Part shown: positions 1 to 64,000 of the stretch, one piece after another
How positions within the stretch are numbered: position 1 is the stretch's first letter
Layout: each line of letters begins with the position of its first letter
Assembly (NCBI GenBank): GCA_964408945.1
Contig: CAYPBJ010000010.1
Location: forward strand, 4,008-68,007
Reading direction: 5' to 3'
DNA from: an uncultured Rhizobium sp.
GTDB taxonomy: Bacteria > Bacteroidota > Bacteroidia > NS11-12g > UBA955
Length of the DNA: 64,000 nucleotides
Position numbers and translations under genes: made by a program
Notes under the pieces: generated by a model
What the model was told of the DNA's origin: nothing
The model's database searches: none
Seen by the model: the letters and a program-made list of their open reading frames with translations, nothing else

Positions 1-513
1 ACGGTTTTTTGAACTAACCACTGCCTCTGTTTTGGCCTGCTCAAATTGCAATTGCGCATTTTCCCATTCTTGGGAACTTATTACTTGCGACTCGAACAAT
101 TTTTTCTGTCTGTCAAAGGTGATTTTTGCGGTTTCTAAAGCCGTTTTTGCCCTCAATTCTTGAGCTTCAGCACCCGCCAAAGCCGCTCGGGAATTATCTA
201 AATTGGCCTTCAATTGGCTCAAGGTAGACTCGTAAATTTCAGGATTAATTCTCAATAATAATTGTCCCTTTACCACTGAATCGCCCTCTTGAACCAACAT
301 CTCGGTGATTTCTCCCGATACGTCAGGACTGATTTTTACTTCTTTTTCAGGTTGGATTTTACCCGTTACACTCACCAATTCAGTGATGGTTCTTTTGGAT
401 ACTTTTTCGGTGCTTACTTCCGTAATTTCCTTGCCCCCCTTAAAAATGGCTGATGCAGCGATGATTATGGCAACTACTGCCAAAACAATCCACAATATTT
501 TCTTCTTTTTCAT
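1..513 (-). CDS. Efflux transporter periplasmic adaptor (HlyD / membrane fusion protein family), N-terminal part; gene runs off the left edge
   Basis: My own reverse-strand translation from the ATG at 513 reads MKKKKILWIVLAVVAIIIAASAIFKGGKEITEVSTEKVSKRTITELVSVTGKIQPEKEVKISPDVSGEITEMLVQEGDSVVKGQLLLRINP. That is a membrane anchor followed by the lipoyl-like hairpin typical of MFPs. It lies 6 nt downstream of the TolC-like gene on the same strand. The track ORF 305..523 (+) is its antisense shadow. Confidence 0.8.
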   Translation of the reverse strand, partial: MKKKKILWIVLAVVAIIIAASAIFKGGKEITEVSTEKVSKRTITELVSVTGKIQPEKEVKISPDVSGEITEMLVQEGDSVVKGQLLLRINPEIYESTLSQLKANLDNSRAALAGAEAQELRAKTALETAKITFDRQKKLFESQVISSQEWENAQLQFEQAKTEAVVSSKNR

Positions 514-519
514 TGATGT

Positions 520-1986
520 TTAAAATTGGTTGAGAGCCTCTAAATTGTTCAAATACAGTGTTTCAATAATTAAATAGCGCAAGGTAGCTTCGTACTTGGC
601 ATTCAAGAATGACTGGTAAGCTGAAACTTCGTTGTTTTTTGCCATTTGCATTTCAAAAACGGTTGCTTGTCCTAAATCCATTCTTTTTTGCACAAATTCT
701 AAGTTGCGTTTTTGTACTTCGTGGTTTTGTTCTGCGGCATCGTATTGAGCGCTGGCATTCTCAAAATTCTGAAAGGCCAAAGTCACCTCATTGACAATGC
801 TTTGTTTAAGTCGAAGCTGATTTAACTGAGCTTGAGTGACAGCTACTTGAGCGCGTTTTACCTGGCTATGGGTTTGCAATTGTCCAAATACAGGCACCGA
901 AAGTGTTGCACCAAATGCCTGTCCAAAGTTGTCTTTAATTTGATTGTTGAACTCAATGGTCTGAGCTTCGTAATTAAAAGTAGGAGCCTCAACAATGTCA
1001 CCTGACCCTCGAACAATACCAATGGGTTGAACACCCGTTATGGTGTAGCCCGAAATTCTCTTAGCATTATCGGAATAAATGGTACTTAAACTTCCACCCA
1101 AGGAAAGGGAAGGAGTGAACGCGCCTTTGGCAATTTTTACGCCAACTTCGGCAGCTTTTGCGCGATACATAGAACTTTGGTAATCTGCTCTTCTATTCAA
1201 GATGCTGTCAATCAAAGCGGAATTCAATTCAACTCCCATGGTTAAACTCGGAAGAGTGACGTCGTTGTCTGCAATTTCAAAGGGCTCATCAAACGGAATG
1301 ACCAACATTCCTTTTAAGTTTAAGAGCCTGTTTTTATATTGGTTTAAGGCTTGTGTTTCTTGCGATCTTGCGTTAAAGTATTGGGCACGGGCAGCAAGTA
1401 CAACGCCTTCATTTGAGGCACCAAGTGCCTGGAGCTTTTCGGTGCGTTTTAAGTCTTGTTGTAGGGCCTCAGAGTTCAATTTAGCAGCCTTAAGTTGTTC
1501 TCTGGCTTGCATGGTCTGCAAATAGGCGAGACTCACACTCAAAGCCATGTTTTGTTTGCTTTGAATTAAATCTAAGGTGCTGGCTTGATAATTGTATTTC
1601 GACTGTTTAACAGCATTTCTCAATTGACCGCCAGCAAATACCACCCAATTTCCTTGCAGTTGAAAGGAACTATTTCCTACGGTGGTTTGAACAAATTGAT
1701 TGGTAAATCGGTCAATGCTTCTTCCGCTCTGATAGTATTGTCCAATCGATCCGTTTATTGAGGGACTTAAATTCAGTCCAGATTGCTGCATTTCTATATT
1801 GGCAGATTCAACACCTGCCGCCGATAAAAGAATATCTGGATTGTTTTTCAGCGCAATTTCAACGCACTCAGAGAGGCGATATGATTTTTTCTCAGATTGA
1901 GCATGCAATGGGGAGATTAAAAAAATACTCCCAATTAAACATCCCCCGAAAAAAAGAAAACTTCGAGCAGAGTTTTGACCAAACAT
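520..1986 (-). CDS. TolC-family outer membrane efflux protein
   Basis: 488-490 aa with a signal peptide (LISPLHAQSE). It shows the two-repeat coiled-coil/beta pattern typical of the OEP/TolC family and sits directly upstream of an MFP gene. The track starts at GTG 1992. I prefer ATG 1986 because a TAccTTTG box ends at 1994. Confidence 0.85.
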   Translation of the reverse strand: MFGQNSARSFLFFGGCLIGSIFLISPLHAQSEKKSYRLSECVEIALKNNPDILLSAAGVESANIEMQQSGLNLSPSINGSIGQYYQSGRSIDRFTNQFVQTTVGNSSFQLQGNWVVFAGGQLRNAVKQSKYNYQASTLDLIQSKQNMALSVSLAYLQTMQAREQLKAAKLNSEALQQDLKRTEKLQALGASNEGVVLAARAQYFNARSQETQALNQYKNRLLNLKGMLVIPFDEPFEIADNDVTLPSLTMGVELNSALIDSILNRRADYQSSMYRAKAAEVGVKIAKGAFTPSLSLGGSLSTIYSDNAKRISGYTITGVQPIGIVRGSGDIVEAPTFNYEAQTIEFNNQIKDNFGQAFGATLSVPVFGQLQTHSQVKRAQVAVTQAQLNQLRLKQSIVNEVTLAFQNFENASAQYDAAEQNHEVQKRNLEFVQKRMDLGQATVFEMQMAKNNEVSAYQSFLNAKYEATLRYLIIETLYLNNLEALNQF

Positions 1987-1993
1987 AAACACA

Positions 1994-2001
1994 CAAAGGT
2001 A
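1994..2001 (-). promoter_or_regulatory. Bacteroidota-type -7 promoter box (TACCTTTG) for the TolC-MFP operon
   Basis: Plus strand reads caaaggta, so the reverse complement is TACCTTTG, an exact TAnnTTTG match. There are 7 nt between the final G and ATG 1986. Confidence 0.5.
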
Positions 2002-2102
2002 CCGGAATGTAGATAAACTTCGTTAAATCAATCGATAAGCCGCGTAATTCTTCGTTTAATTATGTGGAAAAGATGGGTATTGAATCTCAAACAAAAGGTA
2101 TT

Positions 2103-2110
2103 TATATTTG
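2103..2110 (+). promoter_or_regulatory. Bacteroidota-type -7 promoter box (TATATTTG) driving the cobalamin riboswitch leader
   Basis: Exact TAnnTTTG match at 2103-2110. A TTG at 2080-2082 lies 20 nt upstream and is a candidate -33 element. The riboswitch begins a few nt downstream. Confidence 0.5.
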
Positions 2111-2117
2111 CATCGAG

Positions 2118-2300
2118 TTCTGGTTTCCACAACCACAGGCTTGGAAGTGGAATTAAAATGGGAACATCGGTGAAAAACCGAGACTGTACCCGCAGCTGTA
2201 ACCTCACGCCGCAAGGCAAACGTTTAGGGCATCTGAGCCACTGTGAATAACGGGAAGGCGCGCTAAATGAGGAAGTCAGAAGACCTGCCGCACTCAAAAA
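2118..2300 (+). promoter_or_regulatory. Cobalamin (B12) riboswitch
   Basis: Conserved core strings are visible in the sequence: aaaatgGGAAcatcGGTGaAAAaCCgagaCtGtaCCCGCaGCTGTAA (about 2154-2201), GCCACTGtgaataacGGGAAGGCg (about 2237-2260), and the B12 box gAAGTCAGAAGACCTGCCg (about 2271-2290). It sits in the 5' leader of a btuB-like TonB-dependent receptor. Confidence 0.88.
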
Positions 2301-2327
2301 ACAATCCGCTTTCGGGAATAAAGGCGC

Positions 2328-4208
2328 ATGAGAAAGGTAGTTAATAATATCGCACTATGCTTTTTGCTGTTGTCTGCTGAACCAATTTCAGCAACCCATT
2401 CTTGCGTGTTTAATACCGAGGTCGACTCCGCTTTAAATACCTTATTATTACCGCCCCATGATGTTCCAAAGAACATACCAAAATCAGATACCGTCTTTGT
2501 AAATATTAAGAGAATTTCTTTTGCCCAAGTAGGAAGACTATCGCAAAATGTTCCAATCAACGAGCAAGGAGCGGTTTTGACTCAAGACCTTTCGCATTCC
2601 GGTGCATTTTTTAAACAATACGGAATTTCCGGTTCGGCTACCATCAGTAAACGAGGTGCCGATGCCACTCAAACACAGGTTCTTTGGAACGGACTTCCCA
2701 TCAATCATCCCATGTTGGGAATGACGGATTTTAATAATTTTAGCACCTTTGGACTATCGGAACTTACTTTTATTGACGGTGGAAACTCCTCTATGTACGG
2801 CAGTGGAAGTGTGGGCGGTACAGTTCTGATGAATCACGATGCAGAGTTTGATCAAGGAAAAAAAATGCAAGGAAGTCTCTCTTATGGAAGCTTCAATAAT
2901 GTGCAATGGGCTGGCATGCTTGGGTACTCGGGTGAAAAAGCCGTAGTTGTGTTTTCACATTCTCAGGTCCGTTTTAAAAATCAATTCACTTATTTTGATC
3001 GCGGATTTGATAAACTTCAAACGGCACAGAATGCTGAATTCATTCAAAAAAATTCTAGATTGCTCACATCCATTAAGGCAACTAGGCATAGCCAAACCAA
3101 ACTAGTGTTGGAATTGGCAAATATGGACCGTGGACTCGGAAGTCTAACCGGAAGTTATAATCTTTTAGGAAACCAAAAAGATCAATCAATCAGAGGTGTT
3201 TTAGAGCACAAATATCACAAGGGAAAATTTGCGTGGATTCAAAAATTTGGTGGTAGCCAAGATATTATTGTTTACACTCAAGCGGGAATTCAAGACAGCA
3301 GTCAAGCGCAGTTGAGATTCGCCATGACAGAGCTGTATTTTACGGTCAATTCTAAAACTCAAATATTGACGGGATTGGATTTTCAACAACAAATCGGCAA
3401 TACCCGCTATTATCAAATAACGCAAATCAGAAATTTACCAGCGCAATTCTTATCCATCAGAAAAAAACACAATAAAACAGATTGGCTAGCCAGCACCCGA
3501 TGGGAATGGAATGAAAGAATTCCATCAGCAGGTATAGGGCAAGAAACTCAATTGGGTAAAAATTGGTTGTTCAAATCTGACATCCACACTAGCTTCAGAA
3601 GAGCTACCTTAAATGATTTGTATTGGGCTCAACCGGGTAATGTGCATTTGAAAAGTGAAACGGGTTGGGAAGTAGAATCTGGTTTTGCCAATAGAGACAA
3701 AAAACTCAAATGGGAGCTTACCGCATTTTACAGAGAATTAAACAACCCTATAATTTGGCTACCCCAAGGAGGTTTATGGTCGGCAATAAATTACCATTTT
3801 GGTCGATATTACGGTTTGCAGGGAAGTATTCAAAATCAGTTTAAAAGTTTCTTTGGAAAAGTAACTGCTGATTGGGTTCGTACCGCGGTAAAAGTAAACG
3901 AGTCTAGCGATTTTCTTCAGCAAATTTTCATTCCTGATTTAATGTCTAATGCCCAAATAGGTTATAAATGGCAGCATTGGATTTTCTCATCCAATTGGTC
4001 ATATACTGGAAATAGATTCATTCAAACCGACAATGAAAAAGTCATGAAGGCATACCAACTATGGGCAGCTCAGGTGCAATACACGCCCAAACATAAATAC
4101 ACCTTCTCGCTAAACGCTCAAAATTTGTTGAATACAGTTTATGAAAACATGCCCGGAAGGCCCATGCCCGGCAGATCAATCCAAATACAAATGAACATAA
4201 AACTATAA
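2328..4208 (+). CDS. btuB: TonB-dependent outer membrane receptor, BtuB-like (cobalamin/corrinoid receptor)
   Basis: 626 aa with a signal peptide, a plug domain (GADATQTQVLWNGLPINHPMLGMTDFNNFS; IDGGNSSMYGSGSVGGTV) and a long beta-barrel region. The size matches BtuB-type small TBDTs. It lies directly behind a cobalamin riboswitch. Confidence 0.85.
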   Translation: MRKVVNNIALCFLLLSAEPISATHSCVFNTEVDSALNTLLLPPHDVPKNIPKSDTVFVNIKRISFAQVGRLSQNVPINEQGAVLTQDLSHSGAFFKQYGISGSATISKRGADATQTQVLWNGLPINHPMLGMTDFNNFSTFGLSELTFIDGGNSSMYGSGSVGGTVLMNHDAEFDQGKKMQGSLSYGSFNNVQWAGMLGYSGEKAVVVFSHSQVRFKNQFTYFDRGFDKLQTAQNAEFIQKNSRLLTSIKATRHSQTKLVLELANMDRGLGSLTGSYNLLGNQKDQSIRGVLEHKYHKGKFAWIQKFGGSQDIIVYTQAGIQDSSQAQLRFAMTELYFTVNSKTQILTGLDFQQQIGNTRYYQITQIRNLPAQFLSIRKKHNKTDWLASTRWEWNERIPSAGIGQETQLGKNWLFKSDIHTSFRRATLNDLYWAQPGNVHLKSETGWEVESGFANRDKKLKWELTAFYRELNNPIIWLPQGGLWSAINYHFGRYYGLQGSIQNQFKSFFGKVTADWVRTAVKVNESSDFLQQIFIPDLMSNAQIGYKWQHWIFSSNWSYTGNRFIQTDNEKVMKAYQLWAAQVQYTPKHKYTFSLNAQNLLNTVYENMPGRPMPGRSIQIQMNIKL

Positions 4209-4210
4209 TT

Positions 4211-5206
4211 ATGAAAATTAAAAATATCATTCTCAGTGCTTTTTTAAGCATCTCAACCATGGCTATCAAAGCTCAAACCCCAACGGTGCGCACCTGGGGA
4301 TTTGAAGAGTTTTACCAAAACGGACTAGACTCTGGGCAAGTTTGGGATGGTTCAGAAGGTAAAAAATCTATAATATTGGATATTCCTAACTTCTTCAACA
4401 TGGAATTGCTAACCGGTTGGGACACTTCATGGGGCGGATATTGGTCAAAAAACTGGGTGCTTACTGCAAAAGATTACAACACCGAAGAGCCTTCTGATTT
4501 TGCAAAACACATTTATTCGGTAAAGCCAGATATTGACAATGAAAATACAGGTCGAGTTCATGCTATTGGAAAATCTGGGGCATACATTCTCAATCGCCCT
4601 AAATACAAAGAATTTCAAGACATTGCCTACTTCAAGGTAGCAAATACCACTTTTGCCTACAACAGCATGAAGTTTGGCGACAATTTCGCCAAAAAATTCA
4701 CTCCAGCTGATTACGATACCTTTGTATTGTCAGTAAAAGTCTACAAAAAAGACTCTTTTATTGCAGAAAAAAGGGTTTACCTCGCTGATTTTAGACTTGG
4801 AATAAATAGTTATATAGCAAGCAATTGGATAGAAGTAATCATGCCACTCTCCGGCGATAGCATCACTTTCAATTTGGAAAGTTCTGACAACGGCGATTTT
4901 GGAATGAATACCCCCGCTTATTTCGCTTTAGATGAAATTACATTGATTGGGCCGGCGTCGGTTAAAAAAATACCTTCACAAAACGTTTTGGTTTATCCAA
5001 ATCCAGCTACAGATCAATTGAATTTTAAAAACATTCCTGTTTCTATTTCAAAGGCTTCTTGCATTGACGCTCTAGGCCGTAAACTCGAATTGACTTTGAA
5101 TCCCCAAGGTTCTGCCAATGTCAGCGATCTAAAATCAGGGATTTATTGGGTTGAATTGCAAGATATCAAAGGAGTTACTTACAGATCTTCTTTCATCAAG
5201 AATTAA
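4211..5206 (+). CDS. DUF4465-like secreted protein with T9SS C-terminal sorting domain
   Basis: 331 aa with a signal peptide (ISTMAIKAQT). The central region matches what I remember of the DUF4465 profile (GYWSKNWVL; VANTTFAYNSMKFGDNFAKKF; NTPAYFALDEI). The C-terminal ~80 aa look like a Por_Secre_tail (VLVYPNPATDQLNF...GIYWVELQDIKGVTYRSSFIKN). It starts 2 nt after the btuB-like gene. Confidence 0.75.
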   Translation: MKIKNIILSAFLSISTMAIKAQTPTVRTWGFEEFYQNGLDSGQVWDGSEGKKSIILDIPNFFNMELLTGWDTSWGGYWSKNWVLTAKDYNTEEPSDFAKHIYSVKPDIDNENTGRVHAIGKSGAYILNRPKYKEFQDIAYFKVANTTFAYNSMKFGDNFAKKFTPADYDTFVLSVKVYKKDSFIAEKRVYLADFRLGINSYIASNWIEVIMPLSGDSITFNLESSDNGDFGMNTPAYFALDEITLIGPASVKKIPSQNVLVYPNPATDQLNFKNIPVSISKASCIDALGRKLELTLNPQGSANVSDLKSGIYWVELQDIKGVTYRSSFIKN

Positions 5207-5208
5207 AC

Positions 5209-6258
5209 ATGAGATTTTTGGCTTTTTTTCTGGGGATATTTTTAGCTCTTGGAAGCCTGGTTACTTCGTGCACTCCCGAGGACAAACCTGCACCGTCACC
5301 TAAAAATATTCCCTTAGCCAAAGTTCTCATCTTGTGTGAAGGCAATTTCTTATGGGAAAACGCCCAACTCGATGTTTGGCTGCCAGATAGCCAAATCCTC
5401 ATTTCTAATGCCTACGAATTGCAGAATAACAAGCCATTGGGCGATGTTTTGCAGTCGGGATTGTACGCAAACGGTCGACTTTGGCTTTCAGTAAATAATT
5501 CAGGAAAAATTCTGGAGTTGGATCCTAAAACGCTGATCGAAACCAAAAAGAATATCAGTCCAAACTATCCGCGTTATATGGCATATTCTTTGGCATTTCA
5601 GTCGTTGTTTGTAACCGATTTGAAGAAAAATCGAGTTCGTGAATTGGATGCACAGAGTTTGATACTCAAGCACGAATATCCTGTCTTGCCTCAAAAAATG
5701 GGGGAGTTTTCGGGTTGGACAGAACACATCCTGGAATGGAATCAAAAAATAGTTGCCGCCAACTTAGACGGAAATATCCTCATCATGGATCCTGTTTTGA
5801 AAAGTCAAAAACTTATAAAAGTAGATTCGGGTGCCCAATATTTAGCTGTTGATAAACAAAATCAATTGTGGGTAGTATCCAGCAAAGCAAATGAGTCGAG
5901 TATAACGTTGGTTGATGCTGATGAGCCTCCAAAAGTTTATCGTTTAAATATGCCCATTCAACGCATTTCTTTGGGGGTAAACAAAGATACCTTGTGGGTT
6001 CTCAATCAAAATCGAGTTCATTTTATAGATTTAAAGAACACGTCCTCGGGCGTTATTTTGAATCAAGCATTTACAATAAAAGATGCTCAAAACATATATT
6101 CAATGGGGGTGCATCCTCAAACGGGAGAATTTTACCTCGGCGATGCTCGAGACTATGTGAGTGCAGGAAAAGTTTTCATTTATAGTGCTGATTTTAAGTA
6201 TATAAAAACTCTTGAGACTGGAGTCATTCCCACTGACTTTGTCTTTGTGGGGTTGTAA
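5209..6258 (+). CDS. Beta-propeller lipoprotein (YncE-like / DUF5074-like cell-surface protein)
   Basis: 349 aa with a lipoprotein signal (LALGSLVTSC) followed by TPEDK. Repeated blade-like segments are visible (ILCEGNF..., GRLWLSVNNSGKILELD, QSLFVTDLKKNRVRELD, NQLWVVSS, GEFYLGDARDY). It starts 2 nt after the DUF4465-like gene and ends the riboswitch-led cluster. Confidence 0.7.
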   Translation: MRFLAFFLGIFLALGSLVTSCTPEDKPAPSPKNIPLAKVLILCEGNFLWENAQLDVWLPDSQILISNAYELQNNKPLGDVLQSGLYANGRLWLSVNNSGKILELDPKTLIETKKNISPNYPRYMAYSLAFQSLFVTDLKKNRVRELDAQSLILKHEYPVLPQKMGEFSGWTEHILEWNQKIVAANLDGNILIMDPVLKSQKLIKVDSGAQYLAVDKQNQLWVVSSKANESSITLVDADEPPKVYRLNMPIQRISLGVNKDTLWVLNQNRVHFIDLKNTSSGVILNQAFTIKDAQNIYSMGVHPQTGEFYLGDARDYVSAGKVFIYSADFKYIKTLETGVIPTDFVFVGL

Positions 6259-6269
6259 AGTCTTAACCT

Positions 6270-6277
6270 TATCTTTG
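6270..6277 (+). promoter_or_regulatory. Bacteroidota-type -7 promoter box (TATCTTTG)
   Basis: Exact TAnnTTTG match, with 7 nt between the final G and ATG 6285 of the LptF/G-family gene. A TTG at 6245-6247 is a possible -33 element. Confidence 0.5.
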
Positions 6278-6284
6278 CAACCGC

Positions 6285-7733
6285 ATGTTGCGAATCAAGA
6301 ATATCGACAAACTGGTACTCCGATCTTATGTGGGTCCATTCATTGTCACTTTTGTACTGAGCTTATTTTTATTCTTGATGCAATTCCTTTGGAAGTACAT
6401 CGATGAGCTCGTTGGAAAAGGAATTCCAACAGGTGTCATGTTGAAATTGATTGGACTTTCATTAGCCGATTTGGTTCCGATGGCCCTTCCGCTAACGGTG
6501 ATGGTCGCTGCCCTGATGACGTTTGGTAACCTATCGGAGAGTTTTGAATTGGTAGCCATGAAAAGCAATGGAATTTCACTGCTCAGAATTTTGAGACCTA
6601 TCTTTATCTTCATGTCTATTTTGGTAGTTGCCAATTTCTTTTTCCTGAATTATATCATCCCTAAGGCCAATCTCGAATTCAAAGCGATGCTTTTAGATTT
6701 AAGGTCTAAAAAGCCCGCTTTCAACATTGAACCAGGGCAGTTTTATCAGCAAATTGATGGAGTAGCCATCAGGGTTGGAGAGAAAGAAGCTGACAACGAA
6801 ACGGTCAAAGACGTACTCATATACGAATACAAACAAGACGATAGTAAACGTTTAAACGTGATTAGAGCAAAACACGGAAAAATGGTGATGTCGCCCGATA
6901 AGCGTTTTCTCAATCTAACCCTATATAAGGGCGTTCGTTACGAAGAAATGACCTCGGCCGAAGACTATCGGAAAACCATGCCTTTCAACCAAATGTTTTT
7001 CGAAAAACAAAGCATGGTCATTGATTTATCAAGCCTGGATTTCACCTTTTCCAATCGCGAAAGAATGGCCACTGATTACAGATTGTTGAACGTAAAAAAA
7101 TTATTGCTAGAGATTGATTCATTCCACATGAGAATGGAAAAGCATAAAGACGACAATGCACAATATTTGAGCAGATTGATGCATTATCGAAACTTGTTTC
7201 CATCGCCCGTTCAAAATCAACCCCAAAATGCAATTAACAACTATATTGAGTTGAAAAAACCCAATATTTATCAAAATTTTGACTCATCACAATGGGCGTC
7301 GATGAGGTCTTTAGCCGTTTCCACGGCACGAGGAATGAAAGGCACTCTAGAAGGGTATGCTGCAACTCAAAAATATGAATATAAAGATGTTGCACTCTAT
7401 CAATCAGAATTACACAAGAAATTCTCTTATTCCTTTTTATTGATGATGCTCTTTCTCATCGCAGCACCTTTAGGCGCCATCATTCAAAAAGGGGGAATAG
7501 GTCTACCTTTGGTAATTTCCGTATTGCTTTTTGTGCTTTTTTACGCCATCAATATCACTGGTGAAAAAATGGGTAAGGAGTTGGTTTTTCCTGTTTGGTT
7601 TGGAATGTGGATGAGCACATTGGTGCTGCTTCCTATTGCCTTTGTTATTACATTTCAAGCTCTTAGAGATAGATCTACTGTGGGTGGCGGATTTTCATTC
7701 AAACGTTTATTCGTTAAAAAGACGTCCAAATGA
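6285..7733 (+). CDS. LptF/LptG-family (YjgP/YjgQ) LPS export permease
   Basis: 482 aa. The N-terminus reads LRSYVGPFIVTFVLSLFLFLMQFLWKYIDELVGKG. The layout is three N-terminal TM segments, a large central periplasmic domain and three C-terminal TM segments, as in LptF/G permeases. Confidence 0.8.
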   Translation: MLRIKNIDKLVLRSYVGPFIVTFVLSLFLFLMQFLWKYIDELVGKGIPTGVMLKLIGLSLADLVPMALPLTVMVAALMTFGNLSESFELVAMKSNGISLLRILRPIFIFMSILVVANFFFLNYIIPKANLEFKAMLLDLRSKKPAFNIEPGQFYQQIDGVAIRVGEKEADNETVKDVLIYEYKQDDSKRLNVIRAKHGKMVMSPDKRFLNLTLYKGVRYEEMTSAEDYRKTMPFNQMFFEKQSMVIDLSSLDFTFSNRERMATDYRLLNVKKLLLEIDSFHMRMEKHKDDNAQYLSRLMHYRNLFPSPVQNQPQNAINNYIELKKPNIYQNFDSSQWASMRSLAVSTARGMKGTLEGYAATQKYEYKDVALYQSELHKKFSYSFLLMMLFLIAAPLGAIIQKGGIGLPLVISVLLFVLFYAINITGEKMGKELVFPVWFGMWMSTLVLLPIAFVITFQALRDRSTVGGGFSFKRLFVKKTSK

Positions 7734-8911
7734 AGATTTTAGTCGTTGGAAATCGATTTCCCTGGCCCCTGCACGATGGCGGAGCCATTGCCTCCTACCG
7801 ATTGCTCAAGTCTTTGAGTAGTGCCGGACATGAAATCGTCTTTTTTTCCTTCAATACGGATAAACATCATGTATCATCAGAATCTATCCAAAAGGAATTT
7901 TCTTTTTGCAGAACCGTTTCCATTTCTTTGAACGCGGATGTTAAACCATTGGATGCGCTAAAAAATCTTTTTAAACCGAATAGCTATTTTATAGAGAGAT
8001 ACATTCAAAAAGAAGCCCAAACACAATTACAACTATTGGCTTCGAAAGAGAAATTTGATCTTGCGATTCTCGAAGGATTTTATTCTTCTGCATTTTTACC
8101 CGTATTGAAAGATCAAATACCCCTTATTTATAGAGCACATAATCTTGAATACCAAATTTGGAATCGATTAGCCGAAAATGAATCATCATGGCTCAAGCGA
8201 ACGTACTTGAAAATCCAAGTGAAACGCCTTAAAAAGGAGGAGATCAACCTACTTAATCATGTCAATGCAACCATTGCCATTTCACCCAATGATGCGTCTA
8301 TTTTCCAGCAATTAAGTCCCAAACCTGTACATCTCTATCTTCCCGGAGTGGAAATTCAAATCAACGGAAAGTCAAAGTTGCAGCCCCAAAGGTTGTTTCA
8401 TTTGGGTTCGATGGAATGGGATGCCAACCGGCAGGGTGTAGAATGGTTTTTGAGAAAAGTTTGGCCATTAGTATTGTCTGCACATCCAGATTTGACCTTT
8501 CATTTAGCCGGAAAAGGACTCAAAAAGAGCGATTCAAAATACTTTCAACAGGGGGTTATGAATCACGGTGAAGTCAATGATGCCCGAGAATTCATGCTCA
8601 ATCATGGAATTTGCATTGTACCCATTCTTGCGGGTTCTGGCATAAGAATGAAGCTTTTGGATGCCATGAATTTTGGAATTCCTTGTGTTGCGACAAGCAT
8701 TGGTGCACAAGGTCTAAAGGTTGAATCGGGCAATCAATTGGAAATTGCAGATAATCCCAAAGACTTTGCAGCAAAAATCATAGGACTCTTGAATGACCGA
8801 TTGAAAGCCATTCAAATGGGCAAAAATGCCGCCGCTTATATTCAAGAAAATCACAATCCAGTCATCAATTTCGATAAACTGAATCAATTTATAGTATCCG
8901 TTAGATTATAA
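7730..8911 (+). CDS. Glycosyltransferase, GT4 (GT-B fold) family
   Basis: 393 aa. The N-terminus MKILVVGNRFPWPLHDGGA and the C-terminal half (ICIVPILAGSGIRMKLLDAMNFGIPCVATSIG) are typical of GT4 enzymes. Its ATGA start overlaps the upstream stop. Confidence 0.75.
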   Translation: MKILVVGNRFPWPLHDGGAIASYRLLKSLSSAGHEIVFFSFNTDKHHVSSESIQKEFSFCRTVSISLNADVKPLDALKNLFKPNSYFIERYIQKEAQTQLQLLASKEKFDLAILEGFYSSAFLPVLKDQIPLIYRAHNLEYQIWNRLAENESSWLKRTYLKIQVKRLKKEEINLLNHVNATIAISPNDASIFQQLSPKPVHLYLPGVEIQINGKSKLQPQRLFHLGSMEWDANRQGVEWFLRKVWPLVLSAHPDLTFHLAGKGLKKSDSKYFQQGVMNHGEVNDAREFMLNHGICIVPILAGSGIRMKLLDAMNFGIPCVATSIGAQGLKVESGNQLEIADNPKDFAAKIIGLLNDRLKAIQMGKNAAAYIQENHNPVINFDKLNQFIVSVRL

Positions 8912-8915
8912 TCCA

Positions 8916-10646
8916 TTGAAAATTCTCATACAGTATTTAAAACCGCAAGGTAGGCTCATTTTTTGGGCCCTATTTTTAGCCACCATTTCTCAAGTGTTTT
9001 CCATGATGGACCCTTGGGTAGGAAGAAACATCATTGATAAATATTTGAATCAATTTCAAAAGTTTGGTCAGCACGAGTTCATCATGGGTGTTTTGGGCTG
9101 GCTGGGAATAGGTGTAAGTGTGGCAATGATCAGCAGAATTGCCAAGAATCTGCAAGATTATTTTGTGAATGTAGCCATCCAAAAGGCTGGAGCCAGAATT
9201 TTCACCGATGGTATAAAACATACCTTGGCTTTACCTTATGCTACTTTCGAAGATCACCGAAGTGGTGAAACATTGAACATCCTACAAAAAGTTAGAACAG
9301 ATTCTGAGAGATTGATCTCATTGGCAATCAATTTGCTTTATACCAGTGTGGTGGGTATTGTCTTTGTTTTTGCAGCATCTTTTTCCGTGCATTGGTTGAT
9401 TGCTCCCGTATTTTTAAGTGCCATGCTTGTAGTGGGGGTGAGCAGTTCCGTTTTAAGCAAACAAATCAAGTTTATCCAAAAAATCATCATGAAGGAAACC
9501 AGCACTCTTGCGGGTACCACTACAGAGAGTTTGAGGAACATTGAACTGGTGAAAAGTTTAGGATTAGTCAATCAAGAAATGCGAAGAATCAGCAGCAATA
9601 CGCTCAAAATTCTTGGCTTGGAATTGAAAAAGGTGAAAAAAGTGAGAACCTTGGGTTTTGTGCAAGGAACCACAGTGAACCTCATGAGAAATGTGCTATT
9701 GTTGTTTTTGAGTTGGATGGTTTTTCAAGCAAAAATTACCCCAGGAATGTACATTCAGTTTTTATTTTACACCTTTTTTATCTTTAATCCTCTTCAAGAA
9801 CTAGGAACCTTCATTCAGGCATACAGGGAGGCAGATGTTTCGCTGAATCGTTTTGATCAGTTGCTCAAAATGCCCGAAGAAACGGTTCCTGCAAATCCTG
9901 CGGTATTGGGTGACATTCAATCCATTGAATTCAAAAATGTCAGTTTCAAACATCAGTCAGCAAAACAAAATGCACTTGATAACATTGATTTTAAGTTAGG
10001 CAAGGGTGAAACGATTGCCTTTGTTGGGCCATCAGGAAGCGGCAAAAGTACTATGGTTAAGTTGTTGGTAGGATTGTATTTGCCTACCGATGGTGACGTG
10101 GTTTTTAACGGAAATTCCGTAACTGACATAGATAGAAATGAGATTAGAGCTCAATTGGGATTGGTTTCTCAAGAGAGTCAACTTTTCTCTGGGACTATTA
10201 AAGAGAACCTTCAGTTTGTATCTCCCGAGGCATCGGAACAAGACATTCTTAATGCATTAAACGCTGCTGCAACCCAGAATCTATTGCAAAGGGCAGAAAA
10301 CGGTTTGGATACTCAAATAGGAGAGGGCGGAATTAAAGTTTCGGGTGGCGAAAAGCAGAGGTTATCTATAGCCCGTGCTTTGTTGAGAAATCCGAAATTA
10401 TTGATTTTTGACGAAGCAACCAGTGCGTTAGATTCAATCACCGAAAGTGAAATAACCGAAACCTTAAGAGACATATCCTCTCAAAAAGATAGAATCAACG
10501 TAATGATTGCACATAGACTGAGTACCATTATGCATGCAGACCGTATTTATGTCCTCGAAAAAGGAAAAATAATAGAAGTGGGAACTCATTCAGAGCTTTT
10601 AGAGTTGAAGGGACTTTATTACGCCATGTGGCGACAGCAGACTTAA
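8916..10646 (+). CDS. ABC transporter, fused permease/ATPase (MsbA-like exporter)
   Basis: 576 aa with an N-terminal six-TM domain. Walker A is GPSGSGKST, the signature is VSGGEKQRLSIARAL and Walker B is LLIFDEATSALD. The start appears to be TTG; there is no in-frame ATG upstream of TM1. Confidence 0.85.
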   Translation: MKILIQYLKPQGRLIFWALFLATISQVFSMMDPWVGRNIIDKYLNQFQKFGQHEFIMGVLGWLGIGVSVAMISRIAKNLQDYFVNVAIQKAGARIFTDGIKHTLALPYATFEDHRSGETLNILQKVRTDSERLISLAINLLYTSVVGIVFVFAASFSVHWLIAPVFLSAMLVVGVSSSVLSKQIKFIQKIIMKETSTLAGTTTESLRNIELVKSLGLVNQEMRRISSNTLKILGLELKKVKKVRTLGFVQGTTVNLMRNVLLLFLSWMVFQAKITPGMYIQFLFYTFFIFNPLQELGTFIQAYREADVSLNRFDQLLKMPEETVPANPAVLGDIQSIEFKNVSFKHQSAKQNALDNIDFKLGKGETIAFVGPSGSGKSTMVKLLVGLYLPTDGDVVFNGNSVTDIDRNEIRAQLGLVSQESQLFSGTIKENLQFVSPEASEQDILNALNAAATQNLLQRAENGLDTQIGEGGIKVSGGEKQRLSIARALLRNPKLLIFDEATSALDSITESEITETLRDISSQKDRINVMIAHRLSTIMHADRIYVLEKGKIIEVGTHSELLELKGLYYAMWRQQT

Positions 10647-11071
10647 ATCAAGACCATTTTGTAGTGCTCAATTTCTGCTTCAACGAATAAATCTCCAGAC
10701 CTTGTAAATCCAAATTGAGCATAAAACGACTCAGCGTGAGTTTGAGCGTGCAAATAAATCACGGGTTTTGTAAGATTCATTTCAGCAATTTTTTCTAAAC
10801 AAGATTTCACCAATTCTGCTCCAATGCGGTTGCCTCTGTATTCCTTAAGAACTGCGAATCGCTCGAGTTTTATACCGTATTCTGTTTCTCTGAATCTGCA
10901 TGTTCCGGCAGGGATTCCTTTGTATTTTGCCAAAAAGTGTTGACTGCTTTCTTCGAATTGGTCGTATTCCTCTTTAGGGTCAACTGACTGTTCAATTACA
11001 AAAACTTTGCGTCGAATCTCAAAGATATCGGTCATTTGTTGGGCTGAGCGGGCTGGAAAAATTTCAATCAT
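10643..11071 (-). CDS. GNAT-family N-acetyltransferase
   Basis: 142 aa. The acetyl-CoA binding motif is visible (VLKEYRGNRIGAELV), followed by a C-terminal YAQFGF. Confidence 0.8.
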   Translation of the reverse strand: MIEIFPARSAQQMTDIFEIRRKVFVIEQSVDPKEEYDQFEESSQHFLAKYKGIPAGTCRFRETEYGIKLERFAVLKEYRGNRIGAELVKSCLEKIAEMNLTKPVIYLHAQTHAESFYAQFGFTRSGDLFVEAEIEHYKMVLI

Positions 11072-11083
11072 CAGAAAAATGGT

Positions 11084-11091
11084 TATTTTTG
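11084..11091 (+). promoter_or_regulatory. Bacteroidota-type -7 promoter box (TATTTTTG) for fbaB-accD-gcvH
   Basis: Exact TAnnTTTG match, 32 nt upstream of ATG 11124. Confidence 0.45.
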
Positions 11092-11094
11092 TTC

Positions 11095-11102
11095 CAAATT
11101 TA
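11095..11102 (-). promoter_or_regulatory. Bacteroidota-type -7 promoter box (TAAATTTG) for the GNAT gene
   Basis: Plus strand reads caaattta, so the reverse complement is TAAATTTG. It lies 23 nt upstream of the GNAT start at 11071 and interlocks with the plus-strand box at 11084-11091. Confidence 0.45.
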
Positions 11103-11123
11103 ACCCATAATTAAGAAATACGA

Positions 11124-12182
11124 ATGTCGAACACCAACATCGAACAACTGTTAGGAAAAGATGCAGAGTATCTTTTGAATCACAAATGCAACACCATCAG
11201 CAAAGAGAGCATTCATGTTCCTGGTGCTGATTTCGTAGATCGCATTTTTGCTCAAACTAATCGTTCAACCCAAGTATTGCGTTCATTGCAATCTCTATAC
11301 GGTCATGGACGTTTGGCTAATACGGGTTATTTGAGCATTCTTCCAGTTGATCAGGGGATTGAACACAGTGCAGGTGCGTCATTTGCACCAAATCCTATAT
11401 ATTTTGATCCAGAAAATATCATCAAACTTGCCATTGAGGGCGGTTGCAATGCAGTAGCTTCAACCTACGGTGTTTTGGCTATGAACTCAAGAAAATATGC
11501 ACATAAGATTCCGTTCATTGTAAAAATTAACCACAATGAATTCTTGTCTTATCCAAATAAATTTGATCAATTCATGTTTGGTTCTGTTCGCGATGCTTGG
11601 AACTTAGGTGCTGCAGCTGTTGGAGCAACCATCTACTTCGGAAGTCCTGAAAGTTCTAGACAAATCATGGAAGTGGCAGCGGCATTCGAAGAAGCACATT
11701 CTTTAGGAATGGCAACCATTTTGTGGTGCTACACTCGTAACAACGGATTTAAAGTTGACGGCGTTGATTATCACACGTCTTCTGATTTAACCGGTCAAGC
11801 AAATCATTTGGGTGTAACCATTCAAGCTGATATCATCAAGCAAAAACTACCAACCAACAACGGTGGATACAATGCAACCAAGCATGGTAAAACCCACCCA
11901 AAGGTATATTCTGAACTTACAACTGATCACCCAATTGATCTTACTCGCTACCAAGTAGCTAATTGTTATATGGGTCGTGCTGGTTTAATCAATTCAGGTG
12001 GAGAAGCAAAAGGCCAAGGAGATATCGAAGAAGCAGTATTCACCGCAGTAGTGAACAAACGTGCTGCCGGTTCTGGATTGATCTTAGGTAGAAAAGCGTT
12101 CCAAAAGCCATTGACCGAAGGTATTCAATTGCTGAACTCTGTTCAAGATGTTTATCTTGACTCATCAGTAACTATAGCATAA
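11124..12182 (+). CDS. fbaB: Class I fructose-bisphosphate aldolase (FbaB/DhnA type)
   Basis: 352 aa. Similarity to the E. coli FbaB type runs along the whole length ([22 protein letters not shown]; IVKINHNE; ADIIKQKLP). Confidence 0.8.
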
Positions 12183-12193
12183 TTTTGAAAGAT

Positions 12194-13090
12194 ATGTCTT
12201 CTGCAGGATTTGAAGAGTTCGATGAACTCGATTCAAACGACTCAAAGTGGTATCAGCGAACTCTAACGGGGATTCTTACCAAAACTAAAGATAAGAAACC
12301 TACCCCTGACGGTTTGTGGGAGAAATGTAAACGTTGCAAAACAGTTCATACTGCCAAAGATTGGATTGATCACAAATACGTTTGTCCTTCATGCAACTAT
12401 CACGAAAGAATTGGTTCACACGAGTATTTCGAAATCTTGTTTGACAACAACGAATTTACCGAGCTCAACGAGAACCTAAGCAGTGGTGACCCTCTTAATT
12501 TCGTTGATTCAGCACCCTACTCCGATAGAATTGTAGTGGCTCAGAAGAAAACAGGATTGAAGGACGCCGTAAGAACAGCCACCGGAAAAATGAATGGACA
12601 TCCTTTCACCGTTGCATGTATGGATTTCAACTTTATTGGCGGTTCTATGGGTTCTGTAGTGGGTGAAAAGATTGCTCGTGCAATTGATTACTCGATCGCC
12701 AACAAAACGCCTTTTTTGATGATATCAAAATCGGGTGGTGCCCGTATGATGGAAGCTGCTTTTTCTTTGATGCAAATGGCAAAAACCAGTGCTAAATTAG
12801 CGCTTTTGAATAAAGCCGGTATCCCTTACATTTCGTTGATGACCAATCCTACAACTGGAGGAGTAACCGCTTCATACGCCATGCTGGGCGACTTTAATAT
12901 TGCAGAACCTGAAGCGTTGATTGGATTTGCAGGGCCTCGCGTCATTCGTGAAACCATAGGCAAGGATCTTCCCAAGGGCTTTCAGAGTTCAGAATTTTTG
13001 GTTGAACACGGATTTCTCGACTTCATTGTTGGGAGAAACGAATTGAAAGAAAAATTAACGAGTCTTTTAAGTATCATTTGGAATAAATAA
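12194..13090 (+). CDS. accD: Acetyl-CoA carboxylase carboxyltransferase subunit beta
   Basis: It has a zinc ribbon ([26 protein letters not shown]), the [14 protein letters not shown] motif and GGARMMEA. The track starts at TTG 12185; ATG 12194 is the first ATG. Confidence 0.9.
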
Positions 13091-13101
13091 ACACAATTAA
13101 T

Positions 13102-13482
13102 ATGAATTTTCCTGAAAATTTAAAGTACACCAAAGACCACGAGTGGATCTTGGTTGAAGGTGATCAAGCTACCATTGGTATCACTGAGTTTGCGCAAGGC
13201 GAGTTGGGCGATATCGTTTTTGTTGATATTGCCACTCAAGGTGAGACTTTAGGTGCAGAAGAAGTTTTCGGTTCAGTAGAAGCCGTAAAAACCGTGAGCG
13301 AACTATACATGCCCGTTGCTGGTGAAGTATTAGAAGTGAATTCTTCTCTTGACGGCACTCCTGAATCAATTAACGCTGACCCATACGGTGACGGTTGGAT
13401 GATCAAGGTGAAAATGTCAAATGCTGCTGATGCAGACGCTTTATTGACCGCTGATCAGTACAAAGCCCTTATTGGTGCTTAA
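13102..13482 (+). CDS. gcvH: Glycine cleavage system protein H
   Basis: 126 aa with the lipoyl-lysine motif VEAVKTVSELYMPV, YTKDHEWI at the N-terminus and DPYGDGWMIK. Confidence 0.92.
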   Translation: MNFPENLKYTKDHEWILVEGDQATIGITEFAQGELGDIVFVDIATQGETLGAEEVFGSVEAVKTVSELYMPVAGEVLEVNSSLDGTPESINADPYGDGWMIKVKMSNAADADALLTADQYKALIGA

Positions 13483-13876
13483 TTTTAAAAACACAATTTT
13501 TAAATGGGTCCCCGCAATTTTGTGGGGACTTTTTATTTCTTGGGCAACCTTAAAGCCCACGAGCCATTCAACTTTGAGTATCCCCATCTGGGCCGCCTCC
13601 CTTCATTTAGATAAATGGGTGCATTTTGGATTTTGGTTCATTTGGACATTCATCTTCCTTAAGGGAGTTAAACCTACAGGGATTTTTGCATTGGTTTCGC
13701 TTGTTTTTTTCTCTGCATACGGCGGATTCATTGAATTGCTTCAAGGCTCAATGAATTTAGGTAGAACTTGTGATATTTGGGACTGGGTAGCCGATACGTT
13801 GGGTGTGATCGCGGTTCCTATATATAATAAATTGTTGGGGTCACAAAAAAGGCCCGCCAAAGCGAGCCTTTTTTAA
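13472..13876 (+). CDS. VanZ-family membrane protein
   Basis: 134 aa with four TM segments. WVPAILWGLFISWATLKP and GFIELLQ...R..D..D...D..G are VanZ-like. No in-frame ATG precedes TM1, so the start must be TTG 13472 or GTG 13475, overlapping the gcvH end. Confidence 0.65.
   Translation: MVLNFKNTIFKWVPAILWGLFISWATLKPTSHSTLSIPIWAASLHLDKWVHFGFWFIWTFIFLKGVKPTGIFALVSLVFFSAYGGFIELLQGSMNLGRTCDIWDWVADTLGVIAVPIYNKLLGSQKRPAKASLF
13508..13537 (+). terminator. Rho-independent terminator-like hairpin after gcvH (inside the vanZ-like reading frame)
   Basis: A 9-bp stem (GTCCCCGCA ATTT TGTGGGGAC, including one G-U pair) is followed by TTTTTATTT. It starts 26 nt after the gcvH stop. Confidence 0.6.
13845..13874. 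terminator. Bidirectional terminator-like hairpin between convergent genes
   Basis: The sequence is AAAAAA GGCCCGC CAAA GCGAGCC TTTTTT: a 7-position stem with one mismatch, flanked by an A-run and a T-run. It overlaps the last codons of the vanZ-like gene. The convergent gene ends at 13911. Confidence 0.5.
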
Positions 13877-13910
13877 GATTGATGTTCTATCTTAAAAAGA
13901 TGTAAGAATC

Positions 13911-14363
13911 TTATTTGAACATGGTAGCTTGGTAACCACGGCTAGCGTCGCCTTTCAAAGACAAACTAACAGTAATTGATCCTTGAGCACCAGCTTTGGT
14001 TTTCAACTGCTTAGCCATAGCTTCAGACATGAAAACACAAGTAGTCCATTCTGGATCTTCTTTAATGCTAACTTTCAATTTTTGAGAACCAACCGGAGGA
14101 TTGCAAGGGGCTGTCTGTGCACCTTTTGCGCCTGGAGCAGCATGTGGAGCTGCATGAGGAGCACCAGCAGGAGCACCTACTGCCTGTTGGCCAGGACCGC
14201 TTACAGCTTCGAAAGTTACAGTAATTCCTGTAACCATCACTTGACGGTTGTTGTAGTTTTTTTGATTTTGAGCGAACTGCATACCAGCAACTTGCTCACC
14301 TTGTGCCATAACTGCGCCAATCATTAAGATTCCAGCAGCTAAAAAAGAAGTGATTTTTTTCAT
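13911..14363 (-). CDS. Hypothetical secreted protein with Ala/Pro/His-rich linker
   Basis: 150 aa with a signal peptide (LMIGAVMAQG). A central AVGAPAGAPHAAPHAAPGAKGAQTAP tract sits between two small beta-rich segments, and there are two Cys. I recognise no family. Confidence 0.6.
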   Translation of the reverse strand: MKKITSFLAAGILMIGAVMAQGEQVAGMQFAQNQKNYNNRQVMVTGITVTFEAVSGPGQQAVGAPAGAPHAAPHAAPGAKGAQTAPCNPPVGSQKLKVSIKEDPEWTTCVFMSEAMAKQLKTKAGAQGSITVSLSLKGDASRGYQATMFK

Positions 14364-14449
14364 ATTTCAGAGTTTGTAATGCAATCTAAATTAATTATTT
14401 GTCTAATCGTTCAATTTGTGTTCGATATTATATAATGTTATATGTAAAT

Positions 14450-14491
14450 AGTGTAAAAAAAACAAAAACGCCCCAATAATTTGAGGCGTTT
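14450..14491 (-). terminator. Rho-independent terminator of tRNA-Cys
   Basis: A hairpin (AAACGCC ... GGCGTTT, 14466-14491) lies immediately 3' of the tRNA on the minus strand. On that strand it is followed by TTTTTGTTTTTTTT. Confidence 0.6.
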
Positions 14492-14496
14492 TAGGG

Positions 14497-14567
14497 AGGT
14501 CGGAACCGGATTCGAACCGGTGTAAAGGGTTTTGCAGACCCGTGCCTAGCCGCTCGGCCATCCGACC
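14497..14567 (-). tRNA. tRNA-Cys (anticodon GCA)
   Basis: The reverse complement reads GGTCGGATGGCCGAGCGGCTAGGCACGGGTCTGCAAAACCCTTTACACCGGTTCGAATCCGGTTCCGACCT. The acceptor stem is GGTCGGA/TCCGACC, the T arm is ACCGG-TTCGAAT-CCGGT, and the anticodon loop is CTGCAAA. The outermost anticodon-stem pair is a C-T mismatch, and CCA is not encoded. Confidence 0.85.
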
Positions 14568-14583
14568 TTATTTTTAAGGACTG

Positions 14584-14591
14584 CAAAAATA
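14584..14591 (-). promoter_or_regulatory. Bacteroidota-type -7 promoter box (TATTTTTG) for tRNA-Cys
   Basis: Plus strand reads caaaaata, so the reverse complement is TATTTTTG. There are 16 nt between the final G and the mature tRNA 5' end. Confidence 0.45.
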
Positions 14592-14660
14592 ACCCAATTC
14601 AAGCAATCCCACAACTAGAACCGATAAAATTATTTTAATAGACGATAATTGGAACTTTAA

Positions 14661-15341
14661 TTAGCGTTCAGAAATGATTTTACCGTCTGCCATTGTGATT
14701 ACTCGGTCAGTGCGTTTGGCAAAATCATCATCGTGGGTGACAATGAGCATAGACATTCCTAGGCTAGCTGTTAAGTCTTTGAAAATTCCAAAAACCAAAT
14801 CCGCATTTTTAGAATCTAAATTTCCCGTGGGTTCGTCACCCATAATGATATCTGGGTCATTGATTAGTGCTCGGGCGATGGCGACGCGCTGTTTTTGTCC
14901 GCCAGAGATTTGAGTGGCACGTTTCTTGGCCTGCTCTGCAATATCTAACATCTTGAGTTTCTCATAGGCAATGTGTTCAACCTCTGCGCGAGACTTTAAC
15001 CCGAGTTTTAAAGCAGGCATCATGACGTTTTCCAACACTGAAAACTCAGGCAACAAATAGTGAAATTGAAACACAAAGCCAATATGCTCATTGCGAACCT
15101 TGGCCAGTTCATTGGGTGATTTGCCCGTAAGTAATTCTCCTTTGAGCCAAATTTCACCTTCGTAATTCGTGTCCATGGTGCTTAATAAGTACAATAAGGT
15201 ACTTTTTCCGCACCCACTTTTTCCTTGAATAGATACAAATTCTCCTTTGTTCATAGAGAAATTTACCCCATTCAAGACCTGAACTTTTACCGGGTCGTAA
15301 AAGTACTTATTGATATTCCTGACTTCCAGAATGACACTCAT
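14661..15341 (-). CDS. ABC transporter ATP-binding protein (MacB/LolD-type)
   Basis: 226 aa. Walker A is GKSGCGKSTLL, the signature is ISGGQKQRVAIARAL and Walker B is IIMGDEPTGNLD. Confidence 0.9.
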   Translation of the reverse strand: MSVILEVRNINKYFYDPVKVQVLNGVNFSMNKGEFVSIQGKSGCGKSTLLYLLSTMDTNYEGEIWLKGELLTGKSPNELAKVRNEHIGFVFQFHYLLPEFSVLENVMMPALKLGLKSRAEVEHIAYEKLKMLDIAEQAKKRATQISGGQKQRVAIARALINDPDIIMGDEPTGNLDSKNADLVFGIFKDLTASLGMSMLIVTHDDDFAKRTDRVITMADGKIISER

Positions 15342-15342
15342 G

Positions 15343-16608
15343 TTATTGTCCTCTAATGATTTCTACAGGGTCAATTTTACTGGCTTTACGAGCAGGAAGA
15401 TATCCCGCAAAAAAAGTAGTGACAAGCGCAAACAGACTTCCGCCTATATAAAATGCAAGTTCAAAATTCACAGGGAACGTCTTAACCGTGGGTAAGGCCT
15501 CCGTTTCAAAAGGCGCTTTGCTGATCAATACGCTGACACCGTAACCCATTAAAAGTCCTACAGCACCGCCAATAATGCCAATCAATAATGCTTGATAAAT
15601 GAATATGCGTTTCACATCTCCGCCTGAAAATCCCATAGCCTTTAATATAGCAATGTCGTTCATTTTTTCATAAATCAACATGTTCAGAATATTGTATATC
15701 CCAAATCCAGCAACAATTAAAAGCGTAATAGAAACAGCATAACTTATGAGGTTTCTGATGCTAGTTCCGGTTTCGAATTGGGCATTAGCGGTATTGATGT
15801 CAACGGCATGTACACCAAATGATTCCGAAATCTCATCAGTCATGGGAATTGCATTTTCAATGTCTTTGAGTTTGATATACAGATCAGTAGCATAGGATGG
15901 GCCCTCATTGGCCGCCATTTGAGCGGTTTTAATATTGGCGTAACTTTGAATATTGTCTACATCAGCAAGTCCACTTTGGAAAAAAGCCACAATCTTCAAT
16001 CTCATCGATTCACCGTTCGGCGTAATCAACGGTACATAATCTCCCACTTTCAGACGTAGTTTTTTTGCCACCCCAGCACCTAAGATGATCCCGGTTTTAC
16101 TGTTATTGAGATCTTCAGGTTTACCGCCGATCACATATTGATTGAAATTAAACAATTTCTCTTGTTCAATGGCGTCTATTCCCATTAAGTTTCCATTCAG
16201 AAGCACACTTCCCGATTGGTAAAACACCCTTGCCGATACCAGAGGAGTAATACCCTTAACTCGCGGGTCTTTTTGAAGGGCGAGTCTGATGCCCTGGTTG
16301 TTTCTAATGCTTGCTTGTGACCTCCGAGGTTTTACATTTTCAATAACGTGCACAAAGCCAGAATCTTTGAAAGGATCAGCCAGTTCAATGGGTTGTACCT
16401 TGCTCGCCTCAACTTCATTGTAAATTCTAATGTGAGGAGTTCTGTTGAGGATTAAACCGTCTAACAAGCCATTTAAACCGGTCATGAAGCTCATCAAAAT
16501 AATGTAGGTGCCAATTCCAAAGGTCACCCCAAGTGCAGCAATAATTGATTGCTTTTTGCGCTCAACTAAATGGGTACGAGCTATTTTTACCAAGACCGAA
16601 TTGTTCAT
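15343..16608 (-). CDS. ABC transporter permease, FtsX/MacB-type
   Basis: 421 aa. It has an N-terminal TM segment, a large periplasmic domain and a C-terminal FtsX-like three-TM bundle (ILKAMGFSGGDVKRIFIYQALLIGIIGG). Confidence 0.85.
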   Translation of the reverse strand: MNNSVLVKIARTHLVERKKQSIIAALGVTFGIGTYIILMSFMTGLNGLLDGLILNRTPHIRIYNEVEASKVQPIELADPFKDSGFVHVIENVKPRRSQASIRNNQGIRLALQKDPRVKGITPLVSARVFYQSGSVLLNGNLMGIDAIEQEKLFNFNQYVIGGKPEDLNNSKTGIILGAGVAKKLRLKVGDYVPLITPNGESMRLKIVAFFQSGLADVDNIQSYANIKTAQMAANEGPSYATDLYIKLKDIENAIPMTDEISESFGVHAVDINTANAQFETGTSIRNLISYAVSITLLIVAGFGIYNILNMLIYEKMNDIAILKAMGFSGGDVKRIFIYQALLIGIIGGAVGLLMGYGVSVLISKAPFETEALPTVKTFPVNFELAFYIGGSLFALVTTFFAGYLPARKASKIDPVEIIRGQ

Positions 16609-16611
16609 GGT

Positions 16612-17700
16612 TTATTTCTTCTTTTTCAGTGGAAGCAAAACCGTTTCGCCATCCTTTAAACCATCCAATACTTCCACGAAAAGATCGCTTTTTAATCCGG
16701 GTTTAATGGTCTTTAGTCCATCTGATGTTTCCACTTGATTGTTCTCTTTTAGAAATTTTTGAGGAATCACCAATGCGTTGTTTTTTGTTTCAATGACAAT
16801 ATTTGCCTCGGCGGTAAGTCCTGGAATTAAGTTGGGGATATCCTCGGTGAAAACAGCTTCGGCTTTGAAAGATTGGGTTTTAGCATCAATTGCGGGAGTA
16901 ATATTTGAGATTTTAGCTTTGAAACTCTTGGAAAAAGCATCCATCTTAACCCAAACCTCTTGTCCGCGTTGAATTTTTTCTAAATCTACTTCGTCAATTT
17001 CTAATTCAATGAAAAAGGATTGTCCTGATCCAACAACAGCAGCAACCTGTTGAGGGCCAACCAAATCACCTTTGTTAAGCGGCAAGGAAAATACCTGTCC
17101 TTCAATCTCACTGCTAATTGTAAAGAACTTCAGGTTTTCATTGGCGTTATTTTGATTCAATTCAGCTATTTTCTGGCTGTATTGTTTTTGTTTTTGGAGC
17201 TGTAATCTTTTAGATGTTAAAATGGTTAGTTGACTTTTTGAGGCATCGAATTTTAACTTTCTCAATTCCAACTGGTTTTTACTGCCAATTCCCTCAGAAA
17301 ACAACTTGCTTTGTCTAGCGAAATCTATCGAATCTTGTTCAACTGTTTTTCTTGCGAGCAAAATTTGATTTCTCAATTGCAACAAGTCGTATTCTGGAAG
17401 TTCGGCTTGTTTTTTTTGCATTTCGGCAAGTTCAATGTTGTTAAGCTGAATATTGGTACTGATTCTTCCAATTTCTTGACCCACTTTAACGGTTTCGCCC
17501 TCTTTTACCGTATACCCCAAAAATCTGCCTGTTGACAAGGGTCTAACATCGTATTGGTTAAGTGCTTTAACCTTGCCACTGGCATATACGGAGTGTACAA
17601 TGTTCTTTCTTTTTGCTTGCGTCGATTCGTATTTTTCGCCGCACGAAATTAAAAATGTAGCAAAAATAGCCAATAGAAGGGGGTAGGTGTGGGGCTTCAT
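16612..17700 (-). CDS. Efflux periplasmic adaptor lipoprotein (HlyD/MFP family)
   Basis: 362 aa with a lipobox (FLISCGE), a long coiled-coil segment and a beta-barrel C-terminus. It is the first gene of a three-gene MFP-permease-ATPase unit. Confidence 0.8.
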   Translation of the reverse strand: MKPHTYPLLLAIFATFLISCGEKYESTQAKRKNIVHSVYASGKVKALNQYDVRPLSTGRFLGYTVKEGETVKVGQEIGRISTNIQLNNIELAEMQKKQAELPEYDLLQLRNQILLARKTVEQDSIDFARQSKLFSEGIGSKNQLELRKLKFDASKSQLTILTSKRLQLQKQKQYSQKIAELNQNNANENLKFFTISSEIEGQVFSLPLNKGDLVGPQQVAAVVGSGQSFFIELEIDEVDLEKIQRGQEVWVKMDAFSKSFKAKISNITPAIDAKTQSFKAEAVFTEDIPNLIPGLTAEANIVIETKNNALVIPQKFLKENNQVETSDGLKTIKPGLKSDLFVEVLDGLKDGETVLLPLKKKK

Positions 17701-17722
17701 TATACAAAGGTCATTAAAATGT

Positions 17723-19414
17723 TCAAAATTTCATTTTCTTTCCACCGATGAATGTACGCTTCACGCTAATTCTTTTCAAATCATCTACGGAGCATTCTAA
17801 AATATCTTTGTCGAGAATCATAAAATCAGCCACTTTATTGGCTTCAATACTTCCTTTCCAAGTATCTTCTCTGTTAGCATAGGCTGCCCAAAGTGTCATC
17901 CCTAGCAAAGTTTCTTTTCGACCTAAAGCTTGTTTCGGTAAAAAGGGAACTGTTAAATTTCCAGCAATATCCATCCGCTGCGTAGCAGAATAAAAAGATG
18001 CAAAAGGGTTGATGGCTTCAACCGGGAAATCCGTTCCAATTGCTACAACTCCAGCACTTTTTAGTAAATCTTTATATGCATAAGCACCCGATTGAGGGTT
18101 GTAAAATTGAGTATAACCAATTCTCTGAGTTGAATCAATGCAAAGTCTTGACATTGCCCATGGCGCGTCTGAAGTAGCATGTGTGGGCTGAATACTCGGA
18201 ATTATTCCCCAATTAGAAAGCTGTTTTTGATCACGGGGATCAACAATTTGTGCATGTTCTATCCTCCAACGAGCGTCAAATCCTTCCGGGATGGTTTGCT
18301 TGAAATTGTTAATAACTAACTTGTTGGCCGAGTCACCAATGGCATGAACACAGACTTGAAAGTTCTTATTTAACAAATATTGAGTGTAATAACTGAATTG
18401 ACCGTAACTCATTAGTTGAAGTCCGTGATATCCATTTCTATCACAGTAATCCGTTTTCAGTAAGGCACCTTTAGAGCCTAATGCACCGTCTAAATAAATT
18501 TTCATACTTTCGCAATGCATGAGGTAATTATTGGGGATTTCATTGGTCCCCACTTTGATTAAATTCTCATCTTTACCAGAAAGCATGGCACAAAACCGCA
18601 TGTGAATTTTCTGATCTTTTTGCAATTTTTGCAAATAATTCATTTCATCCAATTCTAAACCAGCTTCATCTAAAGTAGTCAGACCATATTTATAGATGGT
18701 TTTTGCCTGTTTTACAACGGCTTTAGTCAGTTCTTTTTCATCCATTGGAGGAATGAATTTCCTTACCCAATCAGAGGCATTATCTACAAATATTCCTGTT
18801 GGTTTTCCGCTGGCATCTTTCATGATCTCACCGCCAGCGATGATTGTGTCCCAATTCAAATTCAACGTTTTTAGTGCTATATCATTGACCCAGATGGCAT
18901 GTCCATCAACTCTTGATAAACAGACGGGTTTTTTTGATGCTCCTTTAAGGTCAACTGCCGTAGGAAATGTTTTTTCGCTCCAGTCATTTTGATCCCAACC
19001 ACGTCCAACAATCCATGCGCGTTTGGTTTTGAATTTCTTTACTTTTTTATAAACCTCAGATTTGCTTTTTGTGCCAAAAACATTGACTTCTTTGGTGCCC
19101 CTGCAATAAGCCAAAAAATGACAGTGCGCATCTATGAAACCAGGATACAGATATCCAGTGTGTTTATTGATTTTTGCTGTTGGATATTTTAATTGAGCGT
19201 CATTCAATGAACCCGTAAAACGAATCCATCCATTCTCTTCAACAAAGCACTCCACTGTTGACATAGCTGTATCACAAACGTAAATCTTTGTTGCTGTGTG
19301 AATTGTAGCTTGCGCGTTCAAATAATTTGAGGTCAATACACAAAAAATCAATAAAAATTGAACGAATTTTTGGGGGACAAACGTTTTTAGATTGTTATAC
19401 CTTTGTTTAATCAT
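17723..19414 (-). CDS. Amidohydrolase-family metal-dependent hydrolase (YtcJ-like), secreted
   Basis: 563 aa with a signal peptide (SNYLNAQA). The metal-binding motif reads GFIDAHCH, with later HAIGD and GTDFPVE motifs. Confidence 0.75.
   Translation of the reverse strand: MIKQRYNNLKTFVPQKFVQFLLIFCVLTSNYLNAQATIHTATKIYVCDTAMSTVECFVEENGWIRFTGSLNDAQLKYPTAKINKHTGYLYPGFIDAHCHFLAYCRGTKEVNVFGTKSKSEVYKKVKKFKTKRAWIVGRGWDQNDWSEKTFPTAVDLKGASKKPVCLSRVDGHAIWVNDIALKTLNLNWDTIIAGGEIMKDASGKPTGIFVDNASDWVRKFIPPMDEKELTKAVVKQAKTIYKYGLTTLDEAGLELDEMNYLQKLQKDQKIHMRFCAMLSGKDENLIKVGTNEIPNNYLMHCESMKIYLDGALGSKGALLKTDYCDRNGYHGLQLMSYGQFSYYTQYLLNKNFQVCVHAIGDSANKLVINNFKQTIPEGFDARWRIEHAQIVDPRDQKQLSNWGIIPSIQPTHATSDAPWAMSRLCIDSTQRIGYTQFYNPQSGAYAYKDLLKSAGVVAIGTDFPVEAINPFASFYSATQRMDIAGNLTVPFLPKQALGRKETLLGMTLWAAYANREDTWKGSIEANKVADFMILDKDILECSVDDLKRISVKRTFIGGKKMKF
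19398..19405 (+). promoter_or_regulatory. Bacteroidota-type -7 promoter box (TACCTTTG) for the six-gene envelope operon
   Basis: Exact TAnnTTTG match, 30 nt upstream of ATG 19436. It lies inside the first codons of the divergent amidohydrolase gene. Confidence 0.45.
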
Positions 19415-19419
19415 CTATT

Positions 19420-19427
19420 CAAATTTA
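19420..19427 (-). promoter_or_regulatory. Bacteroidota-type -7 promoter box (TAAATTTG) for the amidohydrolase gene
   Basis: Plus strand reads caaattta, so the reverse complement is TAAATTTG. There are 5 nt between the final G and ATG 19414. Confidence 0.45.
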
Positions 19428-19435
19428 AACATTCT

Positions 19436-19897
19436 ATGAAGTTAGCCAATCGAAAAATTCTTGTATGGTCTGTGGTAGCAGTAATTTTAGTGTCAGTTGC
19501 AGTAGTGTTTTTTATGGCAACAGAATCAAATTCAGGTGTTGTAGAAGAGGAAGCCAAATATAAATTAACGGTTTCTGATTGGGTAAAAGAAGGCTTGGAA
19601 ACATCAGATAGTAGTTTCAATCAGAAATACGTTGGACAAATTGTTGAGATTAGCGGTAAAGTGGCTTCGGTGAAAGCATTAGAGGCACAGAATAGCACTA
19701 ACGTAAAATTGGAAAGCGGGCAAGAAGAAGTCATTGTTGGGGCGCTTTTCAATAAAACATCACAAGAGATTCAAGAATTAGCTCCCGGCCAAGATGTTAC
19801 GGTAGTTTGCGAATGCAACGGAGTTTCTAAACCGGAAGAAGATGATCTTATCAGTGAAGTATTATTCACTCTAAAACATTGTCAATTAAAAAAATAA
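19436..19897 (+). CDS. Membrane-anchored OB-fold-like protein (tRNA_anti-like family candidate)
   Basis: 153 aa from ATG 19436; the track starts at TTG 19403. It has an N-terminal TM anchor (ILVWSVVAVILVSVAVVFFM). The segment FNQKYVGQIVEISGKVASV...VIVGALF...LAPGQDVTVVCECNG...FTLKHCQL fits the pattern I remember for that OB-fold family. Confidence 0.55.
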   Translation: MKLANRKILVWSVVAVILVSVAVVFFMATESNSGVVEEEAKYKLTVSDWVKEGLETSDSSFNQKYVGQIVEISGKVASVKALEAQNSTNVKLESGQEEVIVGALFNKTSQEIQELAPGQDVTVVCECNGVSKPEEDDLISEVLFTLKHCQLKK

Positions 19898-19906
19898 ATC
19901 ATAAAT

Positions 19907-20458
19907 ATGAAAAAGTACATTGCAGTTTTCTTGATGGCTACTCTCTTTACAGTGGGTACATTATTCTCTCAAGCCATCGTTTACAAAACATCTACTGGAA
20001 ATATCACTTTTGTTAGTGAAACAGAATTTGAGAAATTTTCTGCCGTTAACAACCAAGTTACCGCAGCAATATCTTCACAAGGGAAGGTACAATTCAAAGC
20101 GCCGGTAAATTCTTTTGATTTTGAAAAGAAGTTAATGCAAACCCATTTCCAAGAGAATTATATGGAGTCTGCTACCTTTCCCAATGGTGTTTTTAAAGGG
20201 CAAATTGAAGATTTGAAGTCATTCAACTTAGGTAAAAGTGGCACATATTCGGTCACTGTAAAAGGCACACTAGAAATTCACGGTGTAACCAAAGAAGTTG
20301 TAATTCCAGGGAAAATTGTAGTTGACGGCGACCAAGTAACGTTGAAATCTAACTTTTCCATCTCTTGTGCTGAATACGGCGTAAAAATTCCGAAAAACAA
20401 CGTAAATCAAATTTCTGATAGTATTAAGATTTCCGTTAATTGTTCTTTATCTAAATAA
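19907..20458 (+). CDS. YceI-family periplasmic lipid/polyisoprenoid-binding protein
   Basis: 183 aa with a signal peptide. YceI-like strings are present (GNITFVSE...; TVKGTLEIHGVTKEVVIPG; FSISCAEYGVKIP). Confidence 0.75.
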   Translation: MKKYIAVFLMATLFTVGTLFSQAIVYKTSTGNITFVSETEFEKFSAVNNQVTAAISSQGKVQFKAPVNSFDFEKKLMQTHFQENYMESATFPNGVFKGQIEDLKSFNLGKSGTYSVTVKGTLEIHGVTKEVVIPGKIVVDGDQVTLKSNFSISCAEYGVKIPKNNVNQISDSIKISVNCSLSK

Positions 20459-20466
20459 TTGCACAA

Positions 20467-21111
20467 ATGAAAACGGTCTTTTTTGGTGCAGTCATTGCTG
20501 CGTCAGGTTTGTTTGTGGGCTCATGTCAGCATGAAGTTCTACCCAATGTTAATGCATCTGATATTTGTTTTGAGCGCGACGTATTGCCCATTTTTGTATC
20601 CAATTGTGCCATGAATGGTTGCCACGACGCAGGTACAGCGGCAGAAGATTATATCCTGACAAATTACGCCACCATTTTGTCAGAAGGCATTCGACCAGGA
20701 AGACCTGAAAATTCGAAAATTTGGGAGGAAATTGAAGAAAATGAAATGCCCCCAAATCATCCATTGACCGCCGAGCAAAAATCCATCATTAAAACATGGA
20801 TCGCTGCAGGGGCTCCCAATGGAGTGAATTGCAGCAGCAATTGTGATTCTTCTTTATTCACCTATTCAGAGGCTGTGTCGCCCATCATTACTAAAAACTG
20901 TGTAGGATGCCATCAATATCCTAGTGCTAGTGGTAGTGTTGATTTGAGTTCATATCAAGGGGTTCGAGACATCGCAAAATCAGGAGCTTTTGTTCATAGT
21001 GTGCAAGGCACCAACGGGTATAAAAAAATGCCACCTTCGGGTGCAGGATTGTCTGAATGTGAAATTAATCAAATTAAAAAATGGGTAGCAAACGGGGCTC
21101 AACAAAATTAA
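20467..21111 (+). CDS. Lipoprotein with two PSCyt1-like (planctomycete cytochrome c-like) modules
   Basis: 214 aa with lipobox LFVGSC. Module 1 reads CFERDVLPIFVSNCAMNGCHD...MPP...IKTWIAAGAP, giving a C-x4-CH motif. Module 2 reads VSPIITKNCVGCHQ...KKMPPSG...IKKWVANGA, giving a canonical CxxCH. Confidence 0.65.
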   Translation: MKTVFFGAVIAASGLFVGSCQHEVLPNVNASDICFERDVLPIFVSNCAMNGCHDAGTAAEDYILTNYATILSEGIRPGRPENSKIWEEIEENEMPPNHPLTAEQKSIIKTWIAAGAPNGVNCSSNCDSSLFTYSEAVSPIITKNCVGCHQYPSASGSVDLSSYQGVRDIAKSGAFVHSVQGTNGYKKMPPSGAGLSECEINQIKKWVANGAQQN

Positions 21112-21467
21112 TTTCGGCAAGCCTAATTGCTCTAGTTACAGTTTTAGGTTCATGCTATTACGATAAGTCTGAGAGTCTTTACGGCGTAACAAAATGCGAT
21201 ACAACCAATGTGGGTTATTCAAATGTGATTTCACCAATCATTCAACGTGATTGTGCAGGTTGCCATTCGGGGTCAGGAGCTTCAGCTGGAATTCAATTGT
21301 ACGATTACACCTCCGTTAAAACATACATGAGCTCAAATAAAATGCGTTTGGTGGGTTCTGTAAAATGGGATGGTACTGCATCAAATATGCCCAAGGGTGG
21401 TAATAAATGGAGCAATTGCAACATCAACTCAATGGAGGCTTGGGTCAATCAAGGCATGAAACCATGA
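21081..21467 (+). CDS. Lipoprotein with one PSCyt1-like CxxCH module
   Basis: 128 aa with lipobox TVLGSC. The module reads ISPIIQRDCAGCHSGSGASAG...NMPKGG...MEAWVNQG. It overlaps the upstream gene by 31 nt. Confidence 0.6.
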   Translation: MGSKRGSTKLISASLIALVTVLGSCYYDKSESLYGVTKCDTTNVGYSNVISPIIQRDCAGCHSGSGASAGIQLYDYTSVKTYMSSNKMRLVGSVKWDGTASNMPKGGNKWSNCNINSMEAWVNQGMKP

Positions 21468-22360
21468 CGGCAATTTCACTATGGAAATTAATTGCCCTAA
21501 AACTGGCATTAATTACAAGCATATTTCAACCTAATTCGGCTAAATCTCAAGAAATTGCAGAAAAACCAAAGAAGGAAAAACCCAACTATAACGTTCCTCT
21601 GACAGAAGCTCCAAGCAATTCAAAATCGCTCAGGCTCATCACAGGACATACATCCTCTACACTACCCAAAGGAACCTTCGAGTTTGTTATTCAACACCGA
21701 TTTGGAGAATTGAATGAAGGTGCTGAGAATCTATTCGGATTGGATAATTTCAATTCTGTGCGTTTGGGATTTGATTGGGCTCTTGGAAACAGAATCACCA
21801 TTGGCGCAGGTCGGAGTTCCAGAGGAAAGATGTTTAACTCCTATTTTAAATGGAGAATGATTGGAAGTCCCAGAACCAAATTCAATTTAACTTACCTCGC
21901 TAATACCGATATTGATGGTAGGAAAACAAGCGACTGGGGCGTATCGCCTTTCTTTTTCTCCCACAGATTGGCCTATACGCATCAATTGATTTTTTCCCAA
22001 CAATTTGGAGAGAAATTAGTCATTGGCATTGCGCCAACGCTGGTGCATTTTAATTTGGTTGACCTAAACAATCAGTCAAATGATATTCCATATGTAAATG
22101 CTTATGTAAGACGAACTTTATCCCCAAAGATGGCTTTGACTTTCGAAGGATCTACACTTATTAATGGAATAGTGAATACCCCCGAAAAAAACAATCCCAC
22201 CCTAGGATTTGGGTTTGAATATTTCACCCCTAAACATACTTTTCAAATCAATTTAACCAATTCAAGGTCACTTTATGAGTCCGGATTTTTAACCCAAAAT
22301 CCAACTTCTACGTCCATGAACCAATTTTGTTTGGGTTTTAATTTAATCAGGAGATGGTAA
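21464..22360 (+). CDS. Predicted outer-membrane beta-barrel protein (DUF5777-like), paralog 1
   Basis: 298 aa from ATG 21464, whose ATGA overlaps the upstream stop; the track starts at 21407. It has a signal peptide (LALITSIFQPNSAKSQE) and the conserved block FVIQHRFGELNEGAENLFGLDNFNSVRLGFDWALGNRITIGAGRSS. The rest shows an alternating amphipathic pattern. Confidence 0.6.
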   Translation: MTAISLWKLIALKLALITSIFQPNSAKSQEIAEKPKKEKPNYNVPLTEAPSNSKSLRLITGHTSSTLPKGTFEFVIQHRFGELNEGAENLFGLDNFNSVRLGFDWALGNRITIGAGRSSRGKMFNSYFKWRMIGSPRTKFNLTYLANTDIDGRKTSDWGVSPFFFSHRLAYTHQLIFSQQFGEKLVIGIAPTLVHFNLVDLNNQSNDIPYVNAYVRRTLSPKMALTFEGSTLINGIVNTPEKNNPTLGFGFEYFTPKHTFQINLTNSRSLYESGFLTQNPTSTSMNQFCLGFNLIRRW

Positions 22361-23256
22361 GGAATTATAACATATTGTTTGCTTTAATAAGCATTTTAAG
22401 TTTGCCATCTTTACAAGCTCAAGACGATGATTTTGATCTGTTAGGTGAAGAAAAGCCAATTGTGACAAAAGTGAATTACGCTTTTAAAACAACCAAAGTA
22501 ATCAATCTTCAAAGCACAGAGGTAACTGATAAAGGGGTGCTCGATTTTAAAATGATGCACCGATTTGGACCTACCAATGCTGGTGCTTACGAAGCTTTCG
22601 GTTTGGATCAATCTACTGTTCGATTTGGTTTTGAGTATGGAATCACTCACTCAACCATGATTTCAGCGGGTAGATCAAATGTCAATGGGTTAAAAAACCT
22701 CGATCTTTTTCTAAAACAAAGAATTCTTCATCAGAATTCAACCAATACCATTCCCGTGAGCGTGCTCGCTGTGGTAGGTACCCAATATCTCACAGGTAGT
22801 AATTTCAATGTTCTTACCAATCAACAACGAAGCTCTTACTTTGCCCAATTGATCATTGCACGCAAATTCGATGAAGACTTTACGTTAGAATTGGTTCCAA
22901 CGTGGTTGTACAACGCTAAAAATCCACCCACAATGCCAACTTTAGAAACACCAGCAGTTTCTCAATTAGCTTTGGGTGTAGGTTTGCGTCACAAAATCAG
23001 TCCTCGAAGCAGCATCAATTTAGAATATATTCCCATTCTCACTAATAAAGGAACAGTTACCAATTGCTTTTCAATAGGAATGGATGTTGAAACCGGCGGA
23101 CACGTTTTTCAATTTCATTTGACAAACAGTCCCGGCTTGAACGAAACCCAGTTCATTTCGAATACCACAGACCCTTGGAAATCAGGCGGAATAAGACTCG
23201 GATTTAACCTTTCGAGGGTGTTTACCGTGGTAAAACCCAAGGGATTTAAAAAGTAA
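22354..23256 (+). CDS. Predicted outer-membrane beta-barrel protein (DUF5777-like), paralog 2
   Basis: 300 aa with a signal peptide (LSLPSLQAQD). Its conserved block FKMMHRFGPTNAGAYEAFGLDQSTVRFGFEYGITHSTMISAGRSN matches paralog 1. It overlaps paralog 1 by 7 nt. Confidence 0.6.
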   Translation: MVRNYNILFALISILSLPSLQAQDDDFDLLGEEKPIVTKVNYAFKTTKVINLQSTEVTDKGVLDFKMMHRFGPTNAGAYEAFGLDQSTVRFGFEYGITHSTMISAGRSNVNGLKNLDLFLKQRILHQNSTNTIPVSVLAVVGTQYLTGSNFNVLTNQQRSSYFAQLIIARKFDEDFTLELVPTWLYNAKNPPTMPTLETPAVSQLALGVGLRHKISPRSSINLEYIPILTNKGTVTNCFSIGMDVETGGHVFQFHLTNSPGLNETQFISNTTDPWKSGGIRLGFNLSRVFTVVKPKGFKK

Positions 23257-25003
23257 TCAATTGTGTTCGGGGGAATTTATATTGCCAAGGATTTCCCCGG
23301 AAAATTTTGCCTCTAACCCTAGCTGTGGTTGGCTTTGAGCTTTTTATATGGATGCGTATTACACTTTCAATGCTTGAATTGGGAATGTCTTCCAGTTTGA
23401 GCACATGAACAAATGGGTTGGTTTTTTCAGTGTTTGGAATTGCAGTAAATCTGTAGTCAATTTGATTCAATGCTTTGTTGAAACCCGGCTCAAAAAGTGC
23501 AGTTGTGAATTCTAGTGGTTCGGTAGTTGAAGGTATAATTTCAAAATAAACCCAATCATTTCGAGATAGATCGGGGTTCAATTTCTTAAGCTCTAAAAAC
23601 ACGTTGGAATCGTTGGGAATATGCCAAGTGAGGTTTTTTGTTTCTTTCGGGGGATGTTTTATCGCGAAAGCATCTATGCGCCCTCCAATAGTGAACCATG
23701 TGGAAGACTTCTTTCCAATGGTATACCACCATTTAGAATACTGACTAAAAAGAAGAACTCTCTCAAACTTTGATTCCAGCCACGGAAGCATCCAATCAGG
23801 AGTGCCCGAATTACTTACAAATAGAAAGGTGTCTGTTGATTCACCGAGTGAATCTAGATGTTGAAATTGAAGCCCAAACTTTTGAAATTGATATTGCAAA
23901 ACATCTTCAGGCCCATCGGCTTTTATGGGCAGTAGATTTAAAGTTGGGTCTTGGGCAATTTTTGCCACAGTAGATGCATATTTATTGGATGTTCTAATGA
24001 ATTGAAATTGAACTTCGTGAATCAAACTCACAAGTAAGACCGCCATGAGCAAAAATCTTCCGACAGCTGGAACTTTAGAGAATGTAAATGTCCCCAGAAA
24101 AAATAAAAAAAATGGAAAGGCAAAATAAACTACGTGATTTTGCAGAACAGGCTTGAAAATCACTGAATAAGTCCAACCAATCGCCAAAACGGAAATCCAG
24201 GTAGAAATGGCGATAATTGCTGTTTTGCCGACTTTGGCCTCTTGATAAAGACTCCAAGAAGTTGCTAAAATCACAATCAACAAAACAAGGTTGGATTGAT
24301 TAAAAGTGAAATAAAGATGATCAACAAACCAATCAATTTTGGGTTTCCCCAACCAGCTGAGCCCGCCTTCGTGGATTTGATGAGTAAAAACGGTCCATTG
24401 GGGAGCAGCTATGAGGAATGCAATGAAAAGAATTTTAAAATTTCGGATGTTAATTTTATTGCTGATAAACAGATAGATAATTGATGTTAAAAAACTGAAA
24501 TAATGGGTGTAAAGCGTCAAACTGAGTAAAAATCCGACGAAAATCTGGTTTGAGTGACGTCGAAAATTTAAAAACAACAAAAGTGCTGTCAATCCCAATT
24601 CGTATGGCCTCACCCAAACCGACATGCTCACGGGGAAATACAAGAGAGCCATCAAAATTGCAGAGAATTCAGCTGCTTTTTTATCTGACTCCATCAAGCA
24701 AAAGCGGTAAAACAGCCCGAGGTTCATCAATGAAAATAGGCCCCAAATCAGCTTGTAGGTCCATTCGTTGAAATGCAGAACTTTGAAAAGTATCCAAATA
24801 ATAGTTTGAACCCCAGCAGGGTGACCGTCAATGGCAACCCCCTGAGTAATGTGTGCCCAAAATGAAGATTGAGTTTTTTCGGCCCTGAACAAAGCACCTA
24901 ACTCATCAGAATCCATGGGTACAGCTGATAAATCGTAGAACCTTACTGCAGCGGCAATGAAAATCAGCAAGATAAAAAACCAGTGTTTTTTCAGGAGATT
25001 CAC
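23246..25003 (-). CDS. GT-C fold glycosyltransferase-like membrane protein (ArnT/PMT, GT39/GT83-like) with C-terminal soluble domain
   Basis: 585 aa. The N-terminal ~330 aa are polytopic, with an acidic motif in the first loop (RFYDLSAVPMDSDELGALF). The C-terminal ~250 aa are soluble. Confidence 0.55.
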   Translation of the reverse strand: MNLLKKHWFFILLIFIAAAVRFYDLSAVPMDSDELGALFRAEKTQSSFWAHITQGVAIDGHPAGVQTIIWILFKVLHFNEWTYKLIWGLFSLMNLGLFYRFCLMESDKKAAEFSAILMALLYFPVSMSVWVRPYELGLTALLLFLNFRRHSNQIFVGFLLSLTLYTHYFSFLTSIIYLFISNKINIRNFKILFIAFLIAAPQWTVFTHQIHEGGLSWLGKPKIDWFVDHLYFTFNQSNLVLLIVILATSWSLYQEAKVGKTAIIAISTWISVLAIGWTYSVIFKPVLQNHVVYFAFPFFLFFLGTFTFSKVPAVGRFLLMAVLLVSLIHEVQFQFIRTSNKYASTVAKIAQDPTLNLLPIKADGPEDVLQYQFQKFGLQFQHLDSLGESTDTFLFVSNSGTPDWMLPWLESKFERVLLFSQYSKWWYTIGKKSSTWFTIGGRIDAFAIKHPPKETKNLTWHIPNDSNVFLELKKLNPDLSRNDWVYFEIIPSTTEPLEFTTALFEPGFNKALNQIDYRFTAIPNTEKTNPFVHVLKLEDIPNSSIESVIRIHIKSSKPTTARVRGKIFRGNPWQYKFPRTQLITF

Positions 25004-26293
25004 TTAGGTTTTCTGCTTAGATTTTTGAGCGGAAGGAAAAAGGATGTTGTTGAGAATTAACCTAAATCCTGGACTGTTAGGGTGTAGGTTAAGGTCGGTT
25101 GGTGGTTCACCTACGTGATGTTGGTAATCTTCGGGGTCGTGCCCACCAAAAAAGGTCCATGTACCCTTACCCATTTCACCGTGAATGTATCTTGCTTCAT
25201 TCAGTAAGGCGTTTTCGCCCATAACCAACACATCACTTTTGATTAAATCTCTTTTGAAAGCCGTAGTTTGCCCCATAAATCCACGTACTGTTTTGGTGTG
25301 ATTTTGACATAAAATACTGGGAATTAAGTCCCACTTTGCTGAATAATCAAAAAGGGTAAATAAATCAGTTTCTTCTGTAACATTACGTGTATTTGGATTC
25401 ACGTCAATGTTTGAATATTCGTAAATATATGGACTGGTCTCTAGGGTGAAATTTTTAAATGCGAAGCACTGGTCATAATTGAGTTTCTGCTGGGCCTGCG
25501 GGTCAGCAGGGTCACCGTCGAACATGCTTTCACAGATGTCTGTATTTTGTGCAGCCAAAGAAATATCATAGGTATCGGTGGCACTGCACATGGCGAATAA
25601 AAATCCGCCGCCAAGACAGAAATCTCTGATTTTTAAAGTGACCGCTTTTTTCAATTCTCTGACGGTTTTGTAACCGTGTTTTCGGGCCATGCTTTCGGCT
25701 TCTTGAACCTGAGAAATATACCACGGAGCCGTAGAGTAGGAGGCCCAAAATTTGCCGTATTGTCCGGTGAAATCTTCGTGATGCAAGTGAAGCCAGTCGT
25801 ATTCGGGTAATTTATTTTCTAAAACTTCGTCGTCAAAAATTACAGTGTAAGGAATCTCAGCATAGGTCAGAACCAGAGTAACAGCATCATCCCAGGGTTG
25901 TTTAGATTTAGGTGAATAAACAGCAATTTTTGGAGCATTTAGAAGTTTTAGCATATTCATATTCACCTCCGGATTTGAAATGGTGGTTTCAATAGAATTG
26001 GCTTCTGATTCAGAGATAACTTCAAAAGTAACGCCTCTGGTTTTACATTCACGCTCGGCGTCAGCGTTGTATTTGGTCATAAAACTTCCTCCGCGGTAGT
26101 TTAAAAGCCACAACACTTCTGATTTTTGTTTGTCGAGAATCCAAAAAGCGATACCGTAAGATTTTAGGTGGTTTTTTTGGGATTCATCCATGGGGATGAG
26201 GATTCGCGTTGCCTGAAGAGAGGCGAACATCCCCAGAAAAACTAATAAAAAGATTGATTTCCAACCCACCGATGTGTAGTATTTCTGAAGCAT
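25004..26293 (-). CDS. Conserved secreted protein of unknown function (family often labelled asparagine synthetase B in Bacteroidota annotations)
   Basis: About 430 aa from ATG 26293 (MLQKYYTSVGWKSIFLLVFLGMFASLQA, a signal peptide); the track starts at 26356. Recognisable strings include ILIPMDESQKNHLKSYGIAFW, LLNYRGGSF and HHEDFTGQYGKFW...GGGFLFAMCSATD. It abuts the GT-C gene with no gap. Confidence 0.5.
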   Translation of the reverse strand: MLQKYYTSVGWKSIFLLVFLGMFASLQATRILIPMDESQKNHLKSYGIAFWILDKQKSEVLWLLNYRGGSFMTKYNADAERECKTRGVTFEVISESEANSIETTISNPEVNMNMLKLLNAPKIAVYSPKSKQPWDDAVTLVLTYAEIPYTVIFDDEVLENKLPEYDWLHLHHEDFTGQYGKFWASYSTAPWYISQVQEAESMARKHGYKTVRELKKAVTLKIRDFCLGGGFLFAMCSATDTYDISLAAQNTDICESMFDGDPADPQAQQKLNYDQCFAFKNFTLETSPYIYEYSNIDVNPNTRNVTEETDLFTLFDYSAKWDLIPSILCQNHTKTVRGFMGQTTAFKRDLIKSDVLVMGENALLNEARYIHGEMGKGTWTFFGGHDPEDYQHHVGEPPTDLNLHPNSPGFRLILNNILFPSAQKSKQKT

Positions 26294-26330
26294 GACAACG
26301 AAGTTAAGGCAAATTGAATATTTTCGCGGC

Positions 26331-27017
26331 ATGGAATACCGCATTTCTAGAATCATTAAAGAATCTCCCCGTGTTCGTCGATTTTTTCTTGATACAGGTG
26401 CGTTTGATTTTGATCCAGGTCAATTTGTGGTATTAACTCATCCAGATTTACCGTTTGGACAAAACCAAAGGAGTTATTCAATCGCTTCCTTGAATTCCAA
26501 GCAGGAAGAATTAGAACTGTGCATTGTTTTAAATGAAAAAGGATCAGTAACACCTTGGTTGTTTCAGAAAATTGAGGGTGAAATGCTTGATATTTCTTTG
26601 GCTCAAGGGACATTCAATCTCAAAAACGAGGGCAATTCAGGTCCTATTGTTTTTGTTGCAACGGGCACTGGAGTAGCTCCTTTTCGGAGCATGATTGATG
26701 CCTCTCTCAAAAATACTGATTCAGAGGTGCACCTTGTTTTTGGCAACCGCATTGCAGAAGATATATTGTACAGAGAACACTGGGAATCCTTGCAGCATGA
26801 AAATGCGCGCTTTCATTTTTATCCAGTTTTAAGCAGGGAAGAGGCATTAAATTGTCATTTTGGGTATGTTCATGGTATTTATGAATCTTTGTTAAGAGAT
26901 CAAATAGATGCTAGAATTTACGTTTGTGGTTGGCAAGATATGTGCAAAGAAGCCCGAGAAAGACTCAAATTGTTGGGTTTCAATCGTAAACAATATGCAT
27001 TCGAACAATATGATTGA
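26331..27017 (+). CDS. Ferredoxin-NADP reductase-like FAD/NAD(P)-binding oxidoreductase
   Basis: 228 aa from ATG 26331; the track starts at 26292. The FAD motif is RSYSIAS, the NAD(P) motif is VATGTGVAPFRS, and YVCG occurs near the C-terminus. Confidence 0.75.
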   Translation: MEYRISRIIKESPRVRRFFLDTGAFDFDPGQFVVLTHPDLPFGQNQRSYSIASLNSKQEELELCIVLNEKGSVTPWLFQKIEGEMLDISLAQGTFNLKNEGNSGPIVFVATGTGVAPFRSMIDASLKNTDSEVHLVFGNRIAEDILYREHWESLQHENARFHFYPVLSREEALNCHFGYVHGIYESLLRDQIDARIYVCGWQDMCKEARERLKLLGFNRKQYAFEQYD

Positions 27018-27147
27018 GCTTTAATTTTTGTTTTCTCTGATATTTCACTTAATATTGCATCACAAGAAAAGAGGATTCGATTCTGAAAACTCTACTCTCC
27101 AAGAATCTTATTTCATTGAATTTATTGTTCGTTTATAGCAATTTTAT

Positions 27148-28953
27148 ATGACAAAATCTCCCGATTTTGCTAAAATGGGTGTAGCAGATTTGCGCACTCT
27201 GGCAGGGGCATTGGATATTCCGAATGCCGACAAATTAAAAAAGAATGAGTTGATAGAACTTTTGTCAAAGGCAGCCAACGAATCTTCTAACGAAGCATCT
27301 GTTGAAACCTTAAATGAAAATTCCGCTCCTAACAACCCTGAAATTACTGCTCGCGTTGCTGATGCAACAGAAGATAAACGTCCCAAAAGACGCAGAAAAA
27401 CCGAGTTGGAGGCTCAAGACGAAGTAGCGAAGGCACTTCAAAAGGCCGCAGCGCCTGAGACAGATTCTGTAAATGATTCTGAGTCGAAGGCAGTTTCAGA
27501 GAATCCTGAATTGAATGTCCCTCAGAATCAAAATTTGGATAGACGAGAGAGGAATCACAGAGAGCGATTTAAAAAGCGCGACGATAGAGGTGAAAAACCA
27601 ATAGCCTCTGACAGTTCAGAAACAGCAATACCGGATAAAAACCAAAGGTTTAATAGACCTGAAAAGCAGGTTTCTCCAAAGCTTGAAAATCAACCAAGAA
27701 CAGAAAATCATCCAAAGCAAGAAACACAGCCTAAGGTTGAATCATCTGAGAGATCTGAAAAGCCGGTTAAGCCTGAACCACCGGCTATGAGTGAAGAAGA
27801 AAAGCGCAGAAAAGAGCTTTTCAACGCATTCATGGAAATGGAAGGAGCCGTAATTACGCAGGGTGTATTGGAAACTGTTCCCGATGGTTACGGATTTTTA
27901 CGTTCTCCAGATTATAATTATCAAGCCTCACCCGATGATGTATACGTTCCAAGTTACATGATCAAACAAAACGGGTTGAAAGTGGGTGATACCATCAAAG
28001 GAAGTATTCGTCCCCCGAAAGACAACGAAAAATACTTTTGCTTGGTAAAAATTGAAGCGGTAAATGGTAAAACCCCAGAAGAGGTTCGCGACCGCGTGGC
28101 ATTTGAACATTTGACGCCTCTTTTCCCTCAAGAAAAGTTGAATTTGTGTGACGATCCTCGCAATTACCCCAATCGCATCATTGATTTAGTTTCACCCATA
28201 GGAAAAGGCCAACGCGGACTAATTGTAGCGCAGCCAAAAACGGGTAAAACTTGGATATTAAAAGGAATTGCCAATGCAATTGCTAAAAACCACCCTGAAG
28301 TTTATATGATGATACTTCTCATTGATGAACGACCTGAGGAGGTAACAGATATGGCTCGCAGTGTGCGTGCTGAAGTTGTGGCAAGTACATTTGATGAACC
28401 TGCCGACAAACACGTGAAGTTGACCAATATGGTTTTAGAGAAGGCCAAAAGATTGGTAGAATGCGGTCATGACGTGGTAATATTGTTAGATTCTATTACT
28501 CGTTTAGCAAGGGCTTACAATACAGTTCAACCTGCATCAGGTAAAATTCTTTCTGGTGGTGTGGATGCAAATGCATTGCACAAGCCAAAGAGATTTTTTG
28601 GTGCCGCTCGAAACATTGAAAATGGAGGCTCACTAACCATTATAGCTACTGCATTAACTGATACAGGCTCAAAGATGGATGAAGTAATTTTCGAAGAATT
28701 CAAAGGGACTGGAAACATGGAATTGCAATTAGACCGCAGATTGGCAAATAAGCGAATCTTCCCGTCTATCGATATCATGGCATCTAGTACCCGAAGAGAA
28801 GATTTGCTGATTGACAAAACAGCGCTTCAACGCATGTGGGTGCTTAGAAATCACCTCGCAGATATGAATCCAGAAGAGGCAATGAACACATTTTTGAAGT
28901 ACATGACCAATACACAAGACAATTTAGAGTTCTTGGTAAGCATGAATGGTTAA
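27148..28953 (+). CDS. rho: Transcription termination factor Rho with long N-terminal insertion
   Basis: 601 aa. It has a Rho_N-like start ([26 protein letters not shown]), an RNA-binding OB domain ([15 protein letters not shown]), a Walker A motif (AQPKTGKT) and the C-terminal [11 protein letters not shown]. Confidence 0.93.
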
Positions 28954-29032
28954 AAAAGTGGCTAAAATGTGAATAAACTCCCTCAATTAGCTCGGATTTA
29001 CTGTCCTAATTTAGCGGACGAATTACACATTC

Positions 29033-29371
29033 ATGGACAAGCCTAAAGTTGCAATAGACTATGCAAAGCTCACTCCCGAGTTGACTGAGCTTTTCAATGA
29101 AACGTATCCCAATGGAATTGTGGGACATACCATTCGTTTTCCCAATTCAAAAGGGGAAATAGTGACATCGGTTAGACTTGAAACTGACGATAAGGTGTAC
29201 TTAGTAAAATTAAGTGCCCGCGCCAAAGAAGTGTTATCTGATGAAGATCTAGACGAAATGATTCGTCCTATTTCGAAAGGTGCAGATGACATTGAGGTTG
29301 AGTCAGACGATGAAGAAGATGACGACAATCAAAAAGACAAGCCTGAGCCAGACGAAGATGACGAAGATTAA
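29033..29371 (+). CDS. Hypothetical small protein with poly-acidic C-terminal tail
   Basis: 112 aa. The N-terminal ~75 aa look globular. The tail reads DDIEVESDDEEDDDNQKDKPEPDEDDED. Confidence 0.55.
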   Translation: MDKPKVAIDYAKLTPELTELFNETYPNGIVGHTIRFPNSKGEIVTSVRLETDDKVYLVKLSARAKEVLSDEDLDEMIRPISKGADDIEVESDDEEDDDNQKDKPEPDEDDED

Positions 29372-29384
29372 TCACGATTGACAA

Positions 29385-30080
29385 ATGAAACCTGTTGCGA
29401 TTATATCTGGCGGCAGCCGTGGAATAGGTTTCGCTATAGCGCAACAACTCATTCGTGACGGTTTTTATGTTCATATTATTGGCTCAAATTCCGAAAATTT
29501 AAACAACGCATTGGTTCAACTGGGTGTTGAAAATGCCCAAACAAGCTTGTGCGACATGTCTACACCCTCTGAGGTAATTTCTTTGTCACAAAAACTCTCT
29601 GAATTGTATCCGCAAGTACAAATTCTAGTTAATAATGTTGGAGTTTTTTTGCCAGGCTCCATGATGGAGGAACCATCTGGGCAATGGGAAAAAGAGTGGG
29701 AATTAAATGTAAGTTCAGCCTACCATTTAACAAGAGGTCTGTGGCCAAGTTTAAAAAACACACCAAGGTCTCATGTGTTTAACATGTGCAGCATAGCTAG
29801 TATCGTATCTTATTCAGCGGGTGGCACTTATGCAGTCACCAAACATGCCCTGTTGGGCTTCTCTAAATCACTTAGAGAAGAAGGGAGACCACACGGAATT
29901 AGAGTGACCAGTTTATTGCCTGGTGCTACTTTAACAGACTCATGGGCAGGGGTTGATCTTCCAAAAGAGAGATTCATGAAGGCCGAGTCAGTGGCTAAAG
30001 TAGTATCTGTAGCCTTTCAGATCAACGAGGACACACAAATGGAAGAAGTTTTGTTGAGGCCTATTCAAGGCGATATTTAA
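29385..30080 (+). CDS. SDR-family oxidoreductase
   Basis: 231 aa. The cofactor motif is ISGGSRGIGFAIA, the NNVG motif is present, and the catalytic YAVTKHAL provides YxxxK. Confidence 0.88.
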   Translation: MKPVAIISGGSRGIGFAIAQQLIRDGFYVHIIGSNSENLNNALVQLGVENAQTSLCDMSTPSEVISLSQKLSELYPQVQILVNNVGVFLPGSMMEEPSGQWEKEWELNVSSAYHLTRGLWPSLKNTPRSHVFNMCSIASIVSYSAGGTYAVTKHALLGFSKSLREEGRPHGIRVTSLLPGATLTDSWAGVDLPKERFMKAESVAKVVSVAFQINEDTQMEEVLLRPIQGDI

Positions 30081-30102
30081 ACTCTTTTTCAATCCTTTTT
30101 GT

Positions 30103-30110
30103 TATATTTG
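30103..30110 (+). promoter_or_regulatory. Bacteroidota-type -7 promoter box (TATATTTG)
   Basis: Exact TAnnTTTG match, 29 nt upstream of ATG 30140. Confidence 0.45.
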
Positions 30111-30139
30111 TAATTATTAAACTAAAATACCTAAGATAG

Positions 30140-31492
30140 ATGAAAAAATTACTTTTGTTTGGATTTGGAGCCATTGGTTTTTTGAGTTTGAACGCTCAAG
30201 CACCAATCAACCATAAAATTCATGAGCAAGACAAAAATCAAGGTGTAAGCAACAAGCAAAACATTTATGTTGGGCCAAATGCGAAAAACCAGATGTCTAA
30301 GCGCGCTGAAACTTTGCAAGATATTTACAATTTTGCAGAAGCATACGGCGAAAGTATGATGTTGGGTGCTCCTGAATCTTACATTCGTTGGATTTCAGCC
30401 GATTCTAATGCATTAACTGTTTACAGTGACGGAAACGGTGGGTCAACAGCTCAACACAATGGAATTCATGTAGTTGGAACTTCATTTGATCCTAAAGATT
30501 CTGCATTTATTGATATCGGAAAAACAGTATTAGCACGTTTTAATCCATACACTGTAGATACCATTCGTTGGGTACAATATTATGTTCGTAATGTTGACTC
30601 AATTGATTTGGGCAACGGAAATCAAGAAGTTATTGATACTGTATTTGTTCAATATTTTGATTTCTCAGGAATCTCTTTAAGACAATTTAATAGAGGCGGA
30701 ACAAACTTGAATTCTGCACCTAACGTAGATGGTTATAAGCCTAAGACTCGTTTGAACTCAACGGCTCTTTACACCGATACTATTTTGTTGAATACAGCTT
30801 TTGGTGATTCAGTAAACTACCAAGAAGGCCGTTTGTTTGGTCGTACTATGGGAACTGTTCCTCCAGATTTCAAATCTTTATCTACCAACGGTACTCAAGT
30901 TCAAGCGAACGTTGTAGCAATGAGCGTTTTCTTTAAACCTATGAAGAAAGCACAGTTGAAAGATACATTCGTAAACTGGACTAACCCTAATTTCAAACGT
31001 ACTACCAACGGTTTAGGTGTTCGTTTCTTGTATTGGACAGATCACGCTCAAGACATTTTTTCTCCATATAGAATAAATAACACATTCTGGACACCTGGTT
31101 TCTTGGTAGATGGTCAAACTTTCAATGGTTGGAAGTCTTATTTGCCTACTACCGCATACAACACCACTTCTATGTTTGATGTTGATTTTAATATCACCGT
31201 TGAAAATCTTTCAGCTCGCGAATTGGCAAAAGATCTTTCAGCAGTGAAAGTGTATCCTAATCCTGCAACAGGTAACCAAGTTGCAGCAGTGTTTAATTTG
31301 ACAAAAACCGCGAACGTGAGCGCAGTTGTAATGGATATCAACGGTAGAACCGTTAAAACATTGCCTTCTGGTTCTTTCCAAAAAGGTTTGAATGAATTGG
31401 TGATTTCAACTGACGGATTGAGCAAAGGCATCTACACACTATCAGTGCAAACTGACAACGCGGTAGAAGCAACTAAATTTGTAGTTCAATAA
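30140..31492 (+). CDS. Secreted protein of unknown function with T9SS C-terminal sorting domain
   Basis: 450 aa with a signal peptide (FLSLNAQA). The C-terminal ~85 aa read VKVYPNPATGNQVAAVFNL...GIYTLSVQTDNAVEATKFVVQ, a Por_Secre_tail type. Confidence 0.75.
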   Translation: MKKLLLFGFGAIGFLSLNAQAPINHKIHEQDKNQGVSNKQNIYVGPNAKNQMSKRAETLQDIYNFAEAYGESMMLGAPESYIRWISADSNALTVYSDGNGGSTAQHNGIHVVGTSFDPKDSAFIDIGKTVLARFNPYTVDTIRWVQYYVRNVDSIDLGNGNQEVIDTVFVQYFDFSGISLRQFNRGGTNLNSAPNVDGYKPKTRLNSTALYTDTILLNTAFGDSVNYQEGRLFGRTMGTVPPDFKSLSTNGTQVQANVVAMSVFFKPMKKAQLKDTFVNWTNPNFKRTTNGLGVRFLYWTDHAQDIFSPYRINNTFWTPGFLVDGQTFNGWKSYLPTTAYNTTSMFDVDFNITVENLSARELAKDLSAVKVYPNPATGNQVAAVFNLTKTANVSAVVMDINGRTVKTLPSGSFQKGLNELVISTDGLSKGIYTLSVQTDNAVEATKFVVQ

Positions 31493-31519
31493 ACGAATTA
31501 TTTAATAGACACTTCAAAA

Positions 31520-31548
31520 GGGCTTCCCCAACGGGAAGCCCTTTTTTT
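31520..31548 (+). terminator. Rho-independent terminator
   Basis: GGGCTTCCC CAAC GGGAAGCCC forms a perfect 9-bp stem followed by TTTTTTT. Confidence 0.85.
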
Positions 31549-31549
31549 A

Positions 31550-31557
31550 TACCTTTG
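31550..31557 (+). promoter_or_regulatory. Bacteroidota-type -7 promoter box (TACCTTTG)
   Basis: Exact TAnnTTTG match, immediately after the terminator T-run. Only 3 nt lie between the final G and ATG 31561. Confidence 0.45.
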
Positions 31558-31560
31558 TTT

Positions 31561-33033
31561 ATGCAAATAAATTTAGCATCAGCATCAAAGATTGGTTTTT
31601 TACTGCTCGTCCATTCGGTTTCTGCCCAAAGCTTTTTTGGACTTCAGAATAGCAATTATGGAGGAATTCATACGGCAGTAACCAATCCATCCCTGATTAC
31701 AATGATGGATTATCAGCGCAGTGCTAATATTTCTACCATTGGTTTTTCTGCTGAAAATAATTACGTGTCGCTGGAAACTCCATTTTCTGCATGGCAACTC
31801 CTGAGAGGAAAAGTTCCTCAACAATACAAAAAAGCAGATGGTTCATCTGGGGAAGGATCCATTGACTGGCAAAGTTCTTGGCTCAAGGAAGATAGGAACG
31901 GTGATAATATCAATGCAAATTTGAATTTAGAATACAGAGGCCCATCTTATGCTAACCACTACGGCCGTTTAATTTGGGGGCTGGGCATGAGAACCAAGTA
32001 TACCGCAAATCTAGACGGTATTACCCCTGAAATGATTGGTTGGGCAAAAAACCTGATCGATTCACAATCAATCAATAACATCAATCAAATTTCTGCTCAG
32101 AAATTCAGTGTTTTTGTGAATTCCTATCAAGAATATTCCGGACTTTTGGCCATTAGAATTGTTGATAATGCAAAAGTAAAATTGGGCATTGGCACAAACT
32201 TGAAATTGATTTTGGGAAATGGAAATTTCAAACTTCAGAATTCGGGCGTTTTATTGAATGTCAAAGGAATTGATAGTATTGGTATTAGCGGCGGACAAAT
32301 GCAAGTGTCTTATACTGAGAACAATCTGTTTCAACAACTTTCAGGTGGGGTATTGGCTGGTAGTTTACCAAGATTCAGAGATATTTCAGGAGTGGGATAT
32401 GGTTTTGATTTAGGTTTTACTCTTTTATTGGGAGATAATATGACCAAAACTAAGAAGGATCGTTCTAAAGTGAAAGATTACCGAATGAAAATTGCTGCTG
32501 CTCTCTTAGATTTAGGAAGAATTGGATATTCTAATAAAAATCAAGGGTTTATCATTGACGGAAGTAAAAATTTCAGCATCCCCATTCAAACTCCTGAATT
32601 CATTTTAGCAGCGTCTAAAGGGGTGAATTCTGTGGTAGACTATACCAAGGAAAAAGCGATTCAAGATGGTGCTTATATCAATCAGCCTGAAGAGGTGAAA
32701 ATAATCTTGCCAACTACCCTTCAATTGCAGTTTGATTATCAGGTAGTTTCAATGTTCAATGTGGCGGCTCAACTTACTCAGGCCATAGATTTAAATAACC
32801 CGTACCAAATTCAATCAAACAGTTCACTTGTGGTTGTTCCTCGTTTTGAGCACGCTTGGTTTGAGCTCTCTGCGCCAATCTCTTTGTATAATAATTATAG
32901 AAGTTTTGGTTTCGGGGGATTTTTGAGACTGGGACCTGTGTTCTTGGGAACAGACAACATCATAAAATCTATCAACCCTTCAAAGTTGCAGGGCGTGAAT
33001 TTCTATTTTGGAATCAGTACCTTATTGAGGTAA
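31561..33033 (+). CDS. Predicted outer-membrane protein of unknown function (DUF5723/TraF-like candidate)
   Basis: 490 aa from ATG 31561; the track starts at TTG 31555. It has a signal peptide (LLVHSVSAQS), begins FFGLQNSNYGGIHTAVTNPSLI, and shows beta-rich alternation to the C-terminus. Confidence 0.5.
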   Translation: MQINLASASKIGFLLLVHSVSAQSFFGLQNSNYGGIHTAVTNPSLITMMDYQRSANISTIGFSAENNYVSLETPFSAWQLLRGKVPQQYKKADGSSGEGSIDWQSSWLKEDRNGDNINANLNLEYRGPSYANHYGRLIWGLGMRTKYTANLDGITPEMIGWAKNLIDSQSINNINQISAQKFSVFVNSYQEYSGLLAIRIVDNAKVKLGIGTNLKLILGNGNFKLQNSGVLLNVKGIDSIGISGGQMQVSYTENNLFQQLSGGVLAGSLPRFRDISGVGYGFDLGFTLLLGDNMTKTKKDRSKVKDYRMKIAAALLDLGRIGYSNKNQGFIIDGSKNFSIPIQTPEFILAASKGVNSVVDYTKEKAIQDGAYINQPEEVKIILPTTLQLQFDYQVVSMFNVAAQLTQAIDLNNPYQIQSNSSLVVVPRFEHAWFELSAPISLYNNYRSFGFGGFLRLGPVFLGTDNIIKSINPSKLQGVNFYFGISTLLR

Positions 33034-33037
33034 ACGC

Positions 33038-34345
33038 TTATTCAAATCGGGTAATTTGTGCCCCCAATGGATTCAAACGTTCTTCGATTTTCTCGTAACC
33101 GCGGTCAATTTGTTCAATGTTTTTGATGGTACTCTTGCCCTTGGCACTCATTGCGGCAATGAGCAATGCAACACCTGCTCTAATGTCAGGTGATGACATC
33201 GTAATTCCCTTCAATTGGGTTCTTCTGTCAAGTCCAATAACAGTTGCACGGTGCGGGTCACACAAAATGATTTGTGCTCCCATATCAATGAGATTGTCTA
33301 CGAAGAACAATCGGCTTTCGAACATTTTTTGATGTATCAAAACGGTTCCACGAGCTTGAGTTGCAGTAACTAAGGCAATGGAAATGAGATCAGGTGTAAA
33401 TCCGGGCCAAATTTGATCGCTAATGGTTAAAATGGATCCATCTATGAACGAATCAATTTCGTAGTGGTCGTTTTTAGGGATATAAATATCGTCGCCCTGA
33501 ATTTCTAATTGAATTCCCAACCTTTGAAAGGTTCTAGGAATGATTCCCAATTGGTCAACACGGCAATTTTTCAGGCGAATATCGCTTTGAGTAATTGCAG
33601 CCATTCCAATGAAGCTTCCAATTTCAATCATATCGGGCAAACACCTATGGGTGCAACCCTTCATGCTATTCACACCTTGAATGGTTAGTTTGTTAGATCC
33701 TATACCCTCAATTTTCGCGCCCATGCTGTTGAGCATGTTGCACAATTGTTGAAGATAAGGTTCACAAGCAGCATTGTAAATTGTTGTGGTTCCGTTAGCT
33801 AGAACCGCAGCCATCACAATATTGGCAGTTCCAGTTACGGAAGCTTCATCTAAGTGAAGGTAGGCTCCTTGTAGATTGTCGCTATGAACTCGGTAAAAAG
33901 TTTGTTCGGGTAGATATTCAAATTTGGCACCCAAAGCCATAAATCCTTCAAAATGGGTATCCAATCTTCTGCGGCCAATTTTGTCGCCTCCGGGTGAGGG
34001 AATATAGCCTTTTCCAAAACGCGACAAAAGTGGCCCAACAATCATGATTGAACCTCTCAATGCTGCGCCTTGTTTTTTGAATTCAGGACTATATAAAAAA
34101 GCCAAATCAACATTATCTGCTTTGAATGAATAAACCCCTTTGCTCAATCGGTTGGTTTTGACTCCCAAATTGCCTAAAAGTTCAATGAGTTTTAGTACAT
34201 CTCTGATTTCAGGTATATTCTCTATGATTACTTCTTGGTCAGTTAACAATACGGCACAAATGACCTGTAATGCTTCGTTTTTGGCCCCTTGGGGTTGGAT
34301 TTCTCCTTGGAGGGAATGTCCGCCTTGAATTTCGAAATACGACAT
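33038..34345 (-). CDS. murA: UDP-N-acetylglucosamine 1-carboxyvinyltransferase
   Basis: 435 aa. The N-terminus reads FEIQGGHSLQGEIQPQGAKNEALQVICAVLL, and the family pattern continues along the full length. Confidence 0.92.
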   Translation of the reverse strand: MSYFEIQGGHSLQGEIQPQGAKNEALQVICAVLLTDQEVIIENIPEIRDVLKLIELLGNLGVKTNRLSKGVYSFKADNVDLAFLYSPEFKKQGAALRGSIMIVGPLLSRFGKGYIPSPGGDKIGRRRLDTHFEGFMALGAKFEYLPEQTFYRVHSDNLQGAYLHLDEASVTGTANIVMAAVLANGTTTIYNAACEPYLQQLCNMLNSMGAKIEGIGSNKLTIQGVNSMKGCTHRCLPDMIEIGSFIGMAAITQSDIRLKNCRVDQLGIIPRTFQRLGIQLEIQGDDIYIPKNDHYEIDSFIDGSILTISDQIWPGFTPDLISIALVTATQARGTVLIHQKMFESRLFFVDNLIDMGAQIILCDPHRATVIGLDRRTQLKGITMSSPDIRAGVALLIAAMSAKGKSTIKNIEQIDRGYEKIEERLNPLGAQITRFE

Positions 34346-34347
34346 GA

Positions 34348-35028
34348 TTAAAATCTACGGTAGTTTTTACCCTTGTTATTTCTTTTTGGGTTTTTGTTGT
34401 TTCTATTGTTTTGGAAATTGTTGTTTCTACTTCCAAACTGTTGTTGTTTCCGGGGATTGTAATTGCTGGTATTATCAGCGGTTACAGTTATTTCAGAGCC
34501 TGCTACGTGTAACTTTCCCTTTGATAAAATGCGAAGGTGTTCTGCAATCACTTCATTGCTCAAGTTTTCGTTGTTCCACATCTTACAACTGTTGTACATG
34601 AAAGAGGCAATTAAATTTACAAGTTCTTGTCTCAATTCATTGTCTTCCAGTTCAGTAGCACGCTCAATCATGTTTTGAAGATTGCGGCCGTAAAAACGAA
34701 AACGAATGTTAGTATCTTGATAGCCAATTTGATCAGGCTTCTTGTTGCGAACTTCCGCCTGGGGAATTTCGTAGGGACAGTCAACATCCAATGAATAATC
34801 AGCCATTTGGAATAAATGTCCCCATAAAACTTGCTGATAATTTGATTGAAGCTTTATTTCCGGGTTCAAAAGAGCCATGACGTTGACTAAATTATGTGCC
34901 CATAAAGTGCGTTCTGATTTTTCGGGGAGGCTTTGAATATGCTCAATATAGTCTTGAACACTGCGCCCGTATTCAGAAATTTTCAGTGCGGTTCGTTGCG
35001 TATTGTAATCTTCTTGTAAGATACCCAT
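34348..35028 (-). CDS. DUF4290-family protein with basic Asn/Arg/Lys-rich tail
   Basis: 226 aa from ATG 35028; the track start at 35040 is a TTG that forms part of a TTAATTTG box. It contains YNTQRTALKISEYGRSVQDYIEHI and lies 2 nt upstream of murA, the arrangement I know from other Bacteroidota. The tail reads NYNPRKQQQFGSRNNNFQNNRNNKNPKRNNKGKNYRRF. Confidence 0.7.
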   Translation of the reverse strand: MGILQEDYNTQRTALKISEYGRSVQDYIEHIQSLPEKSERTLWAHNLVNVMALLNPEIKLQSNYQQVLWGHLFQMADYSLDVDCPYEIPQAEVRNKKPDQIGYQDTNIRFRFYGRNLQNMIERATELEDNELRQELVNLIASFMYNSCKMWNNENLSNEVIAEHLRILSKGKLHVAGSEITVTADNTSNYNPRKQQQFGSRNNNFQNNRNNKNPKRNNKGKNYRRF

Positions 35029-35100
35029 TATATTATGCAAATTAAGGTTAGAATCTTGGATTTAGTAAACATTTCGTATCATTCGTGTGTTTTTTTATCA

Positions 35101-35730
35101 ATGAGAGACCAAATTATTGCCCACTACATTCGCTTCAGCAACAAAAACGGCAAAGCGCCCGTTTCTGTGTTTCAGTTTTGTGAGGATTGCGGACTATCTG
35201 AGCGACAGTTTTTTGATGAATTTTCTGATTTCGAACATCTTCAAGAGGAGATTTTAGGTGATTTTTGGAAAAATACGGTTGCCAAGTTGGAGGAGCAAGA
35301 ATTCTATCAAAACACCAACGATGCTGAAAAGTTTTTAGCAGTGGCCTACGGTTTCTTTGAAAATCTAAAAGATCAACGCAGTTTCTTTTTGAATTTCTTT
35401 GGTAATTGGAATTCACCCAAAGATTTGTTCCACGGATTTAAAAATTTCCGGGAAGTTGTTATGAAGTACATTGATCAATTGGACTTGCCTTCAACCGATT
35501 TAGGAGTTCCACAATTGAATAAACCCATCAATAAGTTGAATTCAAATGCGTTGTATTTGAATTTGATTTTTGTTCTCCATTATTGGGTGAAAGACAGAAG
35601 CAAAGGATTTGAAAAAACCGATGCCCTGATTGAGAAGTTGTTTACACTGTCTTTTGATATGATGGAAACCAATTCGCTCAAGAAAGTAATTGACTTAGGA
35701 AAGTTTTTGGTAGCTGATTTCAAACTTTAA
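35101..35730 (+). CDS. TetR/AcrR-like transcriptional regulator (candidate)
   Basis: 209 aa from ATG 35101; the track starts at 35035. The N-terminal segment is HTH-like (VSVFQFCEDCGLSERQFFDEFSDFEHLQEEIL). The remainder is helical. Confidence 0.5.
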   Translation: MRDQIIAHYIRFSNKNGKAPVSVFQFCEDCGLSERQFFDEFSDFEHLQEEILGDFWKNTVAKLEEQEFYQNTNDAEKFLAVAYGFFENLKDQRSFFLNFFGNWNSPKDLFHGFKNFREVVMKYIDQLDLPSTDLGVPQLNKPINKLNSNALYLNLIFVLHYWVKDRSKGFEKTDALIEKLFTLSFDMMETNSLKKVIDLGKFLVADFKL

Positions 35731-35735
35731 ATTTT

Positions 35736-37070
35736 ATGAAAACTCAAGACTCCATTGCCAGCTCAAAATTGGGCCGGGCCGTGAAACTAGTGGGCGCTGG
35801 TGCCAAAATAGGTGGCAATTATCTCAAATATTACGCAAAAAAAAGCATCACTGGCGAAGATTCTAAAGAAGGGCTCCACGAACAGAATGCAACAGATATC
35901 TATGATTCATTGAGCGAGTTGAAAGGCAGCGCTTTGAAAGTGGCTCAAATGTTGAGCATGGATAAAAACCTACTTCCACGTGCATACACTCAAAAATTTG
36001 CTCTTTCACAATATTCAGCGCCTCCAATGTCACCGCCGCTAGTTATGAAGGTATTTAAAACTGCCACGGGAAAATATCCCAACGAAGTTTTTGATCATTT
36101 CGATACCAAAAGTTTGGCAGCAGCAAGCATTGGTCAAGTGCATCTTGCTGAAAAAGACGGCAAAAAATACGCCGTAAAAATTCAATATCCCGGAATTGCT
36201 GATTCCATAAAAAGCGATTTGAAGATGGTTAAACCTGTTGCGAATGCCATGTTTGGATTGTCAGAAAAGGAAATGAAAAAATACTTCGAGGAAGTGGAAG
36301 ATAAGTTGATTGAAGAAACCAACTATCACTTAGAACTTAGAAGAGGTACAGAAATTTCTCAGGCAAGTGCTCACATTAAAAACATCGTGTTTCCAACGTA
36401 TTATCCTGAGTTTAGCAGCGAAAAAGTGTTGGTTATGGACTATTTGGATGGAAATCACCTTAAAGAGTTCTTAGACGAAAATCCATCCCCAGAAACAAAA
36501 AACAATATTGCACAGACCCTTTGGGACTTCTATGAATATCAGTTGCATGAGCTGAAGGCCATTCACGCAGATCCGCATCCAGGTAACTTTTTATTTAAAG
36601 GGGACAAGGTTGGGGTTATAGATTTTGGTTGCATCAAAGAGGTGCCGGAAGATTTCTATCAAAGTTATTTTCCATTGTTACTGCAAGAAGTGCAATCAGA
36701 TGCTGAGTTGATTCATCAGTTACTCATGAATATTGAAATCATTTTTCCCGACGATACGCCCGCCGTTAAAGAAGAATTGACCAACGCATTTTTACGTATG
36801 ACGCGTTTATTGAGCAGGCCTTTTTGCACCGAGGAATTTGAATTCACCTACGAGTTTATCGATGAGATATATGCAACGGGAGAGGAGATTTACAAAATCC
36901 AAGAAGTGAAAAAACCCACCAAGCCCAGAGGAAGTAAACACGCATTGTACATCAATCGTACCTATTTTGGAATTTACAGCATGATGGCTGACTTGGGGGC
37001 AAACATTAAAACAGGTAAAAGGGACTGGCAGGCACGATTGTGGGAATCTATCAGTGCTCAGACTTTGTAA
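35736..37070 (+). CDS. ABC1/UbiB/AarF-family atypical kinase
   Basis: 444 aa. Family strings are present: LKGSALKVAQMLS, AAASIGQVHLA...YAVKIQYPGI, and HADPHPGNFLF...IDFGC. Confidence 0.85.
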   Translation: MKTQDSIASSKLGRAVKLVGAGAKIGGNYLKYYAKKSITGEDSKEGLHEQNATDIYDSLSELKGSALKVAQMLSMDKNLLPRAYTQKFALSQYSAPPMSPPLVMKVFKTATGKYPNEVFDHFDTKSLAAASIGQVHLAEKDGKKYAVKIQYPGIADSIKSDLKMVKPVANAMFGLSEKEMKKYFEEVEDKLIEETNYHLELRRGTEISQASAHIKNIVFPTYYPEFSSEKVLVMDYLDGNHLKEFLDENPSPETKNNIAQTLWDFYEYQLHELKAIHADPHPGNFLFKGDKVGVIDFGCIKEVPEDFYQSYFPLLLQEVQSDAELIHQLLMNIEIIFPDDTPAVKEELTNAFLRMTRLLSRPFCTEEFEFTYEFIDEIYATGEEIYKIQEVKKPTKPRGSKHALYINRTYFGIYSMMADLGANIKTGKRDWQARLWESISAQTL

Positions 37071-38170
37071 CTGCGCTCTTTCCATCGAGTTTTCACCGGA
37101 AGTAGAAAGAAAATGGCCGTACTGACGGTCAATACAAAAAGATAAATCTCATAAACAAGATGTTGGGAGAGCTTCGGAAGAGGTTCTCCCACTTTTTTAT
37201 AAATGATAGAGATCTGGGCGGTTTGTATGAGCCATTTTACACTCCATAATGAAATGGCCCAAACGGGTGTAGCAATCCAAAAGAGCAAGGGTATTAAAAA
37301 GAAAAAGCTACCGTAAATACCAAACAACAGCCACCAATACCAAGGAAGTTCTTTGCCACCGCTAAGCCAACGCTTTCTTTGATGCAACAAGGGTATAAAT
37401 CCTTTGGTTTTCTCTGAATAAGCTAAAACATCGGGGTGCATCACGTTGTTCCATCCCCAACCTTTGGCGCAAACTTCCGCGTAAAGTTTATAATCTTCGG
37501 TGATGGAAAATCGGATATTCGCATAGCCACCGGTTTGCCAATAAGCGTCTTTTCGAACAATCATGTTATTCCCTACGGCTGTTGCAGGCACACCACTATA
37601 GGAAATGACATTCAAAAGCCCCATGAAATAGGCCCAATCCATTTCTTGCAACCAGCCGTCTACACCCGAACTTTTAACCATGGTTGTGCCGCTGCTGACT
37701 CCCGTATTTTTATCTAAAGACTGCAACATAGACAGAGCCCACTGCGGCTTGACGCGCACATCAGCATCTGTAATAAGGTAGTAATCACCTACGGCATGCT
37801 GGTCTAGTTGTGCCATTACCCGCGCTTTTGCTTTCAATCCACGATTGTCATCTAAAATGTTAACCAGTTGAATATGAGGGTGTTCTTTTGTGAAACTTTG
37901 AATAATTTCAGCGGTTTTATCGGTGCTTTGATCGTTACCAACCAAGATTTGAAGTTTTTTTACAGGGTAATCTAACTCCAATAGGGAGTTTAAACAACCA
38001 GCAATGTTTTCTTCCTCATTTCTGCAGGCAACCCAAATACTGATCTCGGGAAGTTCTTCAGATAACGGTTGTTTTTGAGATTCATATTTAATCAACCAAG
38101 CAAGTTGCCAAACTTGAATCAGAATGTATGACAGCAGGGGAATGAGAATGATTTCAAACATCTTCTGCAA
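37058..38170 (-). CDS. Membrane-bound GT2 glycosyltransferase with processive-type motifs
   Basis: 370 aa with an N-terminal TM segment. The D,D,D,QxxRW set is visible: GNDQSTD, ITDADV, SITEDY and HQRKRW. C-terminal TM segments follow. It overlaps the upstream deacetylase gene by 17 nt. Confidence 0.75.
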   Translation of the reverse strand: MQKMFEIILIPLLSYILIQVWQLAWLIKYESQKQPLSEELPEISIWVACRNEEENIAGCLNSLLELDYPVKKLQILVGNDQSTDKTAEIIQSFTKEHPHIQLVNILDDNRGLKAKARVMAQLDQHAVGDYYLITDADVRVKPQWALSMLQSLDKNTGVSSGTTMVKSSGVDGWLQEMDWAYFMGLLNVISYSGVPATAVGNNMIVRKDAYWQTGGYANIRFSITEDYKLYAEVCAKGWGWNNVMHPDVLAYSEKTKGFIPLLHQRKRWLSGGKELPWYWWLLFGIYGSFFFLIPLLFWIATPVWAISLWSVKWLIQTAQISIIYKKVGEPLPKLSQHLVYEIYLFVLTVSTAIFFLLPVKTRWKERSYKV

Positions 38171-38804
38171 GGGGTTTAAAGGTAAATTTTCCTGACCATC
38201 TTTGGAGCAATTCGGGCAGCATTTTTAGGGTTTGATTTTTTGATTTTTGGGAATCGTGAAAGACCACCAAACTTCCCCTTCGCGCGAGTCGTTCAATTTT
38301 ATCTACGGCCTTCGATAGGTTTAAACTCTTGTCGTAATCGTAAGTCAAAATGTCCCACATGCAGATAACGTGCCCCATTTCTCTCAATAGCTGTGATTGT
38401 TTGGGTTTGATTCGCCCGTAGGGCGGACGAAAGAGCTTTGTTTCTATTCCAATGCTGTTCAGCACATTTGAACATTGTTGAACATTTCTAATGTAAATGT
38501 GGTTGTTTGAATTCCAGCCTTTGATATGGTTCTGGGTATGGTTTCCGATAGAGTGCCCTTCATCTTTGATTTTTTCAATGACTTCCGGATGTTTCTGCAC
38601 GTTTTCACCAACCACAAAAAATGTGGCATGAGCGTTGAAATTCTTCAGTATTTCAAGTACTTGCAGGGTAACTTCGGGGTCGGGTCCATCGTCAAAGGTC
38701 AAATATAGGGTAGGTTGGGTGTGATTAGAATCGGTTTTACGCCAAAGCATATTTGGGAATAAGGATGAAAACCCTTTTGGAATCTGAAAAACGCGCATTC
38801 CCAT
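38154..38804 (-). CDS. Polysaccharide deacetylase (NodB homology domain, CE4), no signal peptide
   Basis: 216 aa. The CE4 motifs are TFDDGP, GNHTQNH (HTxxH) and LFRPPYG. The N-terminus MGMRVFQIPKGFSSLFPNMLWRK is not signal-like. Confidence 0.8.
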   Translation of the reverse strand: MGMRVFQIPKGFSSLFPNMLWRKTDSNHTQPTLYLTFDDGPDPEVTLQVLEILKNFNAHATFFVVGENVQKHPEVIEKIKDEGHSIGNHTQNHIKGWNSNNHIYIRNVQQCSNVLNSIGIETKLFRPPYGRIKPKQSQLLREMGHVICMWDILTYDYDKSLNLSKAVDKIERLARRGSLVVFHDSQKSKNQTLKMLPELLQRWSGKFTFKPLAEDV

Positions 38805-38853
38805 CTATGCAAAGTTGCTAGTTTTTTATAATGATTCCATCGTTTGCTTTCAT

Positions 38854-38861
38854 TAATTTTG
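38854..38861 (+). promoter_or_regulatory. Bacteroidota-type -7 promoter box (TAATTTTG)
   Basis: Exact TAnnTTTG match, with 5 nt between the final G and ATG 38867. Confidence 0.45.
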
Positions 38862-38866
38862 TAAAC

Positions 38867-40201
38867 ATGGGCGAAAAAATAGTTTTGGTAGGCGGCGGTT
38901 TGGCCGGTAGCTTAATGTCAATCTACTTAGCAAAAAAAGGTTACGATGTGCATTTGTACGAGCGACGTTCAGATATGAGAGGAGGTAACTATCAAGGCGG
39001 TCGTTCCATCAATTTGGCCCTATCGGTTAGAGGCATAACGGCATTGGAAAAGGTAGGACTTACCAAAGAAATTTTGGATATTTCCATCCCCATGTATGGT
39101 CGTATGATGCACAGTACTGCCGGAGATTTGAATTACCAAGCCTATGGTCGCGACGATCAAGCCATTTACTCTGTTTCAAGGGGAGAATTGAACATTCGCT
39201 TACTTCAATTAGCTGATCAATATCCCAATATTCACATGTATTTTGATCAAAAATGCTACAAAATGGATTTAGAACATAATGTAGCATGGTTTGAAGATGT
39301 AGACGGGAATAAACACGAAGTTAGGGGAGATGTATTCTTGGCCACAGATGGAGCATTTTCGGCGCTCAGAGAAGCCATGATTAAGAATCCTAGACACAAT
39401 TTCTCTCAAACTTATGAAAGCCACGGTTATAAAGAATTAGAAATTGTTCCAGGTCCCAATTCAACCTTCCAAATGGAAGAAAAAGCCTTGCATATTTGGC
39501 CTAGATCTAGTTTCATGATGATTGCATTGCCCAATCCGGGTGGCAACTTTACCTGTACGTTGTTTATGCCGTATGATGGTGAAGTGAGTTTTTCAAAACT
39601 TAATACTGATGATGAAATCAAGGCATTTTTCAACGAATATTTCGCAGATGCAATCCCAATGATGCCCAATTTATTGGAAGATTTCAAAGGAAATCCCATT
39701 GGGCACCTTGCCACTATGAGAACATATCCTTGGGTGAAAAACAAATCAGCCTTGATGGGTGATGCTGCTCATGCGATAGTTCCATTTTACGGACAAGGAA
39801 TGAATTGTTCTTTCGAAGATTGTGTGGTGTTAGATGAGTGCATATCTAAGTTTGAAGGCGACTGGGATAAAATCCTACACCAATATCAAATATTAAGAAA
39901 AACCAATGCAGACGCCATTGCCGATCTCGCTCTCCAAAATTTCATTGAAATGCGTGATTTAGTGGGATTGCCTGAATTCTTGAGAAAAAAGAAGATTGAA
40001 AAAGTATTGGTAGATTCCTATCCTGGCTTGTATCGCAGTCAATACGAGAGGGTAACTTTTTCAAATGATAACTACCGCGATGCATTGAACGCCGGTGAAA
40101 AGAACGATAGATTTATTCAACATCTCATTGATCATAACTTAGAAGATCAATTGGAAAATGCAGATACCATTAAGCCTCTACTTAACGACTGGTTTGCTTG
40201 A
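38867..40201 (+). CDS. kmo: Kynurenine 3-monooxygenase (FAD-dependent)
   Basis: 444 aa from ATG 38867; the track starts at 38831. It contains VLVGGGLAGS, GRSINLALSVRGITALEKVGL, AIYSVSRGELN and GDAAHAIVPFYGQGMN. Confidence 0.8.
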   Translation: MGEKIVLVGGGLAGSLMSIYLAKKGYDVHLYERRSDMRGGNYQGGRSINLALSVRGITALEKVGLTKEILDISIPMYGRMMHSTAGDLNYQAYGRDDQAIYSVSRGELNIRLLQLADQYPNIHMYFDQKCYKMDLEHNVAWFEDVDGNKHEVRGDVFLATDGAFSALREAMIKNPRHNFSQTYESHGYKELEIVPGPNSTFQMEEKALHIWPRSSFMMIALPNPGGNFTCTLFMPYDGEVSFSKLNTDDEIKAFFNEYFADAIPMMPNLLEDFKGNPIGHLATMRTYPWVKNKSALMGDAAHAIVPFYGQGMNCSFEDCVVLDECISKFEGDWDKILHQYQILRKTNADAIADLALQNFIEMRDLVGLPEFLRKKKIEKVLVDSYPGLYRSQYERVTFSNDNYRDALNAGEKNDRFIQHLIDHNLEDQLENADTIKPLLNDWFA

Positions 40202-40408
40202 TTTTTCTTTGGCGTCGATGACTGAGTCTACAAAATCAGGGTTGTATTTGGTTTTGTATTGCAGTTTTTGAGTGTATTTCTCACCCGTGCGCTTTCTGTA
40301 TTCTCTATTGGGAAGCAAAATGGTTATGTAAGCCCATGTCGCCATACCCAAAATGATGGTCAAGAAAACGATTGCTACGGCTAGTTTTTGTTTTTGCTGT
40401 TTTTCCAT
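40178..40408 (-). CDS. Small single-pass membrane protein, unknown function
   Basis: 76 aa with one TM segment (LAVAIVFLTIILGMATWAYITILL). It is the last gene after M61 and Ldh2 on the minus strand. Its 3' end overlaps the kmo 3' end by 24 nt. Confidence 0.45.
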   Translation of the reverse strand: MEKQQKQKLAVAIVFLTIILGMATWAYITILLPNREYRKRTGEKYTQKLQYKTKYNPDFVDSVIDAKEKSSKPVVK

Positions 40409-40421
40409 GAGGGATTATTAA

Positions 40422-41507
40422 TTAAACAAATAAATTAGAATTCAGTTTCAATTCCTGATTCAGTGATTTCAAATCTTCAAAAACCACCTCATTCAATTCT
40501 ATGCCATTTACCTTGCGATCTTTTTCATGAATTCGCTCTGGTTCACCCGGAACAATGACGGGTTGATCCGAATTTGCTGGAATGGACTTTTTGAAGCGGT
40601 CTATCCAGATATCTAACTGATTTTTAGCTGTTTGGGCATCTGAAAATCCATCCAAACTCCAACATCCTACAAAATGTCCAATGCCTTTGCCGGGAGCATC
40701 AGCGGCCGGGTCTAAAAAGGATACAAATGGCGGCACCCAAGGTCCAAAATTGGCACCTGTTAATACACCACTGAAGATATCAACCCAAGTTCCTAAACCG
40801 TAACCTTTGTGGAATCCATGGTCAGCATCGCTACCCAAAGGAAGCAATCCACCCCCTGATTTCAGAGCATTTGGGTCTTTTGTCGATGTGCCATCAGCAT
40901 TTAAAACCCAACCTTCAGGTATTTCCTTGTTTGAACGGCTGGCAATTTCCAATTTGCCATTTGCCGCCGCCGATGTGGCCATATCTAATACGAATTCGCG
41001 TCCATCGTTTCCCGGAATAGCAACACAAATAGGGTTGGTGCCTAACATTCGTTCGCGACCGCCTGCTGGATATACCAATGGGCTGGCATTGGTCATCGCA
41101 ATTCCAACGGCATCAATGTCAAATGCCCTTAGTGCATGATATGCGGCAATTCCAAAGTGATTTGAATTTTGTATTCCTACCCATCCCGATCCATACTCCT
41201 CACACATTTCCATGGCTTTCTCCATGGCAAAATGAGCTGAAACCAATCCAATTCCTCCGTCTGCATCCAGATTACCCATGGTTCTTTTCCTTGCAGTAAA
41301 GTTGAATTTTGGTTTGGGGTTTATTCTGCCTTTATCAATCAATCTAACATAACCACTCAATCTCGCCACACCATGACTGTCTATACCTCTCAGGTCTGCC
41401 GAAATCAACACATCAGCACTGATTCGGGCATGATCTCCCGAAAATCCTTTGTTTAAGAAGACTTCTTGCACAAATTGGTGCAAGGCTACATGTTTGATAG
41501 CACTCAT
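40422..41507 (-). CDS. Ldh2-family (malate/L-lactate/ureidoglycolate dehydrogenase type 2) oxidoreductase
   Basis: 361 aa. It contains RGIDSHGVARL, NSNHFGIAAYH and HKGYGLG. Confidence 0.8.
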   Translation of the reverse strand: MSAIKHVALHQFVQEVFLNKGFSGDHARISADVLISADLRGIDSHGVARLSGYVRLIDKGRINPKPKFNFTARKRTMGNLDADGGIGLVSAHFAMEKAMEMCEEYGSGWVGIQNSNHFGIAAYHALRAFDIDAVGIAMTNASPLVYPAGGRERMLGTNPICVAIPGNDGREFVLDMATSAAANGKLEIASRSNKEIPEGWVLNADGTSTKDPNALKSGGGLLPLGSDADHGFHKGYGLGTWVDIFSGVLTGANFGPWVPPFVSFLDPAADAPGKGIGHFVGCWSLDGFSDAQTAKNQLDIWIDRFKKSIPANSDQPVIVPGEPERIHEKDRKVNGIELNEVVFEDLKSLNQELKLNSNLFV

Positions 41508-41510
41508 TAT

Positions 41511-43409
41511 TTAAAGGTACTTTGATCTAAGCCAAGTTTGAATTGCACCACTTTTTTCCCAAAATGGATTTGTTTTGATTTGCAGTGCTTCCAAAGCATC
41601 CCCTTTAAATTTAAGATTGATTTGATATTGTTTCAACGGTTCGAATCCACCTTTTAACTCCTGAATATTGCCGCCGCGGTTAATCAAAACGGTGAATTGA
41701 TTTTCTCCTGCGGCCCTCAAAGAGTTGCAGATTTTATCAATGTCATTGGTGGTTCTATAATTGTTGATGGATATAATTTCATCACCCACTTGAATTCCGA
41801 ATTTTAACCCATTTCCCTTGATGTTAACGTACGATACCTTTTGCAACCCGTCTTTGGTTTCAAAGGAAAGTCCCCATTCATTCAAAAGTTGGGTTGACTC
41901 TTCAACCTCTAAATAGGTTAATTTATCAAAGGTGCCTTTATAATCTGGACGTTGAGTTGTTTCAAGCCAAACGTGGAATTTATCAGTTAAATCAATTCCA
42001 GCGACTGAATTGCAGACTTTCCAAAATTCCTCTTCGGTGTAACCTGTGCCTAAATACCCAAATTTTTTGGCGCCATAAAAATCTTTCCATAACACTTTAA
42101 AAACATCGTCTAAAGATTTCTTCCCTTTTGTAGCGGCGCAAATTTCAATATCCAACAGAGCAGCCACAATCATCCCTTTGGAATAGTAAGAATAAGAATT
42201 GTTTTTGCTGTGTTCAAAAGGGCGATACTCCTTAACCCAAGTATTGAAACTCATGTCATGCAGGGTTGCCACTTCACTGCCAGGTCTATTTTCATGTGCA
42301 TTAATGCTAGTGCTGAGAGTTTGTAAAAAAGATTTAGGCCCTACAAATCCTGCTCTAACCAACGCCAATTCATCATAATATGAGGTAATACCTTCGGCAA
42401 TCCATAAAGAGCGAGTGTAGTTTTCTTCCGAATAATTAAAGGGGCCCAATTCTACGGGTCTGATTCGTTTTACGTTCCATAAGTGGAAGTATTCATGCGC
42501 TACCAGTCCCAAGAAACTGCGGTAGCGATTGGGGTCTGTATATCCCAATCGGCTCATCATCAATACGGTAGAGTTTAAGTGTTCAATTCCGCCGCCGCCA
42601 TTTTCCACGTTTTGAACAATAAACACATAAGGTTTACAAGGCTGTGTTTCGCAAGGAAACTCTCCCACAATATCAAACATGGTGGTGCAGATCTTTTGCA
42701 TGTCCGTTTTTAACTGATCTTTGTTTGCGTTGTTTTTTCCAACTAAGGCAACCATGTGTTTTACTCCAGCAACTTCAAAATCAAAGGTTTCAAAATTGCC
42801 AAGCTGCACCGGTGAATCGACCAATTCATCATAGTTTCTATACTTGAAGGTGATTTGTCCAGCTCCTTTGTTGGATGTTTTTTCCTCTTCGAGGGACGTG
42901 GCCACGGATTTCCAACTTTCGGGGTAATTGATTGTGACGGTTCCAGACTCATTGGTTTTGCCATCTACCGAGGTATTATTGTCTACATACATCAATACTG
43001 AAGCCATGTTCAACAGAGCTTGTTCGGTGCTTATGTAAGAGGTTCTTACGCTGAAATCGAAACAATAAATTTCGTAAGATATCTTGATTTTATCGCCTTT
43101 TTTTGCCTCAACTATCCATTGGTTTTTAGATTGCTGTTTTAACGGAATCACACTTTTAGGTGAATTTTTCTGCATGTAAACTTTATTTACATTTCTTGAA
43201 AACTCACGTAAAAGGTAACTTCCGGGTGTCCATGTTGGCAGAGTAATGCTACCTGAAGGGCCGTCATGTTCTGCTATGTACTCCATTTCAACAAAAGCAT
43301 AGTGTGAGTTGGGAACGGGAATGGAAATTTTGTAATTAACTTGGTTTTTTGCCATAAGAGACGTGGTTAAACTGATGAATGCACATATAACGAGTATTGT
43401 CTTCCGCAT
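41511..43409 (-). CDS. M61-family glycyl aminopeptidase-like metallopeptidase with C-terminal PDZ domain
   Basis: 632 aa with a signal peptide. The zinc motif is VAHEYFHLWNV. A C-terminal PDZ-like segment reads GIQVGDEIISINNYR. Confidence 0.8.
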   Translation of the reverse strand: MRKTILVICAFISLTTSLMAKNQVNYKISIPVPNSHYAFVEMEYIAEHDGPSGSITLPTWTPGSYLLREFSRNVNKVYMQKNSPKSVIPLKQQSKNQWIVEAKKGDKIKISYEIYCFDFSVRTSYISTEQALLNMASVLMYVDNNTSVDGKTNESGTVTINYPESWKSVATSLEEEKTSNKGAGQITFKYRNYDELVDSPVQLGNFETFDFEVAGVKHMVALVGKNNANKDQLKTDMQKICTTMFDIVGEFPCETQPCKPYVFIVQNVENGGGGIEHLNSTVLMMSRLGYTDPNRYRSFLGLVAHEYFHLWNVKRIRPVELGPFNYSEENYTRSLWIAEGITSYYDELALVRAGFVGPKSFLQTLSTSINAHENRPGSEVATLHDMSFNTWVKEYRPFEHSKNNSYSYYSKGMIVAALLDIEICAATKGKKSLDDVFKVLWKDFYGAKKFGYLGTGYTEEEFWKVCNSVAGIDLTDKFHVWLETTQRPDYKGTFDKLTYLEVEESTQLLNEWGLSFETKDGLQKVSYVNIKGNGLKFGIQVGDEIISINNYRTTNDIDKICNSLRAAGENQFTVLINRGGNIQELKGGFEPLKQYQINLKFKGDALEALQIKTNPFWEKSGAIQTWLRSKYL

Positions 43410-43469
43410 GTCGCAAATTTCGGTAAATCTGCTTACAATAATGTATATTCGTTTATTCTGTTTAGAATT

Positions 43470-43970
43470 ATGATGATATTCAAGATTAATAGACGAATTT
43501 TTAGTGCATTAGGTATGGTTGCACTTTTGGTCATGTTCATGGCTTCATGCGATGAAGATAACAAACCTACCAATCCTAATGATACTACCAAAAAAGATAC
43601 GGTCATGGATACTGCTTCATTGGCACAGAAGGTTTTTGAACTTTATGTGTTGAATAAAGCTACAAGAATTAAATTAGCCATTGACACCGGTGGAAACAAC
43701 ATTACTCCTGATTTTTCAGATATGGTAATTTACTTGAGAAAAGAAACTTTTTATAACGGCCCATTAGAAATTTTAGCAAATGGCACAAAATACGTAGGTA
43801 CCTGGAGTTCTAATTATGATTATTCTTTTTTGGATTTGAATATTGAAGGACTGCCACAATTCAAGTTTTTTGAAAATACCTGGCGATTCAAATACAAATC
43901 TTTAGATTTATTGATTTTGGTGCCGCGTTCAAATCCTTTGAAGAAGGAAATGCACTTAGACCATCTATAA
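43470..43970 (+). CDS. Hypothetical lipoprotein
   Basis: 166 aa with lipobox FMASC followed by DEDNK. I recognise no family. Confidence 0.55.
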   Translation: MMIFKINRRIFSALGMVALLVMFMASCDEDNKPTNPNDTTKKDTVMDTASLAQKVFELYVLNKATRIKLAIDTGGNNITPDFSDMVIYLRKETFYNGPLEILANGTKYVGTWSSNYDYSFLDLNIEGLPQFKFFENTWRFKYKSLDLLILVPRSNPLKKEMHLDHL

Positions 43971-43973
43971 AAT

Positions 43974-45263
43974 CTATTCTTCCTCTCTGACCATAATTAC
44001 GGTCTTTCTAACTTGTTGACGAACATTTGGATTGAAATACTCCATTTCGTCTTTTTTCATTTGCCAAGGATGTCTCAAATTATCATAGAAAACGTACTTC
44101 ACCATGGCTGATGCTTGGTGGGTTCCATTAGATAACATATTGTATTGGAATCCGTATCGAATGCTTTTTTGTCCTAAACTAGCGCCAATTCCAAAATTTA
44201 TGAACTGAGAATTGATCACTCCAGAGCCAAACATCCCCCGGTAACGACGCACTTTAAATCCGTTTTCATTGTCGTTGTCATTATCGAAATAAGCAGAAAC
44301 GAAACCGGCATCGCTGAGTGCACCAAAATTTGTTAGGGATGTTATACCTGCCCAAACTTCGCCTCTACGGAAGCTTTTTCCTACATTTAACCCGTATTGA
44401 ATGGATCTGTTAAAAAGGTCAATTCTTTCGAATTGTTGATTGAACCAAACGCGGTTACCTCGGAAATTAAAATCTTGGTAATTCAGCGCATCAGGAGTTA
44501 AGTTGATGCTTTGATTCCAATTACTTAGGGTGAAATTAGCAGTCACGTGCCAACCCATGTAATGGTATTTTTGCAACCAATAGAGCATATCATGTGCAAT
44601 GTGCATCATGTAGAAACGCGTTCTGTTAGATGTTGCCAACCCACGATCGTTTAAAGGGGCTGAATTATACAATAAATAGGTTCCTGCAAGTTCAAATGCA
44701 TAGCCGGGGGCAAATCGCAACAAAACCATGGTTCTTGGCGCAATCGCTTCTGTAAGTCCAAGTTGACTTAACGACGGAATTCTCCAGCGTATACTATCTT
44801 GCATAGAAGAAGGGCCATTAAATGGCCTGCCGTTAGGGTCTTCTAATTGGAAGAACAATTTTTCTTCGGGTTCAAACAATTCACTATTGGCTTTAAATTG
44901 CAACAAGTTCGAACCGTAAATAATTTGATTTTCAATATTGGGTGCCGTATCTAAATTACTGTAGTGGTCACCAATTACAGACTGAGGTAACCTTGCCGAA
45001 ACTCCGGTACGTAGTTCTAAACTAAATGCACTTGGGGCATACATTTGGGTTCCATGGAAAACCATGAAGCTTTGAGCCGGGTACACGGAGGTAAAAAGGT
45101 CTTTAGCGTATTGATTGGAAAATGATTGATAGAATCTAGAAATGTTCTCTACTTGCTTTATTTGATTTTCCAAAGTTTGACCTTTCAAACTAATTATTGA
45201 TTTCGCAGTGAATGAAATCAATAGAGATAAAGTAATTTTAAGAAATTGGCCTTTGAAGTTCAT
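43974..45263 (-). CDS. Predicted outer-membrane protein, unknown function
   Basis: 429 aa from ATG 45263; the track starts at TTG 45275. It has a signal-like N-terminus (FLKITLSLLISFTAKSIISLKGQ) and is rich in aromatic and Gly residues with beta-type alternation. Confidence 0.5.
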   Translation of the reverse strand: MNFKGQFLKITLSLLISFTAKSIISLKGQTLENQIKQVENISRFYQSFSNQYAKDLFTSVYPAQSFMVFHGTQMYAPSAFSLELRTGVSARLPQSVIGDHYSNLDTAPNIENQIIYGSNLLQFKANSELFEPEEKLFFQLEDPNGRPFNGPSSMQDSIRWRIPSLSQLGLTEAIAPRTMVLLRFAPGYAFELAGTYLLYNSAPLNDRGLATSNRTRFYMMHIAHDMLYWLQKYHYMGWHVTANFTLSNWNQSINLTPDALNYQDFNFRGNRVWFNQQFERIDLFNRSIQYGLNVGKSFRRGEVWAGITSLTNFGALSDAGFVSAYFDNDNDNENGFKVRRYRGMFGSGVINSQFINFGIGASLGQKSIRYGFQYNMLSNGTHQASAMVKYVFYDNLRHPWQMKKDEMEYFNPNVRQQVRKTVIMVREEE

Positions 45264-45279
45264 GAGGTCATTCAATGTT

Positions 45280-45287
45280 CAAATATA
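45280..45287 (-). promoter_or_regulatory. Bacteroidota-type -7 promoter box (TATATTTG)
   Basis: Plus strand reads caaatata, so the reverse complement is TATATTTG. It lies 4 nt from TTG 45275 and 16 nt from ATG 45263. Confidence 0.4.
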
Positions 45288-45330
45288 CGTAAAAACAAAT
45301 TGAACACCGATTTGTATGAAGAGACTACGT

Positions 45331-45338
45331 TATCTTTG
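45331..45338 (+). promoter_or_regulatory. Bacteroidota-type -7 promoter box (TATCTTTG)
   Basis: Exact TAnnTTTG match, with 5 nt between the final G and ATG 45344. A TTG at 45312-45314 is a possible -33 element. Confidence 0.45.
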
Positions 45339-45343
45339 TGTTT

Positions 45344-45862
45344 ATGCAAGAACCCATCATTAATAAGGTTGCCCAAAGTGGTCTGATTACCTTCAATTTG
45401 GAGAAATACTATCCTCAAGGAGAAAGAAAGCAGATTGATCTTAAAGATGTGCTATTCATGGGTATGATTCTCAAAGAGAAAGACTTTAGGCAATGGGTGA
45501 AGGAACACGATTGGAATCAATACCAAAATGCGTTTGTAGCTGTTTATTGCAGTACTGACGCCATCATTCCAACCTGGGCCTACATGCTTGTAGCCTCGAA
45601 GCTATCAGGAATTGCCAACAAGGTGGTGTTTGGAAATTTGCAAACATTGGAATCCATTTTGTGGGAAGATGCCATCAAAGATATTGATCAAGAGCAGTAC
45701 AGAGATGAAAAAATGGTAATAAAAGGATGCTCCAATTTACCGGTTAGCGAAGCGGCTTATTTGCTGATAACTCAAAAGTTAACACCTGTTGTGTCTTCAC
45801 TCATGTTTGGTGAACCTTGCAGTACTGTTCCAGTATACAAGGCTCCCAAAAAAGAGAATTAG
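45344..45862 (+). CDS. DUF2480-family protein
   Basis: 172 aa from ATG 45344. IINKVAQSGLITFNLE, CSTDAIIPTWAYMLV, IKGCSNLPV and MFGEPCSTVPVYK match my memory of the family consensus. Confidence 0.65.
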   Translation: MQEPIINKVAQSGLITFNLEKYYPQGERKQIDLKDVLFMGMILKEKDFRQWVKEHDWNQYQNAFVAVYCSTDAIIPTWAYMLVASKLSGIANKVVFGNLQTLESILWEDAIKDIDQEQYRDEKMVIKGCSNLPVSEAAYLLITQKLTPVVSSLMFGEPCSTVPVYKAPKKEN

Positions 45863-47289
45863 TCAACCAAACTAATTTTTATGGTGTTGGTACGCTGACG
45901 CTTTTTGAGCGGCATACTCGCGCAATTTATGACATAGTCTTGCGGAGCAACCCATTCATCATCTCTCAAAATATTGATAACATCTTCAAAGGTTTGATCA
46001 GTACTAACATATTGATCGTAATGGTATCCTCTGACCCCCCAAAGCAAGTTCAATGTGGTTAACATGTGCAGATCAGGAGTAAAAATAAAAATATTTGCTT
46101 CAGGTCTATAACTAGCCACTCTAAAACCCGTGTAACCGCTTTTTGTCATGGCAACAATGGCTTTTGCTTTTAAGTGGTCACTCATGCGCACGGCAGTAAA
46201 ACAAACTTCGTCGCTGGCAAAAGAAGGTGAATCTGGTTGTGGTCTCACTCCCTTATAATAGGCTCTACGGTCTTTTTCAACATCTCCAATGATATCACTC
46301 ATGACTTCTACCACTCTCACCGGATATTTACCTACAGACGTTTCAGCTGACAACATCACAGCATCTGCACCATCTAATACTGCATTTGCTACGTCCGTAA
46401 TTTCAGCTCTCGTAGGCATAGAATCTACTATCATGCTTTCCATCATTTGAGTAGCAATAATGACCGGTTTAGCATGTAAAATACATGTATCAACCAACCT
46501 TTTTTGAATCAATGGTACTTGTTGAAGAGGCACTTCCACTCCTAAATCACCGCGTGCCACCATCACTGCATCAGTCACCTTTACGATGCTGTCAAAATTC
46601 TCTACAGCTTCCGGTTTTTCAATTTTGGCAATGACTCTCGCACGACTGCCTTTTTCGGCTATAATCTTTTTTAATTGGATGATGTCATCTGCTGTACGGA
46701 CAAAACTCAGTGCTACCCAATCAACATCCAAAGACAATCCAAAATCAAGGTCAATTAAATCTTTTTCAGTTAAACAAGGTGCTGAGATCTTGGTATTGGG
46801 CAGGTTAAATCCCTTGTTGGAGCTAAGTTCTCCACCTACTACTACCTGAGCCCTAAGGTGTTCGCTATCAATTCTTTCTGTGATTACCAATTCTACTTTA
46901 CCGTCGTTTAGAAGAATTCTATCTCCAACATGAGCTTCGTCTGGCAATCGATCATAGCTTACGTACAATCTATCTGGGGTGCTGATACATTCTTTTGTGG
47001 TTACAATAAGGCCTTCACCGGCAATCATCATCATTTTACCGTCTACTTTTCCAATTCTTAATTTGGGACCTTGTAAATCTTGTAAGATGGCTACGTGGCA
47101 ACCTAATTTTTTGTTGATTTTACGGATGCGTTCAGCTGTTTCAGCATGAACACTGTGCTCACCGTGTGAGAAATTTAACCTGCAAACATCAACCCCAGCA
47201 TTGATGATTTTTTCAAGATTTTCTTCGGAACTACTTGCTGGCCCAATGGTTGCAACAATTTTGGTTTTGTTAAATTTCAGTCTGTGCAT
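45859..47289 (-). CDS. pyk: Pyruvate kinase
   Basis: 476 aa. It contains KTKIVATIGPAS, RLNFSHG, MVARGDLGVE and TQMMESM. Confidence 0.93.
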   Translation of the reverse strand: MHRLKFNKTKIVATIGPASSSEENLEKIINAGVDVCRLNFSHGEHSVHAETAERIRKINKKLGCHVAILQDLQGPKLRIGKVDGKMMMIAGEGLIVTTKECISTPDRLYVSYDRLPDEAHVGDRILLNDGKVELVITERIDSEHLRAQVVVGGELSSNKGFNLPNTKISAPCLTEKDLIDLDFGLSLDVDWVALSFVRTADDIIQLKKIIAEKGSRARVIAKIEKPEAVENFDSIVKVTDAVMVARGDLGVEVPLQQVPLIQKRLVDTCILHAKPVIIATQMMESMIVDSMPTRAEITDVANAVLDGADAVMLSAETSVGKYPVRVVEVMSDIIGDVEKDRRAYYKGVRPQPDSPSFASDEVCFTAVRMSDHLKAKAIVAMTKSGYTGFRVASYRPEANIFIFTPDLHMLTTLNLLWGVRGYHYDQYVSTDQTFEDVINILRDDEWVAPQDYVINCASMPLKKRQRTNTIKISLVD

Positions 47290-47791
47290 TTTGCTCTTTT
47301 ACAATGATAAGGTGTTTAAGAAGAGAAACCCATTTCCATTTAGAAGTTTGTTCGTCTTGCAACTGATAAACCAACTCAAATTTATTCGATGATTTGAGTT
47401 TATTGAACCATTGCTCCACATTCAACATTCCGAAGTCTTTTTCAAACAAGAGCAAATAATCAGGTGAAGGCTTGGCTTTGACTAGCTTTCCTTGGGTTCC
47501 TTGATTTTGAATGAGCCACATTCTTGGCCATTGTTCACTGCCTTTAAAAAAGTACTCCAAATGGTATGATTCCTTTTCTTTTGACAAATTTATTGTAAAA
47601 GGTTCTTTCTCACACACAAATTCCAAGGAAAAAGTGTCAAAAAGACACCAAGCCACAAAGTAGGGTGCTTGTGAACTATGTATAGCAATGACTTGAAAGT
47701 CACTCCCATCAAGGGTTACCGTTGATTTATGGCGTTTCAAAATGTGAGAATTGGATAAAAATTCTAACAAAAATAATTTTTTCATTCGCAT
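47270..47791 (-). CDS. Hypothetical protein (possible IPExxxVDY-family member)
   Basis: 173 aa. It sits between pyk and the divergent acpP-fabF-rnc unit, where Bacteroidota usually carry an IPExxxVDY-family gene. The motif here is degenerate (VKAKPSPDY). It overlaps the pyk start by 20 nt. Confidence 0.45.
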   Translation of the reverse strand: MRMKKLFLLEFLSNSHILKRHKSTVTLDGSDFQVIAIHSSQAPYFVAWCLFDTFSLEFVCEKEPFTINLSKEKESYHLEYFFKGSEQWPRMWLIQNQGTQGKLVKAKPSPDYLLLFEKDFGMLNVEQWFNKLKSSNKFELVYQLQDEQTSKWKWVSLLKHLIIVKEQNAQTEI

Positions 47792-47841
47792 CTCATGAAA
47801 AAAATGTTTCTTTGTAGCCGCAAAATATCAATTTACGAATC

Positions 47842-48075
47842 ATGTCAGAAATTGCAGAAAAAGTAAAAGCAATCATCGTCGATAAGTTAGGCGTTGATGC
47901 AGCTGAGGTTAATCCCGAGGCAAGCTTCACCAATGATTTGGGAGCAGATTCTCTCGATACCGTTGAGTTAATCATGGAATTCGAGAAAGAATTCGACATT
48001 AGCATCCCAGATGATCAGGCTGAAAAAATTCAGACTGTGGGTGAGGCCATCAAATACATCGAAGAAAATAAGTAA
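47842..48075 (+). CDS. acpP: Acyl carrier protein
   Basis: 77 aa with the phosphopantetheine attachment site [16 protein letters not shown]. Confidence 0.95.
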
Positions 48076-48078
48076 TCT

Positions 48079-49332
48079 ATGCAACTCAGAAGGGTTGTTG
48101 TAACCGGAATGGGTGCTTTGACGCCTATCGGGAACAATTTGAACGATTATTGGTCAGCTTTAGTTAAAGGGACCTCAGGGGCCTGTGAAATAACCAAGTT
48201 TGATCACTCTAAGTTCAAAGTTAAATTTGCTTGCGAGGTCAAAAATTTTGACCCCATGGAGTATTTTGATAAAAAAGAGGCCCGCAAAATGGATCCCTTT
48301 ACTCAATATGCCATGGTCTGTGCTGATGAAGCACTTAACGACAGTGGGTTGTTACAGCAATCATTTGATCCTGACAGAATTGGGGTCATATGGGGAGCAG
48401 GTATTGGTGGATTAACCACCTTTTTCAACGAAGTAGTAGACTACGCTAAGGGCGATGGAACCCCTCGTTTCTCGCCCTTTTTTATTCCTAAAATGATTGT
48501 AGATATAGCCGCTGGTTACATCTCAATCAAACACCAATTAAGAGGTCCCAATTACAGCACTGTTTCTGCTTGTGCTTCTTCTACACATGCCCTTATAGAT
48601 GCCTTCAACCTGATTCGCCTCGGTAAAGCTGATGCTATTGTTGCTGGCGGTTCAGAGGCTTGTGTGAATGAGCCATCAGTTGGTGGTTTTTCAAACATGA
48701 AAGCCCTCAGCGAGCGAAATGATGATATGCTTACCGCTTCCAGGCCCTTTGACAAAGACCGCGATGGATTTGTTATGGGTGAAGGTGGTGCTTGTTTGAT
48801 CTTAGAAGATTTAGAACATGCCAAAGCTAGGGGTGCTAAGATTTATGCCGAATTGGTTGGTGGCGGCATGACCGCTGATGCTTATCATCTTACTGCTCCT
48901 CATCCCGAAGGACTGGGCGCTCGTAATGTGATGAAAATGGCTCTTCAAGATGCCGGACTCAAAGCTGAAGACATTGATTATATCAACGTTCATGGTACAA
49001 GTACCCCACTAGGAGACATAGCAGAAATTAAAGCAATTCACGGAGTGTTCGGTGAACATATGTACAACCTTAACATCAGCTCTACAAAAAGTCAAACAGG
49101 CCATTTGTTGGGTGGAGCAGGTGCCATTGAAGCGGCCGCTTGTGTTATGTCGGTGTACAACGATATCGTTCCTCCTACCATTAACCACTTTACAGATGAT
49201 CCAGAAATTGATCCAAGATTGAATCTTACATTCAATGTGGCTCAAAAAAGAACGGTAAATGCAGCATTGAGCAATACCTTTGGATTCGGTGGACACAACG
49301 CATCTGTTATTTTCAAAAAATTCATCGACTAA
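48079..49332 (+). CDS. fabF: Beta-ketoacyl-ACP synthase II
   Basis: 417 aa. The active-site Cys lies in SACASSTHA, the His motifs are HGTSTPLGD and TGHLLGGAG, and the C-terminal motif is NTFGFGGHN. Confidence 0.93.
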   Translation: MQLRRVVVTGMGALTPIGNNLNDYWSALVKGTSGACEITKFDHSKFKVKFACEVKNFDPMEYFDKKEARKMDPFTQYAMVCADEALNDSGLLQQSFDPDRIGVIWGAGIGGLTTFFNEVVDYAKGDGTPRFSPFFIPKMIVDIAAGYISIKHQLRGPNYSTVSACASSTHALIDAFNLIRLGKADAIVAGGSEACVNEPSVGGFSNMKALSERNDDMLTASRPFDKDRDGFVMGEGGACLILEDLEHAKARGAKIYAELVGGGMTADAYHLTAPHPEGLGARNVMKMALQDAGLKAEDIDYINVHGTSTPLGDIAEIKAIHGVFGEHMYNLNISSTKSQTGHLLGGAGAIEAAACVMSVYNDIVPPTINHFTDDPEIDPRLNLTFNVAQKRTVNAALSNTFGFGGHNASVIFKKFID

Positions 49333-49341
49333 TATTTTCGT

Positions 49342-50061
49342 TTGGGTTTTTCTCTGTTCACAAAAGACCGTTTTCGTACCAAAATTCATAGACTAACTGG
49401 CGTTCGTCCAATTAGAGTCAAAATTTATCGCGAAGCTTTTACCCATTCTTCTACAAGAGATAATAAATCTCACAACAATTCAGTCATCAACAATGAAAGA
49501 CTCGAATTTTTGGGTGATGCTATACTTGATGCTGTCATTGCTGAGGTATTATTCAATAGATTCCCCTTCAAAGACGAAGGATTTCTAACAGAAATGCGTA
49601 CCCGCATTGTCAACCGAGAGCAAATGGGCGATTTGGCTTACAAACTTGGTTTGTTAGAGCTGATGGATATGAAGGCCGAACTATTTACCAATAAAGTAGC
49701 ACTAAAAGGAATTGGAGGAAATGCTTTAGAGGCCCTCATCGGTGCTATTTATTTAGATAGAGGTTACAATAAAGCGTCTTGGTTTATTAGACACAGACTG
49801 ATTGGTCAATATTTAGATATGGATCGACTCATGTCTATGGTAGTAAGTTATAAAGCCGTTTTCATGAAATGGGCGCAAAAAAATCAGAAAACCATTGAAT
49901 GGAAATTAGCAGAATCTGATCAGCGCAAAGACAAACACGAAATTTCCATGTACATAGATGGAGAATTGTGGTTTACAGAGATCAATAAAAGCCGGAAAAA
50001 GGCCGAAGAATTATGCTGCGAAAAAGCATGTAGAAAACTCGACCTTACTCATCAGCTGTAA
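49342..50061 (+). CDS. rnc: Ribonuclease III
   Basis: 239 aa with the signature NERLEFLGDAILD and a C-terminal dsRBD. The start appears to be TTG. Confidence 0.9.
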   Translation: MGFSLFTKDRFRTKIHRLTGVRPIRVKIYREAFTHSSTRDNKSHNNSVINNERLEFLGDAILDAVIAEVLFNRFPFKDEGFLTEMRTRIVNREQMGDLAYKLGLLELMDMKAELFTNKVALKGIGGNALEALIGAIYLDRGYNKASWFIRHRLIGQYLDMDRLMSMVVSYKAVFMKWAQKNQKTIEWKLAESDQRKDKHEISMYIDGELWFTEINKSRKKAEELCCEKACRKLDLTHQL

Positions 50062-50063
50062 AA

Positions 50064-53000
50064 TCAATCTTCTATTGCTGGTAAGTGTTTTACCAAGCCA
50101 TTTTCTTTCGAGAAATTGCACCAATAACAATTATCTTCACCGCAACCTGTTAAAAACTCCTTGTTTTTGAGTTTTCGGTCTGCTTCTAATACCCATCTTT
50201 CAATCAATTCAAAATGCTCAGAGGTGTAATAGTTATTCCAAACAGATAGAGTATTGTCATCTTCGGGAGTCATAGATTCAATTCCCCCAGAAATAAATTC
50301 CCAATTTAAATCAGGCTTATTTTTAATGAGTAAACCATAAATTCCCACTTGAAACCAATAATTTGCTGGCGGTTTTTCAGGATTGTACTTGCTGCTAAGG
50401 TTGGAATCGGTTTTCATTCTCGAGGTACTTCCAGTTTTATAATCAAATATTTGTACCGCATTGCCGTCAATAGCAATTTTATCAATTGAACCCTTGACAG
50501 GCACATTTCCAATGGTTGACTGAAGAGAATATTCTGTTTTAAAAACCCGGTTTTTTAAGTAAATATCCTTCTTATTAACCAAAATCAAGGGAATTAAATG
50601 CTCTCCTTGCTGGGTTCTTGCTTTAAATTGTTTCTCAGTGAAATTGCCCTTGAATTTGTGCATCTGTGAATGGAAAACGGAAATCAACTCTTTTTCTGTA
50701 GGCCAAAGTCCTTCGCTCACAAACTGCTCAATAAGAATTCTCATGGTTCCATGTACCGCATTCCCGTATGCAGTGTTTTCATTCGGAGCCGAAGGAATCC
50801 GAACAATATTGCTGTAAAAAAATGATAATCCGCACTTAAGAATATTTTTTATAGATGACGGAGAGAATGTAAAGGTTTCTAATTTGTGATTAATCCAGTC
50901 CATATTTTCCTCTTCGAGGGATGGCTTCGCGCTTTTCATTAAGATGTTTAAATGCGCCCAGTTCAAATCTGATTCAGAGAAATTCACCGTGTTTGGAGTA
51001 TTTTCCGTGAAATCATGAACGGATTCTGCCACAAATTGAGCAGGAATCAAGGTTTCGGTTTTCTTTCCGTATTCATTCAAGAAGTAGGACAAACGTACTT
51101 GTTTTTTACCTCGAGTTATAGCCACAAAAAACAAACGCCTTCTTTCTTCAATCTCTTGATCAGCACTATTTTGACTCGGAAGAGATTTGTTTAAAGCAAT
51201 CAATAAGTGATTGATTCTGTAGGGATAACGACTGTTTTTTGAAGGTAACCATTCATTTTCGGTGCATGAAACTACAAAGACATAATCGAATTCTAATCCT
51301 TTAGAACCATGGGCAGTCATCAGTTGAACCCCATTTTCTTGTCCTAAACGTTTGGCCAATGGAATTTCCAGTTGTGCATTTTTTAGAGATTCAATCTGAG
51401 CCAATAATTCTGTTAACGTGATGTAAGGGAATCTATCGCTTTGTTTCATGGCATAATCTAAAAAGGTATGCAGAACTTCTAAATTCCAGCGTGATTTTTC
51501 ATTTTGTGTGGCAAATGAAACAAATCCCCCTTCCGAATAAACTTTGGAAATTAATACACCAACATTTTCTTGTTGGCAATTTTCAATCCATTTTTCTGCG
51601 TGCTTCCAAAGCAATTTTAATTGTGAAATTGAATTAGAACTTAAATATTCCGCGGCAATTTCTCCCGCTAAAACGGCATTTAGGTAATTTCTCCAACCTA
51701 CTGATAAGCCATCCTCTTTGTATTTTGTTCTTTTCCAAGCATCAATTTCAGTAGAAAGTTGATTTACCTCAATGGGCGTAATTTGGTAAATAGGGGAGAC
51801 TAAAAGTTCATAAATCAAATGATCGGCAGAATTTGCCTCTTTTGATTCTCGATCTATGAAAGTCAACCATTTTATCAATAATACCACGATGGGTTCTTTC
51901 AGAATATTGGCATTTTTTGATAAAACAAAAGGAATATTTTTAATTTGGAATAAATCTACAAGCGCCTTAGCTGATGCATGCTTTGAATATAAAATGGCAA
52001 TTTCGTTTGGTTCGACCCCAGATTTTATTAGAGATTCAATTTCGGTTGCAATTCCAATACTCTGATGGAATTCATTGAAATAAGCAGTTGCTTGAAAAGG
52101 CAATAGAGGATAATTCTTGTTGTCTCCCGAACACTCTAAATCTTTGATCAAGGCAGTATCGGTATTTACCAATCGGTCTTGATTGAATTTTATCAATCGA
52201 GTAGACGATTCTAAAATTGGGGAAGCGCTTCGATAATTGTCTTTCAGCATAATTACTTGTAAGTGTTGTTGAAAACGACTTTTAAATTCAATCATGTTCT
52301 GCACCCTAGCACCTTGAAAGGCATAAATGCTTTGGTCGTCATCACCTACTACGAAACAATTGGGATTTTCCTCGAAATAGTCAATCAAATAATATAGGAT
52401 ATCGGCTTGTTTTCCAGATGTATCTTGAAATTCATCAACCAACACGTAATGATATTTCTCTTGAATGAGTTGCTTGAAGTCGGGATCATTCTTGAACTTT
52501 TGGTAGACCCAATCAATCATATCATTGAATTCGTAGACCCCAGCATCAGCTTTGTGTTGTTTATAAACATCTATTAAACGAGCTGCTTCAATCAGTTTAA
52601 TCCAATAACCATGATTCTCGGCGTATTTCTTTTTATTCAAATCACCTTTAACAGCATTTTCTTTGGGCATGTTCTTTTTGTATGCGTGCTCAGGAAATGC
52701 TTCTAAATATCTTGCGTGGTCTTTTAGGGTTTCAACGTTTTGGGCAATTTGTTGGGCATCAATATTGACATCATCCATGATTTTCCAGAGATTGAGCAGG
52801 GTTTTATGAGTGCTGAAATTATTGGATGAGTAATCTTTGATAGGAGATGACGCAGGTAGATCAGCTATGATTTTTTGCACAATTTCAATGCGCTCCAAAT
52901 CATCCATCACCCTCAGGTCGCGTTTTGAAAAATGTTCTGGATATTCACCAATGATGCGATTGCATAAGCTGTGAAAAGTATGAATATTTACTCTGTAGGC

Positions 53001-53246
53001 ATCGTTGCCCATGAACTTCATCAAACGTTTTTGCATGGCTGTTGAACCAGCATCAGTGAAAGTCAAGCACAAAATGTTTTCTGGTGCTGTATCTGTTTGC
53101 TGTCTTATGTTCATGATACGCGCAGCAAGAATCTGAGTTTTACCGGTTCCCGGACCAGCAATTACCATTACTGGCCCATCAATGGCATCTACTGCCTGTT
53201 TTTGTCGGGCGTTTAGCCCAGCATACAATTCATCGAAATTTGACAT
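50064..53246 (-). CDS. UvrD/PcrA-type superfamily 1 helicase fused to a C-terminal PD-(D/E)XK nuclease with Cys cluster (AddA/AddB-like single chain)
   Basis: 1060 aa. Helicase motif I is AGPGTGKTQ and motif II is VLVDEFQDTS. The nuclease core reads GSIDKIAIDGNAVQIFDYKTG plus QVGIYGLL. Cysteines occur at KCGLSFF and at the C-terminal GCGEDNCYWCNF. Confidence 0.8.
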   Translation of the reverse strand: MSNFDELYAGLNARQKQAVDAIDGPVMVIAGPGTGKTQILAARIMNIRQQTDTAPENILCLTFTDAGSTAMQKRLMKFMGNDAYRVNIHTFHSLCNRIIGEYPEHFSKRDLRVMDDLERIEIVQKIIADLPASSPIKDYSSNNFSTHKTLLNLWKIMDDVNIDAQQIAQNVETLKDHARYLEAFPEHAYKKNMPKENAVKGDLNKKKYAENHGYWIKLIEAARLIDVYKQHKADAGVYEFNDMIDWVYQKFKNDPDFKQLIQEKYHYVLVDEFQDTSGKQADILYYLIDYFEENPNCFVVGDDDQSIYAFQGARVQNMIEFKSRFQQHLQVIMLKDNYRSASPILESSTRLIKFNQDRLVNTDTALIKDLECSGDNKNYPLLPFQATAYFNEFHQSIGIATEIESLIKSGVEPNEIAILYSKHASAKALVDLFQIKNIPFVLSKNANILKEPIVVLLIKWLTFIDRESKEANSADHLIYELLVSPIYQITPIEVNQLSTEIDAWKRTKYKEDGLSVGWRNYLNAVLAGEIAAEYLSSNSISQLKLLWKHAEKWIENCQQENVGVLISKVYSEGGFVSFATQNEKSRWNLEVLHTFLDYAMKQSDRFPYITLTELLAQIESLKNAQLEIPLAKRLGQENGVQLMTAHGSKGLEFDYVFVVSCTENEWLPSKNSRYPYRINHLLIALNKSLPSQNSADQEIEERRRLFFVAITRGKKQVRLSYFLNEYGKKTETLIPAQFVAESVHDFTENTPNTVNFSESDLNWAHLNILMKSAKPSLEEENMDWINHKLETFTFSPSSIKNILKCGLSFFYSNIVRIPSAPNENTAYGNAVHGTMRILIEQFVSEGLWPTEKELISVFHSQMHKFKGNFTEKQFKARTQQGEHLIPLILVNKKDIYLKNRVFKTEYSLQSTIGNVPVKGSIDKIAIDGNAVQIFDYKTGSTSRMKTDSNLSSKYNPEKPPANYWFQVGIYGLLIKNKPDLNWEFISGGIESMTPEDDNTLSVWNNYYTSEHFELIERWVLEADRKLKNKEFLTGCGEDNCYWCNFSKENGLVKHLPAIED

Positions 53247-53306
53247 GAGAAACCTAAATATACGAAAATTTCCTGAAATTTACAAAAGGCTATGGTTTAG
53301 ATTTGA

Positions 53307-53314
53307 TAACTTTG
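53307..53314 (+). promoter_or_regulatory. Bacteroidota-type -7 promoter box (TAACTTTG)
   Basis: Exact TAnnTTTG match, with 5 nt between the final G and ATG 53320. Confidence 0.45.
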
Positions 53315-53319
53315 TTACG

Positions 53320-53880
53320 ATGACTGTTGCCAAGCCCAATACCAAAGAACAATATCAACAAGTTCTTGACCATTGCAGAACTATTTTCTTGAAAAAAAAT
53401 TCTGATTATGGTGCATCATGGAGGTTGTTTCGCCCGAGCAGTCTCACAGATCAATTGTTTATCAAGGCTCAACGAATCAGAAACATTGAACAATCTGGTG
53501 TGAACAATGTGGGTGATGACGTCTTTGGCGAGTTTATGGGGATTGTCAATTATGCCATCATGGGCATGATTCAGATGAATGAAGAAGCCACATTCACACC
53601 AACAGAATCTACCCATGAACTGATGGAACTCTATGACTTATGGTCAAAGAAAACGTTTGATTTGATGTTGTTGAAAAACTCAGATTACAGTGAAGTTTGG
53701 AGAGAAATGAGAATCAGTTCCTTCACAGATATGATATTAGTAAAGTTGGCCAGAATAAAACAAATTGAAGACAATCAAGGTATTACAGTTAGCTCTGAAG
53801 GAGCCGATGCCAATTATCAAGACATTATGAATTATGCCATCTTTGCACTGATCAGATTGACTGAATTAAAAACAGAGTAA
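53320..53880 (+). CDS. DUF1599-family protein (two repeats)
   Basis: 186 aa from ATG 53320. The track start at 53182 would overlap the helicase gene. Two internal repeats are visible: KNSDYGASWRLFRPSSLTDQLFIKAQRIRNIE and KNSDYSEVWREMRISSFTDMILVKLARIKQIE. Confidence 0.7.
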   Translation: MTVAKPNTKEQYQQVLDHCRTIFLKKNSDYGASWRLFRPSSLTDQLFIKAQRIRNIEQSGVNNVGDDVFGEFMGIVNYAIMGMIQMNEEATFTPTESTHELMELYDLWSKKTFDLMLLKNSDYSEVWREMRISSFTDMILVKLARIKQIEDNQGITVSSEGADANYQDIMNYAIFALIRLTELKTE

Positions 53881-53881
53881 C

Positions 53882-55042
53882 ATGAAAAATCTATTTCTGA
53901 TTGTTCGATTCATTACGGGTGCACTTTTTGTGTTTTCAGGATTGGTTAAATTGAATGATCCTAGTGGATTCGCCATAAAGTTGAATGAGTACTTTGACGT
54001 TTTCGCTCAAGATGTACCCTCGTTAGATTCCTTTTTTCGGTCTTTGAAGGATTATTCAATTTTGTTGAGCGGCTCATTTTGCGCCCTCGAAGTTCTCTTG
54101 GGGGTTGCTATGCTTTTAGGATGGCAAATTAGAGCGACACTTTCCATTACCACGGTCTTGATTGTTTTTTTTACCTTCTTGACCGGTTATTCAGCGGTTT
54201 ATAATAAGGTTACCGATTGCGGTTGTTTTGGCGATTTTATTCATTTAGAACCTTGGGATAGTTTCAAAAAGGATCTAATCTTGTTGTTGTTTGTGGCAAT
54301 TCTGTTGGCCGGAATCAAGTTTAATCAAACCCTCTTTCAATCAATTAGAGTCAATCAGCTTATGATGGGCTCCACAGTGTTGACCCTTGGATTTGGATTT
54401 TACTGTTATTTTTATTTGCCCGTTTGGGACTTTCTCCCTTACAAAAAAGGAAATGACATTGATTTCATTATGAATCACATCCCTCCAGGAGAGAGAGCTA
54501 CCGATAGCGTAGACATTCGATTTGTGATGCAGAAAGGTTCAGACTCTGTAAAAGTAACCACCTCTCAGTATGGTGATTTTGCTCAAAAAGGATACGTTTT
54601 TGTAAGGCAAGACAGACGGGTAATTGTTAAAGGTTATAGCAGTCCCATTCATGATTTTGCCATCCATGATCTTCAAAATGGAATTGACTATAAAGATAGT
54701 TTTTTAAAATATTCAGGTTATCAAGTCTTATTTATTGCGCCGTTTTTGAGCAGCACAGATGTTTCTTGTTTGTCTGATATCTCACAATTGCATGATTTTA
54801 TTTCAAAAAAACAAGGCATGAGGTTTTATGCATTGTCGTCTGCATCCAAAGAGGCTAGCAATGAGTTTGCACAAAAACATGGGTTGAAATTTGCTTTTTT
54901 TGCGGCCGATCAAAAAATGCTTATGACCATGGCTCGTTACAATCCCACCGTTTATTTATTCAAAGGCTCTGTAGTCATGGATAAATGGAGCGGTATGAAT
55001 GTCCCCAAAAAGGAGGACATTGAAAAATATATGCGTCCATGA
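53882..55042 (+). CDS. DoxX/MauE-like membrane domain fused to a thioredoxin-like domain (BT_3928-like family candidate)
   Basis: 386 aa. The N-terminus (FITGALFVFSGLVKLNDPSGF) is followed by about five TM segments with a DCGCFG motif. The C-terminal ~170 aa are soluble. Confidence 0.55.
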   Translation: MKNLFLIVRFITGALFVFSGLVKLNDPSGFAIKLNEYFDVFAQDVPSLDSFFRSLKDYSILLSGSFCALEVLLGVAMLLGWQIRATLSITTVLIVFFTFLTGYSAVYNKVTDCGCFGDFIHLEPWDSFKKDLILLLFVAILLAGIKFNQTLFQSIRVNQLMMGSTVLTLGFGFYCYFYLPVWDFLPYKKGNDIDFIMNHIPPGERATDSVDIRFVMQKGSDSVKVTTSQYGDFAQKGYVFVRQDRRVIVKGYSSPIHDFAIHDLQNGIDYKDSFLKYSGYQVLFIAPFLSSTDVSCLSDISQLHDFISKKQGMRFYALSSASKEASNEFAQKHGLKFAFFAADQKMLMTMARYNPTVYLFKGSVVMDKWSGMNVPKKEDIEKYMRP

Positions 55043-56091
55043 TCAGAAATGCGTTAAAGAAGATCCCTTTTTTGATTTCGGTGCTGGCGGGATTGATTTT
55101 ATTGATATTCATCCTTTTTCAGGCACTTCCGGGGCCCGAACAAATTTTGAGTTCGCAGCGTTCCGACGGGGAAACTACCAAAGCCATTGTTAAAGAATTG
55201 GGACTTGATCAACCTATTTACATTCAAGCATTTAAATATTTGAATGATGTTTCACCCGTTTCAGTGTATGCCTCAGACGCAGTGCCATCTCAACTCAGTG
55301 GGTTGCATGCATCATTGGGCGAATGGCAGCTCTGGTTAAAGTTCCCTTATTTAAGACAATCTTTCCAAACTCGACGATTGGTGTCAAGCATGTTGGGAGA
55401 AGCGTTTCTGGGTACTCTATTATTGGCTCTATCGGCAATGTTGATTGCCGTGTTTTTGGGAGTTCCACTGGGTATTTGGGCAAGCATGCGGCGCAATAGT
55501 TGGGTTGATCATTTTATAGTGTGGATTTCAGCCATTGGAATTTCGGTGCCATCTTTTTTCTCTGCTATGATTTTCTCTTGGCTGTTTGGATATGTTTATC
55601 ATTCAACCACAGGTCTGCCCATGACGGGTAGTTTTTTCGAAATAGATGATTTGGGTGAGGAAATACACGTTAAATGGACGAATTTGATTCTTCCAGCAGT
55701 GGCTTTAGGCATTCGTCCTTTGGCTGTTTTGGTGCAATTAACCAGGAATACCATGGTTGATATTATGGAAATGGATTTCATTCAAACGGCAAGAGCAAAA
55801 GGGTTAAAAGAAAGTGTAGTTATTTTCAGACATGCTTTGCCCAATGCTTTGAATCCATTGGTTACTTCGGTAGGAGGTTGGTTTAGCAGCCTTTTAGCGG
55901 GGTCTTTCTTTACTGAGTACATTTTTCAGTGGAAGGGATTGGGTAAAGTGACCATTGATGCACTCCAACAAAGTGACCTTCCTTTGGTGATGGGGGCGGT
56001 TTTATTCACAGCCTGTGTGTTTTTCGCCATTCACAGCATCACAGAACAGTTGTATGTTTGGATTGATCCTCGATTACGAAAGAGCTCATGA
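55039..56091 (+). CDS. ABC transporter permease, DppB/OppB type
   Basis: 350 aa with six TM segments. The EAA-loop region reads FIQTARAKGLKESVVIFRHALPNALNPLVT. ATGA overlaps link it to both neighbours. Confidence 0.8.
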   Translation: MIRNALKKIPFLISVLAGLILLIFILFQALPGPEQILSSQRSDGETTKAIVKELGLDQPIYIQAFKYLNDVSPVSVYASDAVPSQLSGLHASLGEWQLWLKFPYLRQSFQTRRLVSSMLGEAFLGTLLLALSAMLIAVFLGVPLGIWASMRRNSWVDHFIVWISAIGISVPSFFSAMIFSWLFGYVYHSTTGLPMTGSFFEIDDLGEEIHVKWTNLILPAVALGIRPLAVLVQLTRNTMVDIMEMDFIQTARAKGLKESVVIFRHALPNALNPLVTSVGGWFSSLLAGSFFTEYIFQWKGLGKVTIDALQQSDLPLVMGAVLFTACVFFAIHSITEQLYVWIDPRLRKSS

Positions 56092-56612
56092 CCGCAAAAC
56101 AACGCATTTATTTAATTGGATTGCCAGCCTCAGGCAAGACTACCATTGGAAGATGGTTAGCAGAACGACTTGGGTGGGAATTTTATGATATTGATGAGGC
56201 TGTAATTTCTAAAAGCGGTTTGAGTATTTTTCGTTTTTTTGAAGAAAAAGGTGAAGAAGAATTTCGTAAATTAGAAACCGAATTATTACGAGAAACTAAA
56301 CTAATAAACAACACCGTAATATCTTGTGGAGGGGGAACTGTAGCCCATTCAAATAACATGGAATGGATCTTAAATCAAGGCTTAACCGTATATTTAAATC
56401 CAGAAATTTCTGAATTATCTTTAAGAATTGCCGGTAATCCTACTCAAAGACCTATGTTTAAAGGCCTTCAAGGCGAGGAAATTACCGTTAAATTGTCGAA
56501 TTTACTCGAAGAAAGAGCAAAATTTTATCATCAGTCTAAAATTATTTGGAATAAAAGCACCCCAAATGATTTTCTTTATACTGCTGTAAATCAATTAGTT
56601 GGATCTAACTAA
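56088..56612 (+). CDS. aroK: Shikimate kinase
   Basis: 174 aa. Walker A is GLPASGKTT, with DIDEAV and ISCGGG also present. Confidence 0.88.
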   Translation: MTAKQRIYLIGLPASGKTTIGRWLAERLGWEFYDIDEAVISKSGLSIFRFFEEKGEEEFRKLETELLRETKLINNTVISCGGGTVAHSNNMEWILNQGLTVYLNPEISELSLRIAGNPTQRPMFKGLQGEEITVKLSNLLEERAKFYHQSKIIWNKSTPNDFLYTAVNQLVGSN

Positions 56613-56678
56613 TTTCCAATGTTATATTTTGTTAATTAATAGTGAATAAAAAAGTATTACTAAATGTGCATCAACTAT

Positions 56679-56708
56679 TTGTGAATCACATTGACTTTTA
56701 TACTTTTG
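56679..56708 (+). promoter_or_regulatory. Bacteroidota-type promoter (-33 TTG at 56679-56681, -7 TACTTTTG at 56701-56708) for the HU gene
   Basis: The -7 box is an exact TAnnTTTG match, with a TTG 19 nt upstream. It lies 32 nt upstream of ATG 56741. Confidence 0.5.
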
Positions 56709-56740
56709 AGAAGTTAACCAAATCTAAAAACAGTTAAATA

Positions 56741-57013
56741 ATGAACAAATCAGATTTAATCGGTAAGATGTCAGCAGATGCTGGTATCACCAAAACTCAA
56801 GCTCAAGCGGCTTTGAATTCTTTCATCGATGCAACTACTGGTGCTTTGAAGGCAAACGACAAAGTAATCTTAGTAGGTTTCGGTACTTTTTCTACTAGCA
56901 CTCGTAGCGCTCGTAAAGGTCGTAACCCACAAACTGGTAAAGAAATCAATATCGCTGCGAAAACAGTGGTTCGTTTCAAGCCAGGTGCTGAGTTGAGCAA
57001 CAACGTAAAGTAA
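56741..57013 (+). CDS. hup: HU-family DNA-binding protein
   Basis: 90 aa. It contains MNKSDLI and GFGTFSTSTRSARKGRNPQTGKEINIAAKTVVRFKPG. Confidence 0.93.
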   Translation: MNKSDLIGKMSADAGITKTQAQAALNSFIDATTGALKANDKVILVGFGTFSTSTRSARKGRNPQTGKEINIAAKTVVRFKPGAELSNNVK

Positions 57014-57035
57014 TATTTTACTCTACCACATAAGA

Positions 57036-57069
57036 AGAGGCTGTCAAACTTTGGCAGCCTCTTTTTTTT
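57036..57069 (+). terminator. Rho-independent terminator after the HU gene
   Basis: AGAGGCTG ... CAGCCTCT forms an 8-bp stem with an 11-nt loop, followed by TTTTTTTT. Confidence 0.8.
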
Positions 57070-57076
57070 ATCTTTG
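57069..57076 (+). promoter_or_regulatory. Bacteroidota-type -7 promoter box (TATCTTTG)
   Basis: Exact TAnnTTTG match that begins in the last T of the terminator T-run. There are 7 nt between the final G and ATG 57084. Confidence 0.45.
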
Positions 57077-57083
57077 TTGTATA

Positions 57084-58295
57084 ATGCACCCAAGCTCACT
57101 TTCTGCAAAACAACAATTGTTTTTTGACCATTCTGCCCAAACCAATCCTGAGCCCATTGCGTTGGTGGTTGATTCTGCATTGGGTTGTGAGCTCTTCGAT
57201 GATCAGGGAAAAGCCTATATTGATCTGATATCGGGAATATCTGTAAGTGCTTTAGGACATCAACATCCTGCAGTAAAAGAAGCCATTCACAACCAAATTG
57301 ATAAGCACATGCATATTATGGTTTACGGTGAAGTAGTTCAAAGCGCCCCCGTTGAATATGCACGTTGGCTCACTCAGCAATTGCCTTCAAATTTGAATTC
57401 GGTATATTTTGTTAATTCTGGTTCTGAAGCTATTGATGCATCTATGAAATTAGCCAAGAGATACACTGGTAATTCTGGTTTTGTGGCCCAAGATCAAGCC
57501 TATCACGGCAGCGGACAGGGACCCTTATCTCTAATGAATGACGCTTATTTTACTCAAGCATATCGGCCTTTATTAAACAATGTTTATTACATCAAACAGA
57601 ATGATATTCAAGCCGTGAAAAACTTGCCAAGTTCCGGAGTTGCTGGTGTTTTTATTGAATTAATACAATCTGAAAGAGGTGCAAAAATTGCATCACTCGA
57701 TTATGTTCTGGCTGTTAGAGAATATTGCAACAGAACTGGAGCCCTATTGATTGTTGATGAAATTCAAACAGGTCTTTACAGAACCGGAATGCCTTTCGAG
57801 TTTTTGAGATATAATTTTCAACCTGACATTCTGGTTTTGGGTAAAAGTTTAGGGGGAGGCATGCCGCTGGGTTGTGTCATCGCATCAACCAAAATCATGA
57901 ATGCATTTACCCAAAATCCCATTTTAGGACATATTACTACTTTCGGGGGACATCCCGTTTGCGCAGCCGCAGGATTAGCATCTTCGAAGTATATTTTTGA
58001 AAATCACTTGACCCTGGAAATCCAAAGAAAGGGCGAACTGTTTAAAAAATTACTCAAACATGAAGCTATCGTTTCAGTAGAAGGGCAAGGGTTGTTGTTG
58101 GCTTGTCATCTGCATGAAAGCATCAACATCATCGAATTTAATAAAGCACTTTTGAGAAGCGGTGTCTTTACTGATTGGTTCTTGTTCAATATGAATGCCA
58201 TTAGAATTGCCCCACCTCTGATTATTTCAGAAGAACAAATTAATCAAGTTTGTCTAACTATTTTAGATAATTTGGATGTTTTTTTTGGGGGATAA
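57084..58295 (+). CDS. Class III pyridoxal-phosphate aminotransferase (acetylornithine/GABA aminotransferase-like)
   Basis: 403 aa from ATG 57084; the track starts at 57051, inside the terminator. It contains FVNSGSEAIDASMKLA, DEIQTGLYRTG and the PLP lysine in LVLGKSLGGG. Confidence 0.85.
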   Translation: MHPSSLSAKQQLFFDHSAQTNPEPIALVVDSALGCELFDDQGKAYIDLISGISVSALGHQHPAVKEAIHNQIDKHMHIMVYGEVVQSAPVEYARWLTQQLPSNLNSVYFVNSGSEAIDASMKLAKRYTGNSGFVAQDQAYHGSGQGPLSLMNDAYFTQAYRPLLNNVYYIKQNDIQAVKNLPSSGVAGVFIELIQSERGAKIASLDYVLAVREYCNRTGALLIVDEIQTGLYRTGMPFEFLRYNFQPDILVLGKSLGGGMPLGCVIASTKIMNAFTQNPILGHITTFGGHPVCAAAGLASSKYIFENHLTLEIQRKGELFKKLLKHEAIVSVEGQGLLLACHLHESINIIEFNKALLRSGVFTDWFLFNMNAIRIAPPLIISEEQINQVCLTILDNLDVFFGG

Positions 58296-58301
58296 TCACA
58301 C

Positions 58302-58309
58302 TATCTTTG
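58302..58309 (+). promoter_or_regulatory. Bacteroidota-type -7 promoter box (TATCTTTG)
   Basis: Exact TAnnTTTG match, with 10 nt between the final G and ATG 58320. Confidence 0.45.
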
Positions 58310-58319
58310 TTTTATAAGA

Positions 58320-59219
58320 ATGTTTAGCAGATTCCTTGGCGTGAAATTATCATTTGCAGCTGTGCTTTTTGTTGCATGGCTGTCTTCTTGCCAAAGAATC
58401 AATCAATCTTATGAAGTGGAAGATTTTGAAGATGCAAAAGAATTTTTATACTTCCAACATGCAACTTGGGTCGCCATTCAAATAGCAGAACACATCAATT
58501 CTACTGGTTCAACCCTTGGGTTGAATTCAAACATGATGGATTCTCTTTCCAAGCAATTAAAATCAACCTATTTCATAAAAGACTCGAGCTATCTTGATAA
58601 TAATGGAATAGAATATGAATTGTATTTCAATCCTCAAAACGCTAGCAACTACAATCCCTACGAACACTTTACGAATTATAAGTTTGATGGGAAACTTAAA
58701 GTAGTTATAGATCAAAATTACAGGGAAATCGGTTCAAAGTCTGAAATAATTATTGATGAGAATAACCCCTTTATCATTGATTATCCATCATTCGGATTGG
58801 TAAAAGTATTCGGCACCATTGAACTTGAGCGAACAGCAGTAAGTACTATTGATATTAAATACAAAGATTTTAAAGTTGTTTTTGATTCAGATAAATTTAC
58901 TTGGGAAGCTGATATCGAATATTCATGGCTATTGGGCGCAGAAACGGATGGATTATGGAACGATCAAATTCAATTTAAGGGTAACGGGAAATTCGCGGAA
59001 CTAGACGATTCCAACGAAAAAGCTGAGTTCAATATTGTAAATGTTCTAACCAAAAGCTTTGAACCAGGATGCTCTGATTATTTCCAGTTTGGAAACCTTT
59101 CACTAACTACTCATGAAGATGATTTCCTGATAGATTTTGACCCTTTCAAGAACGGTTCTTGCAGTTCATTGGTCAGAATCTCAAATCGAAAAGGGGAATT
59201 AGAGTTTGCAGGGCCTTAA
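58320..59219 (+). CDS. Hypothetical lipoprotein
   Basis: 299 aa with lipobox WLSSC. I recognise no family. Confidence 0.55.
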   Translation: MFSRFLGVKLSFAAVLFVAWLSSCQRINQSYEVEDFEDAKEFLYFQHATWVAIQIAEHINSTGSTLGLNSNMMDSLSKQLKSTYFIKDSSYLDNNGIEYELYFNPQNASNYNPYEHFTNYKFDGKLKVVIDQNYREIGSKSEIIIDENNPFIIDYPSFGLVKVFGTIELERTAVSTIDIKYKDFKVVFDSDKFTWEADIEYSWLLGAETDGLWNDQIQFKGNGKFAELDDSNEKAEFNIVNVLTKSFEPGCSDYFQFGNLSLTTHEDDFLIDFDPFKNGSCSSLVRISNRKGELEFAGP

Positions 59220-59653
59220 ATTTTCCCTGGAAAATCTATCAGACCGTATTTTTTATCTGAGTTTTTTTGCATCCAAACGTGTGTATGTCCATTGGTTAAC
59301 CAAATAAATTCACTGTCCAATTTAGTGTTATATTGCGATGCTTGAATTACTACATTGCGGGTTATTTCAACTTTAGGAGCCTTGCATTCAACCAATATTT
59401 TTGGAGTAACAGTGTCTGTAAAAACAACAATATCAAAGCGTTTAGCAATTCCTGATACTTTAAGTCCACGTTCTACTGCAATTTTACTTATATTAATCTC
59501 GTAATGGTTTAAAAGCAGCTCCAAACAATTCTGTCTCACCCATTCTTCTGGGGTAAGGGGATAATTTTTTTTACGTACTCTGTCAAAAATGAGTTTTTTT
59601 TGCTCATCAATACGATTGCCCCAGTGGAATTCCGGAAAGTTCAGTTTTTCCAT
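59216..59653 (-). CDS. Stand-alone HsdR N-terminal-like PD-(D/E)XK domain protein
   Basis: 145 aa from ATG 59653; the track starts at 59701. It contains LTPEEWVRQNCLELLL and RFDIVVFTDTVTPKILVECKAP, which gives a D...E-x-K core. Confidence 0.65.
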   Translation of the reverse strand: MEKLNFPEFHWGNRIDEQKKLIFDRVRKKNYPLTPEEWVRQNCLELLLNHYEINISKIAVERGLKVSGIAKRFDIVVFTDTVTPKILVECKAPKVEITRNVVIQASQYNTKLDSEFIWLTNGHTHVWMQKNSDKKYGLIDFPGKI

Positions 59654-59673
59654 TGCGGTAAAAATACATAAAC

Positions 59674-60693
59674 ATGGCCAAAGCAACCGATACCGTTCCA
59701 CAGTTCCAACAAATTTTGACGGAAATAAAGTCAGGAAAGTTTTCGCCTGTGTATTTGTTGCAAGGTGATGAGACCTTTTTTGTGGATGAAGTCACCTCGG
59801 TTTTGGAAAATACAGTCGTTCCTCCTGAATCTCGTAGCTTCAATCAAACCGTTGTTTATGGTAAGGAAGTTTCGAGCAATGAACTGATTGGTATTTGTAG
59901 ACGCTATCCCATGATGAGCGATTATCAATTGGTGGTAGTTAAAGATGCCCAGGATCTCAAAGAAGTGGAAAATTTGGTGCCCTATTTAGAAAATCCACTA
60001 ACCTCTACCGTTTTAGTTTTAGTTTATCGAAGCGGAAAATTGGACATGCGCAGCAAGTTTGCAAAGTCGGCTTCTAAATATACTACTACCAATTTCTCAA
60101 AATTGCGTGATTATCAAATCAAAGATTGGCTTCCCAAATTTGCAAAAATGAAAGGAAAGGTCCTAGATCAAGACGCTACGCAAAGATTGTTAGATCTAAT
60201 TGGAGCCGATTTAAGTGTCATTCACAATGAATTGGAAAAAATCTTCGCTTCAGTTAAAGATGAATTCATCAAAATTGCCCATGTAGATGAACAGGTTGGA
60301 TTCAATCGAGAATACAACGTATTTGAACTTCAATCGGCATTGGCATATAGAAACTTCAACAAAAGCATCCAAATAGCCCATCAAATGGGTCAAAAAATGG
60401 AGCGCGGAGAGATGATGCGCGTTTTTCCGGTTTTATTTGCTTATTTCAATCGAATACTCCTATTACACAACAGTAAATCATCCAACAAAACCGATTTAGC
60501 AAAAGAGATAGGTGTAAACCCCTATTTCATGGATGAATATTTTGCAGCCAAAGGAAATTACACCATGATCGACCTCGAAAAGGTGATGAATATTCTGAAA
60601 TACTTAGATTTACGACTCAAGGGTATTAACCGGGGAAATGCCACTGATGGCGATTTGTTGGTTGAAACCGTTGTGAATATTCTCAAAAAATAG
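59674..60693 (+). CDS. holA: DNA polymerase III subunit delta
   Basis: 339 aa. It contains FSPVYLLQGDETFFVDEV and a VKDAQ-type segment. Length and helical C-terminus are typical of HolA. Confidence 0.8.
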   Translation: MAKATDTVPQFQQILTEIKSGKFSPVYLLQGDETFFVDEVTSVLENTVVPPESRSFNQTVVYGKEVSSNELIGICRRYPMMSDYQLVVVKDAQDLKEVENLVPYLENPLTSTVLVLVYRSGKLDMRSKFAKSASKYTTTNFSKLRDYQIKDWLPKFAKMKGKVLDQDATQRLLDLIGADLSVIHNELEKIFASVKDEFIKIAHVDEQVGFNREYNVFELQSALAYRNFNKSIQIAHQMGQKMERGEMMRVFPVLFAYFNRILLLHNSKSSNKTDLAKEIGVNPYFMDEYFAAKGNYTMIDLEKVMNILKYLDLRLKGINRGNATDGDLLVETVVNILKK

Positions 60694-60763
60694 TCATTAA
60701 ACGTTTAAAATTTCCATTTCTTGTGGGAATGTCCGTAATTCGCAAAAAAGCAATTTTTACAAT

Positions 60764-62716
60764 ATGAAAAAGTTATACTCTCTGTTTATGGGTATTGGCT
60801 TGGTAGGAATCTCATTTTCTCAACAAGTGAATACTTCTCAAATTTCAGCCGATGCTATGAAGTATCCCGCTAAAGCTGAATGGAATCCGAAAAAGACCTT
60901 ATCTGATGTACCTGTGTACACTGGTAAAGTTCGTCAAACCTCAAAAGGAATTTCCAACAGGGCTGCTGACCATAGTTCATTCGTTGAATTGGGTAGCACA
61001 TATTACGATCTTCAATCAAACGGTGCAATGCCGCACCGAATTATCAGACACAAGAGCGGTGCAGTTTCTGCAACATGGACAACTGCATCATCTGGTGCTG
61101 CAGGTTTTCCTGGCCGCGGTTCAGGGTATAACTTTAAAGCTTCAGGTGAAGGTTCAACTTGGGGTGCAGCTTCTGCAAATAAAGTTGAGGCTACTCAAAG
61201 ATCAGGATGGCCTAACATTGGAGAGTTGAGCAACGGCGGAGTATTTGTTATTGGACATGACGCTACCAACGGTGGTTTCTTCTTGACCAAATCATCTAAA
61301 GAAGGTGATCGTCCTTCAACTACTTCGTACATCTTGAACGAAACACCCTATAAGCCAATTTGGGCAAGAACAGCCAACACCGGTGATACCATTCACTTGA
61401 TTTGTTCATACACAGATTCTGCTGCTCCTGGCGAATCTCGCGCTCCACGTCGTAAAGGTATCTATGCTCCGATGGTTTATAGCCGCAGTTTTGACGGTGG
61501 TGAAACTTGGAACATTCAACACCAAATGTTGCCCAATTACGACAGTACTTTAACAAACAACGGCGGTGCAGACCAATACGCTATTGATTCTCGTGGACCT
61601 GTAGTGGTTATCGCAAATGCTGACAATCTTCAAGGTGTGGCACTATGGAAAAGTGTTGACTACGGTCAAACATGGAAGCGCTATTTGGCTGATTCATTTC
61701 CTTATGCCCCTTACAACGCAAAGAAATTGATGCTTGACACTCCAATAACAAACGACGGTACCGTTGATGTTATTATTGATCCCAACGGAAAAGTGCACGC
61801 TTTCTGGGGATTGGGCCGTGTTTTAGATACAGATACAGCAGATGAGTCATATAGTTTCTTCCCTGGAATTCAAGCAATTGTATATTGGAATGAAGATATG
61901 ACTGTGGGAAAAATCATCTCTACTTCTGTTCCGTTTGATCGCGATGAAGATGGAGGTGTAACTTTGAGTACAGCAACAACCCAGGCTCTTTCAAGTGGAA
62001 GTTTGCCCTCCGGTTTTTCAACTGTAGCTCGTTTAGGAAATACCAATGCCATGCGTCAACCGAACGCGGCGTTAGATCCCAATGGTAATCTATATTGCAT
62101 TTTCAGTTTCCCTGTAGAAGGCGATATTTCTGATTTAGATGCGAACTACCGTGATATCGGAATTGTTTATTCTACTGACGGTGGACAAACTTGGGGCAAT
62201 CCTCAGAATTTGACACAATACCTAATGAAAGAAGATGATTTTGGTGCTGTGGCTCGCGAAGCAGATGATTTCTTACACTTCATGTGGCAACAAGACGAAA
62301 TTCCAGGAACTAACCTTCAAAACAACGATGTATTGATGGCGAACCACGAGGTAGTAGAAAATAAAATCATGTACCAAGCAGTACCTGTAGGTGAGATTTT
62401 ATCTGAATCTATTGGTATGGTTCATGGTTTAAGTACTGAACTTCCTCGCACAGGTGAAGTTTTTGTTGTGAGTCAGAATCAACCAAATCCATTCGACCAA
62501 ACTTCAGAGGTGATTATCTTTTTAACTAAACCTGGAGATGTTCAAATTGAAGTTAGAAATACCATGGGAGCTTTGGTGAAATCTTTTGATTACAACAATC
62601 TTTTGAGAGGTAACCACCAATTGACTATCAACGCTGAAGGTTTGACTTCAGGGGTTTATACTTACACCGTGATTTCAGGTGCGAATTCAGTGAGTAAAAC
62701 CATGATGGTTAAGTAA
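60764..62716 (+). CDS. BNR/Asp-box beta-propeller protein (sialidase-superfamily fold) with T9SS C-terminal sorting domain
   Basis: 650 aa with a signal peptide. Three Asp-boxes are present: SFDGGETW, SVDYGQTW and STDGGQTW. The C-terminus reads QNQPNPFDQTSEVIIFL...GVYTYTVISGANSVSKTMMVK. Confidence 0.75.
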   Translation: MKKLYSLFMGIGLVGISFSQQVNTSQISADAMKYPAKAEWNPKKTLSDVPVYTGKVRQTSKGISNRAADHSSFVELGSTYYDLQSNGAMPHRIIRHKSGAVSATWTTASSGAAGFPGRGSGYNFKASGEGSTWGAASANKVEATQRSGWPNIGELSNGGVFVIGHDATNGGFFLTKSSKEGDRPSTTSYILNETPYKPIWARTANTGDTIHLICSYTDSAAPGESRAPRRKGIYAPMVYSRSFDGGETWNIQHQMLPNYDSTLTNNGGADQYAIDSRGPVVVIANADNLQGVALWKSVDYGQTWKRYLADSFPYAPYNAKKLMLDTPITNDGTVDVIIDPNGKVHAFWGLGRVLDTDTADESYSFFPGIQAIVYWNEDMTVGKIISTSVPFDRDEDGGVTLSTATTQALSSGSLPSGFSTVARLGNTNAMRQPNAALDPNGNLYCIFSFPVEGDISDLDANYRDIGIVYSTDGGQTWGNPQNLTQYLMKEDDFGAVAREADDFLHFMWQQDEIPGTNLQNNDVLMANHEVVENKIMYQAVPVGEILSESIGMVHGLSTELPRTGEVFVVSQNQPNPFDQTSEVIIFLTKPGDVQIEVRNTMGALVKSFDYNNLLRGNHQLTINAEGLTSGVYTYTVISGANSVSKTMMVK

Positions 62717-62739
62717 AAAATAATCTATTTAACGAAAAA

Positions 62740-62767
62740 GGCTACTCATTTTGGGTAGCCTTTTTTA
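62740..62767 (+). terminator. Rho-independent terminator
   Basis: GGCTACTC ATTTT GGGTAGCC forms an 8-position stem including one G-U pair, followed by TTTTTT. Confidence 0.75.
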
Positions 62768-62768
62768 T

Positions 62769-62776
62769 TAACTTTG
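62769..62776 (+). promoter_or_regulatory. Bacteroidota-type -7 promoter box (TAACTTTG)
   Basis: Exact TAnnTTTG match, 2 nt after the terminator T-run. There are 5 nt between the final G and ATG 62782. Confidence 0.45.
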
Positions 62777-62781
62777 TGGAC

Positions 62782-62985
62782 ATGAAACCGGGTTTTAAAT
62801 ACCATCTTTTTACTTCAGTACTTTTCTTCGGTATTGGAATATATATTCTAGTGGTTCCTCAGGCGGCCATCAATATTTATAGACTTCCACAGTCGAATTT
62901 GATTTTTGCAACGGTATTGTTTTTGTGGGGCGCTTTCAGAGGATATAAAGCCATTTCTATTCGCAGGAAGAATAACGAAGCATGA
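62782..62985 (+). CDS. Small two-TM membrane protein, unknown function
   Basis: 67 aa from ATG 62782; the track starts at GTG 62776. It has two hydrophobic helices. Its stop overlaps the next start (ATGA). Confidence 0.45.
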   Translation: MKPGFKYHLFTSVLFFGIGIYILVVPQAAINIYRLPQSNLIFATVLFLWGAFRGYKAISIRRKNNEA

Positions 62986-63962
62986 GAACCTTTTTGCTCA
63001 TTTTTCTAATTTCTTTTTGGGGATGTCAGGAAATTTCCTTTTCCGGAAAAGGGAAGGACGTGCCAACGGCCGGCCAAGTTTCCATTGGGTTTGAATGGGG
63101 AGATACTTTTATGGTTCAACAGTGGCTCGAAATCTTTCACTCTCAATATCCAAAAGCAACCATCACACCCGTCTATGGAAACTATTCTGAGTTGACCAAC
63201 TTGTTATTGGCCGATTCATTACACGGAGTATTCATGCATGATAAATTCAACAACGACCAAATGGCTTGGTTGAAACAACAAAAGAATTCTACCGTAAACG
63301 AAATTGAGCTGGGTACCACTTCACTGGTTTTCATTACTTCACGCGAATCTCAATTGGAGAATTTAAAGCTAGGGCAGATTCAATCTGAACTTTTTGGAAG
63401 CATTTTTGAAAAGTATAGTGTGGATGCTAAATACAAATGGGCGTTACCTTCAAGGTCTTCGTCAGAATGGATGAGATTAGCCAAATTCTACTCTAGTCAT
63501 AATTATGTCACAATGCCAACTGCGAATCGGTCTGATTCGTCAGAAAGTGTAGATCAAAAATGGATCAATCATAATCCAGGTAATCATGTTCGTTGGATCA
63601 GTAGCCATCAAGATATTATCAATTTCGTTTCTAGGAATCCCAATACTATTGGGGTGATTTCATTGAATTGCATTGCCGACAAAAAAGATAGCCTAGCTAT
63701 AGCAAATTCCAAAAATATCAAAGTGTTGGCCGTTGAAAATGCACAGGGTAAATTTACTTATCCCTTTCAATCGCAAATTAGCCTTGCACAATATCCTTTT
63801 GATCAACCCGTTGTAAGCTATGAAATGCAAGGTTATTCAGGATTAATTACCGGGTTTGTGCTTTATTGCAACAGTCAAGCAGGACAGGCGCTGATGAAGA
63901 AATCAGGATTGTTGCCAAAGAACTATCAAGGCCGGAAAATTGAACTAGACCTACCTAATTGA
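62982..63962 (+). CDS. PstS-like (PBP type 2) substrate-binding lipoprotein
   Basis: 326 aa with lipobox SFWGC. The layout is PBP_like_2-type (VSIGFEWGDTF...F...YP...I.....GNYSEL...LLADSL; TSLVFITS; IGVISLN). No ABC partner genes lie inside the window. Confidence 0.5.
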   Translation: MRTFLLIFLISFWGCQEISFSGKGKDVPTAGQVSIGFEWGDTFMVQQWLEIFHSQYPKATITPVYGNYSELTNLLLADSLHGVFMHDKFNNDQMAWLKQQKNSTVNEIELGTTSLVFITSRESQLENLKLGQIQSELFGSIFEKYSVDAKYKWALPSRSSSEWMRLAKFYSSHNYVTMPTANRSDSSESVDQKWINHNPGNHVRWISSHQDIINFVSRNPNTIGVISLNCIADKKDSLAIANSKNIKVLAVENAQGKFTYPFQSQISLAQYPFDQPVVSYEMQGYSGLITGFVLYCNSQAGQALMKKSGLLPKNYQGRKIELDLPN

Positions 63963-63987
63963 AGAAGTAATTGAACAATTTAAAGGG

Positions 63988-63995
63988 TATATTTG
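63988..63995 (+). promoter_or_regulatory. Bacteroidota-type -7 promoter box (TATATTTG) for a gene beyond the right edge
   Basis: Exact TAnnTTTG match, 26 nt after the stop at 63962. The target gene is not visible in the window. Confidence 0.3.
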
Positions 63996-64000
63996 TCGTA

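Follow-up and report, generated by a model that had tools for sequence, protein, structure and literature searches.

A riboswitch-led btuB-btuJ-btuG locus with a putative type IX-sorted BtuJ protein in an uncultured environmental Bacteroidota lineage

Results

Overview of the locus

Positions 2103 to 6258 of the window, by which we mean the whole 64-kb stretch of DNA that was analyzed, very probably constitute a B12-repressed operon of three genes for outer-surface capture and import of corrinoids, of the Bacteroidota BtuB/BtuJ/BtuG type. The analysis establishes the presence of a riboswitch, the homology of the three proteins and their folds, their sorting signals, a conserved gene order and a conserved P13 hairpin in the leader. 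The sole new feature is a BtuJ-family binder predicted to be sorted by the type IX secretion system (T9SS) and not lipid-anchored. Downstream of the riboswitch, in 5' to 3' order, are open reading frames of 626 (gene 1; 2328-4208), 331 (gene 2; 4211-5206) and 349 amino acids (gene 3; 5209-6258), and both intergenic gaps measure 2 nt. All features of the locus lie on the forward (+) strand.

A first-pass annotation had already described three genes with 2-nt spacing and had proposed that they form, behind a cobalamin riboswitch, a three-part unit for corrinoid capture at the outer membrane in a non-gut bacterium. Rfam, Pfam, phmmer and Foldseek results agree with this proposal. Its description of the host as Flavobacteriia-like is confirmed as far as Bacteroidota/Bacteroidia. 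Also in line with that annotation, Pfam scans of all open reading frames of at least 150 amino acids revealed no btuFCD-type genes and no B12-dependent enzyme in the window.

Promoter, riboswitch and P13 hairpin

The box TATATTTG at 2103-2110 matches the Bacteroidota sigma-A −7 consensus TAnnTTTG, which spans positions −12 to −5 (PMC9723704). Transcription should accordingly begin near 2115, where the real P1 helix has its first base. In relatives, a TTTG-containing box occupies the equivalent position upstream of the aptamer. Using cmscan, RF00174 was matched over the full model (1-189) at 2103-2306 (+) with 86.6 bits (E = 5.7e-20), against a gathering score of 31.5, and this is the sole riboswitch in the window. 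The aptamer proper runs from 2115 to 2298; its P1 helix is GAGUUC/GCACUC, the four outermost pairs of the RF00174 model being unformed. The B12 box, AGTCAGAAGACCTGCC (also written AGUCAGAAGACCUGCC), was located at 2274-2289 from the sequence and the RF00174 alignment. Promoter box, cobalamin riboswitch and B12 box had all been claimed beforehand, and each is upheld. Homologous aptamers of 82-88 bits are found upstream of the same genes in the surveyed loci L001, L003 and L005, and nhmmer detected the riboswitch in 71 of 87 sources (86 loci plus the window).

Immediately downstream lies the P13/L13 regulatory hairpin (2307-2326; stem CGCUUU/AAGGCG, loop CGGGAAUA), which is present in the predicted minimum free energy fold of the leader and amounts to −4.8 kcal/mol on its own. 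The CGGG of L13 (2313-2316) is complementary to the CCCG (2189-2192) of the L5 loop UACCCG (2187-2192), closed by the P5 stem CUG (2184-2186)/CAG (2193-2195). P13 was found in all 65 loci with a B12 box, with a covarying stem, and the P5 stem covaries between loci as well (CTG/CAG, CAG/CTG, CAT/ATG, CTA/TAG). The two loops show compensatory changes to CGCG:CGCG in L079 and CUCCG:CGGAG in L047, and some L13 variants (CGUGG, CGGUG) occur without a matching change in L5.

The E. coli btuB system likewise combines an RF00174 aptamer carrying a B12 box with TonB-dependent B12 import, and in its riboswitch an L5-L13 kissing loop occludes translation initiation. In the window, P13 ends 1 nt upstream of the AUG at 2328, which points to translational repression; Bacteroidota do not use Shine-Dalgarno-based initiation (PMC9723704). 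That the riboswitch would act instead on transcription, through termination or RNA stability, is unlikely. Downstream of P13, L005, L012, L009 and L003 do have a GC hairpin with a T-run behind it, but such elements are absent from both the window and L001, no terminator-like site lies between aptamer and gene, and the start codon directly adjoins P13. The leaders of the close relatives L003, L005 and L012 are longer and contain hairpins resembling terminators, and control may thus work differently from one lineage to another.

Gene 1 encodes a BtuB-type transporter

Gene 1 (2328-4208) encodes a btuB-like, putative TonB-dependent corrinoid transporter with a plug (PF07715, 41.2 bits) and a TonB-dependent barrel (PF00593, 55.7 bits). 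Its only PDB matches at E ≤ 0.01 were B. thetaiotaomicron BtuB3, BtuB2 and BtuB1 (3e-23 to 1.6e-6, BtuB1 being the weakest of the three at 1.6e-6), and E. coli BtuB was absent from these. Membership of the proteobacterial BtuB equivalog was rejected: the best NCBIfam match, TIGR01779, reached 79.6 bits, far short of its cut-off of 599.7, and NF007926 scored 42.2 bits against a cut-off of 836. By its sequence, the protein groups with Bacteroidota-type BtuB proteins. In BtuB, the aromatic tip of extracellular loop 8 displaces B12 from BtuG; the barrel of gene 1 is too diverged for sequence mapping onto this loop.

Gene 3 encodes a BtuG-type lipoprotein

The product of gene 3 (5209-6258) is a btuG-like putative surface lipoprotein with a seven-bladed beta-propeller. 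By phmmer, residues 20-345 match BtuG2 (8bmx_D) with an E-value of 9.9e-19. The AF2 model has a pLDDT of 93.3, and the 16 best Foldseek matches are all BtuG1, BtuG2 or BtuG3 structures (TM 0.77-0.88; best RMSD 2.0-2.3 Å), the superposition on BtuG reaching E = 3.8e-23, TM 0.81/0.85 and RMSD 2.3 Å; the next match, BtuK1, follows at 1e-14. The structural comparison of the propeller with BtuG that had been suggested earlier thus reveals a full-length homologue of BtuG1-3 in sequence and fold, and on the strength of alignment and predicted model we consider gene 3 a true BtuG homologue. The previous reading of the propeller as DUF5074-like also holds, albeit marginally (PF16819, 29.0 bits, cut-off 27.2).

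A signal-peptidase-II lipobox, LVTSC (nt 5257-5271) with Cys21, is followed by TPEDK, such that acidic residues come after the cysteine. This Cys is aligned in 52 of 54 homologues and with Cys32 of BtuG2. Eight of the 14 corrin contacts of BtuG2 are kept, namely E55, G56, F58, Q93, N107, R133, Q219 and Y335, which correspond to E44, G45, F47, Q82, N96, R122, Q210 and Y316 of gene 3, and none of the 54 homologues departs from the contact residues E, G, N and R. W149, W194, W272 and Y239 of BtuG2 are not retained. Tyr120 is found at the position of BtuG2 S131, where 50 of the 54 homologues have Ser. Gene 3 shares the operon with its btuB, gene 2 being placed in between.

Gene 2 belongs to the BtuJ family

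Gene 2 (4211-5206) encodes a btuJ-like DUF4465 protein, a putative corrinoid binder and T9SS cargo. The DUF4465 domain (PF14717; approximately residues 23-250, nt 4277-4960) scored 88.5 bits against a cut-off of 25, confirming the domain named in the first-pass annotation. The fold class is the DUF4465 augmented beta-jellyroll: with the AF2 model (pLDDT 80.2), Foldseek retrieved BtuJ1 (9fct; E = 1.4e-14, TM 0.76 target-normalised), then D5EK51 and BtuJ2, with E-values of 1e-14 to 1e-11 over the three and fold-alignment identities of 18-25% to solved DUF4465 proteins.

DUF4465 had been attributed to BtuH in the first-pass annotation. The literature, however, assigns it to the BtuJ family (BtuJ1 BT1491, BtuJ2 BT1957; PMC13398666, bioRxiv 2025.07.01.662609), and gene 2 matches DUF4465/BtuJ structures alone. 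A phmmer search of the PDB at E ≤ 10 returned six DUF4465 entries and nothing else; BtuH2 (7BIZ) went unmatched even at this threshold, ruling out BtuH. Gene 2 carries DUF4465 and is therefore to be regarded as BtuJ and not BtuH. Outdated, as far as DUF4465 is concerned, is the view that the accessory proteins are uncharacterised outside Bacteroides: B12 is bound by DUF4465 proteins of eight divergent sources, and six non-Bacteroides members bind it, including that of the flavobacterium Fluviicola taffensis (PMC13398666).

The HI-loop motif NTPAYF is present at residues 233-238, Tyr237 being the equivalent of the B12-binding Y245 of BtuJ1. The second B12-binding Tyr of BtuJ1, Y146 in the DE-helix, is replaced by Phe148, a conservative change in which the hydroxyl is lost; among 38 relatives this column contains 22 Tyr and 16 Phe. 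Together with Y120 and the missing Trp lid residues of gene 3, F148 sets the binding sites apart from those of Bacteroides, and cobinamide is also bound by BtuG and BtuJ. One could therefore argue that the ligand is not a complete cobamide but solely cobinamide or corrinoid precursors, or another tetrapyrrole, or that gene 2 has lost binding. We consider this highly unlikely, as the cobalamin riboswitch couples expression to corrinoids, BtuG retains its polar contacts to the corrin amides and BtuJ its HI-loop Tyr, and the differing residues form a hydrophobic lid that is variable already between BtuG2 and BtuG3.

Gene 2 carries type IX secretion signals

BtuJ1 and BtuJ2 are signal-peptidase-II surface lipoproteins with a lipoprotein export signal. 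The gene 2 protein has no lipobox; it carries instead an SPI-type signal (residues 1-21, cleavage AKA/Q), with Q22 at the cleavage site invariant in 38 homologues, and a type A C-terminal sorting domain (CTD) of the T9SS (residues 256-331, nt 4976-5203). The CTD was matched by PF18962 (37.5 bits, cut-off 27) and TIGR04183 (35.3 bits, cut-off 23), the matches covering residues 261-331 of 331, that is, the extreme C-terminus. It is modelled by AF2 as a beta-sandwich with a pLDDT of about 80-89, and its motif residues P263, N264, P265, G289, G310 and Y312 are invariant in the 38 homologues. These characteristics are shared with known type A cargo (TIGR04183/PF18962), which has a Sec signal, Gln at +1 and an 80-residue C-terminal beta-sandwich with PNP, G and GxY motifs. 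The first-pass annotation had missed the sorting domain.

Among environmental relatives the sorting domain is the rule, being present in 49 of the 50 nearest single-domain clusters. The export route is unmentioned in the searchable BtuJ papers, and no paper in the searchable literature ties T9SS cargo to vitamin B12 capture. The DUF4465 family has been described as more than 70% lipoproteins, the remainder being periplasmic, with no mention of the T9SS (PMC13398666). Known T9SS cargo consists, as far as found, mostly of proteases, glycanases, adhesins and motility proteins. Gene 2 thus appears to be a BtuJ family member by domain that uses a different sorting route. Indirect support for a T9SS in the host comes from two further CTD-bearing proteins in the window (30140-31492 and 60764-62716). 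No T9SS machinery genes were identified there by Pfam scans of open reading frames of at least 150 amino acids and, given that btuFCD and B12-dependent enzymes are likewise absent from the window, the B12 need and secretion capacity of the host are assumed.

In Porphyromonas, cargo with a type A CTD is anchored at the surface, while in Flavobacterium much of it is released. The gene 2 protein, once exported by the T9SS and stripped of its CTD, might accordingly be a soluble, diffusible and untethered hemophore-like 'corrinophore'. We consider this rather less likely than not. The lack of a lipobox and the type A CTD would fit release, as would the behaviour of B. thetaiotaomicron BtuJ, which acts at a distance on vesicles and enters no stable complex with BtuBG. 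Sequence does not, however, separate anchored from released cargo, and in a dilute aquatic habitat a diffusing binder is often lost to its producer.

The operon probably ends at gene 3

Downstream of gene 3, and outside the unit, the lptF/G gene (ATG at 6285) is preceded by a −7 box of its own, TATCTTTG at 6270-6277. A TAnnTTTG box occupies the btuG-lptF/G gap in the window and in 16 of 16 clade loci holding both genes; in the whole window, 43 such boxes occur on the + strand. Because lptF/G has this conserved promoter box, the operon is taken to end at gene 3. No terminator was detected after gene 3, only 26 nt separate its stop from the lptF/G start, and the order btuG-lptF/G-GT4 is kept until gene 2 identity has fallen to about 36-40%. 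A longer, B12-regulated operon whose transcript also takes in lptF/G, a GT4 glycosyltransferase and an ABC exporter (6285-10646), perhaps to provide the T9SS cargo with its LPS anchor, is nevertheless very doubtful. The box persists in all 16 clade loci even where the gap is 159 nt, lptF/G follows btuG in no surveyed locus outside the clade, and LptF/G serves a housekeeping function.

Discussion

From these data we infer translational control, ligand binding, a hand-over between the proteins and an extracellular location of BtuJ. Transcription would start near 2115 from the sigma-A promoter and the leader would fold as an RF00174 aptamer. When intracellular corrinoid is bound, L5 would pair with L13 and lock the otherwise weak P13 hairpin next to the start codon, blocking ribosome loading on btuB; genes 2 and 3, spaced by 2 nt, would be repressed along with it. 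When B12 is scarce, BtuB, BtuG and the BtuJ-family protein would all be produced. The BtuG lipoprotein would be flipped to the cell surface to serve as a B12-binding lid over BtuB. The beta-jellyroll binder BtuJ would cross the inner membrane via Sec, with cleavage by signal peptidase I, and the outer membrane via the T9SS using its CTD, to be either tethered at the surface or released. Corrinoids caught by BtuJ would then pass to BtuG and BtuB for TonB-energised import into the periplasm, the inner-membrane transport step presumably being encoded elsewhere in the genome.

The closest known counterparts are BtuB2-BtuG2 and BtuB3-BtuG3 of B. thetaiotaomicron (8BMX, 8P97; PMC10404256, PMC6143338), which are likewise riboswitch-led and combine a TonB transporter with a propeller lipoprotein lid. 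Their chains are the nearest relatives of gene 1 in sequence and of gene 3 in both sequence and fold, and the lipid Cys and linker of BtuG2 align with gene 3 free of gaps. Identity between gene 3 and B. thetaiotaomicron BtuG is just 21-24%, however, BtuB2 exceeds gene 1 in length by about 70 residues, and gene 3 lacks the pocket-lining Trp residues of BtuG2 and has Tyr in place of S131. In contrast to the B. thetaiotaomicron systems, the locus contains no btuFCD, btuH, btuK or btuL, and btuJ is placed between btuB and btuG. BtuJ1 and BtuJ2 (9FCT, 9QPM, 9I2L; bioRxiv 2025.07.01.662609; PMC12751083) share with gene 2 the jellyroll fold, the NTPAYF motif and a riboswitch-controlled btu locus, but differ in their lipoprotein export signal. 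Like gene 2, D5EK51 of Coraliomargarita akajimensis (9HMU) and 'Fluta' F2I9N3 of F. taffensis are environmental, non-gut DUF4465 proteins, and the family is frequently co-located with TonB transporters (40-55%) and PF16819 propellers (40%) (PMC13398666). E. coli, unlike this locus, lacks accessory binders at the surface.

The component families and their binding of B12 are already established, that of non-Bacteroides DUF4465 proteins having been shown in 2025-26; the sorting route is the new part, and the practical gain is modest. The locus indicates that the BtuB-BtuG-BtuJ machinery of Bacteroides also exists, in a compact version, in an environmental lineage of uncultured Bacteroidota. Because many microbes need B12 but few produce it, the ability to scavenge it shapes aquatic, soil and gut communities. 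To our knowledge, gut Bacteroides have no T9SS. We tentatively suggest that in T9SS-bearing environmental Bacteroidota corrinoids may first be captured by a type IX-secreted BtuJ, as a released or LPS-tethered 'corrinophore', such that riboswitch-btuB-btuJ(CTD)-btuG would represent the module in its minimal form and gut Bacteroides would possess, in their multi-lipoprotein relay, a more elaborate one. Should the route operate, loss of the T9SS by mutation would be expected to impair B12 scavenging in environmental Bacteroidota, and secreted BtuJ would be a candidate for a shared or pirated resource. The T9SS would then be part of vitamin B12 acquisition.

Leader and promoter of the btu operon

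On the forward strand, the leader of the btu locus matched the Rfam cobalamin riboswitch model RF00174 at 2103-2306 (86.6 bits, E 5.7e-20, full model, against a gathering score of 31.5), and the Rfam scan returned no second riboswitch in the 64-kb window. The B12 box, AGUCAGAAGACCUGCC, was placed at 2274-2289 (+) by sequence and by the RF00174 alignment. Three open reading frames (ORFs) follow the aptamer with gaps of only 2 nt: gene 1 (2328-4208, 626 aa), gene 2 (4211-5206, 331 aa) and gene 3 (5209-6258, 349 aa). Every feature of the riboswitch-led three-gene layout described in the first-pass annotation was present at these coordinates, and synteny of the riboswitch with btu genes is kept in relatives among the loci surveyed. 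The folding energy of the whole leader was no different from that of shuffled sequences (thermodynamic folding, z = -0.75); the riboswitch call therefore derives from the covariance model and not from folding energy.

A -7 promoter box, TATATTTG, at 2103-2110 (+) agrees with the Bacteroidota sigma-A consensus TAnnTTTG, which occupies positions -12 to -5 in flavobacteria (PMC9723704). With this spacing, transcription is predicted to start near 2115, coinciding with the first base of the real P1 helix (GAGUUC/GCACUC); the outermost four pairs of the RF00174 model are mismatched in this leader. Scans for sigma-70 promoters (13 hits, 16.1 expected from shuffled controls) found nothing above background in the window, and scans for intrinsic terminators gave 4 hits, with 5.7 expected from shuffled controls and none after gene 3.

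A conserved hairpin abuts the start codon of gene 1

Downstream of P1, the predicted fold contains a P13 hairpin (+ strand; stem CGCUUU/AAGGCG, 2307-2312/2321-2326; loop CGGGAAUA), which was recovered in all 65 related loci with a B12 box. The stem shows covariation: pair 2 reads GC in 38 loci, AT in 7 and TA in 1, pair 3 is CG in 43, TA in 3 and GC in 2, and pair 4 is TA in 24, TG in 13 and CG in 11, counts that lean towards structure because hairpins were selected for at least five of six pairs. The L13 sequence CGGG is complementary to CCCG in L5 (2189-2192), a pairing that we take to be the L5-L13 kissing loop of cobalamin riboswitch structures. Compensatory changes on both sides occur in two loci, L079 (CGCG:CGCG) and L047 (CUCCG:CGGAG), and the remaining L13 variants are uncompensated in L5. 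Kissing between the loop of the GGUGAAAAACC hairpin in the aptamer and CUUU of the downstream hairpin was also considered. It was rejected because that aptamer loop changes among loci (GAAAAA, GUAAGA, GCAAAU) while CUUUCGGG stays constant; the CCCG:CGGG pairing, with its compensatory changes, fits.

On its own P13 is weak (-4.8 kcal/mol by folding), and its last base lies 1 nt 5' of AUG 2328. This combination points to a hairpin that, once stabilised by ligand, covers the site where ribosomes land, so that translational repression is the most likely output of the riboswitch. The AUG follows P13 by 1 nt in the window (2299-2330) and likewise in the relative L001, whose source is MAG GCA_023653095.1. 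Compared with this region, the leaders of L003 (~6090-6150), L005 (~5975-6041), L012 (~3010-3040) and L009 are 60-90 nt longer and carry terminator-like GC hairpins followed by T-runs; the expression platform thus varies within the clade.

Operon boundary and genomic neighbourhood

Gene 3 is followed after 26 nt, without a detected terminator, by lptF/G (ATG 6285), and a longer operon running through lptF/G into the GT4 gene and ABC exporter beyond was therefore weighed. It was rejected as the main reading because the gap contains a conserved -7 box and the synteny is confined to one clade. The box, TATCTTTG, lies at 6270-6277 (+), 8 nt before the lptF/G ATG, which implies a nearly leaderless transcript with some 3 nt ahead of the start codon. 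The window and all 16 clade loci with both genes have a TAnnTTTG box in the btuG-lptF/G gap, even where the gap measures 159 nt; the box-to-ATG spacing is again 8 nt in the closest relatives and 5-126 nt in other clade loci. Outside the window's clade, lptF/G was not found 3' of btuG in the loci surveyed. Judged from these sequence features, the unit stops at gene 3 and lptF/G lies outside it.

Pfam scans of all window ORFs of at least 150 aa detected neither btuFCD-type genes nor B12-dependent enzymes, in agreement with the first-pass reading of the neighbourhood. On the other side of the btu promoter lies a divergent TolC-like outer-membrane efflux gene (520-1992, -). In L001 and L003 its counterpart has an RND/HlyD-type adaptor gene as partner on the same divergent strand, and in L005 the pair is on the btu strand. 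Elsewhere, a cluster at 19907-23256 (+) encodes a YceI-like protein, a dihaem-type cytochrome c (PSCyt1 + cbb3-type) and two tandem DUF5777 beta-barrels. Four ORFs of 585, 450, 433 and 299 aa, located at 23246-26356 (-), 43974-45275 (-) and 58320-59219 (+), had no Pfam match at E ≤ 0.01. A tRNA gene lies at 14497-14567 (-; RF00005, 58.8 bits), its alignment suggesting anticodon GCA (Cys).

Gene 1 and gene 3 resemble BtuB and BtuG of Bacteroides

The product of gene 1 has the Plug and TonB-dependent barrel domains of Pfam. Searched against all PDB sequences at E ≤ 0.01, it matched only B. thetaiotaomicron BtuB3 and BtuB2 (both at 3e-23) and BtuB1 (1.6e-6), and no other TonB-dependent transporter. 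Its top NCBIfam model, TIGR01779 (TonB-B12), scored 79.6 bits, far below the cut-off of 599.7. Together, these matches place gene 1 with the Bacteroidota-type BtuB, outside the proteobacterial equivalog. The barrel aligns patchily with BtuB, and extracellular loop 8 is unmappable by sequence.

Gene 3 is marginal for Pfam DUF5074 (29.0 bits vs 27.2). The first-pass annotation had left the relationship of this propeller to BtuG untested; kinship is now established by sequence and fold. Residues 20-345 aligned to BtuG2 (8bmx_D) at 9.9e-19 (phmmer), with the lipidated Cys and linker in register, and an AlphaFold2 model built from 54 homologues (pLDDT 93.3) had BtuG1, BtuG2 or BtuG3 as all of its best 16 Foldseek matches in the PDB. 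The first of these was 8bmz (E 3.8e-23, TM 0.81/0.85, RMSD 2.3 Å); BtuK1, a B12-locus propeller, came next after the BtuG entries, nine orders of magnitude weaker. The N-terminus carries a lipoprotein signal, LVTS-C21 followed by TPEDK, whose Cys is aligned in 52 of the 54 homologues.

Published ligand contacts of BtuG2 were transferred through the phmmer alignment. E55, G56, F58, Q93, N107, R133, Q219 and Y335 of BtuG2 correspond to E44, G45, F47, Q82, N96, R122, Q210 and Y316 of gene 3, and the E, G, N and R contacts are invariant in 54/54 BtuG homologues. In contrast, the corrin hydrogen-bond donor S131 is replaced by Tyr120 (5566-5568), a position occupied by Ser in 50 of the 54, and the hydrophobic pocket of BtuG2 (W149, W194, W272, Y239) is not kept. 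BtuG3 likewise lacks W272, having Ala there. Characterised BtuG binds corrinoids very tightly, with a reported Kd in the low-pM to fM range, and caps BtuB.

Gene 2 encodes a BtuJ-like DUF4465 protein

Gene 2 matches DUF4465 with 88.5 bits. The first-pass annotation had ascribed this domain to BtuH; the literature instead assigns it to the BtuJ family, represented by BtuJ1 (BT1491) and BtuJ2 (BT1957) (PMC13398666, bioRxiv 2025.07.01.662609). The PDB matches of gene 2 at E ≤ 10 were six DUF4465 entries, BtuH being absent, and the BtuH identity was rejected. Foldseek with an AlphaFold2 model (pLDDT 80.2) ranked BtuJ1 first (E 1.4e-14, target-normalised TM 0.76), followed by D5EK51 and BtuJ2.

The family's best-conserved element for B12 binding, the HI loop NTPAY(F), is kept (N233-F238, with Tyr237), whereas the B12-binding Tyr of the BtuJ1 DE helix, Y146, is Phe148 in gene 2 (codon 4652-4654). 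Both residues are common among 38 relatives of gene 2, at the DE-helix position (22 Tyr, 16 Phe) and at the Tyr/Phe position of the HI loop (15 Tyr, 23 Phe). BtuJ binds at pM-nM and passes B12 to BtuG in vitro; in the window locus, the products of genes 2 and 3 would bind the ligand likewise and may hand B12 over from one protein to the next. The earlier statement that such accessory proteins are uncharacterised outside Bacteroides is outdated for DUF4465, as B12 binding by family members of divergent origin has been published (PMC13398666).

Gene 2 carries type IX secretion signals

Both BtuJ1 and BtuJ2 are lipoproteins processed by signal peptidase II and bear an export signal for lipoproteins, and the DUF4465 family has been described as consisting of lipoproteins for more than 70%, the remainder being periplasmic (PMC13398666). 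Gene 2, in contrast, has no lipobox. It starts with a signal peptidase I-type signal ending AKA|Q and finishes with a type A C-terminal sorting domain (CTD) of the type IX secretion system (T9SS), both PF18962 (37.5 bits, residues 261-324) and TIGR04183 (35.3 bits, 261-331) exceeding their curated cut-offs. Q22 and the CTD residues P263, N264, P265, G289, G310 and Y312 are invariant in 38 homologues, which argues that the sorting signals are under selection. The protein would be exported by the T9SS and then tethered or released.

This architecture is widespread. DUF4465 and CTD occur together in almost all of the best 120 homologue clusters of gene 2, and the CTD is terminal in 49 of the 50 single-domain proteins among the 150 nearest representatives at 50% identity. 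Relatives are encoded in at least 587 stretches of GTDB species genomes, from MAGs of Flavobacteriales, Crocinitomicaceae, Parvicellaceae, Cryomorphaceae, Saprospiraceae and Chitinophagaceae and from Taibaiella soli. By gene 2, a MAG labelled 'Bacteroidia bacterium' is related at 64% identity. Homologues of Rho, declining from 81% to 70% identity, likewise led to MAGs labelled Bacteroidota or Bacteroidia bacterium and to metagenome assemblies; the first-pass placement of this uncultured lineage as 'Flavobacteriia-like' is supported as far as Bacteroidota/Bacteroidia. B. thetaiotaomicron and B. fragilis are not known to have a T9SS, which would explain the lipid anchors of these gut model organisms.

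Two more T9SS-CTD proteins are encoded in the window: one of 450 aa (30140-31492, +), with no other Pfam domain and adjoined by a DUF5723 protein (31555-33033, +), and one of 650 aa (60764-62716, +) with weak BNR-like matches.

An additional domain accompanies DUF4465 in other loci

In 50 of 80 GTDB loci, all 50 within L018-L086 of the compared set, the DUF4465 gene is adjoined by a gene of ~330 aa with a CTD of its own and a domain of ~210 residues, here called X (L028, 5801-6802; L020, 5956-6966; L084, 5977-6969; as a fusion in L065, 4833-7109). X is marked by the motifs FLELAFVEVSSDG, NLAGKY..GTPFDL and GFDLDAVGVIH; it has no Pfam family or PDB sequence relative, and NCBIfam gave only a weak sub-threshold match. 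Among 150 DUF4465 representatives, 27 have X fused to DUF4465 repeats. Some of these are giants of 1.2-2.6 thousand aa with an N-terminal X domain, two to five DUF4465 repeats and no T9SS CTD (P0408, P0409, P0411, P0413-P0417, P0420-P0424 and others), whose N-termini, LEDRRLLAAGPYAPAAGQ, resemble those of Planctomycetota. Tandem-DUF4465 CTD proteins of 520-570 aa are also numerous (L024, L030, L036, L045, L049 and others). Absent from the window's clade in the loci compared, the X-domain protein is a candidate for a fourth part, so far uncharacterised, of B12 capture loci in environmental bacteria. A search of the window for a second DUF4465, BtuG or X copy found none.

Novelty and meaning of a T9SS-sorted BtuJ

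The component families, their B12 binding and their riboswitch control are already published, and in environmental bacteria DUF4465 has been reported to co-locate with TonB transporters and with PF16819 propellers (PMC13398666). A text search of the BtuJ papers found neither 'T9SS' nor 'type IX', and a full-text search of the literature found nothing linking T9SS cargo with B12 capture. The new part is the T9SS-sorted form of BtuJ, undescribed in the searchable literature. To a specialist, such a form is plausible more than surprising, and it offers a simple, testable link between the T9SS and vitamin acquisition.

What the first reader, a model, noticed from the sequence alone, without database searches (positions are those of the whole stretch)
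4211..5206. The DUF4465-like protein is T9SS cargo rather than a lipoprotein
Seen in the sequence: the protein has a type I signal peptide (ISTMAIKAQT) with no lipobox Cys. It ends in a Por_Secre_tail-like segment (VLVYPNPATDQLNF ... GIYWVELQDIKGVTYRSSFIKN). Established knowledge: T9SS C-terminal domains direct cargo across the outer membrane, where it is either released or covalently anchored to anionic LPS. Inference: the putative corrinoid-binding module may be exported by the T9SS. It could act as a released scavenger (a corrinophore-like protein) or as a surface-tethered trap. Either would be a different delivery route from the lipoprotein-based Bacteroides systems.
Basis: partly seen in the sequence, partly recalled or inferred. 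Interest (0 to 1): 0.6.

Follow-up and report, generated by a model that had tools for sequence, protein, structure and literature searches.

The report
T9SS-exported BtuJ-type vitamin B12 binder
This gene encodes a vitamin-B12-capturing protein of a recently characterised family (BtuJ/DUF4465) that carries a type IX secretion tail instead of the lipid anchor of its studied gut relatives. This is a widespread variant that the B12-uptake papers I could search do not mention.

Summary
ORF 4211-5206 (331 aa) has a Cys-free type I signal peptide. It has a DUF4465 domain (PF14717, 88.5 bits). Its extreme C-terminus is a type-A T9SS sorting domain that passes both curated cut-offs (PF18962 37.5/27; TIGR04183 35.3/23).

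DUF4465 is now the BtuJ family of high-affinity B12 binders. The AlphaFold model's nine best PDB matches are all BtuJ/DUF4465 structures, and the B12-contacting NTPAYF loop is present.

The gene is the middle gene of a three-gene cassette: cobalamin riboswitch (the genome's only one), BtuB-like receptor, BtuJ-CTD, BtuG-like lipoprotein. The genome encodes SprA, GldKLMN, PorV, PorU, PorZ and PorP, and about 70 other CTD proteins. It has MetH but no detectable MetE or CbiF, so it probably depends on imported B12.

Whether the protein is released or tethered stays open; I lean slightly to tethered.

The architecture is not rare. 119 of the 120 best metagenome homologues are annotated with the tail, and 12 of 12 such loci have the riboswitch. 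Nine of the 16 DUF4465-positive genomes in a 401-genome phylum sample have it. Outside Bacteroidota the domain ends in PEP-CTERM instead.

This scan has already noted T9SS-tailed BtuJ in other genomes. No paper I could search mentions it.

Verdict: new variant of a known kind, moderate interest.

The parts
2103..2306 (+). Cobalamin riboswitch aptamer, leader of the cassette
   Evidence: RF00174, 86.6 bits (gathering 31.5), full model 1-189. It is the only RF00174 match in the 2.43 Mb genome.
2328..4208 (+). BtuB-like TonB-dependent receptor (626 aa)
   Evidence: Plug and TonB_dep_Rec_b-barrel pass the Pfam cut-offs. The best NCBIfam hit is TonB-B12 TIGR01779 at 79.6 bits, far below its equivalog cut-off of 599.7. 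The best PDB sequence matches are Bacteroides BtuB chains 8p97_A, 8bmx_C and 8p98_A, E about 3e-23. Its stop codon lies 2 nt before the BtuJ start.
4211..4273 (+). Type I (SPI) signal peptide, residues 1-21, no lipobox
   Evidence: Read directly from the sequence. Q22 is invariant in 40 homologues. pLDDT is below 50 for residues 1-21.
4274..4960 (+). BtuJ/DUF4465 augmented beta-jelly-roll, predicted B12-binding module (residues 22-250)
   Evidence: PF14717 scores 88.5 bits. PDB sequence hits are 9qpm/9fct (BtuJ1), 4jqr, 9hmu and 9i2l. The nine best Foldseek hits are all BtuJ/DUF4465 structures, TM (target) 0.60-0.74. The NTPAYF motif is at residues 233-238.
4991..5203 (+). T9SS type-A C-terminal sorting domain (residues 261-331)
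   Evidence: PF18962 scores 37.5/27 and TIGR04183 35.3/23, full length. My own-genome CTD HMM gives 36.6 bits. The model shows an all-beta module after a low-confidence linker at 251-253. P263, N264, P265, G310 and Y312 are invariant in 40 homologues.
5209..6258 (+). BtuG-like beta-propeller surface lipoprotein (349 aa)
   Evidence: DUF5074 PF16819 scores 29.0 bits (cut-off 27.2). PDB hits include chains from the same entries as the BtuB-like matches (8bmx_D, 8p97_B), plus 8bmy, 8bn0 and 3dsm, E 1e-18 to 2e-14. The N-terminus ends LVTS-C20 (a lipobox), followed by TPEDK, an acidic patch as in Bacteroidota lipoprotein export signals (sequence; the export-signal comparison is from my own knowledge).

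Best explanation
The gene encodes a BtuJ-type extracellular vitamin-B12 (corrinoid) binder that reaches the cell exterior through the type IX secretion system instead of the lipoprotein export route. The proposed mechanism has five steps. (1) When intracellular B12 is low, the riboswitch lets the three-gene cassette btuB-btuJ-btuG be expressed (inferred from the riboswitch family). (2) The precursor crosses the inner membrane by Sec and signal peptidase I cuts after A21 (inferred from sequence). (3) The folded jelly-roll is recognised through its type-A CTD and passed through the SprA translocon with PorV (inferred from family membership and the presence of the machinery). (4) PorU removes the CTD. 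With PorZ present, the new C-terminus is most likely linked to anionic LPS, so that the binder decorates the cell surface. I give about 60:40 for tethered over released. (5) The binder captures scarce corrinoids from lake water and hands them to the BtuG lid on BtuB for TonB-driven import, as BtuJ1 does for BtuG in B. thetaiotaomicron. A BtuF/BtuC-like system elsewhere in the genome would take B12 onward to feed MetH. Shown here are the domain identities, the operon, the riboswitch, the T9SS gene set and the B12-dependence markers. Binding, secretion, anchoring and hand-over are inferred.
For: Domain calls are above curated cut-offs. The fold matches BtuJ1, BtuJ2 and D5EK51. The HI-loop NTPAYF motif is present; that loop's Tyr is kept in 97% of the family (PMC13398666; sequence). 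Eight diverse DUF4465 proteins bind B12. The genome's only riboswitch leads the cassette. BtuB- and BtuG-like genes flank the gene. The T9SS set is complete: SprA 2247 bits, GldK 526, GldL/M/N and PorP, PorV 452, PorU 838, PorZ 493, and about 70 CTD proteins are encoded. MetH is present while MetE and CbiF are not detected in a 97%-complete genome. The same riboswitch plus CTD-tailed BtuJ arrangement is found in 12 of 12 related loci tested. 119 of the 120 best homologues are annotated with both domains. BtuJ1 is surface-exposed and passes B12 to locus-2 proteins (preprint 10.1101/2025.07.01.662609; PMC13616437). In P. gingivalis T9SS cargo is conjugated to A-LPS (PMC12094164).
Against: There is no experimental datum for this protein or any CTD-tailed BtuJ that I could verify. 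The residue aligned with BtuJ1 Tyr146 (DE helix) is Phe148, so one hydrogen bond may be lost. F and Y alternate at this position in the clade and Y150 is conserved. The receptor scores far below the BtuB equivalog cut-offs. From my own knowledge, many type-A CTD proteins in Flavobacterium are released rather than anchored, so step 4 is weak. Absence of MetE and CbiF rests on a draft genome.
Confidence: 0.78

Rival explanations
1. Released corrinophore. After T9SS export and CTD cleavage the binder is shed into the medium as a soluble protein. It binds B12 at a distance and is recaptured by BtuG/BtuB, like a hemophore or siderophore.
For: The linker between jelly-roll and CTD is short, residues 247-260. 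B. thetaiotaomicron also spreads BtuJ away from the cell, on vesicles (PMC13398666).
Against: PorU, PorV and PorZ, the components of the attachment complex, are all present. A diffusible 25 kDa protein is an expensive public good for a 2.4 Mb planktonic freshwater cell in dilute water (inference). No recapture receptor other than BtuG is evident in the cassette. The word 'corrinophore' occurs in no paper of the library.
Confidence: 0.27
2. Periplasmic binder. The C-terminal domain is a decayed or non-functional tail and the protein stays in the periplasm. This is what the published survey implies for non-lipoprotein DUF4465 members ('periplasmic targeting signals').
For: PMC13398666 describes the roughly 30% of non-lipoprotein members this way. 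The genome does have a separate BtuF-like gene, so periplasmic B12 handling exists.
Against: The tail matches the full length of TIGR04183 above its cut-off. Its key residues are invariant across 40 homologues that share only 34-87% identity overall, which indicates purifying selection on the tail. All nine CTD-type genomes in my sample have SprA. Outside Bacteroidota the same position holds a PEP-CTERM surface-sorting signal: 8 of 9 pass TIGR02595.
Confidence: 0.04
3. The jelly-roll binds something other than corrinoids (for example another tetrapyrrole or a glycan), and the operon context is coincidental.
For: Phe replaces BtuJ1 Tyr146. The N-terminal WX/YA loops of the pocket vary widely in the family (PMC13398666). 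Weak fold resemblance to CBM-type jelly-rolls appears far down the Foldseek list.
Against: The riboswitch, BtuB and BtuG context is conserved in 12 of 12 related loci. NTPAYF is retained. All eight family members tested bind B12, down to 16% identity.
Confidence: 0.05

Closest known systems
BtuJ1 (BT1491) and BtuJ2 (BT1957) of Bacteroides thetaiotaomicron; PDB 9FCT/9QPM and 9I2L
   Same: Same Pfam family (PF14717) and same augmented beta-jelly-roll fold (Foldseek E 3e-14 to 8e-12). The HI-loop NTP(A/S)YF B12-contact motif is conserved. Both are encoded in cobalamin-riboswitch loci with btuB and btuG. The predicted role is extracellular B12 capture that feeds BtuG-BtuB.
   Different: BtuJ1 and BtuJ2 are SPII lipoproteins with a lipoprotein export signal and are found on the surface and on vesicles. 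This protein has an SPI signal, no Cys, and a 71-residue T9SS type-A CTD. Sequence identity is only 17-25%. Phe stands at the position of BtuJ1 Tyr146.
D5EK51 of Coraliomargarita akajimensis (PDB 9HMU) and the other DUF4465 proteins tested in PMC13398666, including 'Fluta' F2I9N3 of Fluviicola taffensis
   Same: These are environmental, non-gut DUF4465 proteins that bind B12. The sequence match covers residues 74-246.
   Different: That paper sorts the family into lipoproteins and 'periplasmic' signal-peptide proteins and never mentions C-terminal sorting signals. I could not establish whether Fluta carries a CTD. Crocinitomicaceae MAG homologues L014 and L015 do.
T9SS type-A cargo of Porphyromonas gingivalis (for example gingipains), which PorU, PorV and PorZ attach to A-LPS
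   Same: N-terminal Sec signal plus a C-terminal Por_Secre_tail domain. SprA/Sov, PorK-N, PorV, PorU and PorZ homologues are all encoded in this genome.
   Different: The cargo here is a small vitamin binder under riboswitch control, not a protease or adhesin. Anchoring chemistry in this lineage is untested.
PEP-CTERM-tailed DUF4465 proteins of Pseudomonadota, Verrucomicrobiota, Kiritimatiellota and Planctomycetota
   Same: The same B12-binding domain is followed directly by a lineage-specific C-terminal surface-sorting signal.
   Different: They use the exosortase/PEP-CTERM system, not the T9SS, and often have different neighbours.

Membership tests
DUF4465 / BtuJ (PF14717, IPR027828) | Match to the family HMM above the gathering score | tested here: met
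   88.5 bits against 25, profile positions 2-176 of 176. The whole-genome scan gives 90.4 bits.
DUF4465 / BtuJ (PF14717, IPR027828) | Augmented beta-jelly-roll fold | tested here: met
   AF2 model with mean pLDDT 81.7. Foldseek ranks 1-9 are all BtuJ/DUF4465 structures, probability 1.00, TM (target) 0.60-0.74.
DUF4465 / BtuJ (PF14717, IPR027828) | HI-loop motif (G/N)TPAY(F) with the B12-binding Tyr (BtuJ1 Y245) | tested here: met
   N233-T-P-A-Y237-F238 aligns with BtuJ1 N241-T-P-S-Y245-F. N233, P235 and F238 are invariant in 40 homologues.
DUF4465 / BtuJ (PF14717, IPR027828) | DE-helix Tyr (BtuJ1 Y146) | tested here: not met
   The aligned residue is F148 (TTFAY against TTYDY). The position is F or Y across the clade and W in 4JQR. 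It remains aromatic but loses the hydroxyl.
DUF4465 / BtuJ (PF14717, IPR027828) | Binds cobalamin or cobamides | not testable with these tools
   Needs recombinant protein and UV-visible, ITC or SPR measurement.
DUF4465 / BtuJ (PF14717, IPR027828) | Encoded in a riboswitch-controlled B12 transport locus | tested here: met
   RF00174 at 2103-2306, then BtuB-like, this gene, and BtuG-like. 12 of 12 related loci also carry the riboswitch.
T9SS type-A CTD cargo (TIGR04183 / PF18962) | C-terminal sorting domain above the curated cut-off, at the extreme C-terminus | tested here: met
   TIGR04183 35.3/23 over residues 261-331 of 331. PF18962 37.5/27. My own-genome CTD HMM gives 36.6 bits.
T9SS type-A CTD cargo (TIGR04183 / PF18962) | N-terminal Sec (SPI) signal peptide | tested here: met
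   Assessed by inspection only, since no SignalP is available. The N-terminus is MKIKN followed by a hydrophobic core and IKA|Q. Q at +1 is invariant in 40 of 40 homologues.
T9SS type-A CTD cargo (TIGR04183 / PF18962) | T9SS core and attachment genes in the same genome | tested here: met
   SprA, GldK, GldL, GldM, GldN, PorP, PorV, PorU and PorZ are all over their cut-offs.
T9SS type-A CTD cargo (TIGR04183 / PF18962) | Secretion depends on the T9SS and the CTD is cleaved by PorU | not testable with these tools
   Needs mutants and proteomics.
Bacteroides-type surface lipoprotein BtuJ (SPII plus lipoprotein export signal) | Lipobox Cys at the end of the signal peptide | tested here: not met
   There is no Cys in residues 1-282. 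No lipobox Cys appears in the signal-peptide columns of any of the 40 aligned homologues. True lipobox forms look different (SSCQKDE in Paludibacter, FSCEDEE in Rikenellaceae).
BtuG (DUF5074) for the downstream gene 5209-6258 | Homology to solved BtuG propellers, and a lipobox | tested here: met
   8bmx_D at E 1e-18 and eight further chains of the same kind. PF16819 scores 29.0/27.2. The lipobox is LVTSC.
BtuB equivalog (TIGR01779 / NF007926) for the upstream gene 2328-4208 | Score above the equivalog cut-off | tested here: not met
   79.6 against 599.7 and 42.2 against 836. It is nevertheless the best-scoring family, and the best PDB matches are Bacteroides BtuB. It works like BtuB but is not a member of the proteobacterial equivalog.

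The most novel reading that the evidence does not exclude
The T9SS-tailed BtuJ is shed as a free, soluble B12-scavenging protein (a 'corrinophore'). It captures corrinoids away from the cell and is recaptured at BtuG-BtuB. That would be a protein-based, diffusible vitamin-scavenging strategy in freshwater and marine Bacteroidota, analogous to hemophores. More broadly, DUF4465 would be a universal outward-facing B12 trap that each phylum has fused to its own surface-sorting signal: a lipobox, the T9SS CTD or PEP-CTERM.
Probability: 0.25. Interest if true: 0.7.

Novelty: new variant of a known kind. Interest (0 to 1): 0.42.

Why it matters
B12 is made by few microbes and needed by most, so how cells capture it shapes aquatic and gut communities. 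All mechanistic work on accessory B12 binders (BtuG, BtuH, BtuJ) comes from gut Bacteroides, where they are surface lipoproteins.

In T9SS-bearing Bacteroidota the BtuJ module is routed through a different export machine. In other phyla it is routed through exosortase/PEP-CTERM. This corrects the published reading that non-lipoprotein DUF4465 proteins are periplasmic.

It also adds a nutrient-vitamin role, under riboswitch control, to the T9SS cargo list. And it gives a simple, testable model of tethered versus released binder for B12 economics in dilute waters. The finding is incremental rather than surprising, because the domain, the secretion signal and the locus type are each well known.

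Tried and rejected
1. I tried to establish whether the experimentally tested Fluviicola taffensis protein F2I9N3 ('Fluta') carries a CTD. Unresolved.

2. I tested the idea that the choice of lipobox or CTD simply follows presence or absence of a T9SS. It fails as a strict rule. All CTD-type genomes have SprA, but two of three lipobox-type genomes (G299, G243) have SprA too.

3. I asked whether the CTD form arose several times. The domain tree shows sorting labels strongly clustered (9 changes against 28.7 in shuffles), with CTD forms in at least two well-supported clades. The backbone is unresolved and a single origin is not excluded. No claim is made.

4. Pfam search found nothing beyond DUF4465 or the CTD for three things: the odd C-terminal tails of G075 and G119, the Desulfobacterales and Sedimentisphaerales tails, and the 'GADFAVFEN' partner protein.

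5. The sigma-70 promoter and terminator scan of 1900-7900 gave no more sites than shuffles and was not used.

6. Slips: sent too much sequence, one search used a wrong argument, and one search used a bad word character.

Full report
**Observation.** The ORF at 4211-5206 (+) encodes 331 residues. Its N-terminus (MKIKNIILSAFLSISTMAIKA|QTPTV) is a classical type I signal peptide. The first Cys of the protein is C283, inside the C-terminal domain, so there is no lipobox. Pfam finds DUF4465 (PF14717, 88.5 bits, cut-off 25, residues 73-243). It also finds Por_Secre_tail (PF18962, 37.5 bits, cut-off 27, residues 261-324). I also built an HMM from 54 other CTDs of the same genome. It hits the tail at 36.6 bits, E 9e-12. 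In the whole-genome TIGR04183 scan the tail ranks about 35th of 71 matches.

**What the N-terminal module is.** DUF4465 is no longer of unknown function. It is the BtuJ family. BtuJ1 (BT1491) and BtuJ2 (BT1957) of Bacteroides thetaiotaomicron are high-affinity surface and vesicle B12 binders. Clarke et al. 2026 (PMC13398666) showed B12 binding for eight members with as little as 16% identity. The window protein matches the PDB sequences of BtuJ1 (9FCT/9QPM), 4JQR, D5EK51 (9HMU) and BtuJ2 (9I2L). An AlphaFold2 model built on 40 homologues has mean pLDDT 81.7. It shows two beta domains separated by a low-confidence linker at residues 251-253. The nine best Foldseek matches in the PDB are all BtuJ/DUF4465 structures, with TM-scores of 0.60-0.74 on the target. 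The HI loop that holds the most conserved B12-contacting Tyr (GTPAYF/NTPAY; Tyr in 97% of the family) reads NTPAYF at residues 233-238. One caveat: the residue aligned with the second conserved Tyr (BtuJ1 Y146, DE helix) is Phe148. Across the clade this position alternates between F and Y, and Y150 next to it is conserved.

**Context.**
- A cobalamin riboswitch (RF00174, 86.6 bits, full length) lies at 2103-2306. It is the only one in the 2.43 Mb, 97%-complete genome.
- Next comes a TonB-dependent receptor at 2328-4208. Its best family is TonB-B12 (well below the equivalog cut-off). Its best PDB matches are the Bacteroides BtuB chains solved with BtuG.
- The BtuJ-CTD gene starts 2 nt after the receptor's stop codon.
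- Then comes a BtuG homologue at 5209-6258. It matches DUF5074 and the BtuG-type propellers 8BMX, 8BMY and 8BN0 at E about 1e-18. It does have a lipobox (LVTS-C), followed by an acidic patch.
- The next genes are LptF/G, a glycosyltransferase and an MsbA-like ABC transporter.

So the cassette spans 2103-6258 and uses both export routes side by side: BtuG as a lipoprotein and BtuJ as T9SS cargo.

**The genome.**
- T9SS: SprA scores 2247 bits, GldK 526, PorV 452, PorU 838 and PorZ 493. GldL, GldM, GldN and a PorP/SprF gene lie next to gldK. All are above curated cut-offs.
- B12 economy: MetH is present, in two pieces. No MetE and no CbiF/CobM were detected.
- There is one DUF4465 gene and one BtuF-like plus BtuC-like gene pair on another contig.

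The organism therefore very probably depends on imported corrinoid, and this cassette is its only riboswitch-controlled uptake locus.

**How general the arrangement is.**
- The word-indexed protein search found 1257 homologues at E <= 1e-3. Of the best 120, 119 are annotated with PF18962 plus PF14717. The one exception, P0006, also shows the YPNP...FIKN tail in the alignment.
- In 40 aligned homologues (34-87% identical) the Gln after the signal peptide and the PNP and G.Y positions of the tail are invariant. This argues that the tail is under selection.
- Among 49 loci from species-representative genomes, my CTD HMM hits the DUF4465 ORF in 20. One more, L010, shows the start of the tail (YPNPVVD) at the end of its ORF. 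These 21 are mostly MAGs labelled Flavobacteriales, Crocinitomicaceae, Saprospiraceae, Cytophagales or unclassified Bacteroidota.
- Paludibacter and Rikenellaceae copies have lipoboxes instead.
- In 12 of 12 CTD-type loci tested, a cobalamin riboswitch lies upstream on the same strand. It sits either before the receptor, as here, or directly before the BtuJ-CTD gene.
- In an even sample of 401 genomes of the phylum, 16 had a DUF4465 match. Nine are CTD type (including this genome) and three are lipobox type. Two have an SPI signal with an unrecognised tail, and two are marginal hits.
- All CTD-type genomes have SprA. So do two of the three lipobox-type genomes, so the signal type is not dictated by T9SS presence alone.
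- Outside Bacteroidota the domain is followed by a PEP-CTERM signal in Pseudomonadota, Verrucomicrobiota, Kiritimatiellota and Planctomycetota. Eight of nine pass the TIGR02595 cut-off.
- A domain tree shows the sorting labels strongly clustered, but its backbone is unresolved.

**Mechanism.** My best-supported reading is as follows. The cassette is expressed when B12 is low. The protein is exported by Sec and cut by signal peptidase I. The T9SS then translocates it and PorU removes the CTD. The binder is then either attached to anionic LPS through the PorU/PorV/PorZ complex or released. It captures corrinoid outside the cell and hands it to BtuG-BtuB.

Hand-over from BtuJ1 to locus-2 surface proteins, and the stable BtuB-BtuG complex, are published for B. 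thetaiotaomicron. A-LPS conjugation of T9SS cargo is published for P. gingivalis. I favour tethering by about 60:40. The attachment-complex genes are present, and a diffusible protein is a costly public good for a small planktonic cell. Sequence cannot settle this point.

**Literature and earlier scan notes.** None of the papers that mention DUF4465 or BtuJ mentions the T9SS, and no paper in the library combines these topics. PMC13398666 describes the non-lipoprotein members as 'bearing periplasmic targeting signals'. The data here suggest that many of them instead carry C-terminal surface-sorting signals. This scan has already noted T9SS-tailed BtuJ proteins in other genomes, and PEP-CTERM-tailed ones too. 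My results agree with those notes and were obtained independently of them.

**Verdict.** It is a new variant of a known kind: a known binder, a known secretion signal and a known locus type, in a combination that is widespread and auto-annotated but not discussed in print. Interest is moderate.

Noticed in passing
window 2801-4000 and 5601-6400, compared with L002:1793-12993: Against the closest relative (L002), the flanks and the BtuJ gene are 90-98% identical in DNA. Segments inside the receptor barrel and inside the BtuG-like gene drop to 67-81%. At protein level the values are TBDR 79%, BtuJ 96%, BtuG 73% and downstream LptF/G 98%. This looks like recombination or diversifying selection on the surface-exposed BtuB and BtuG parts. 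Phage or bacteriocin receptor pressure, or corrinoid specificity, are possible causes.
   Followed up: partly
L004:4078-6738: In this close relative the receptor and the DUF4465-CTD protein lie in one open frame of 886 codons with no stop between them. This is either a lost stop codon, giving a fusion, or an assembly error. The record is labelled 'uncultured Rhizobium sp.' but is clearly of Bacteroidota type.
   Followed up: no
L025, L030-L035, L041, L044, L047-L050: DUF4465 proteins of Pseudomonadota, Verrucomicrobiota, Kiritimatiellota and Planctomycetota end in a PEP-CTERM sorting signal. Eight of nine tested pass the TIGR02595 cut-off. The published family survey calls such members periplasmic.
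   Followed up: partly
L053 (ORF from aa offset 762, + strand), L057, L061; L028/L049 residues about 60-330; L017 and L036 N-termini: A second conserved secreted module, with motifs such as 'PQAG..GSTAI' and 'GADFAVFEN', recurs with DUF4465. It is encoded next to the DUF4465-CTD gene in three phylum-sample genomes and carries its own T9SS tail there. It lies in the same open frame upstream of DUF4465 in Aquabacterium and in giant Pirellulaceae proteins. Pfam recognises only its CTD. It is a candidate further B12-locus accessory family. It is absent from the window's cassette.
   Followed up: partly
L059/L068 (G075) and L065 (G119): These DUF4465 proteins have an SPI signal and a short unrecognised C-terminal tail (...K.(L/M).NGQ(I/L)(I/V)I(V/I)R.G..YT..GQ...). 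One of them has two tandem DUF4465 domains. Both genomes have SprA. The tail may be a divergent sorting signal.
   Followed up: no
L018, L019, L043, L046 (Desulfobacterales); L022, L029, L038, L042 (Sedimentisphaerales/Phycisphaerae): Other lineage-specific C-terminal endings follow DUF4465. One is a Cys followed by a hydrophobic helix and KREKNE. Others are 'GGGCFIDSVR' and '...PCLDN'. None is recognised by Pfam in the two I tested, L018 and L042.
   Followed up: no
own genome, C25:26124-27098 and C8:51844-54432: MetH is split. A 334-aa frame matches model positions 1-323 and a 901-aa frame on another contig matches positions 319-1181.
   Followed up: no
L002, L004, L037 record titles: The MAG records that hold these Bacteroidota-type cassettes are titled 'Chitinophaga pinensis', 'uncultured Rhizobium sp.' and 'Lentimonas sp.'. 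These are probably mislabelled or mis-binned.
   Followed up: no

Follow-up and report, generated by a model that had tools for sequence, protein, structure and literature searches.

A conserved six-gene Bacteroidota operon with a putative redox function at the outer membrane

Operon layout

Do six closely spaced genes for exported proteins form one functional unit, and if so, what would that unit do? The question was raised by one locus in the window, the whole stretch of 64,000 nucleotides that was analyzed. ORF analysis of the window identified six plus-strand ORFs (g1 to g6) forming a single tightly packed run (19436–23256), and the same six genes were called publicly on identical metagenome contigs. 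The junctions, in gene order, were gaps of 9 and 8 nt followed by overlaps of 31, 4 (ATGA), and 7 nt. All six products carried export signals. The layout and junction lengths reported by an earlier, sequence-only reading held exactly against the ORF coordinates, and its domain guesses (YceI, PSCyt1, DUF5777, and tRNA_anti-like) were all upheld by Pfam. Co-transcription, which it had also claimed, is here inferred from spacing and conserved synteny, without transcript data.

The same reading had placed a promoter box ahead of the operon. The sequence TACCTTTG (19398–19405, plus strand) was present and fitted TAnnTTTG, the −7 promoter consensus of Bacteroidota; it preceded the g1 ATG by 31 nt and fell inside the divergent amidohydrolase ORF, at its 5′ end. 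Further plus-strand TAnnTTTG copies were found inside g6. Because the window contained 80 copies of the pattern, where chance alone would give 74.7, TACCTTTG alone is no evidence of a promoter, and the claim carries no statistical weight; its position could suit a promoter, while the match itself was not significant. Sigma-70-like and terminator-like sites inside the operon occurred at chance level only.

Gene products

The first gene, g1 (19436–19897, plus strand), encoded a 153 aa protein anchored by an N-terminal TM helix, whose periplasmic domain, an OB fold, matched tRNA_anti-like (PF12869; 8e-11). Its AF2 model (pLDDT 83) placed a helix at residues 2–30 ahead of the OB fold, and the best small Foldseek match was 3f1z (TMt 0.68). 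In family alignments, Cys127 and Cys149 were conserved throughout. The second gene, g2 (19907–20458, plus strand), encoded a 183 aa periplasmic, lipocalin-like YceI-family protein (Pfam YceI, 1e-17; 0.0036 against the YceI-like PDB entry 5ixh) with the motif F.F...LM.EHFNENY, conserved in 77 cluster members. Its signal peptide ended in LFS before a Gln, and Gln followed the signal peptides of g5 and g6 as well. Known ligands of YceI proteins are polyisoprenoid or quinone-like lipids, and in Proteobacteria the proteins are commonly paired with cytochrome b561.

The next two genes encoded a diheme c-type cytochrome lipoprotein of the PSCyt1/FoxE type (g3; 20467–21111, plus strand; 214 aa; lipobox VGSC) and a monoheme c-type cytochrome lipoprotein (g4; 21081–21467, plus strand; 128 aa; lipobox LGSC). 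Pfam matches of g3 were PSCyt1 (1.4e-11) and Cytochrome_CBB3 (3e-8), and its motifs were, in order, CAMNGCH (CX4CH, residues 47–53), MPP (Met83), CVGCH (145–149), and MPP (Met187). The CxxCH motifs that had been noted in both lipoproteins were confirmed at residue 145 of g3 and residue 58 of g4 (CAGCH); the additional CX4CH of g3 had been missed. CX4CH was kept at 62 sites across 110 family proteins and swapped with CXXCH at the same position among homologues, and heme attachment at the g3 CX4CH is inferred from sequence alone. FoxE was matched in the PDB (5mab, 5e-7; domain i-E-value 0.004), and g3 kept the FoxE order of heme motifs and MP(P) methionines, the FoxE heme ligands being taken from PMC10654088. 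Likeness to FoxE came mostly from generic PSCyt1 motifs, where the low identity was concentrated.

The Pfam Cytochrom_C score of g4 (0.012) was below cut-off; the protein showed clear homology to the C-terminal g3 domain and to family members. In the monoheme family a tether motif, C-YYD-x-EE-x-LYP, follows the lipidated Cys and was conserved in approximately 30 of 45 homologues (CYYDKSESLYG in g4). Both lipoproteins are predicted to be class-I-like c-type cytochromes with His-Met ligand motifs. Surface exposure of the lipoproteins was unsupported, as CYYDKSES of g4 fitted the published LES signal C-X-K-(D/E)2-X poorly.

The last two genes, g5 (21464–22360, plus strand) and g6 (22354–23256, plus strand; 300 aa), encoded DUF5777 outer-membrane barrels (Pfam 2e-57 and 3e-74, respectively) that were 26% identical when aligned. 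The longest ORF of g5 starts at 21407, and the ATG at 21464, which produces the ATGA overlap with g4, is likely its true start. This divergent paralogue was restricted to the window's lineage (loci L001–L005 and L083). The signal peptide of g6 ended in LQA before its Gln, and the conserved N-terminal segment was AFKTTKVINLQS. The AF2 model of g6 contained 12 strands (pLDDT 77.5, pTM 0.73); Foldseek returned only generic 12–14-stranded outer-membrane barrels (TM ≤ 0.48), and the DUF5777 barrel had no sequence match in the PDB.

The DUF5777 family comprised 2413 clusters at 50% identity, with the invariant motifs HRFG, GLD, ETGGHVFQ, TNS, and GFN. The g6 lumen was polar, glycine-rich, and rich in basic residues. 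Lumen-facing positions conserved at 88–100% included D64, K66, R70, R90, E94, R107, D117, K121, R123, Q165, K171, R212, K214, N222, E224, D244, E246, Q253, R281, and N285, together with nine glycines. Unlike the lumen, lipid-facing positions were variable; a conserved lipid-facing patch occurred at the β11-β12-β1 seam (H250, F252, F284, L286, R288, F290, F65, M67, H69, and F71). A barrel of 12 strands cannot hold a cytochrome, and the AF2 model carries no pore or ligand information.

Conservation across Bacteroidota

Synteny was counted over 59 barrel-anchored Bacteroidota loci with enough flanking sequence. These spanned Chitinophagaceae, Saprospiraceae, Flavobacteriales, Cytophagales, and Sphingobacteriales at barrel identities of 38–65%, and the gene set was found across hundreds of Bacteroidota species. 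In 57 of the 59 loci the same-strand cluster included a redox protein next to the barrel, of one of three kinds: cytochrome c lipoprotein, TAT-Rieske lipoprotein, or choice-of-anchor-V protein with CxxCH. YceI was beside the barrel in 49 loci, and the OB protein adjoined it in 40. Gaps within clusters were small (medians of 18–35 nt); YceI and the barrel formed the tightest pair (median 23 nt in 51 loci). The window's flanking genes, an amidohydrolase and a PMT_2-like protein, were syntenic within its own lineage without obvious functional link, and its flanks were conserved in just 5 of 80 loci. The six genes thus belong to a genuine module, co-inherited as a same-strand cluster.

The sequence-only reading had held that it would be refuted if, among other outcomes, the genes were not syntenic in related genomes or the ~300-aa proteins were not predicted as outer-membrane barrels. 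None of the refuting outcomes that could be computed was met: the genes were syntenic across distant Bacteroidota families, and the ~300-aa proteins modeled as outer-membrane β-barrels.

The commonest order was diheme cytochrome, monoheme cytochrome, OB protein, YceI, and a single barrel, so the window's gene order and duplicated barrel are lineage-specific. A second barrel subfamily, from Bacteroidales-type MAGs, had the diheme and monoheme cytochromes, OB protein, and barrel without YceI. Altogether, YceI was missing from 10 of the 59 loci; given this and its absence from a whole subfamily, a lipid mediator is not essential to the core mechanism. Reduced clusters, containing only YceI and the barrel or only the OB protein, YceI, and the barrel, were found at six loci (L007, L040, L070, L079, L006, and L081).

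Other redox proteins were found at some loci. At seven loci, of Cytophagales type, the cytochromes were replaced by a TAT-signal Rieske 2Fe-2S lipoprotein directly upstream of a barrel-YceI pair, and at seven loci a T9SS-sorted choice-of-anchor-V protein (CxxCH or CX4CH) lay inside the cluster. In one protein cluster only (P0302; two independent assemblies), a choice-of-anchor-V/Reeler CxxCH domain was fused to the N-terminus of the DUF5777 barrel. Regulators flanked 33 of the 59 clusters: either a LytTR response regulator with a Reg_prop/Y_Y_Y histidine kinase, which came with an extra YceI copy, or an ECF sigma factor with an anti-sigma partner carrying an outer-membrane β-barrel (OMP) domain. 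The window's own locus had no adjacent regulator and no surface cytochrome. Just downstream of two clusters (L017 and L019), a T9SS-sorted Redoxin/AhpC-TSA protein was encoded on the opposite strand.

Proposed function

The reading favored here, with moderate confidence, is that the operon encodes a conserved, Bacteroidota-specific periplasm-to-outer-membrane redox module. The function is inferred, without experimental or expression data; within that limit the sequence-only interpretation was supported, which saw a periplasm-to-outer-membrane module resembling in its logic porin-cytochrome conduits or a trafficking route for a lipophilic cofactor (quinone or heme). The redox reading is strengthened by the Rieske replacement, the embedded choice-of-anchor-V CxxCH protein, and the FoxE-like diheme protein. 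In this view the membrane-tethered cytochromes would pass single electrons between the inner-membrane respiratory chain and a site at or in the DUF5777 barrel, formed by its conserved polar, glycine-rich lumen and conserved loops. That site would either bind its ligand specifically or let a small substrate or mediator through; the barrel itself would not sheathe a cytochrome. YceI would ferry a lipophilic redox mediator or cofactor (e.g., menaquinone) over the periplasm to the barrel, with the OB protein as docking partner at the inner membrane. The net effect would be to oxidize or reduce a substrate that is extracellular or lies in the outer membrane, and in other genomes the envelope sensors (LytTR two-component or ECF sigma/anti-sigma) would switch the module on. 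The cluster encodes no inner-membrane quinol dehydrogenase or terminal oxidase, and the link to the respiratory chain is therefore assumed. Iron and quinone lead as possible substrates, with iron ahead because g3 resembles FoxE.

Alternative explanations

A trans-envelope lipid or cofactor shuttle remains possible. By analogy with Mla/Lpt-type layouts (inner-membrane anchor, periplasmic carrier, and outer-membrane component), the inner-membrane-anchored OB protein would give soluble YceI a polyisoprenoid cargo (a lipid such as menaquinone, polyprenol, or carotenoid), and YceI would bring it to the barrel to be inserted into or exported across the outer membrane, the cytochromes merely setting or sensing its redox state. 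The tight YceI-barrel pairing (median gap 23 nt, 51 loci), the reduced clusters, and the lipid binding known for YceI favor it, and the conserved β11-β12-β1 seam patch recalls, by analogy, the lateral gates of lipid-handling barrels. However, the barrel was accompanied by a redox protein more often than by YceI (57 against 49 of 59 loci), a whole subfamily keeps cytochromes, OB protein, and barrel without YceI, a pure shuttle leaves the interchange of Rieske protein and cytochrome c unexplained, and the lumen is charged and polar rather than hydrophobic. Less likely is an inducible envelope stress or oxidant-defence module, in which electrons from the cytochromes would serve to detoxify or repair oxidized components of the outer membrane or periplasm (lipid radicals, quinones, superoxide, or peroxide) and YceI would supply quinone, as has been suggested for its pairs with cytochrome b561 in Proteobacteria. 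The frequent envelope regulators (ECF sigma/anti-sigma, or LytTR with extra YceI), the Redoxin/AhpC-TSA protein near L017 and L019, and the pairing of YceI with heme proteins speak for it; yet the cluster has no peroxidase, SOD, or thiol-reductase domain, the window's lineage lacks the regulators, and this reading gives no reason for a dedicated barrel whose lumen is conserved.

Heme or iron acquisition or handling is very doubtful. The barrel would import heme or an iron chelate, and the putative cytochromes and YceI would be periplasmic heme/iron binding or reducing proteins. A basic-rich lumen could suit anionic ligands (heme propionates and Fe-chelates), and a Reeler-like domain joins the module, as Reeler and cytochrome b561 are combined in the eukaryotic ferric-chelate reductase FRRS1. 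One Riemerella YceI gene was mildly induced under iron limitation (PMC5429918), its homology to g2 being unestablished. Against this, the cluster has no TonB box or plug, ABC importer, or heme oxygenase, CxxCH proteins hold heme covalently as cofactor and not as cargo, and passive 12-stranded barrels scavenge scarce iron poorly. That the genes form no functional unit and are neighbors by chance or lineage-specific synteny can be all but dismissed: the flanks, without obvious functional link, are likewise syntenic in the window's lineage, but they persist in only 5 of 80 loci, whereas the core set recurs, same-strand and tightly spaced, in families with entirely different flanks.

Comparison with known systems

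DUF5777 (PF19089) was not mentioned in the literature searched, and public annotation of these proteins was limited to hypothetical or "DUF5777 family beta-barrel protein". On these grounds the earlier statement that no characterized system has this composition stands, within the literature and annotations searched.

Like MtrCAB of Shewanella, PioAB/MtoAB, and Geobacter Pcc, the operon combines an outer-membrane β-barrel with periplasmic c-type cytochromes, some relatives add a cell-surface CxxCH protein, and the shared logic would be movement of electrons to or from the outer membrane. The barrels of those conduits have 20–26 or more strands, against 12 predicted here, and their cytochromes have 8–10 hemes, against one or two motifs in cytochromes that cannot span the membrane. 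There was no sequence relationship, and nothing in those conduits corresponds to YceI or the OB-fold protein. The small size of the barrel and the low number of hemes in the cytochromes rule out membership of the MtrAB-type porin-cytochrome family; the porin-cytochrome resemblance noted earlier holds as logic only.

The only module part with a solved relative is g3, which shares with FoxE (FoxEYZ, the Fe(II) oxidase of Rhodobacter ferrooxidans SW2) two hemes and two PSCyt1-like domains. Unlike FoxE, g3 is a lipoprotein whose first motif is CX4CH; the operon lacks a FoxY (PQQ) or FoxZ partner, and FoxE lacks a barrel, YceI, or OB partner. The Cyc2 fused cytochrome-porin Fe(II) oxidases also pair a small outer-membrane barrel with a single-heme domain, a minimal arrangement compared with Mtr, and the rare P0302 fusion has a similar form. 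In the window, however, the hemes would belong to lipoproteins separate from the barrel, which has 12 strands (~16 in Cyc2), and no homology to Cyc2 was detectable. The yceJ-yceI pairs of Proteobacteria likewise couple a periplasmic YceI lipocalin genetically to a heme electron-transfer protein, but there the partner is an inner-membrane b-type cytochrome; here YceI is joined by an outer-membrane barrel and by a lipoprotein of either the c-type cytochrome or the Rieske kind. The closest structural matches of g6 were NanC/KdgM, OmpG, COG4313, FapF, and autotransporter translocators (12–14 strands), with TM-scores of 0.41–0.48 and sequence identities of 8–13% to such small specific barrels; the richness of the lumen in basic residues was shared with NanC and KdgM.

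Conservation of the Barrel Cluster Across Bacteroidota

The six forward-strand genes at 19398–23256 of the window, a span that includes an upstream candidate promoter box, encode an OB-fold anchor protein (g1), a YceI protein (g2), a diheme and a monoheme cytochrome lipoprotein (g3 and g4), and two DUF5777 barrels (g5 and g6). A barrel-motif scan, in which each GTDB species was represented by a single genome, revealed relatives of g6 in at least 596 species. Orthologues were identified in cultured species, among them Runella defluvii, Runella salmonicolor, Emticicia spp., Adhaeribacter terreus, Flavihumibacter solisilvae, and Daejeonella sp. The best 80 loci, essentially all from Bacteroidota (Chitinophagaceae, Saprospiraceae, Flavobacteriales, Cytophagales, and Sphingobacteriales), were analyzed by tblastn with the window proteins and by de novo clustering of all ORFs. 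PSCyt1-type cytochrome lipoproteins were found on the same strand as the barrel in 64–66 of the 80 loci, YceI in 65–66, and the OB-fold anchor protein in 52. Sharper counts came from the 59 loci in which the flanking DNA was long enough: a redox partner adjoined the barrel in 57, YceI was present in 49, and the OB protein in 40. Median intergenic gaps within the clusters were 18–35 nt.

The commonest gene order was diheme cytochrome, monoheme cytochrome, OB protein, YceI, and barrel. The order seen in the window (OB protein, YceI, two cytochromes, and two barrels) occurred only in its own lineage (L001–L005 and L083), as did the second, divergent barrel (26% identity). Another barrel subfamily, found in Bacteroidales-type MAGs, had the order diheme cytochrome, monoheme cytochrome, OB protein, and barrel, without YceI.

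The wider surroundings of the operon were ordinary. The flanking amidohydrolase and PMT_2-like genes were common to the L001–L005 and L083 lineage. The flanking genes (a MacAB-like ABC/HlyD system, the amidohydrolase, the PMT_2-like membrane protein, and a 450-aa unknown protein) were rejected as functional partners because their synteny stayed within the window's own lineage.

Gene Layout and Export Signals

The ORFs, all on the + strand, were located at 19436–19897 (g1), 19907–20458 (g2), 20467–21111 (g3), 21081–21467 (g4), 21464–22360 (g5; the longest possible ORF begins at 21407), and 22354–23256 (g6). Their junctions were gaps of 9 and 8 nt followed by overlaps of 31, 4 (ATGA), and 7 nt, and gene calls on public metagenome contigs identical to the window gave the same six genes. 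All six products carried an export signal. A single N-terminal transmembrane helix was found in g1 (helix 2–30 in the AF2 model); g2, g5, and g6 had a cleavable signal peptide followed by Gln, a residue invariant at this position across the barrel family; and lipoboxes were present in g3 (VGSC) and g4 (LGSC).

The sequence-only reading had proposed this six-gene layout and its junctions, which held exactly, and its domain guesses (tRNA_anti-like, YceI, PSCyt1, and DUF5777) were each confirmed by Pfam. Its observation was confirmed overall, except for the weight given to the promoter box. This element failed as evidence: TAnnTTTG occurred 80 times in the window vs. 74.7 expected, and extra + strand copies were located within g6. 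Generic promoter and terminator scans of the region returned only chance-level results, and no Rfam matches were found at positions 15–28 kb in the window. As the promoter box and these scans were uninformative, co-transcription of g1–g6 is inferred solely from how the genes are spaced and from their synteny.

The divergent amidohydrolase gene starts at 19414, just 21 nt from the g1 ATG, and therefore each promoter must sit within the 5′ coding part of the other gene. Matches to TAnnTTTG were present here on both strands, at 19398–19405 (+) and 19420–19427 (−).

Cytochrome Lipoproteins

The g3 protein matched Pfam PSCyt1 (1.4e-11; 45.3 bits vs. a cut-off of 22) and Cytochrome_CBB3 (3e-8). The g4 match to Cytochrom_C (0.012) fell under threshold, but g4 showed clear homology both to the second g3 domain and to monoheme lipoproteins that form a large family. 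Each domain contained a heme motif and a distal Met in an MP motif: CAMNGCH with Met83 and CVGCH with Met187 in g3, and CAGCH58 with ‘NMPKG’ in g4. Covalent heme in both proteins is inferred from these CxxCH and CX4CH motifs. A comparison of g3 against the PDB matched FoxE (5mab), a solved Fe(II) oxidase, at 5e-7. In FoxE the heme I ligands are Cys37-Cys40-His41-Met208 and those of heme II are Met94-Cys147-Cys150-His151 (PMC10654088). This order of heme motifs and MP methionines was mirrored by g3: CX4CH (47–53), Met83 (MPP), CVGCH (145–149), and Met187 (MPP).

The CX4CH motif of g3 (residues 47–53; window 20605–20625) reads CAMNGCH, and the family form is C-A-x-S-G-C-H. Within 110 family proteins there were 62 CX4CH occurrences. 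In diheme proteins the N-terminal domain nearly always bore the C-A-x-S-G-C-H form, and among the monoheme homologues of this set CXXCH and CX4CH alternated at the same site. Because of this conservation and exchange, CX4CH is very likely a functional variant of the heme-attachment motif, an inference made without demonstration of covalent heme. A CX4CH motif (CTSSGCH) was also present in the choice-of-anchor-V protein encoded in some related clusters.

After the lipidated Cys, the g4 family carried a near-invariant tether, C-YYD-(K/N)-EE-x-LYP (g4 residues 25–35; window 21153–21185), for which the diheme family equivalent was C-KHEP. The window proteins themselves read CYYDKSES in g4, against CYYD(K/N)EE in the family, and CQHEV in g3. 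Both types of tether are too conserved to be mere linkers, and that of the monoheme family may represent a docking motif or a divergent signal for surface export. The Bacteroidota lipoprotein export signal (LES), which directs surface export, is C-X-K-(D/E)2-X directly after the lipidated Cys (PMC5080379); the g4 family tether was similarly acidic, yet offset from the published optimal position, which leaves surface exposure of the cytochrome lipoproteins by way of an LES no more than a possibility. A literature search on PSCyt1 returned nothing functional.

YceI and OB-Fold Proteins

The g2 protein matched Pfam YceI (PF04264) at 65.2 bits (cut-off 23.7; E = 1e-17), and the typical YceI family motif was present and conserved. 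Binding of a polyisoprenoid or quinone-like lipid by g2 is inferred in the absence of lipid data, and searches of the literature on YceI with Flavobacterium or Bacteroidetes returned nothing functional.

The g1 protein matched Pfam tRNA_anti-like (PF12869) at 42.1 bits (cut-off 23.5; E = 8e-11), and its AF2 model (pLDDT 83) consisted of a transmembrane helix and an OB fold. The nearest Foldseek match was 3f1z (TMt 0.68), a Klebsiella ‘putative nucleic-acid-binding lipoprotein’ of unknown function, along with the anticodon-binding OB domains of aminoacyl-tRNA synthetases; a sequence search of g1 against the PDB gave no matches. The OB family evolves fast: it had just 38 database matches, and identity was 36–41% beyond the window's genus-level group. 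Two Cys and no His were conserved in the g1 family. CcmE is a membrane-anchored OB fold with a conserved heme-binding His in its C-terminal tail. Despite shared topology and size, identification of g1 as a CcmE-like heme chaperone was rejected because no His was conserved and CcmE was absent from the Foldseek matches.

DUF5777 Barrels

Both barrels matched Pfam DUF5777 (PF19089; cut-off 23.1), g5 at 194.9 bits and g6 at 249.8 bits (E = 2e-57 and 3e-74). The g6 AF2 model (pLDDT 77.5, pTM 0.73) had 12 strands within residues 62–291, and on this basis DUF5777 proteins of the g5/g6 type are predicted to be outer-membrane β-barrels. Foldseek against the PDB matched the barrel model only to generic 12–14-stranded outer-membrane barrels (OmpG, NanC, KdgM, FapF, COG4313, and autotransporter/invasin translocators), with a TM-score of at most 0.48 and 8–13% identity. 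A profile search against PDB sequences found no relative. The DUF5777 family comprised 2413 clusters at 50% identity, and no paper on DUF5777/PF19089 was found in the literature searched.

Strand alternation and conservation together indicated a lumen face that was 88–100% conserved and rich in Arg/Lys, Asp/Glu, and Gly, and a lipid face that was variable. Patterns of this kind typify proteins with a specific binding site, a passage, or an enzymatic role, and not general porins. Loops L1 and L6 and the N-terminal segment AFKTTKVINLQS were also conserved, as was a lipid-facing patch at the β11-β12-β1 seam that holds both invariant histidines.

These histidines, H69 and H250, were considered as a bis-His pair that would bind heme or a metal in the lumen, and this candidate was rejected. 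H69 lies near the extracellular end of β1 and H250 at the periplasmic turn before β11; by strand alternation both face the lipid and therefore cannot be lumenal co-ligands. A type Va autotransporter reading of the window's 12-stranded barrels also found no support. Type Va autotransporters have an N-terminal passenger and a linker running through a C-terminal 12-stranded barrel. In g5 and g6 just ~35–40 residues preceded strand 1, with no passenger and no lumenal helix predicted, and a passenger-like Reeler domain on a DUF5777 barrel was found only in the singleton database protein P0302. Two other database proteins, P0159 (615 aa) and P0308 (614 aa), had two DUF5777 barrels per polypeptide, like g5 and g6 fused; either a true tandem-barrel protein or a frameshift merge of genes overlapping by 7 nt is possible.

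Additional Partners and Regulators

In Cytophagales and Sphingobacteriales, a 148-aa Rieske 2Fe-2S lipoprotein with a TAT signal directly preceded the barrel and YceI, in the place of the cytochromes. This arrangement was found in Emticicia, Runella, Dyadobacter, Daejeonella, and related genomes (L010, L015, L024, L054, L072, L073, and L075; at about 7.4–8.0 kb in each locus). In seven loci (L009, L011, L019, L023, L042, L051, and L052) a choice-of-anchor-V protein (NF041895, 3.5e-21) was encoded between the OB protein and YceI. It contained either CxxCH or CX4CH and ended in a sorting tail for T9SS, and is therefore destined for the cell surface. The same Reeler-type domain was fused N-terminally to a DUF5777 barrel in P0302 (L090:959–2329), giving an autotransporter-like architecture. 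This fusion occurred in two independent assemblies, with monoheme cytochrome genes ahead of it. As a Rosetta-stone proof it was downgraded to weak support, since it formed a single cluster among 3507 hits. A literature search on the bacterial Reeler domain returned nothing functional.

Regulators flanked the cluster in 33 of the 59 loci. One type comprised a Reg_prop/Y_Y_Y histidine kinase and a LytTR response regulator, in many cases accompanied by an additional YceI; the other comprised an ECF sigma factor and an anti-sigma protein ending in an OMP β-barrel domain. An ECF sigma/anti-sigma gene lay ahead of the module in L021, L024, L030, L036, L043, L071, L077, and L078. The anti-sigma-like protein (~455 aa) had a cytoplasmic N-terminus and one transmembrane segment, from which a long linker rich in Pro, Ser, and Ala led to a C-terminal outer-membrane barrel domain (OMP_b-brl_2). 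It resembles an envelope-spanning regulator.

In two loci (L017:8949–13712 (−) and L019:8879–9658 (−)), the gene directly downstream of the barrel ran in the opposite direction and encoded a protein with a T9SS sorting signal and an N-terminal AhpC-TSA/Redoxin domain; one of these proteins was 1587 aa long with SprB repeats.

Proposed Function and Alternatives

The sequence-only reading had interpreted the operon, with due caution, as an uncharacterized envelope system. This interpretation was supported and strengthened by the comparative data, with function remaining inferred and untested. A redox module at the outer membrane is the favored function, judged somewhat more likely than not. Across the loci compared, the barrel with a one-electron carrier (cytochrome c or Rieske) was the invariant association, YceI and the OB anchor were frequent accessories, and the surface CxxCH protein was an occasional one. 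The most economical view is an extracytoplasmic electron-transfer chain that would end at the outer membrane. Membrane-tethered cytochromes would form a bridge from the respiratory chain to a specific site within or on the DUF5777 barrel, YceI would carry a lipophilic mediator, e.g., menaquinone, and the OB protein would serve as the inner-membrane dock. Among candidate substrates iron leads, by inference only, because of the resemblance to FoxE and a parallel with Reeler-containing ferric reductases.

The strong form of this proposal, in which electrons truly cross the outer membrane, is improbable. In this bolder reading, Bacteroidota would possess an unrecognized minimal trans-outer-membrane electron conduit. 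It would be assembled from the 12-stranded DUF5777 barrel, cytochrome c lipoproteins with one or two hemes (or Rieske lipoproteins), and an isoprenoid quinone bound to YceI. In some cases a CxxCH protein of the choice-of-anchor-V/Reeler type, displayed by T9SS, would cap it.

Among the alternatives, chance neighborhood of g1–g6 without any functional unit is all but excluded. A shuttle for a lipid or cofactor, with the redox proteins as its accessories, is an unlikely explanation. An inducible defense against oxidants or envelope stress, a reading to be set beside the regulators flanking many clusters, is likewise unlikely and ranks below the shuttle. Acquisition of heme or iron through the module is very unlikely.

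Comparison With Known Systems

No characterized system combines these parts, and the system is undescribed. In working logic the outer-membrane redox module is nearest to the porin-cytochrome and Cyc2 systems, yet it lacks their defining features: they have 16–26 strands (vs. 12) and 8–10 hemes (vs. one or two in the module's cytochromes), and share no homology with it. MtrAB, PioAB, and Pcc require a porin of at least 20 strands sheathing the cytochrome, which a barrel of 300 aa with 12 predicted strands does not meet, and a periplasmic cytochrome of at least eight hemes, which two motifs in g3 and one in g4 do not meet. Co-encoding of barrel and cytochrome is shared with the module (57/59 loci). 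With FoxEYZ the module has a cytochrome fold family in common; FoxY, a PQQ protein, and FoxZ were absent from the window cluster and the 80 related loci. The YceI-cytochrome b561 pairs of Proteobacteria are echoed by the module, but the heme partners differ.

Bacteroidota are dominant aerobic heterotrophs of soil, freshwater, sludge, and ocean. Their envelope biology is known mainly through glycan uptake (Sus) and T9SS, and extracellular electron transfer is, to our knowledge, not a recognized trait of the phylum. The module couples electron carriers (c-type cytochromes or Rieske proteins) with a dedicated barrel of the outer membrane and a carrier for lipids, a combination that suggests an outer-membrane redox activity not yet studied. 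Were the bolder reading true, Bacteroidota would gain a route by which iron, manganese, humics, or quinones outside the cell could be oxidized or reduced. If the activity is electron exchange with iron, manganese, or quinones beyond the cell, it would change the placement of Bacteroidota in metal and carbon cycling and would represent a minimal design distinct from Mtr and Cyc2. Three questions become testable: the role of YceI, the possible status of CX4CH (‘CAxSGCH’) as a routine Bacteroidota heme site, and the purpose of the widespread extracytoplasmic tRNA_anti-like OB proteins.

Other Observations in the Window

The convergent gene at 23246–25003 (−) overlaps the g6 stop by 11 nt at its 3′ end. 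It encodes a 585-aa polytopic membrane protein whose orthologues match PMT_2 (ArnT-like glycosyltransferase). It is followed by the gene for the 450-aa protein (25004–26356 (−)), which was 73–84% identical in relatives, far above the conservation of the module genes, and had no Pfam or NCBIfam match. Another small envelope cluster of unknown function, at 2328–6258, contained a TonB-dependent receptor, after which came a DUF4465 protein sorted by T9SS and a DUF5074 protein.
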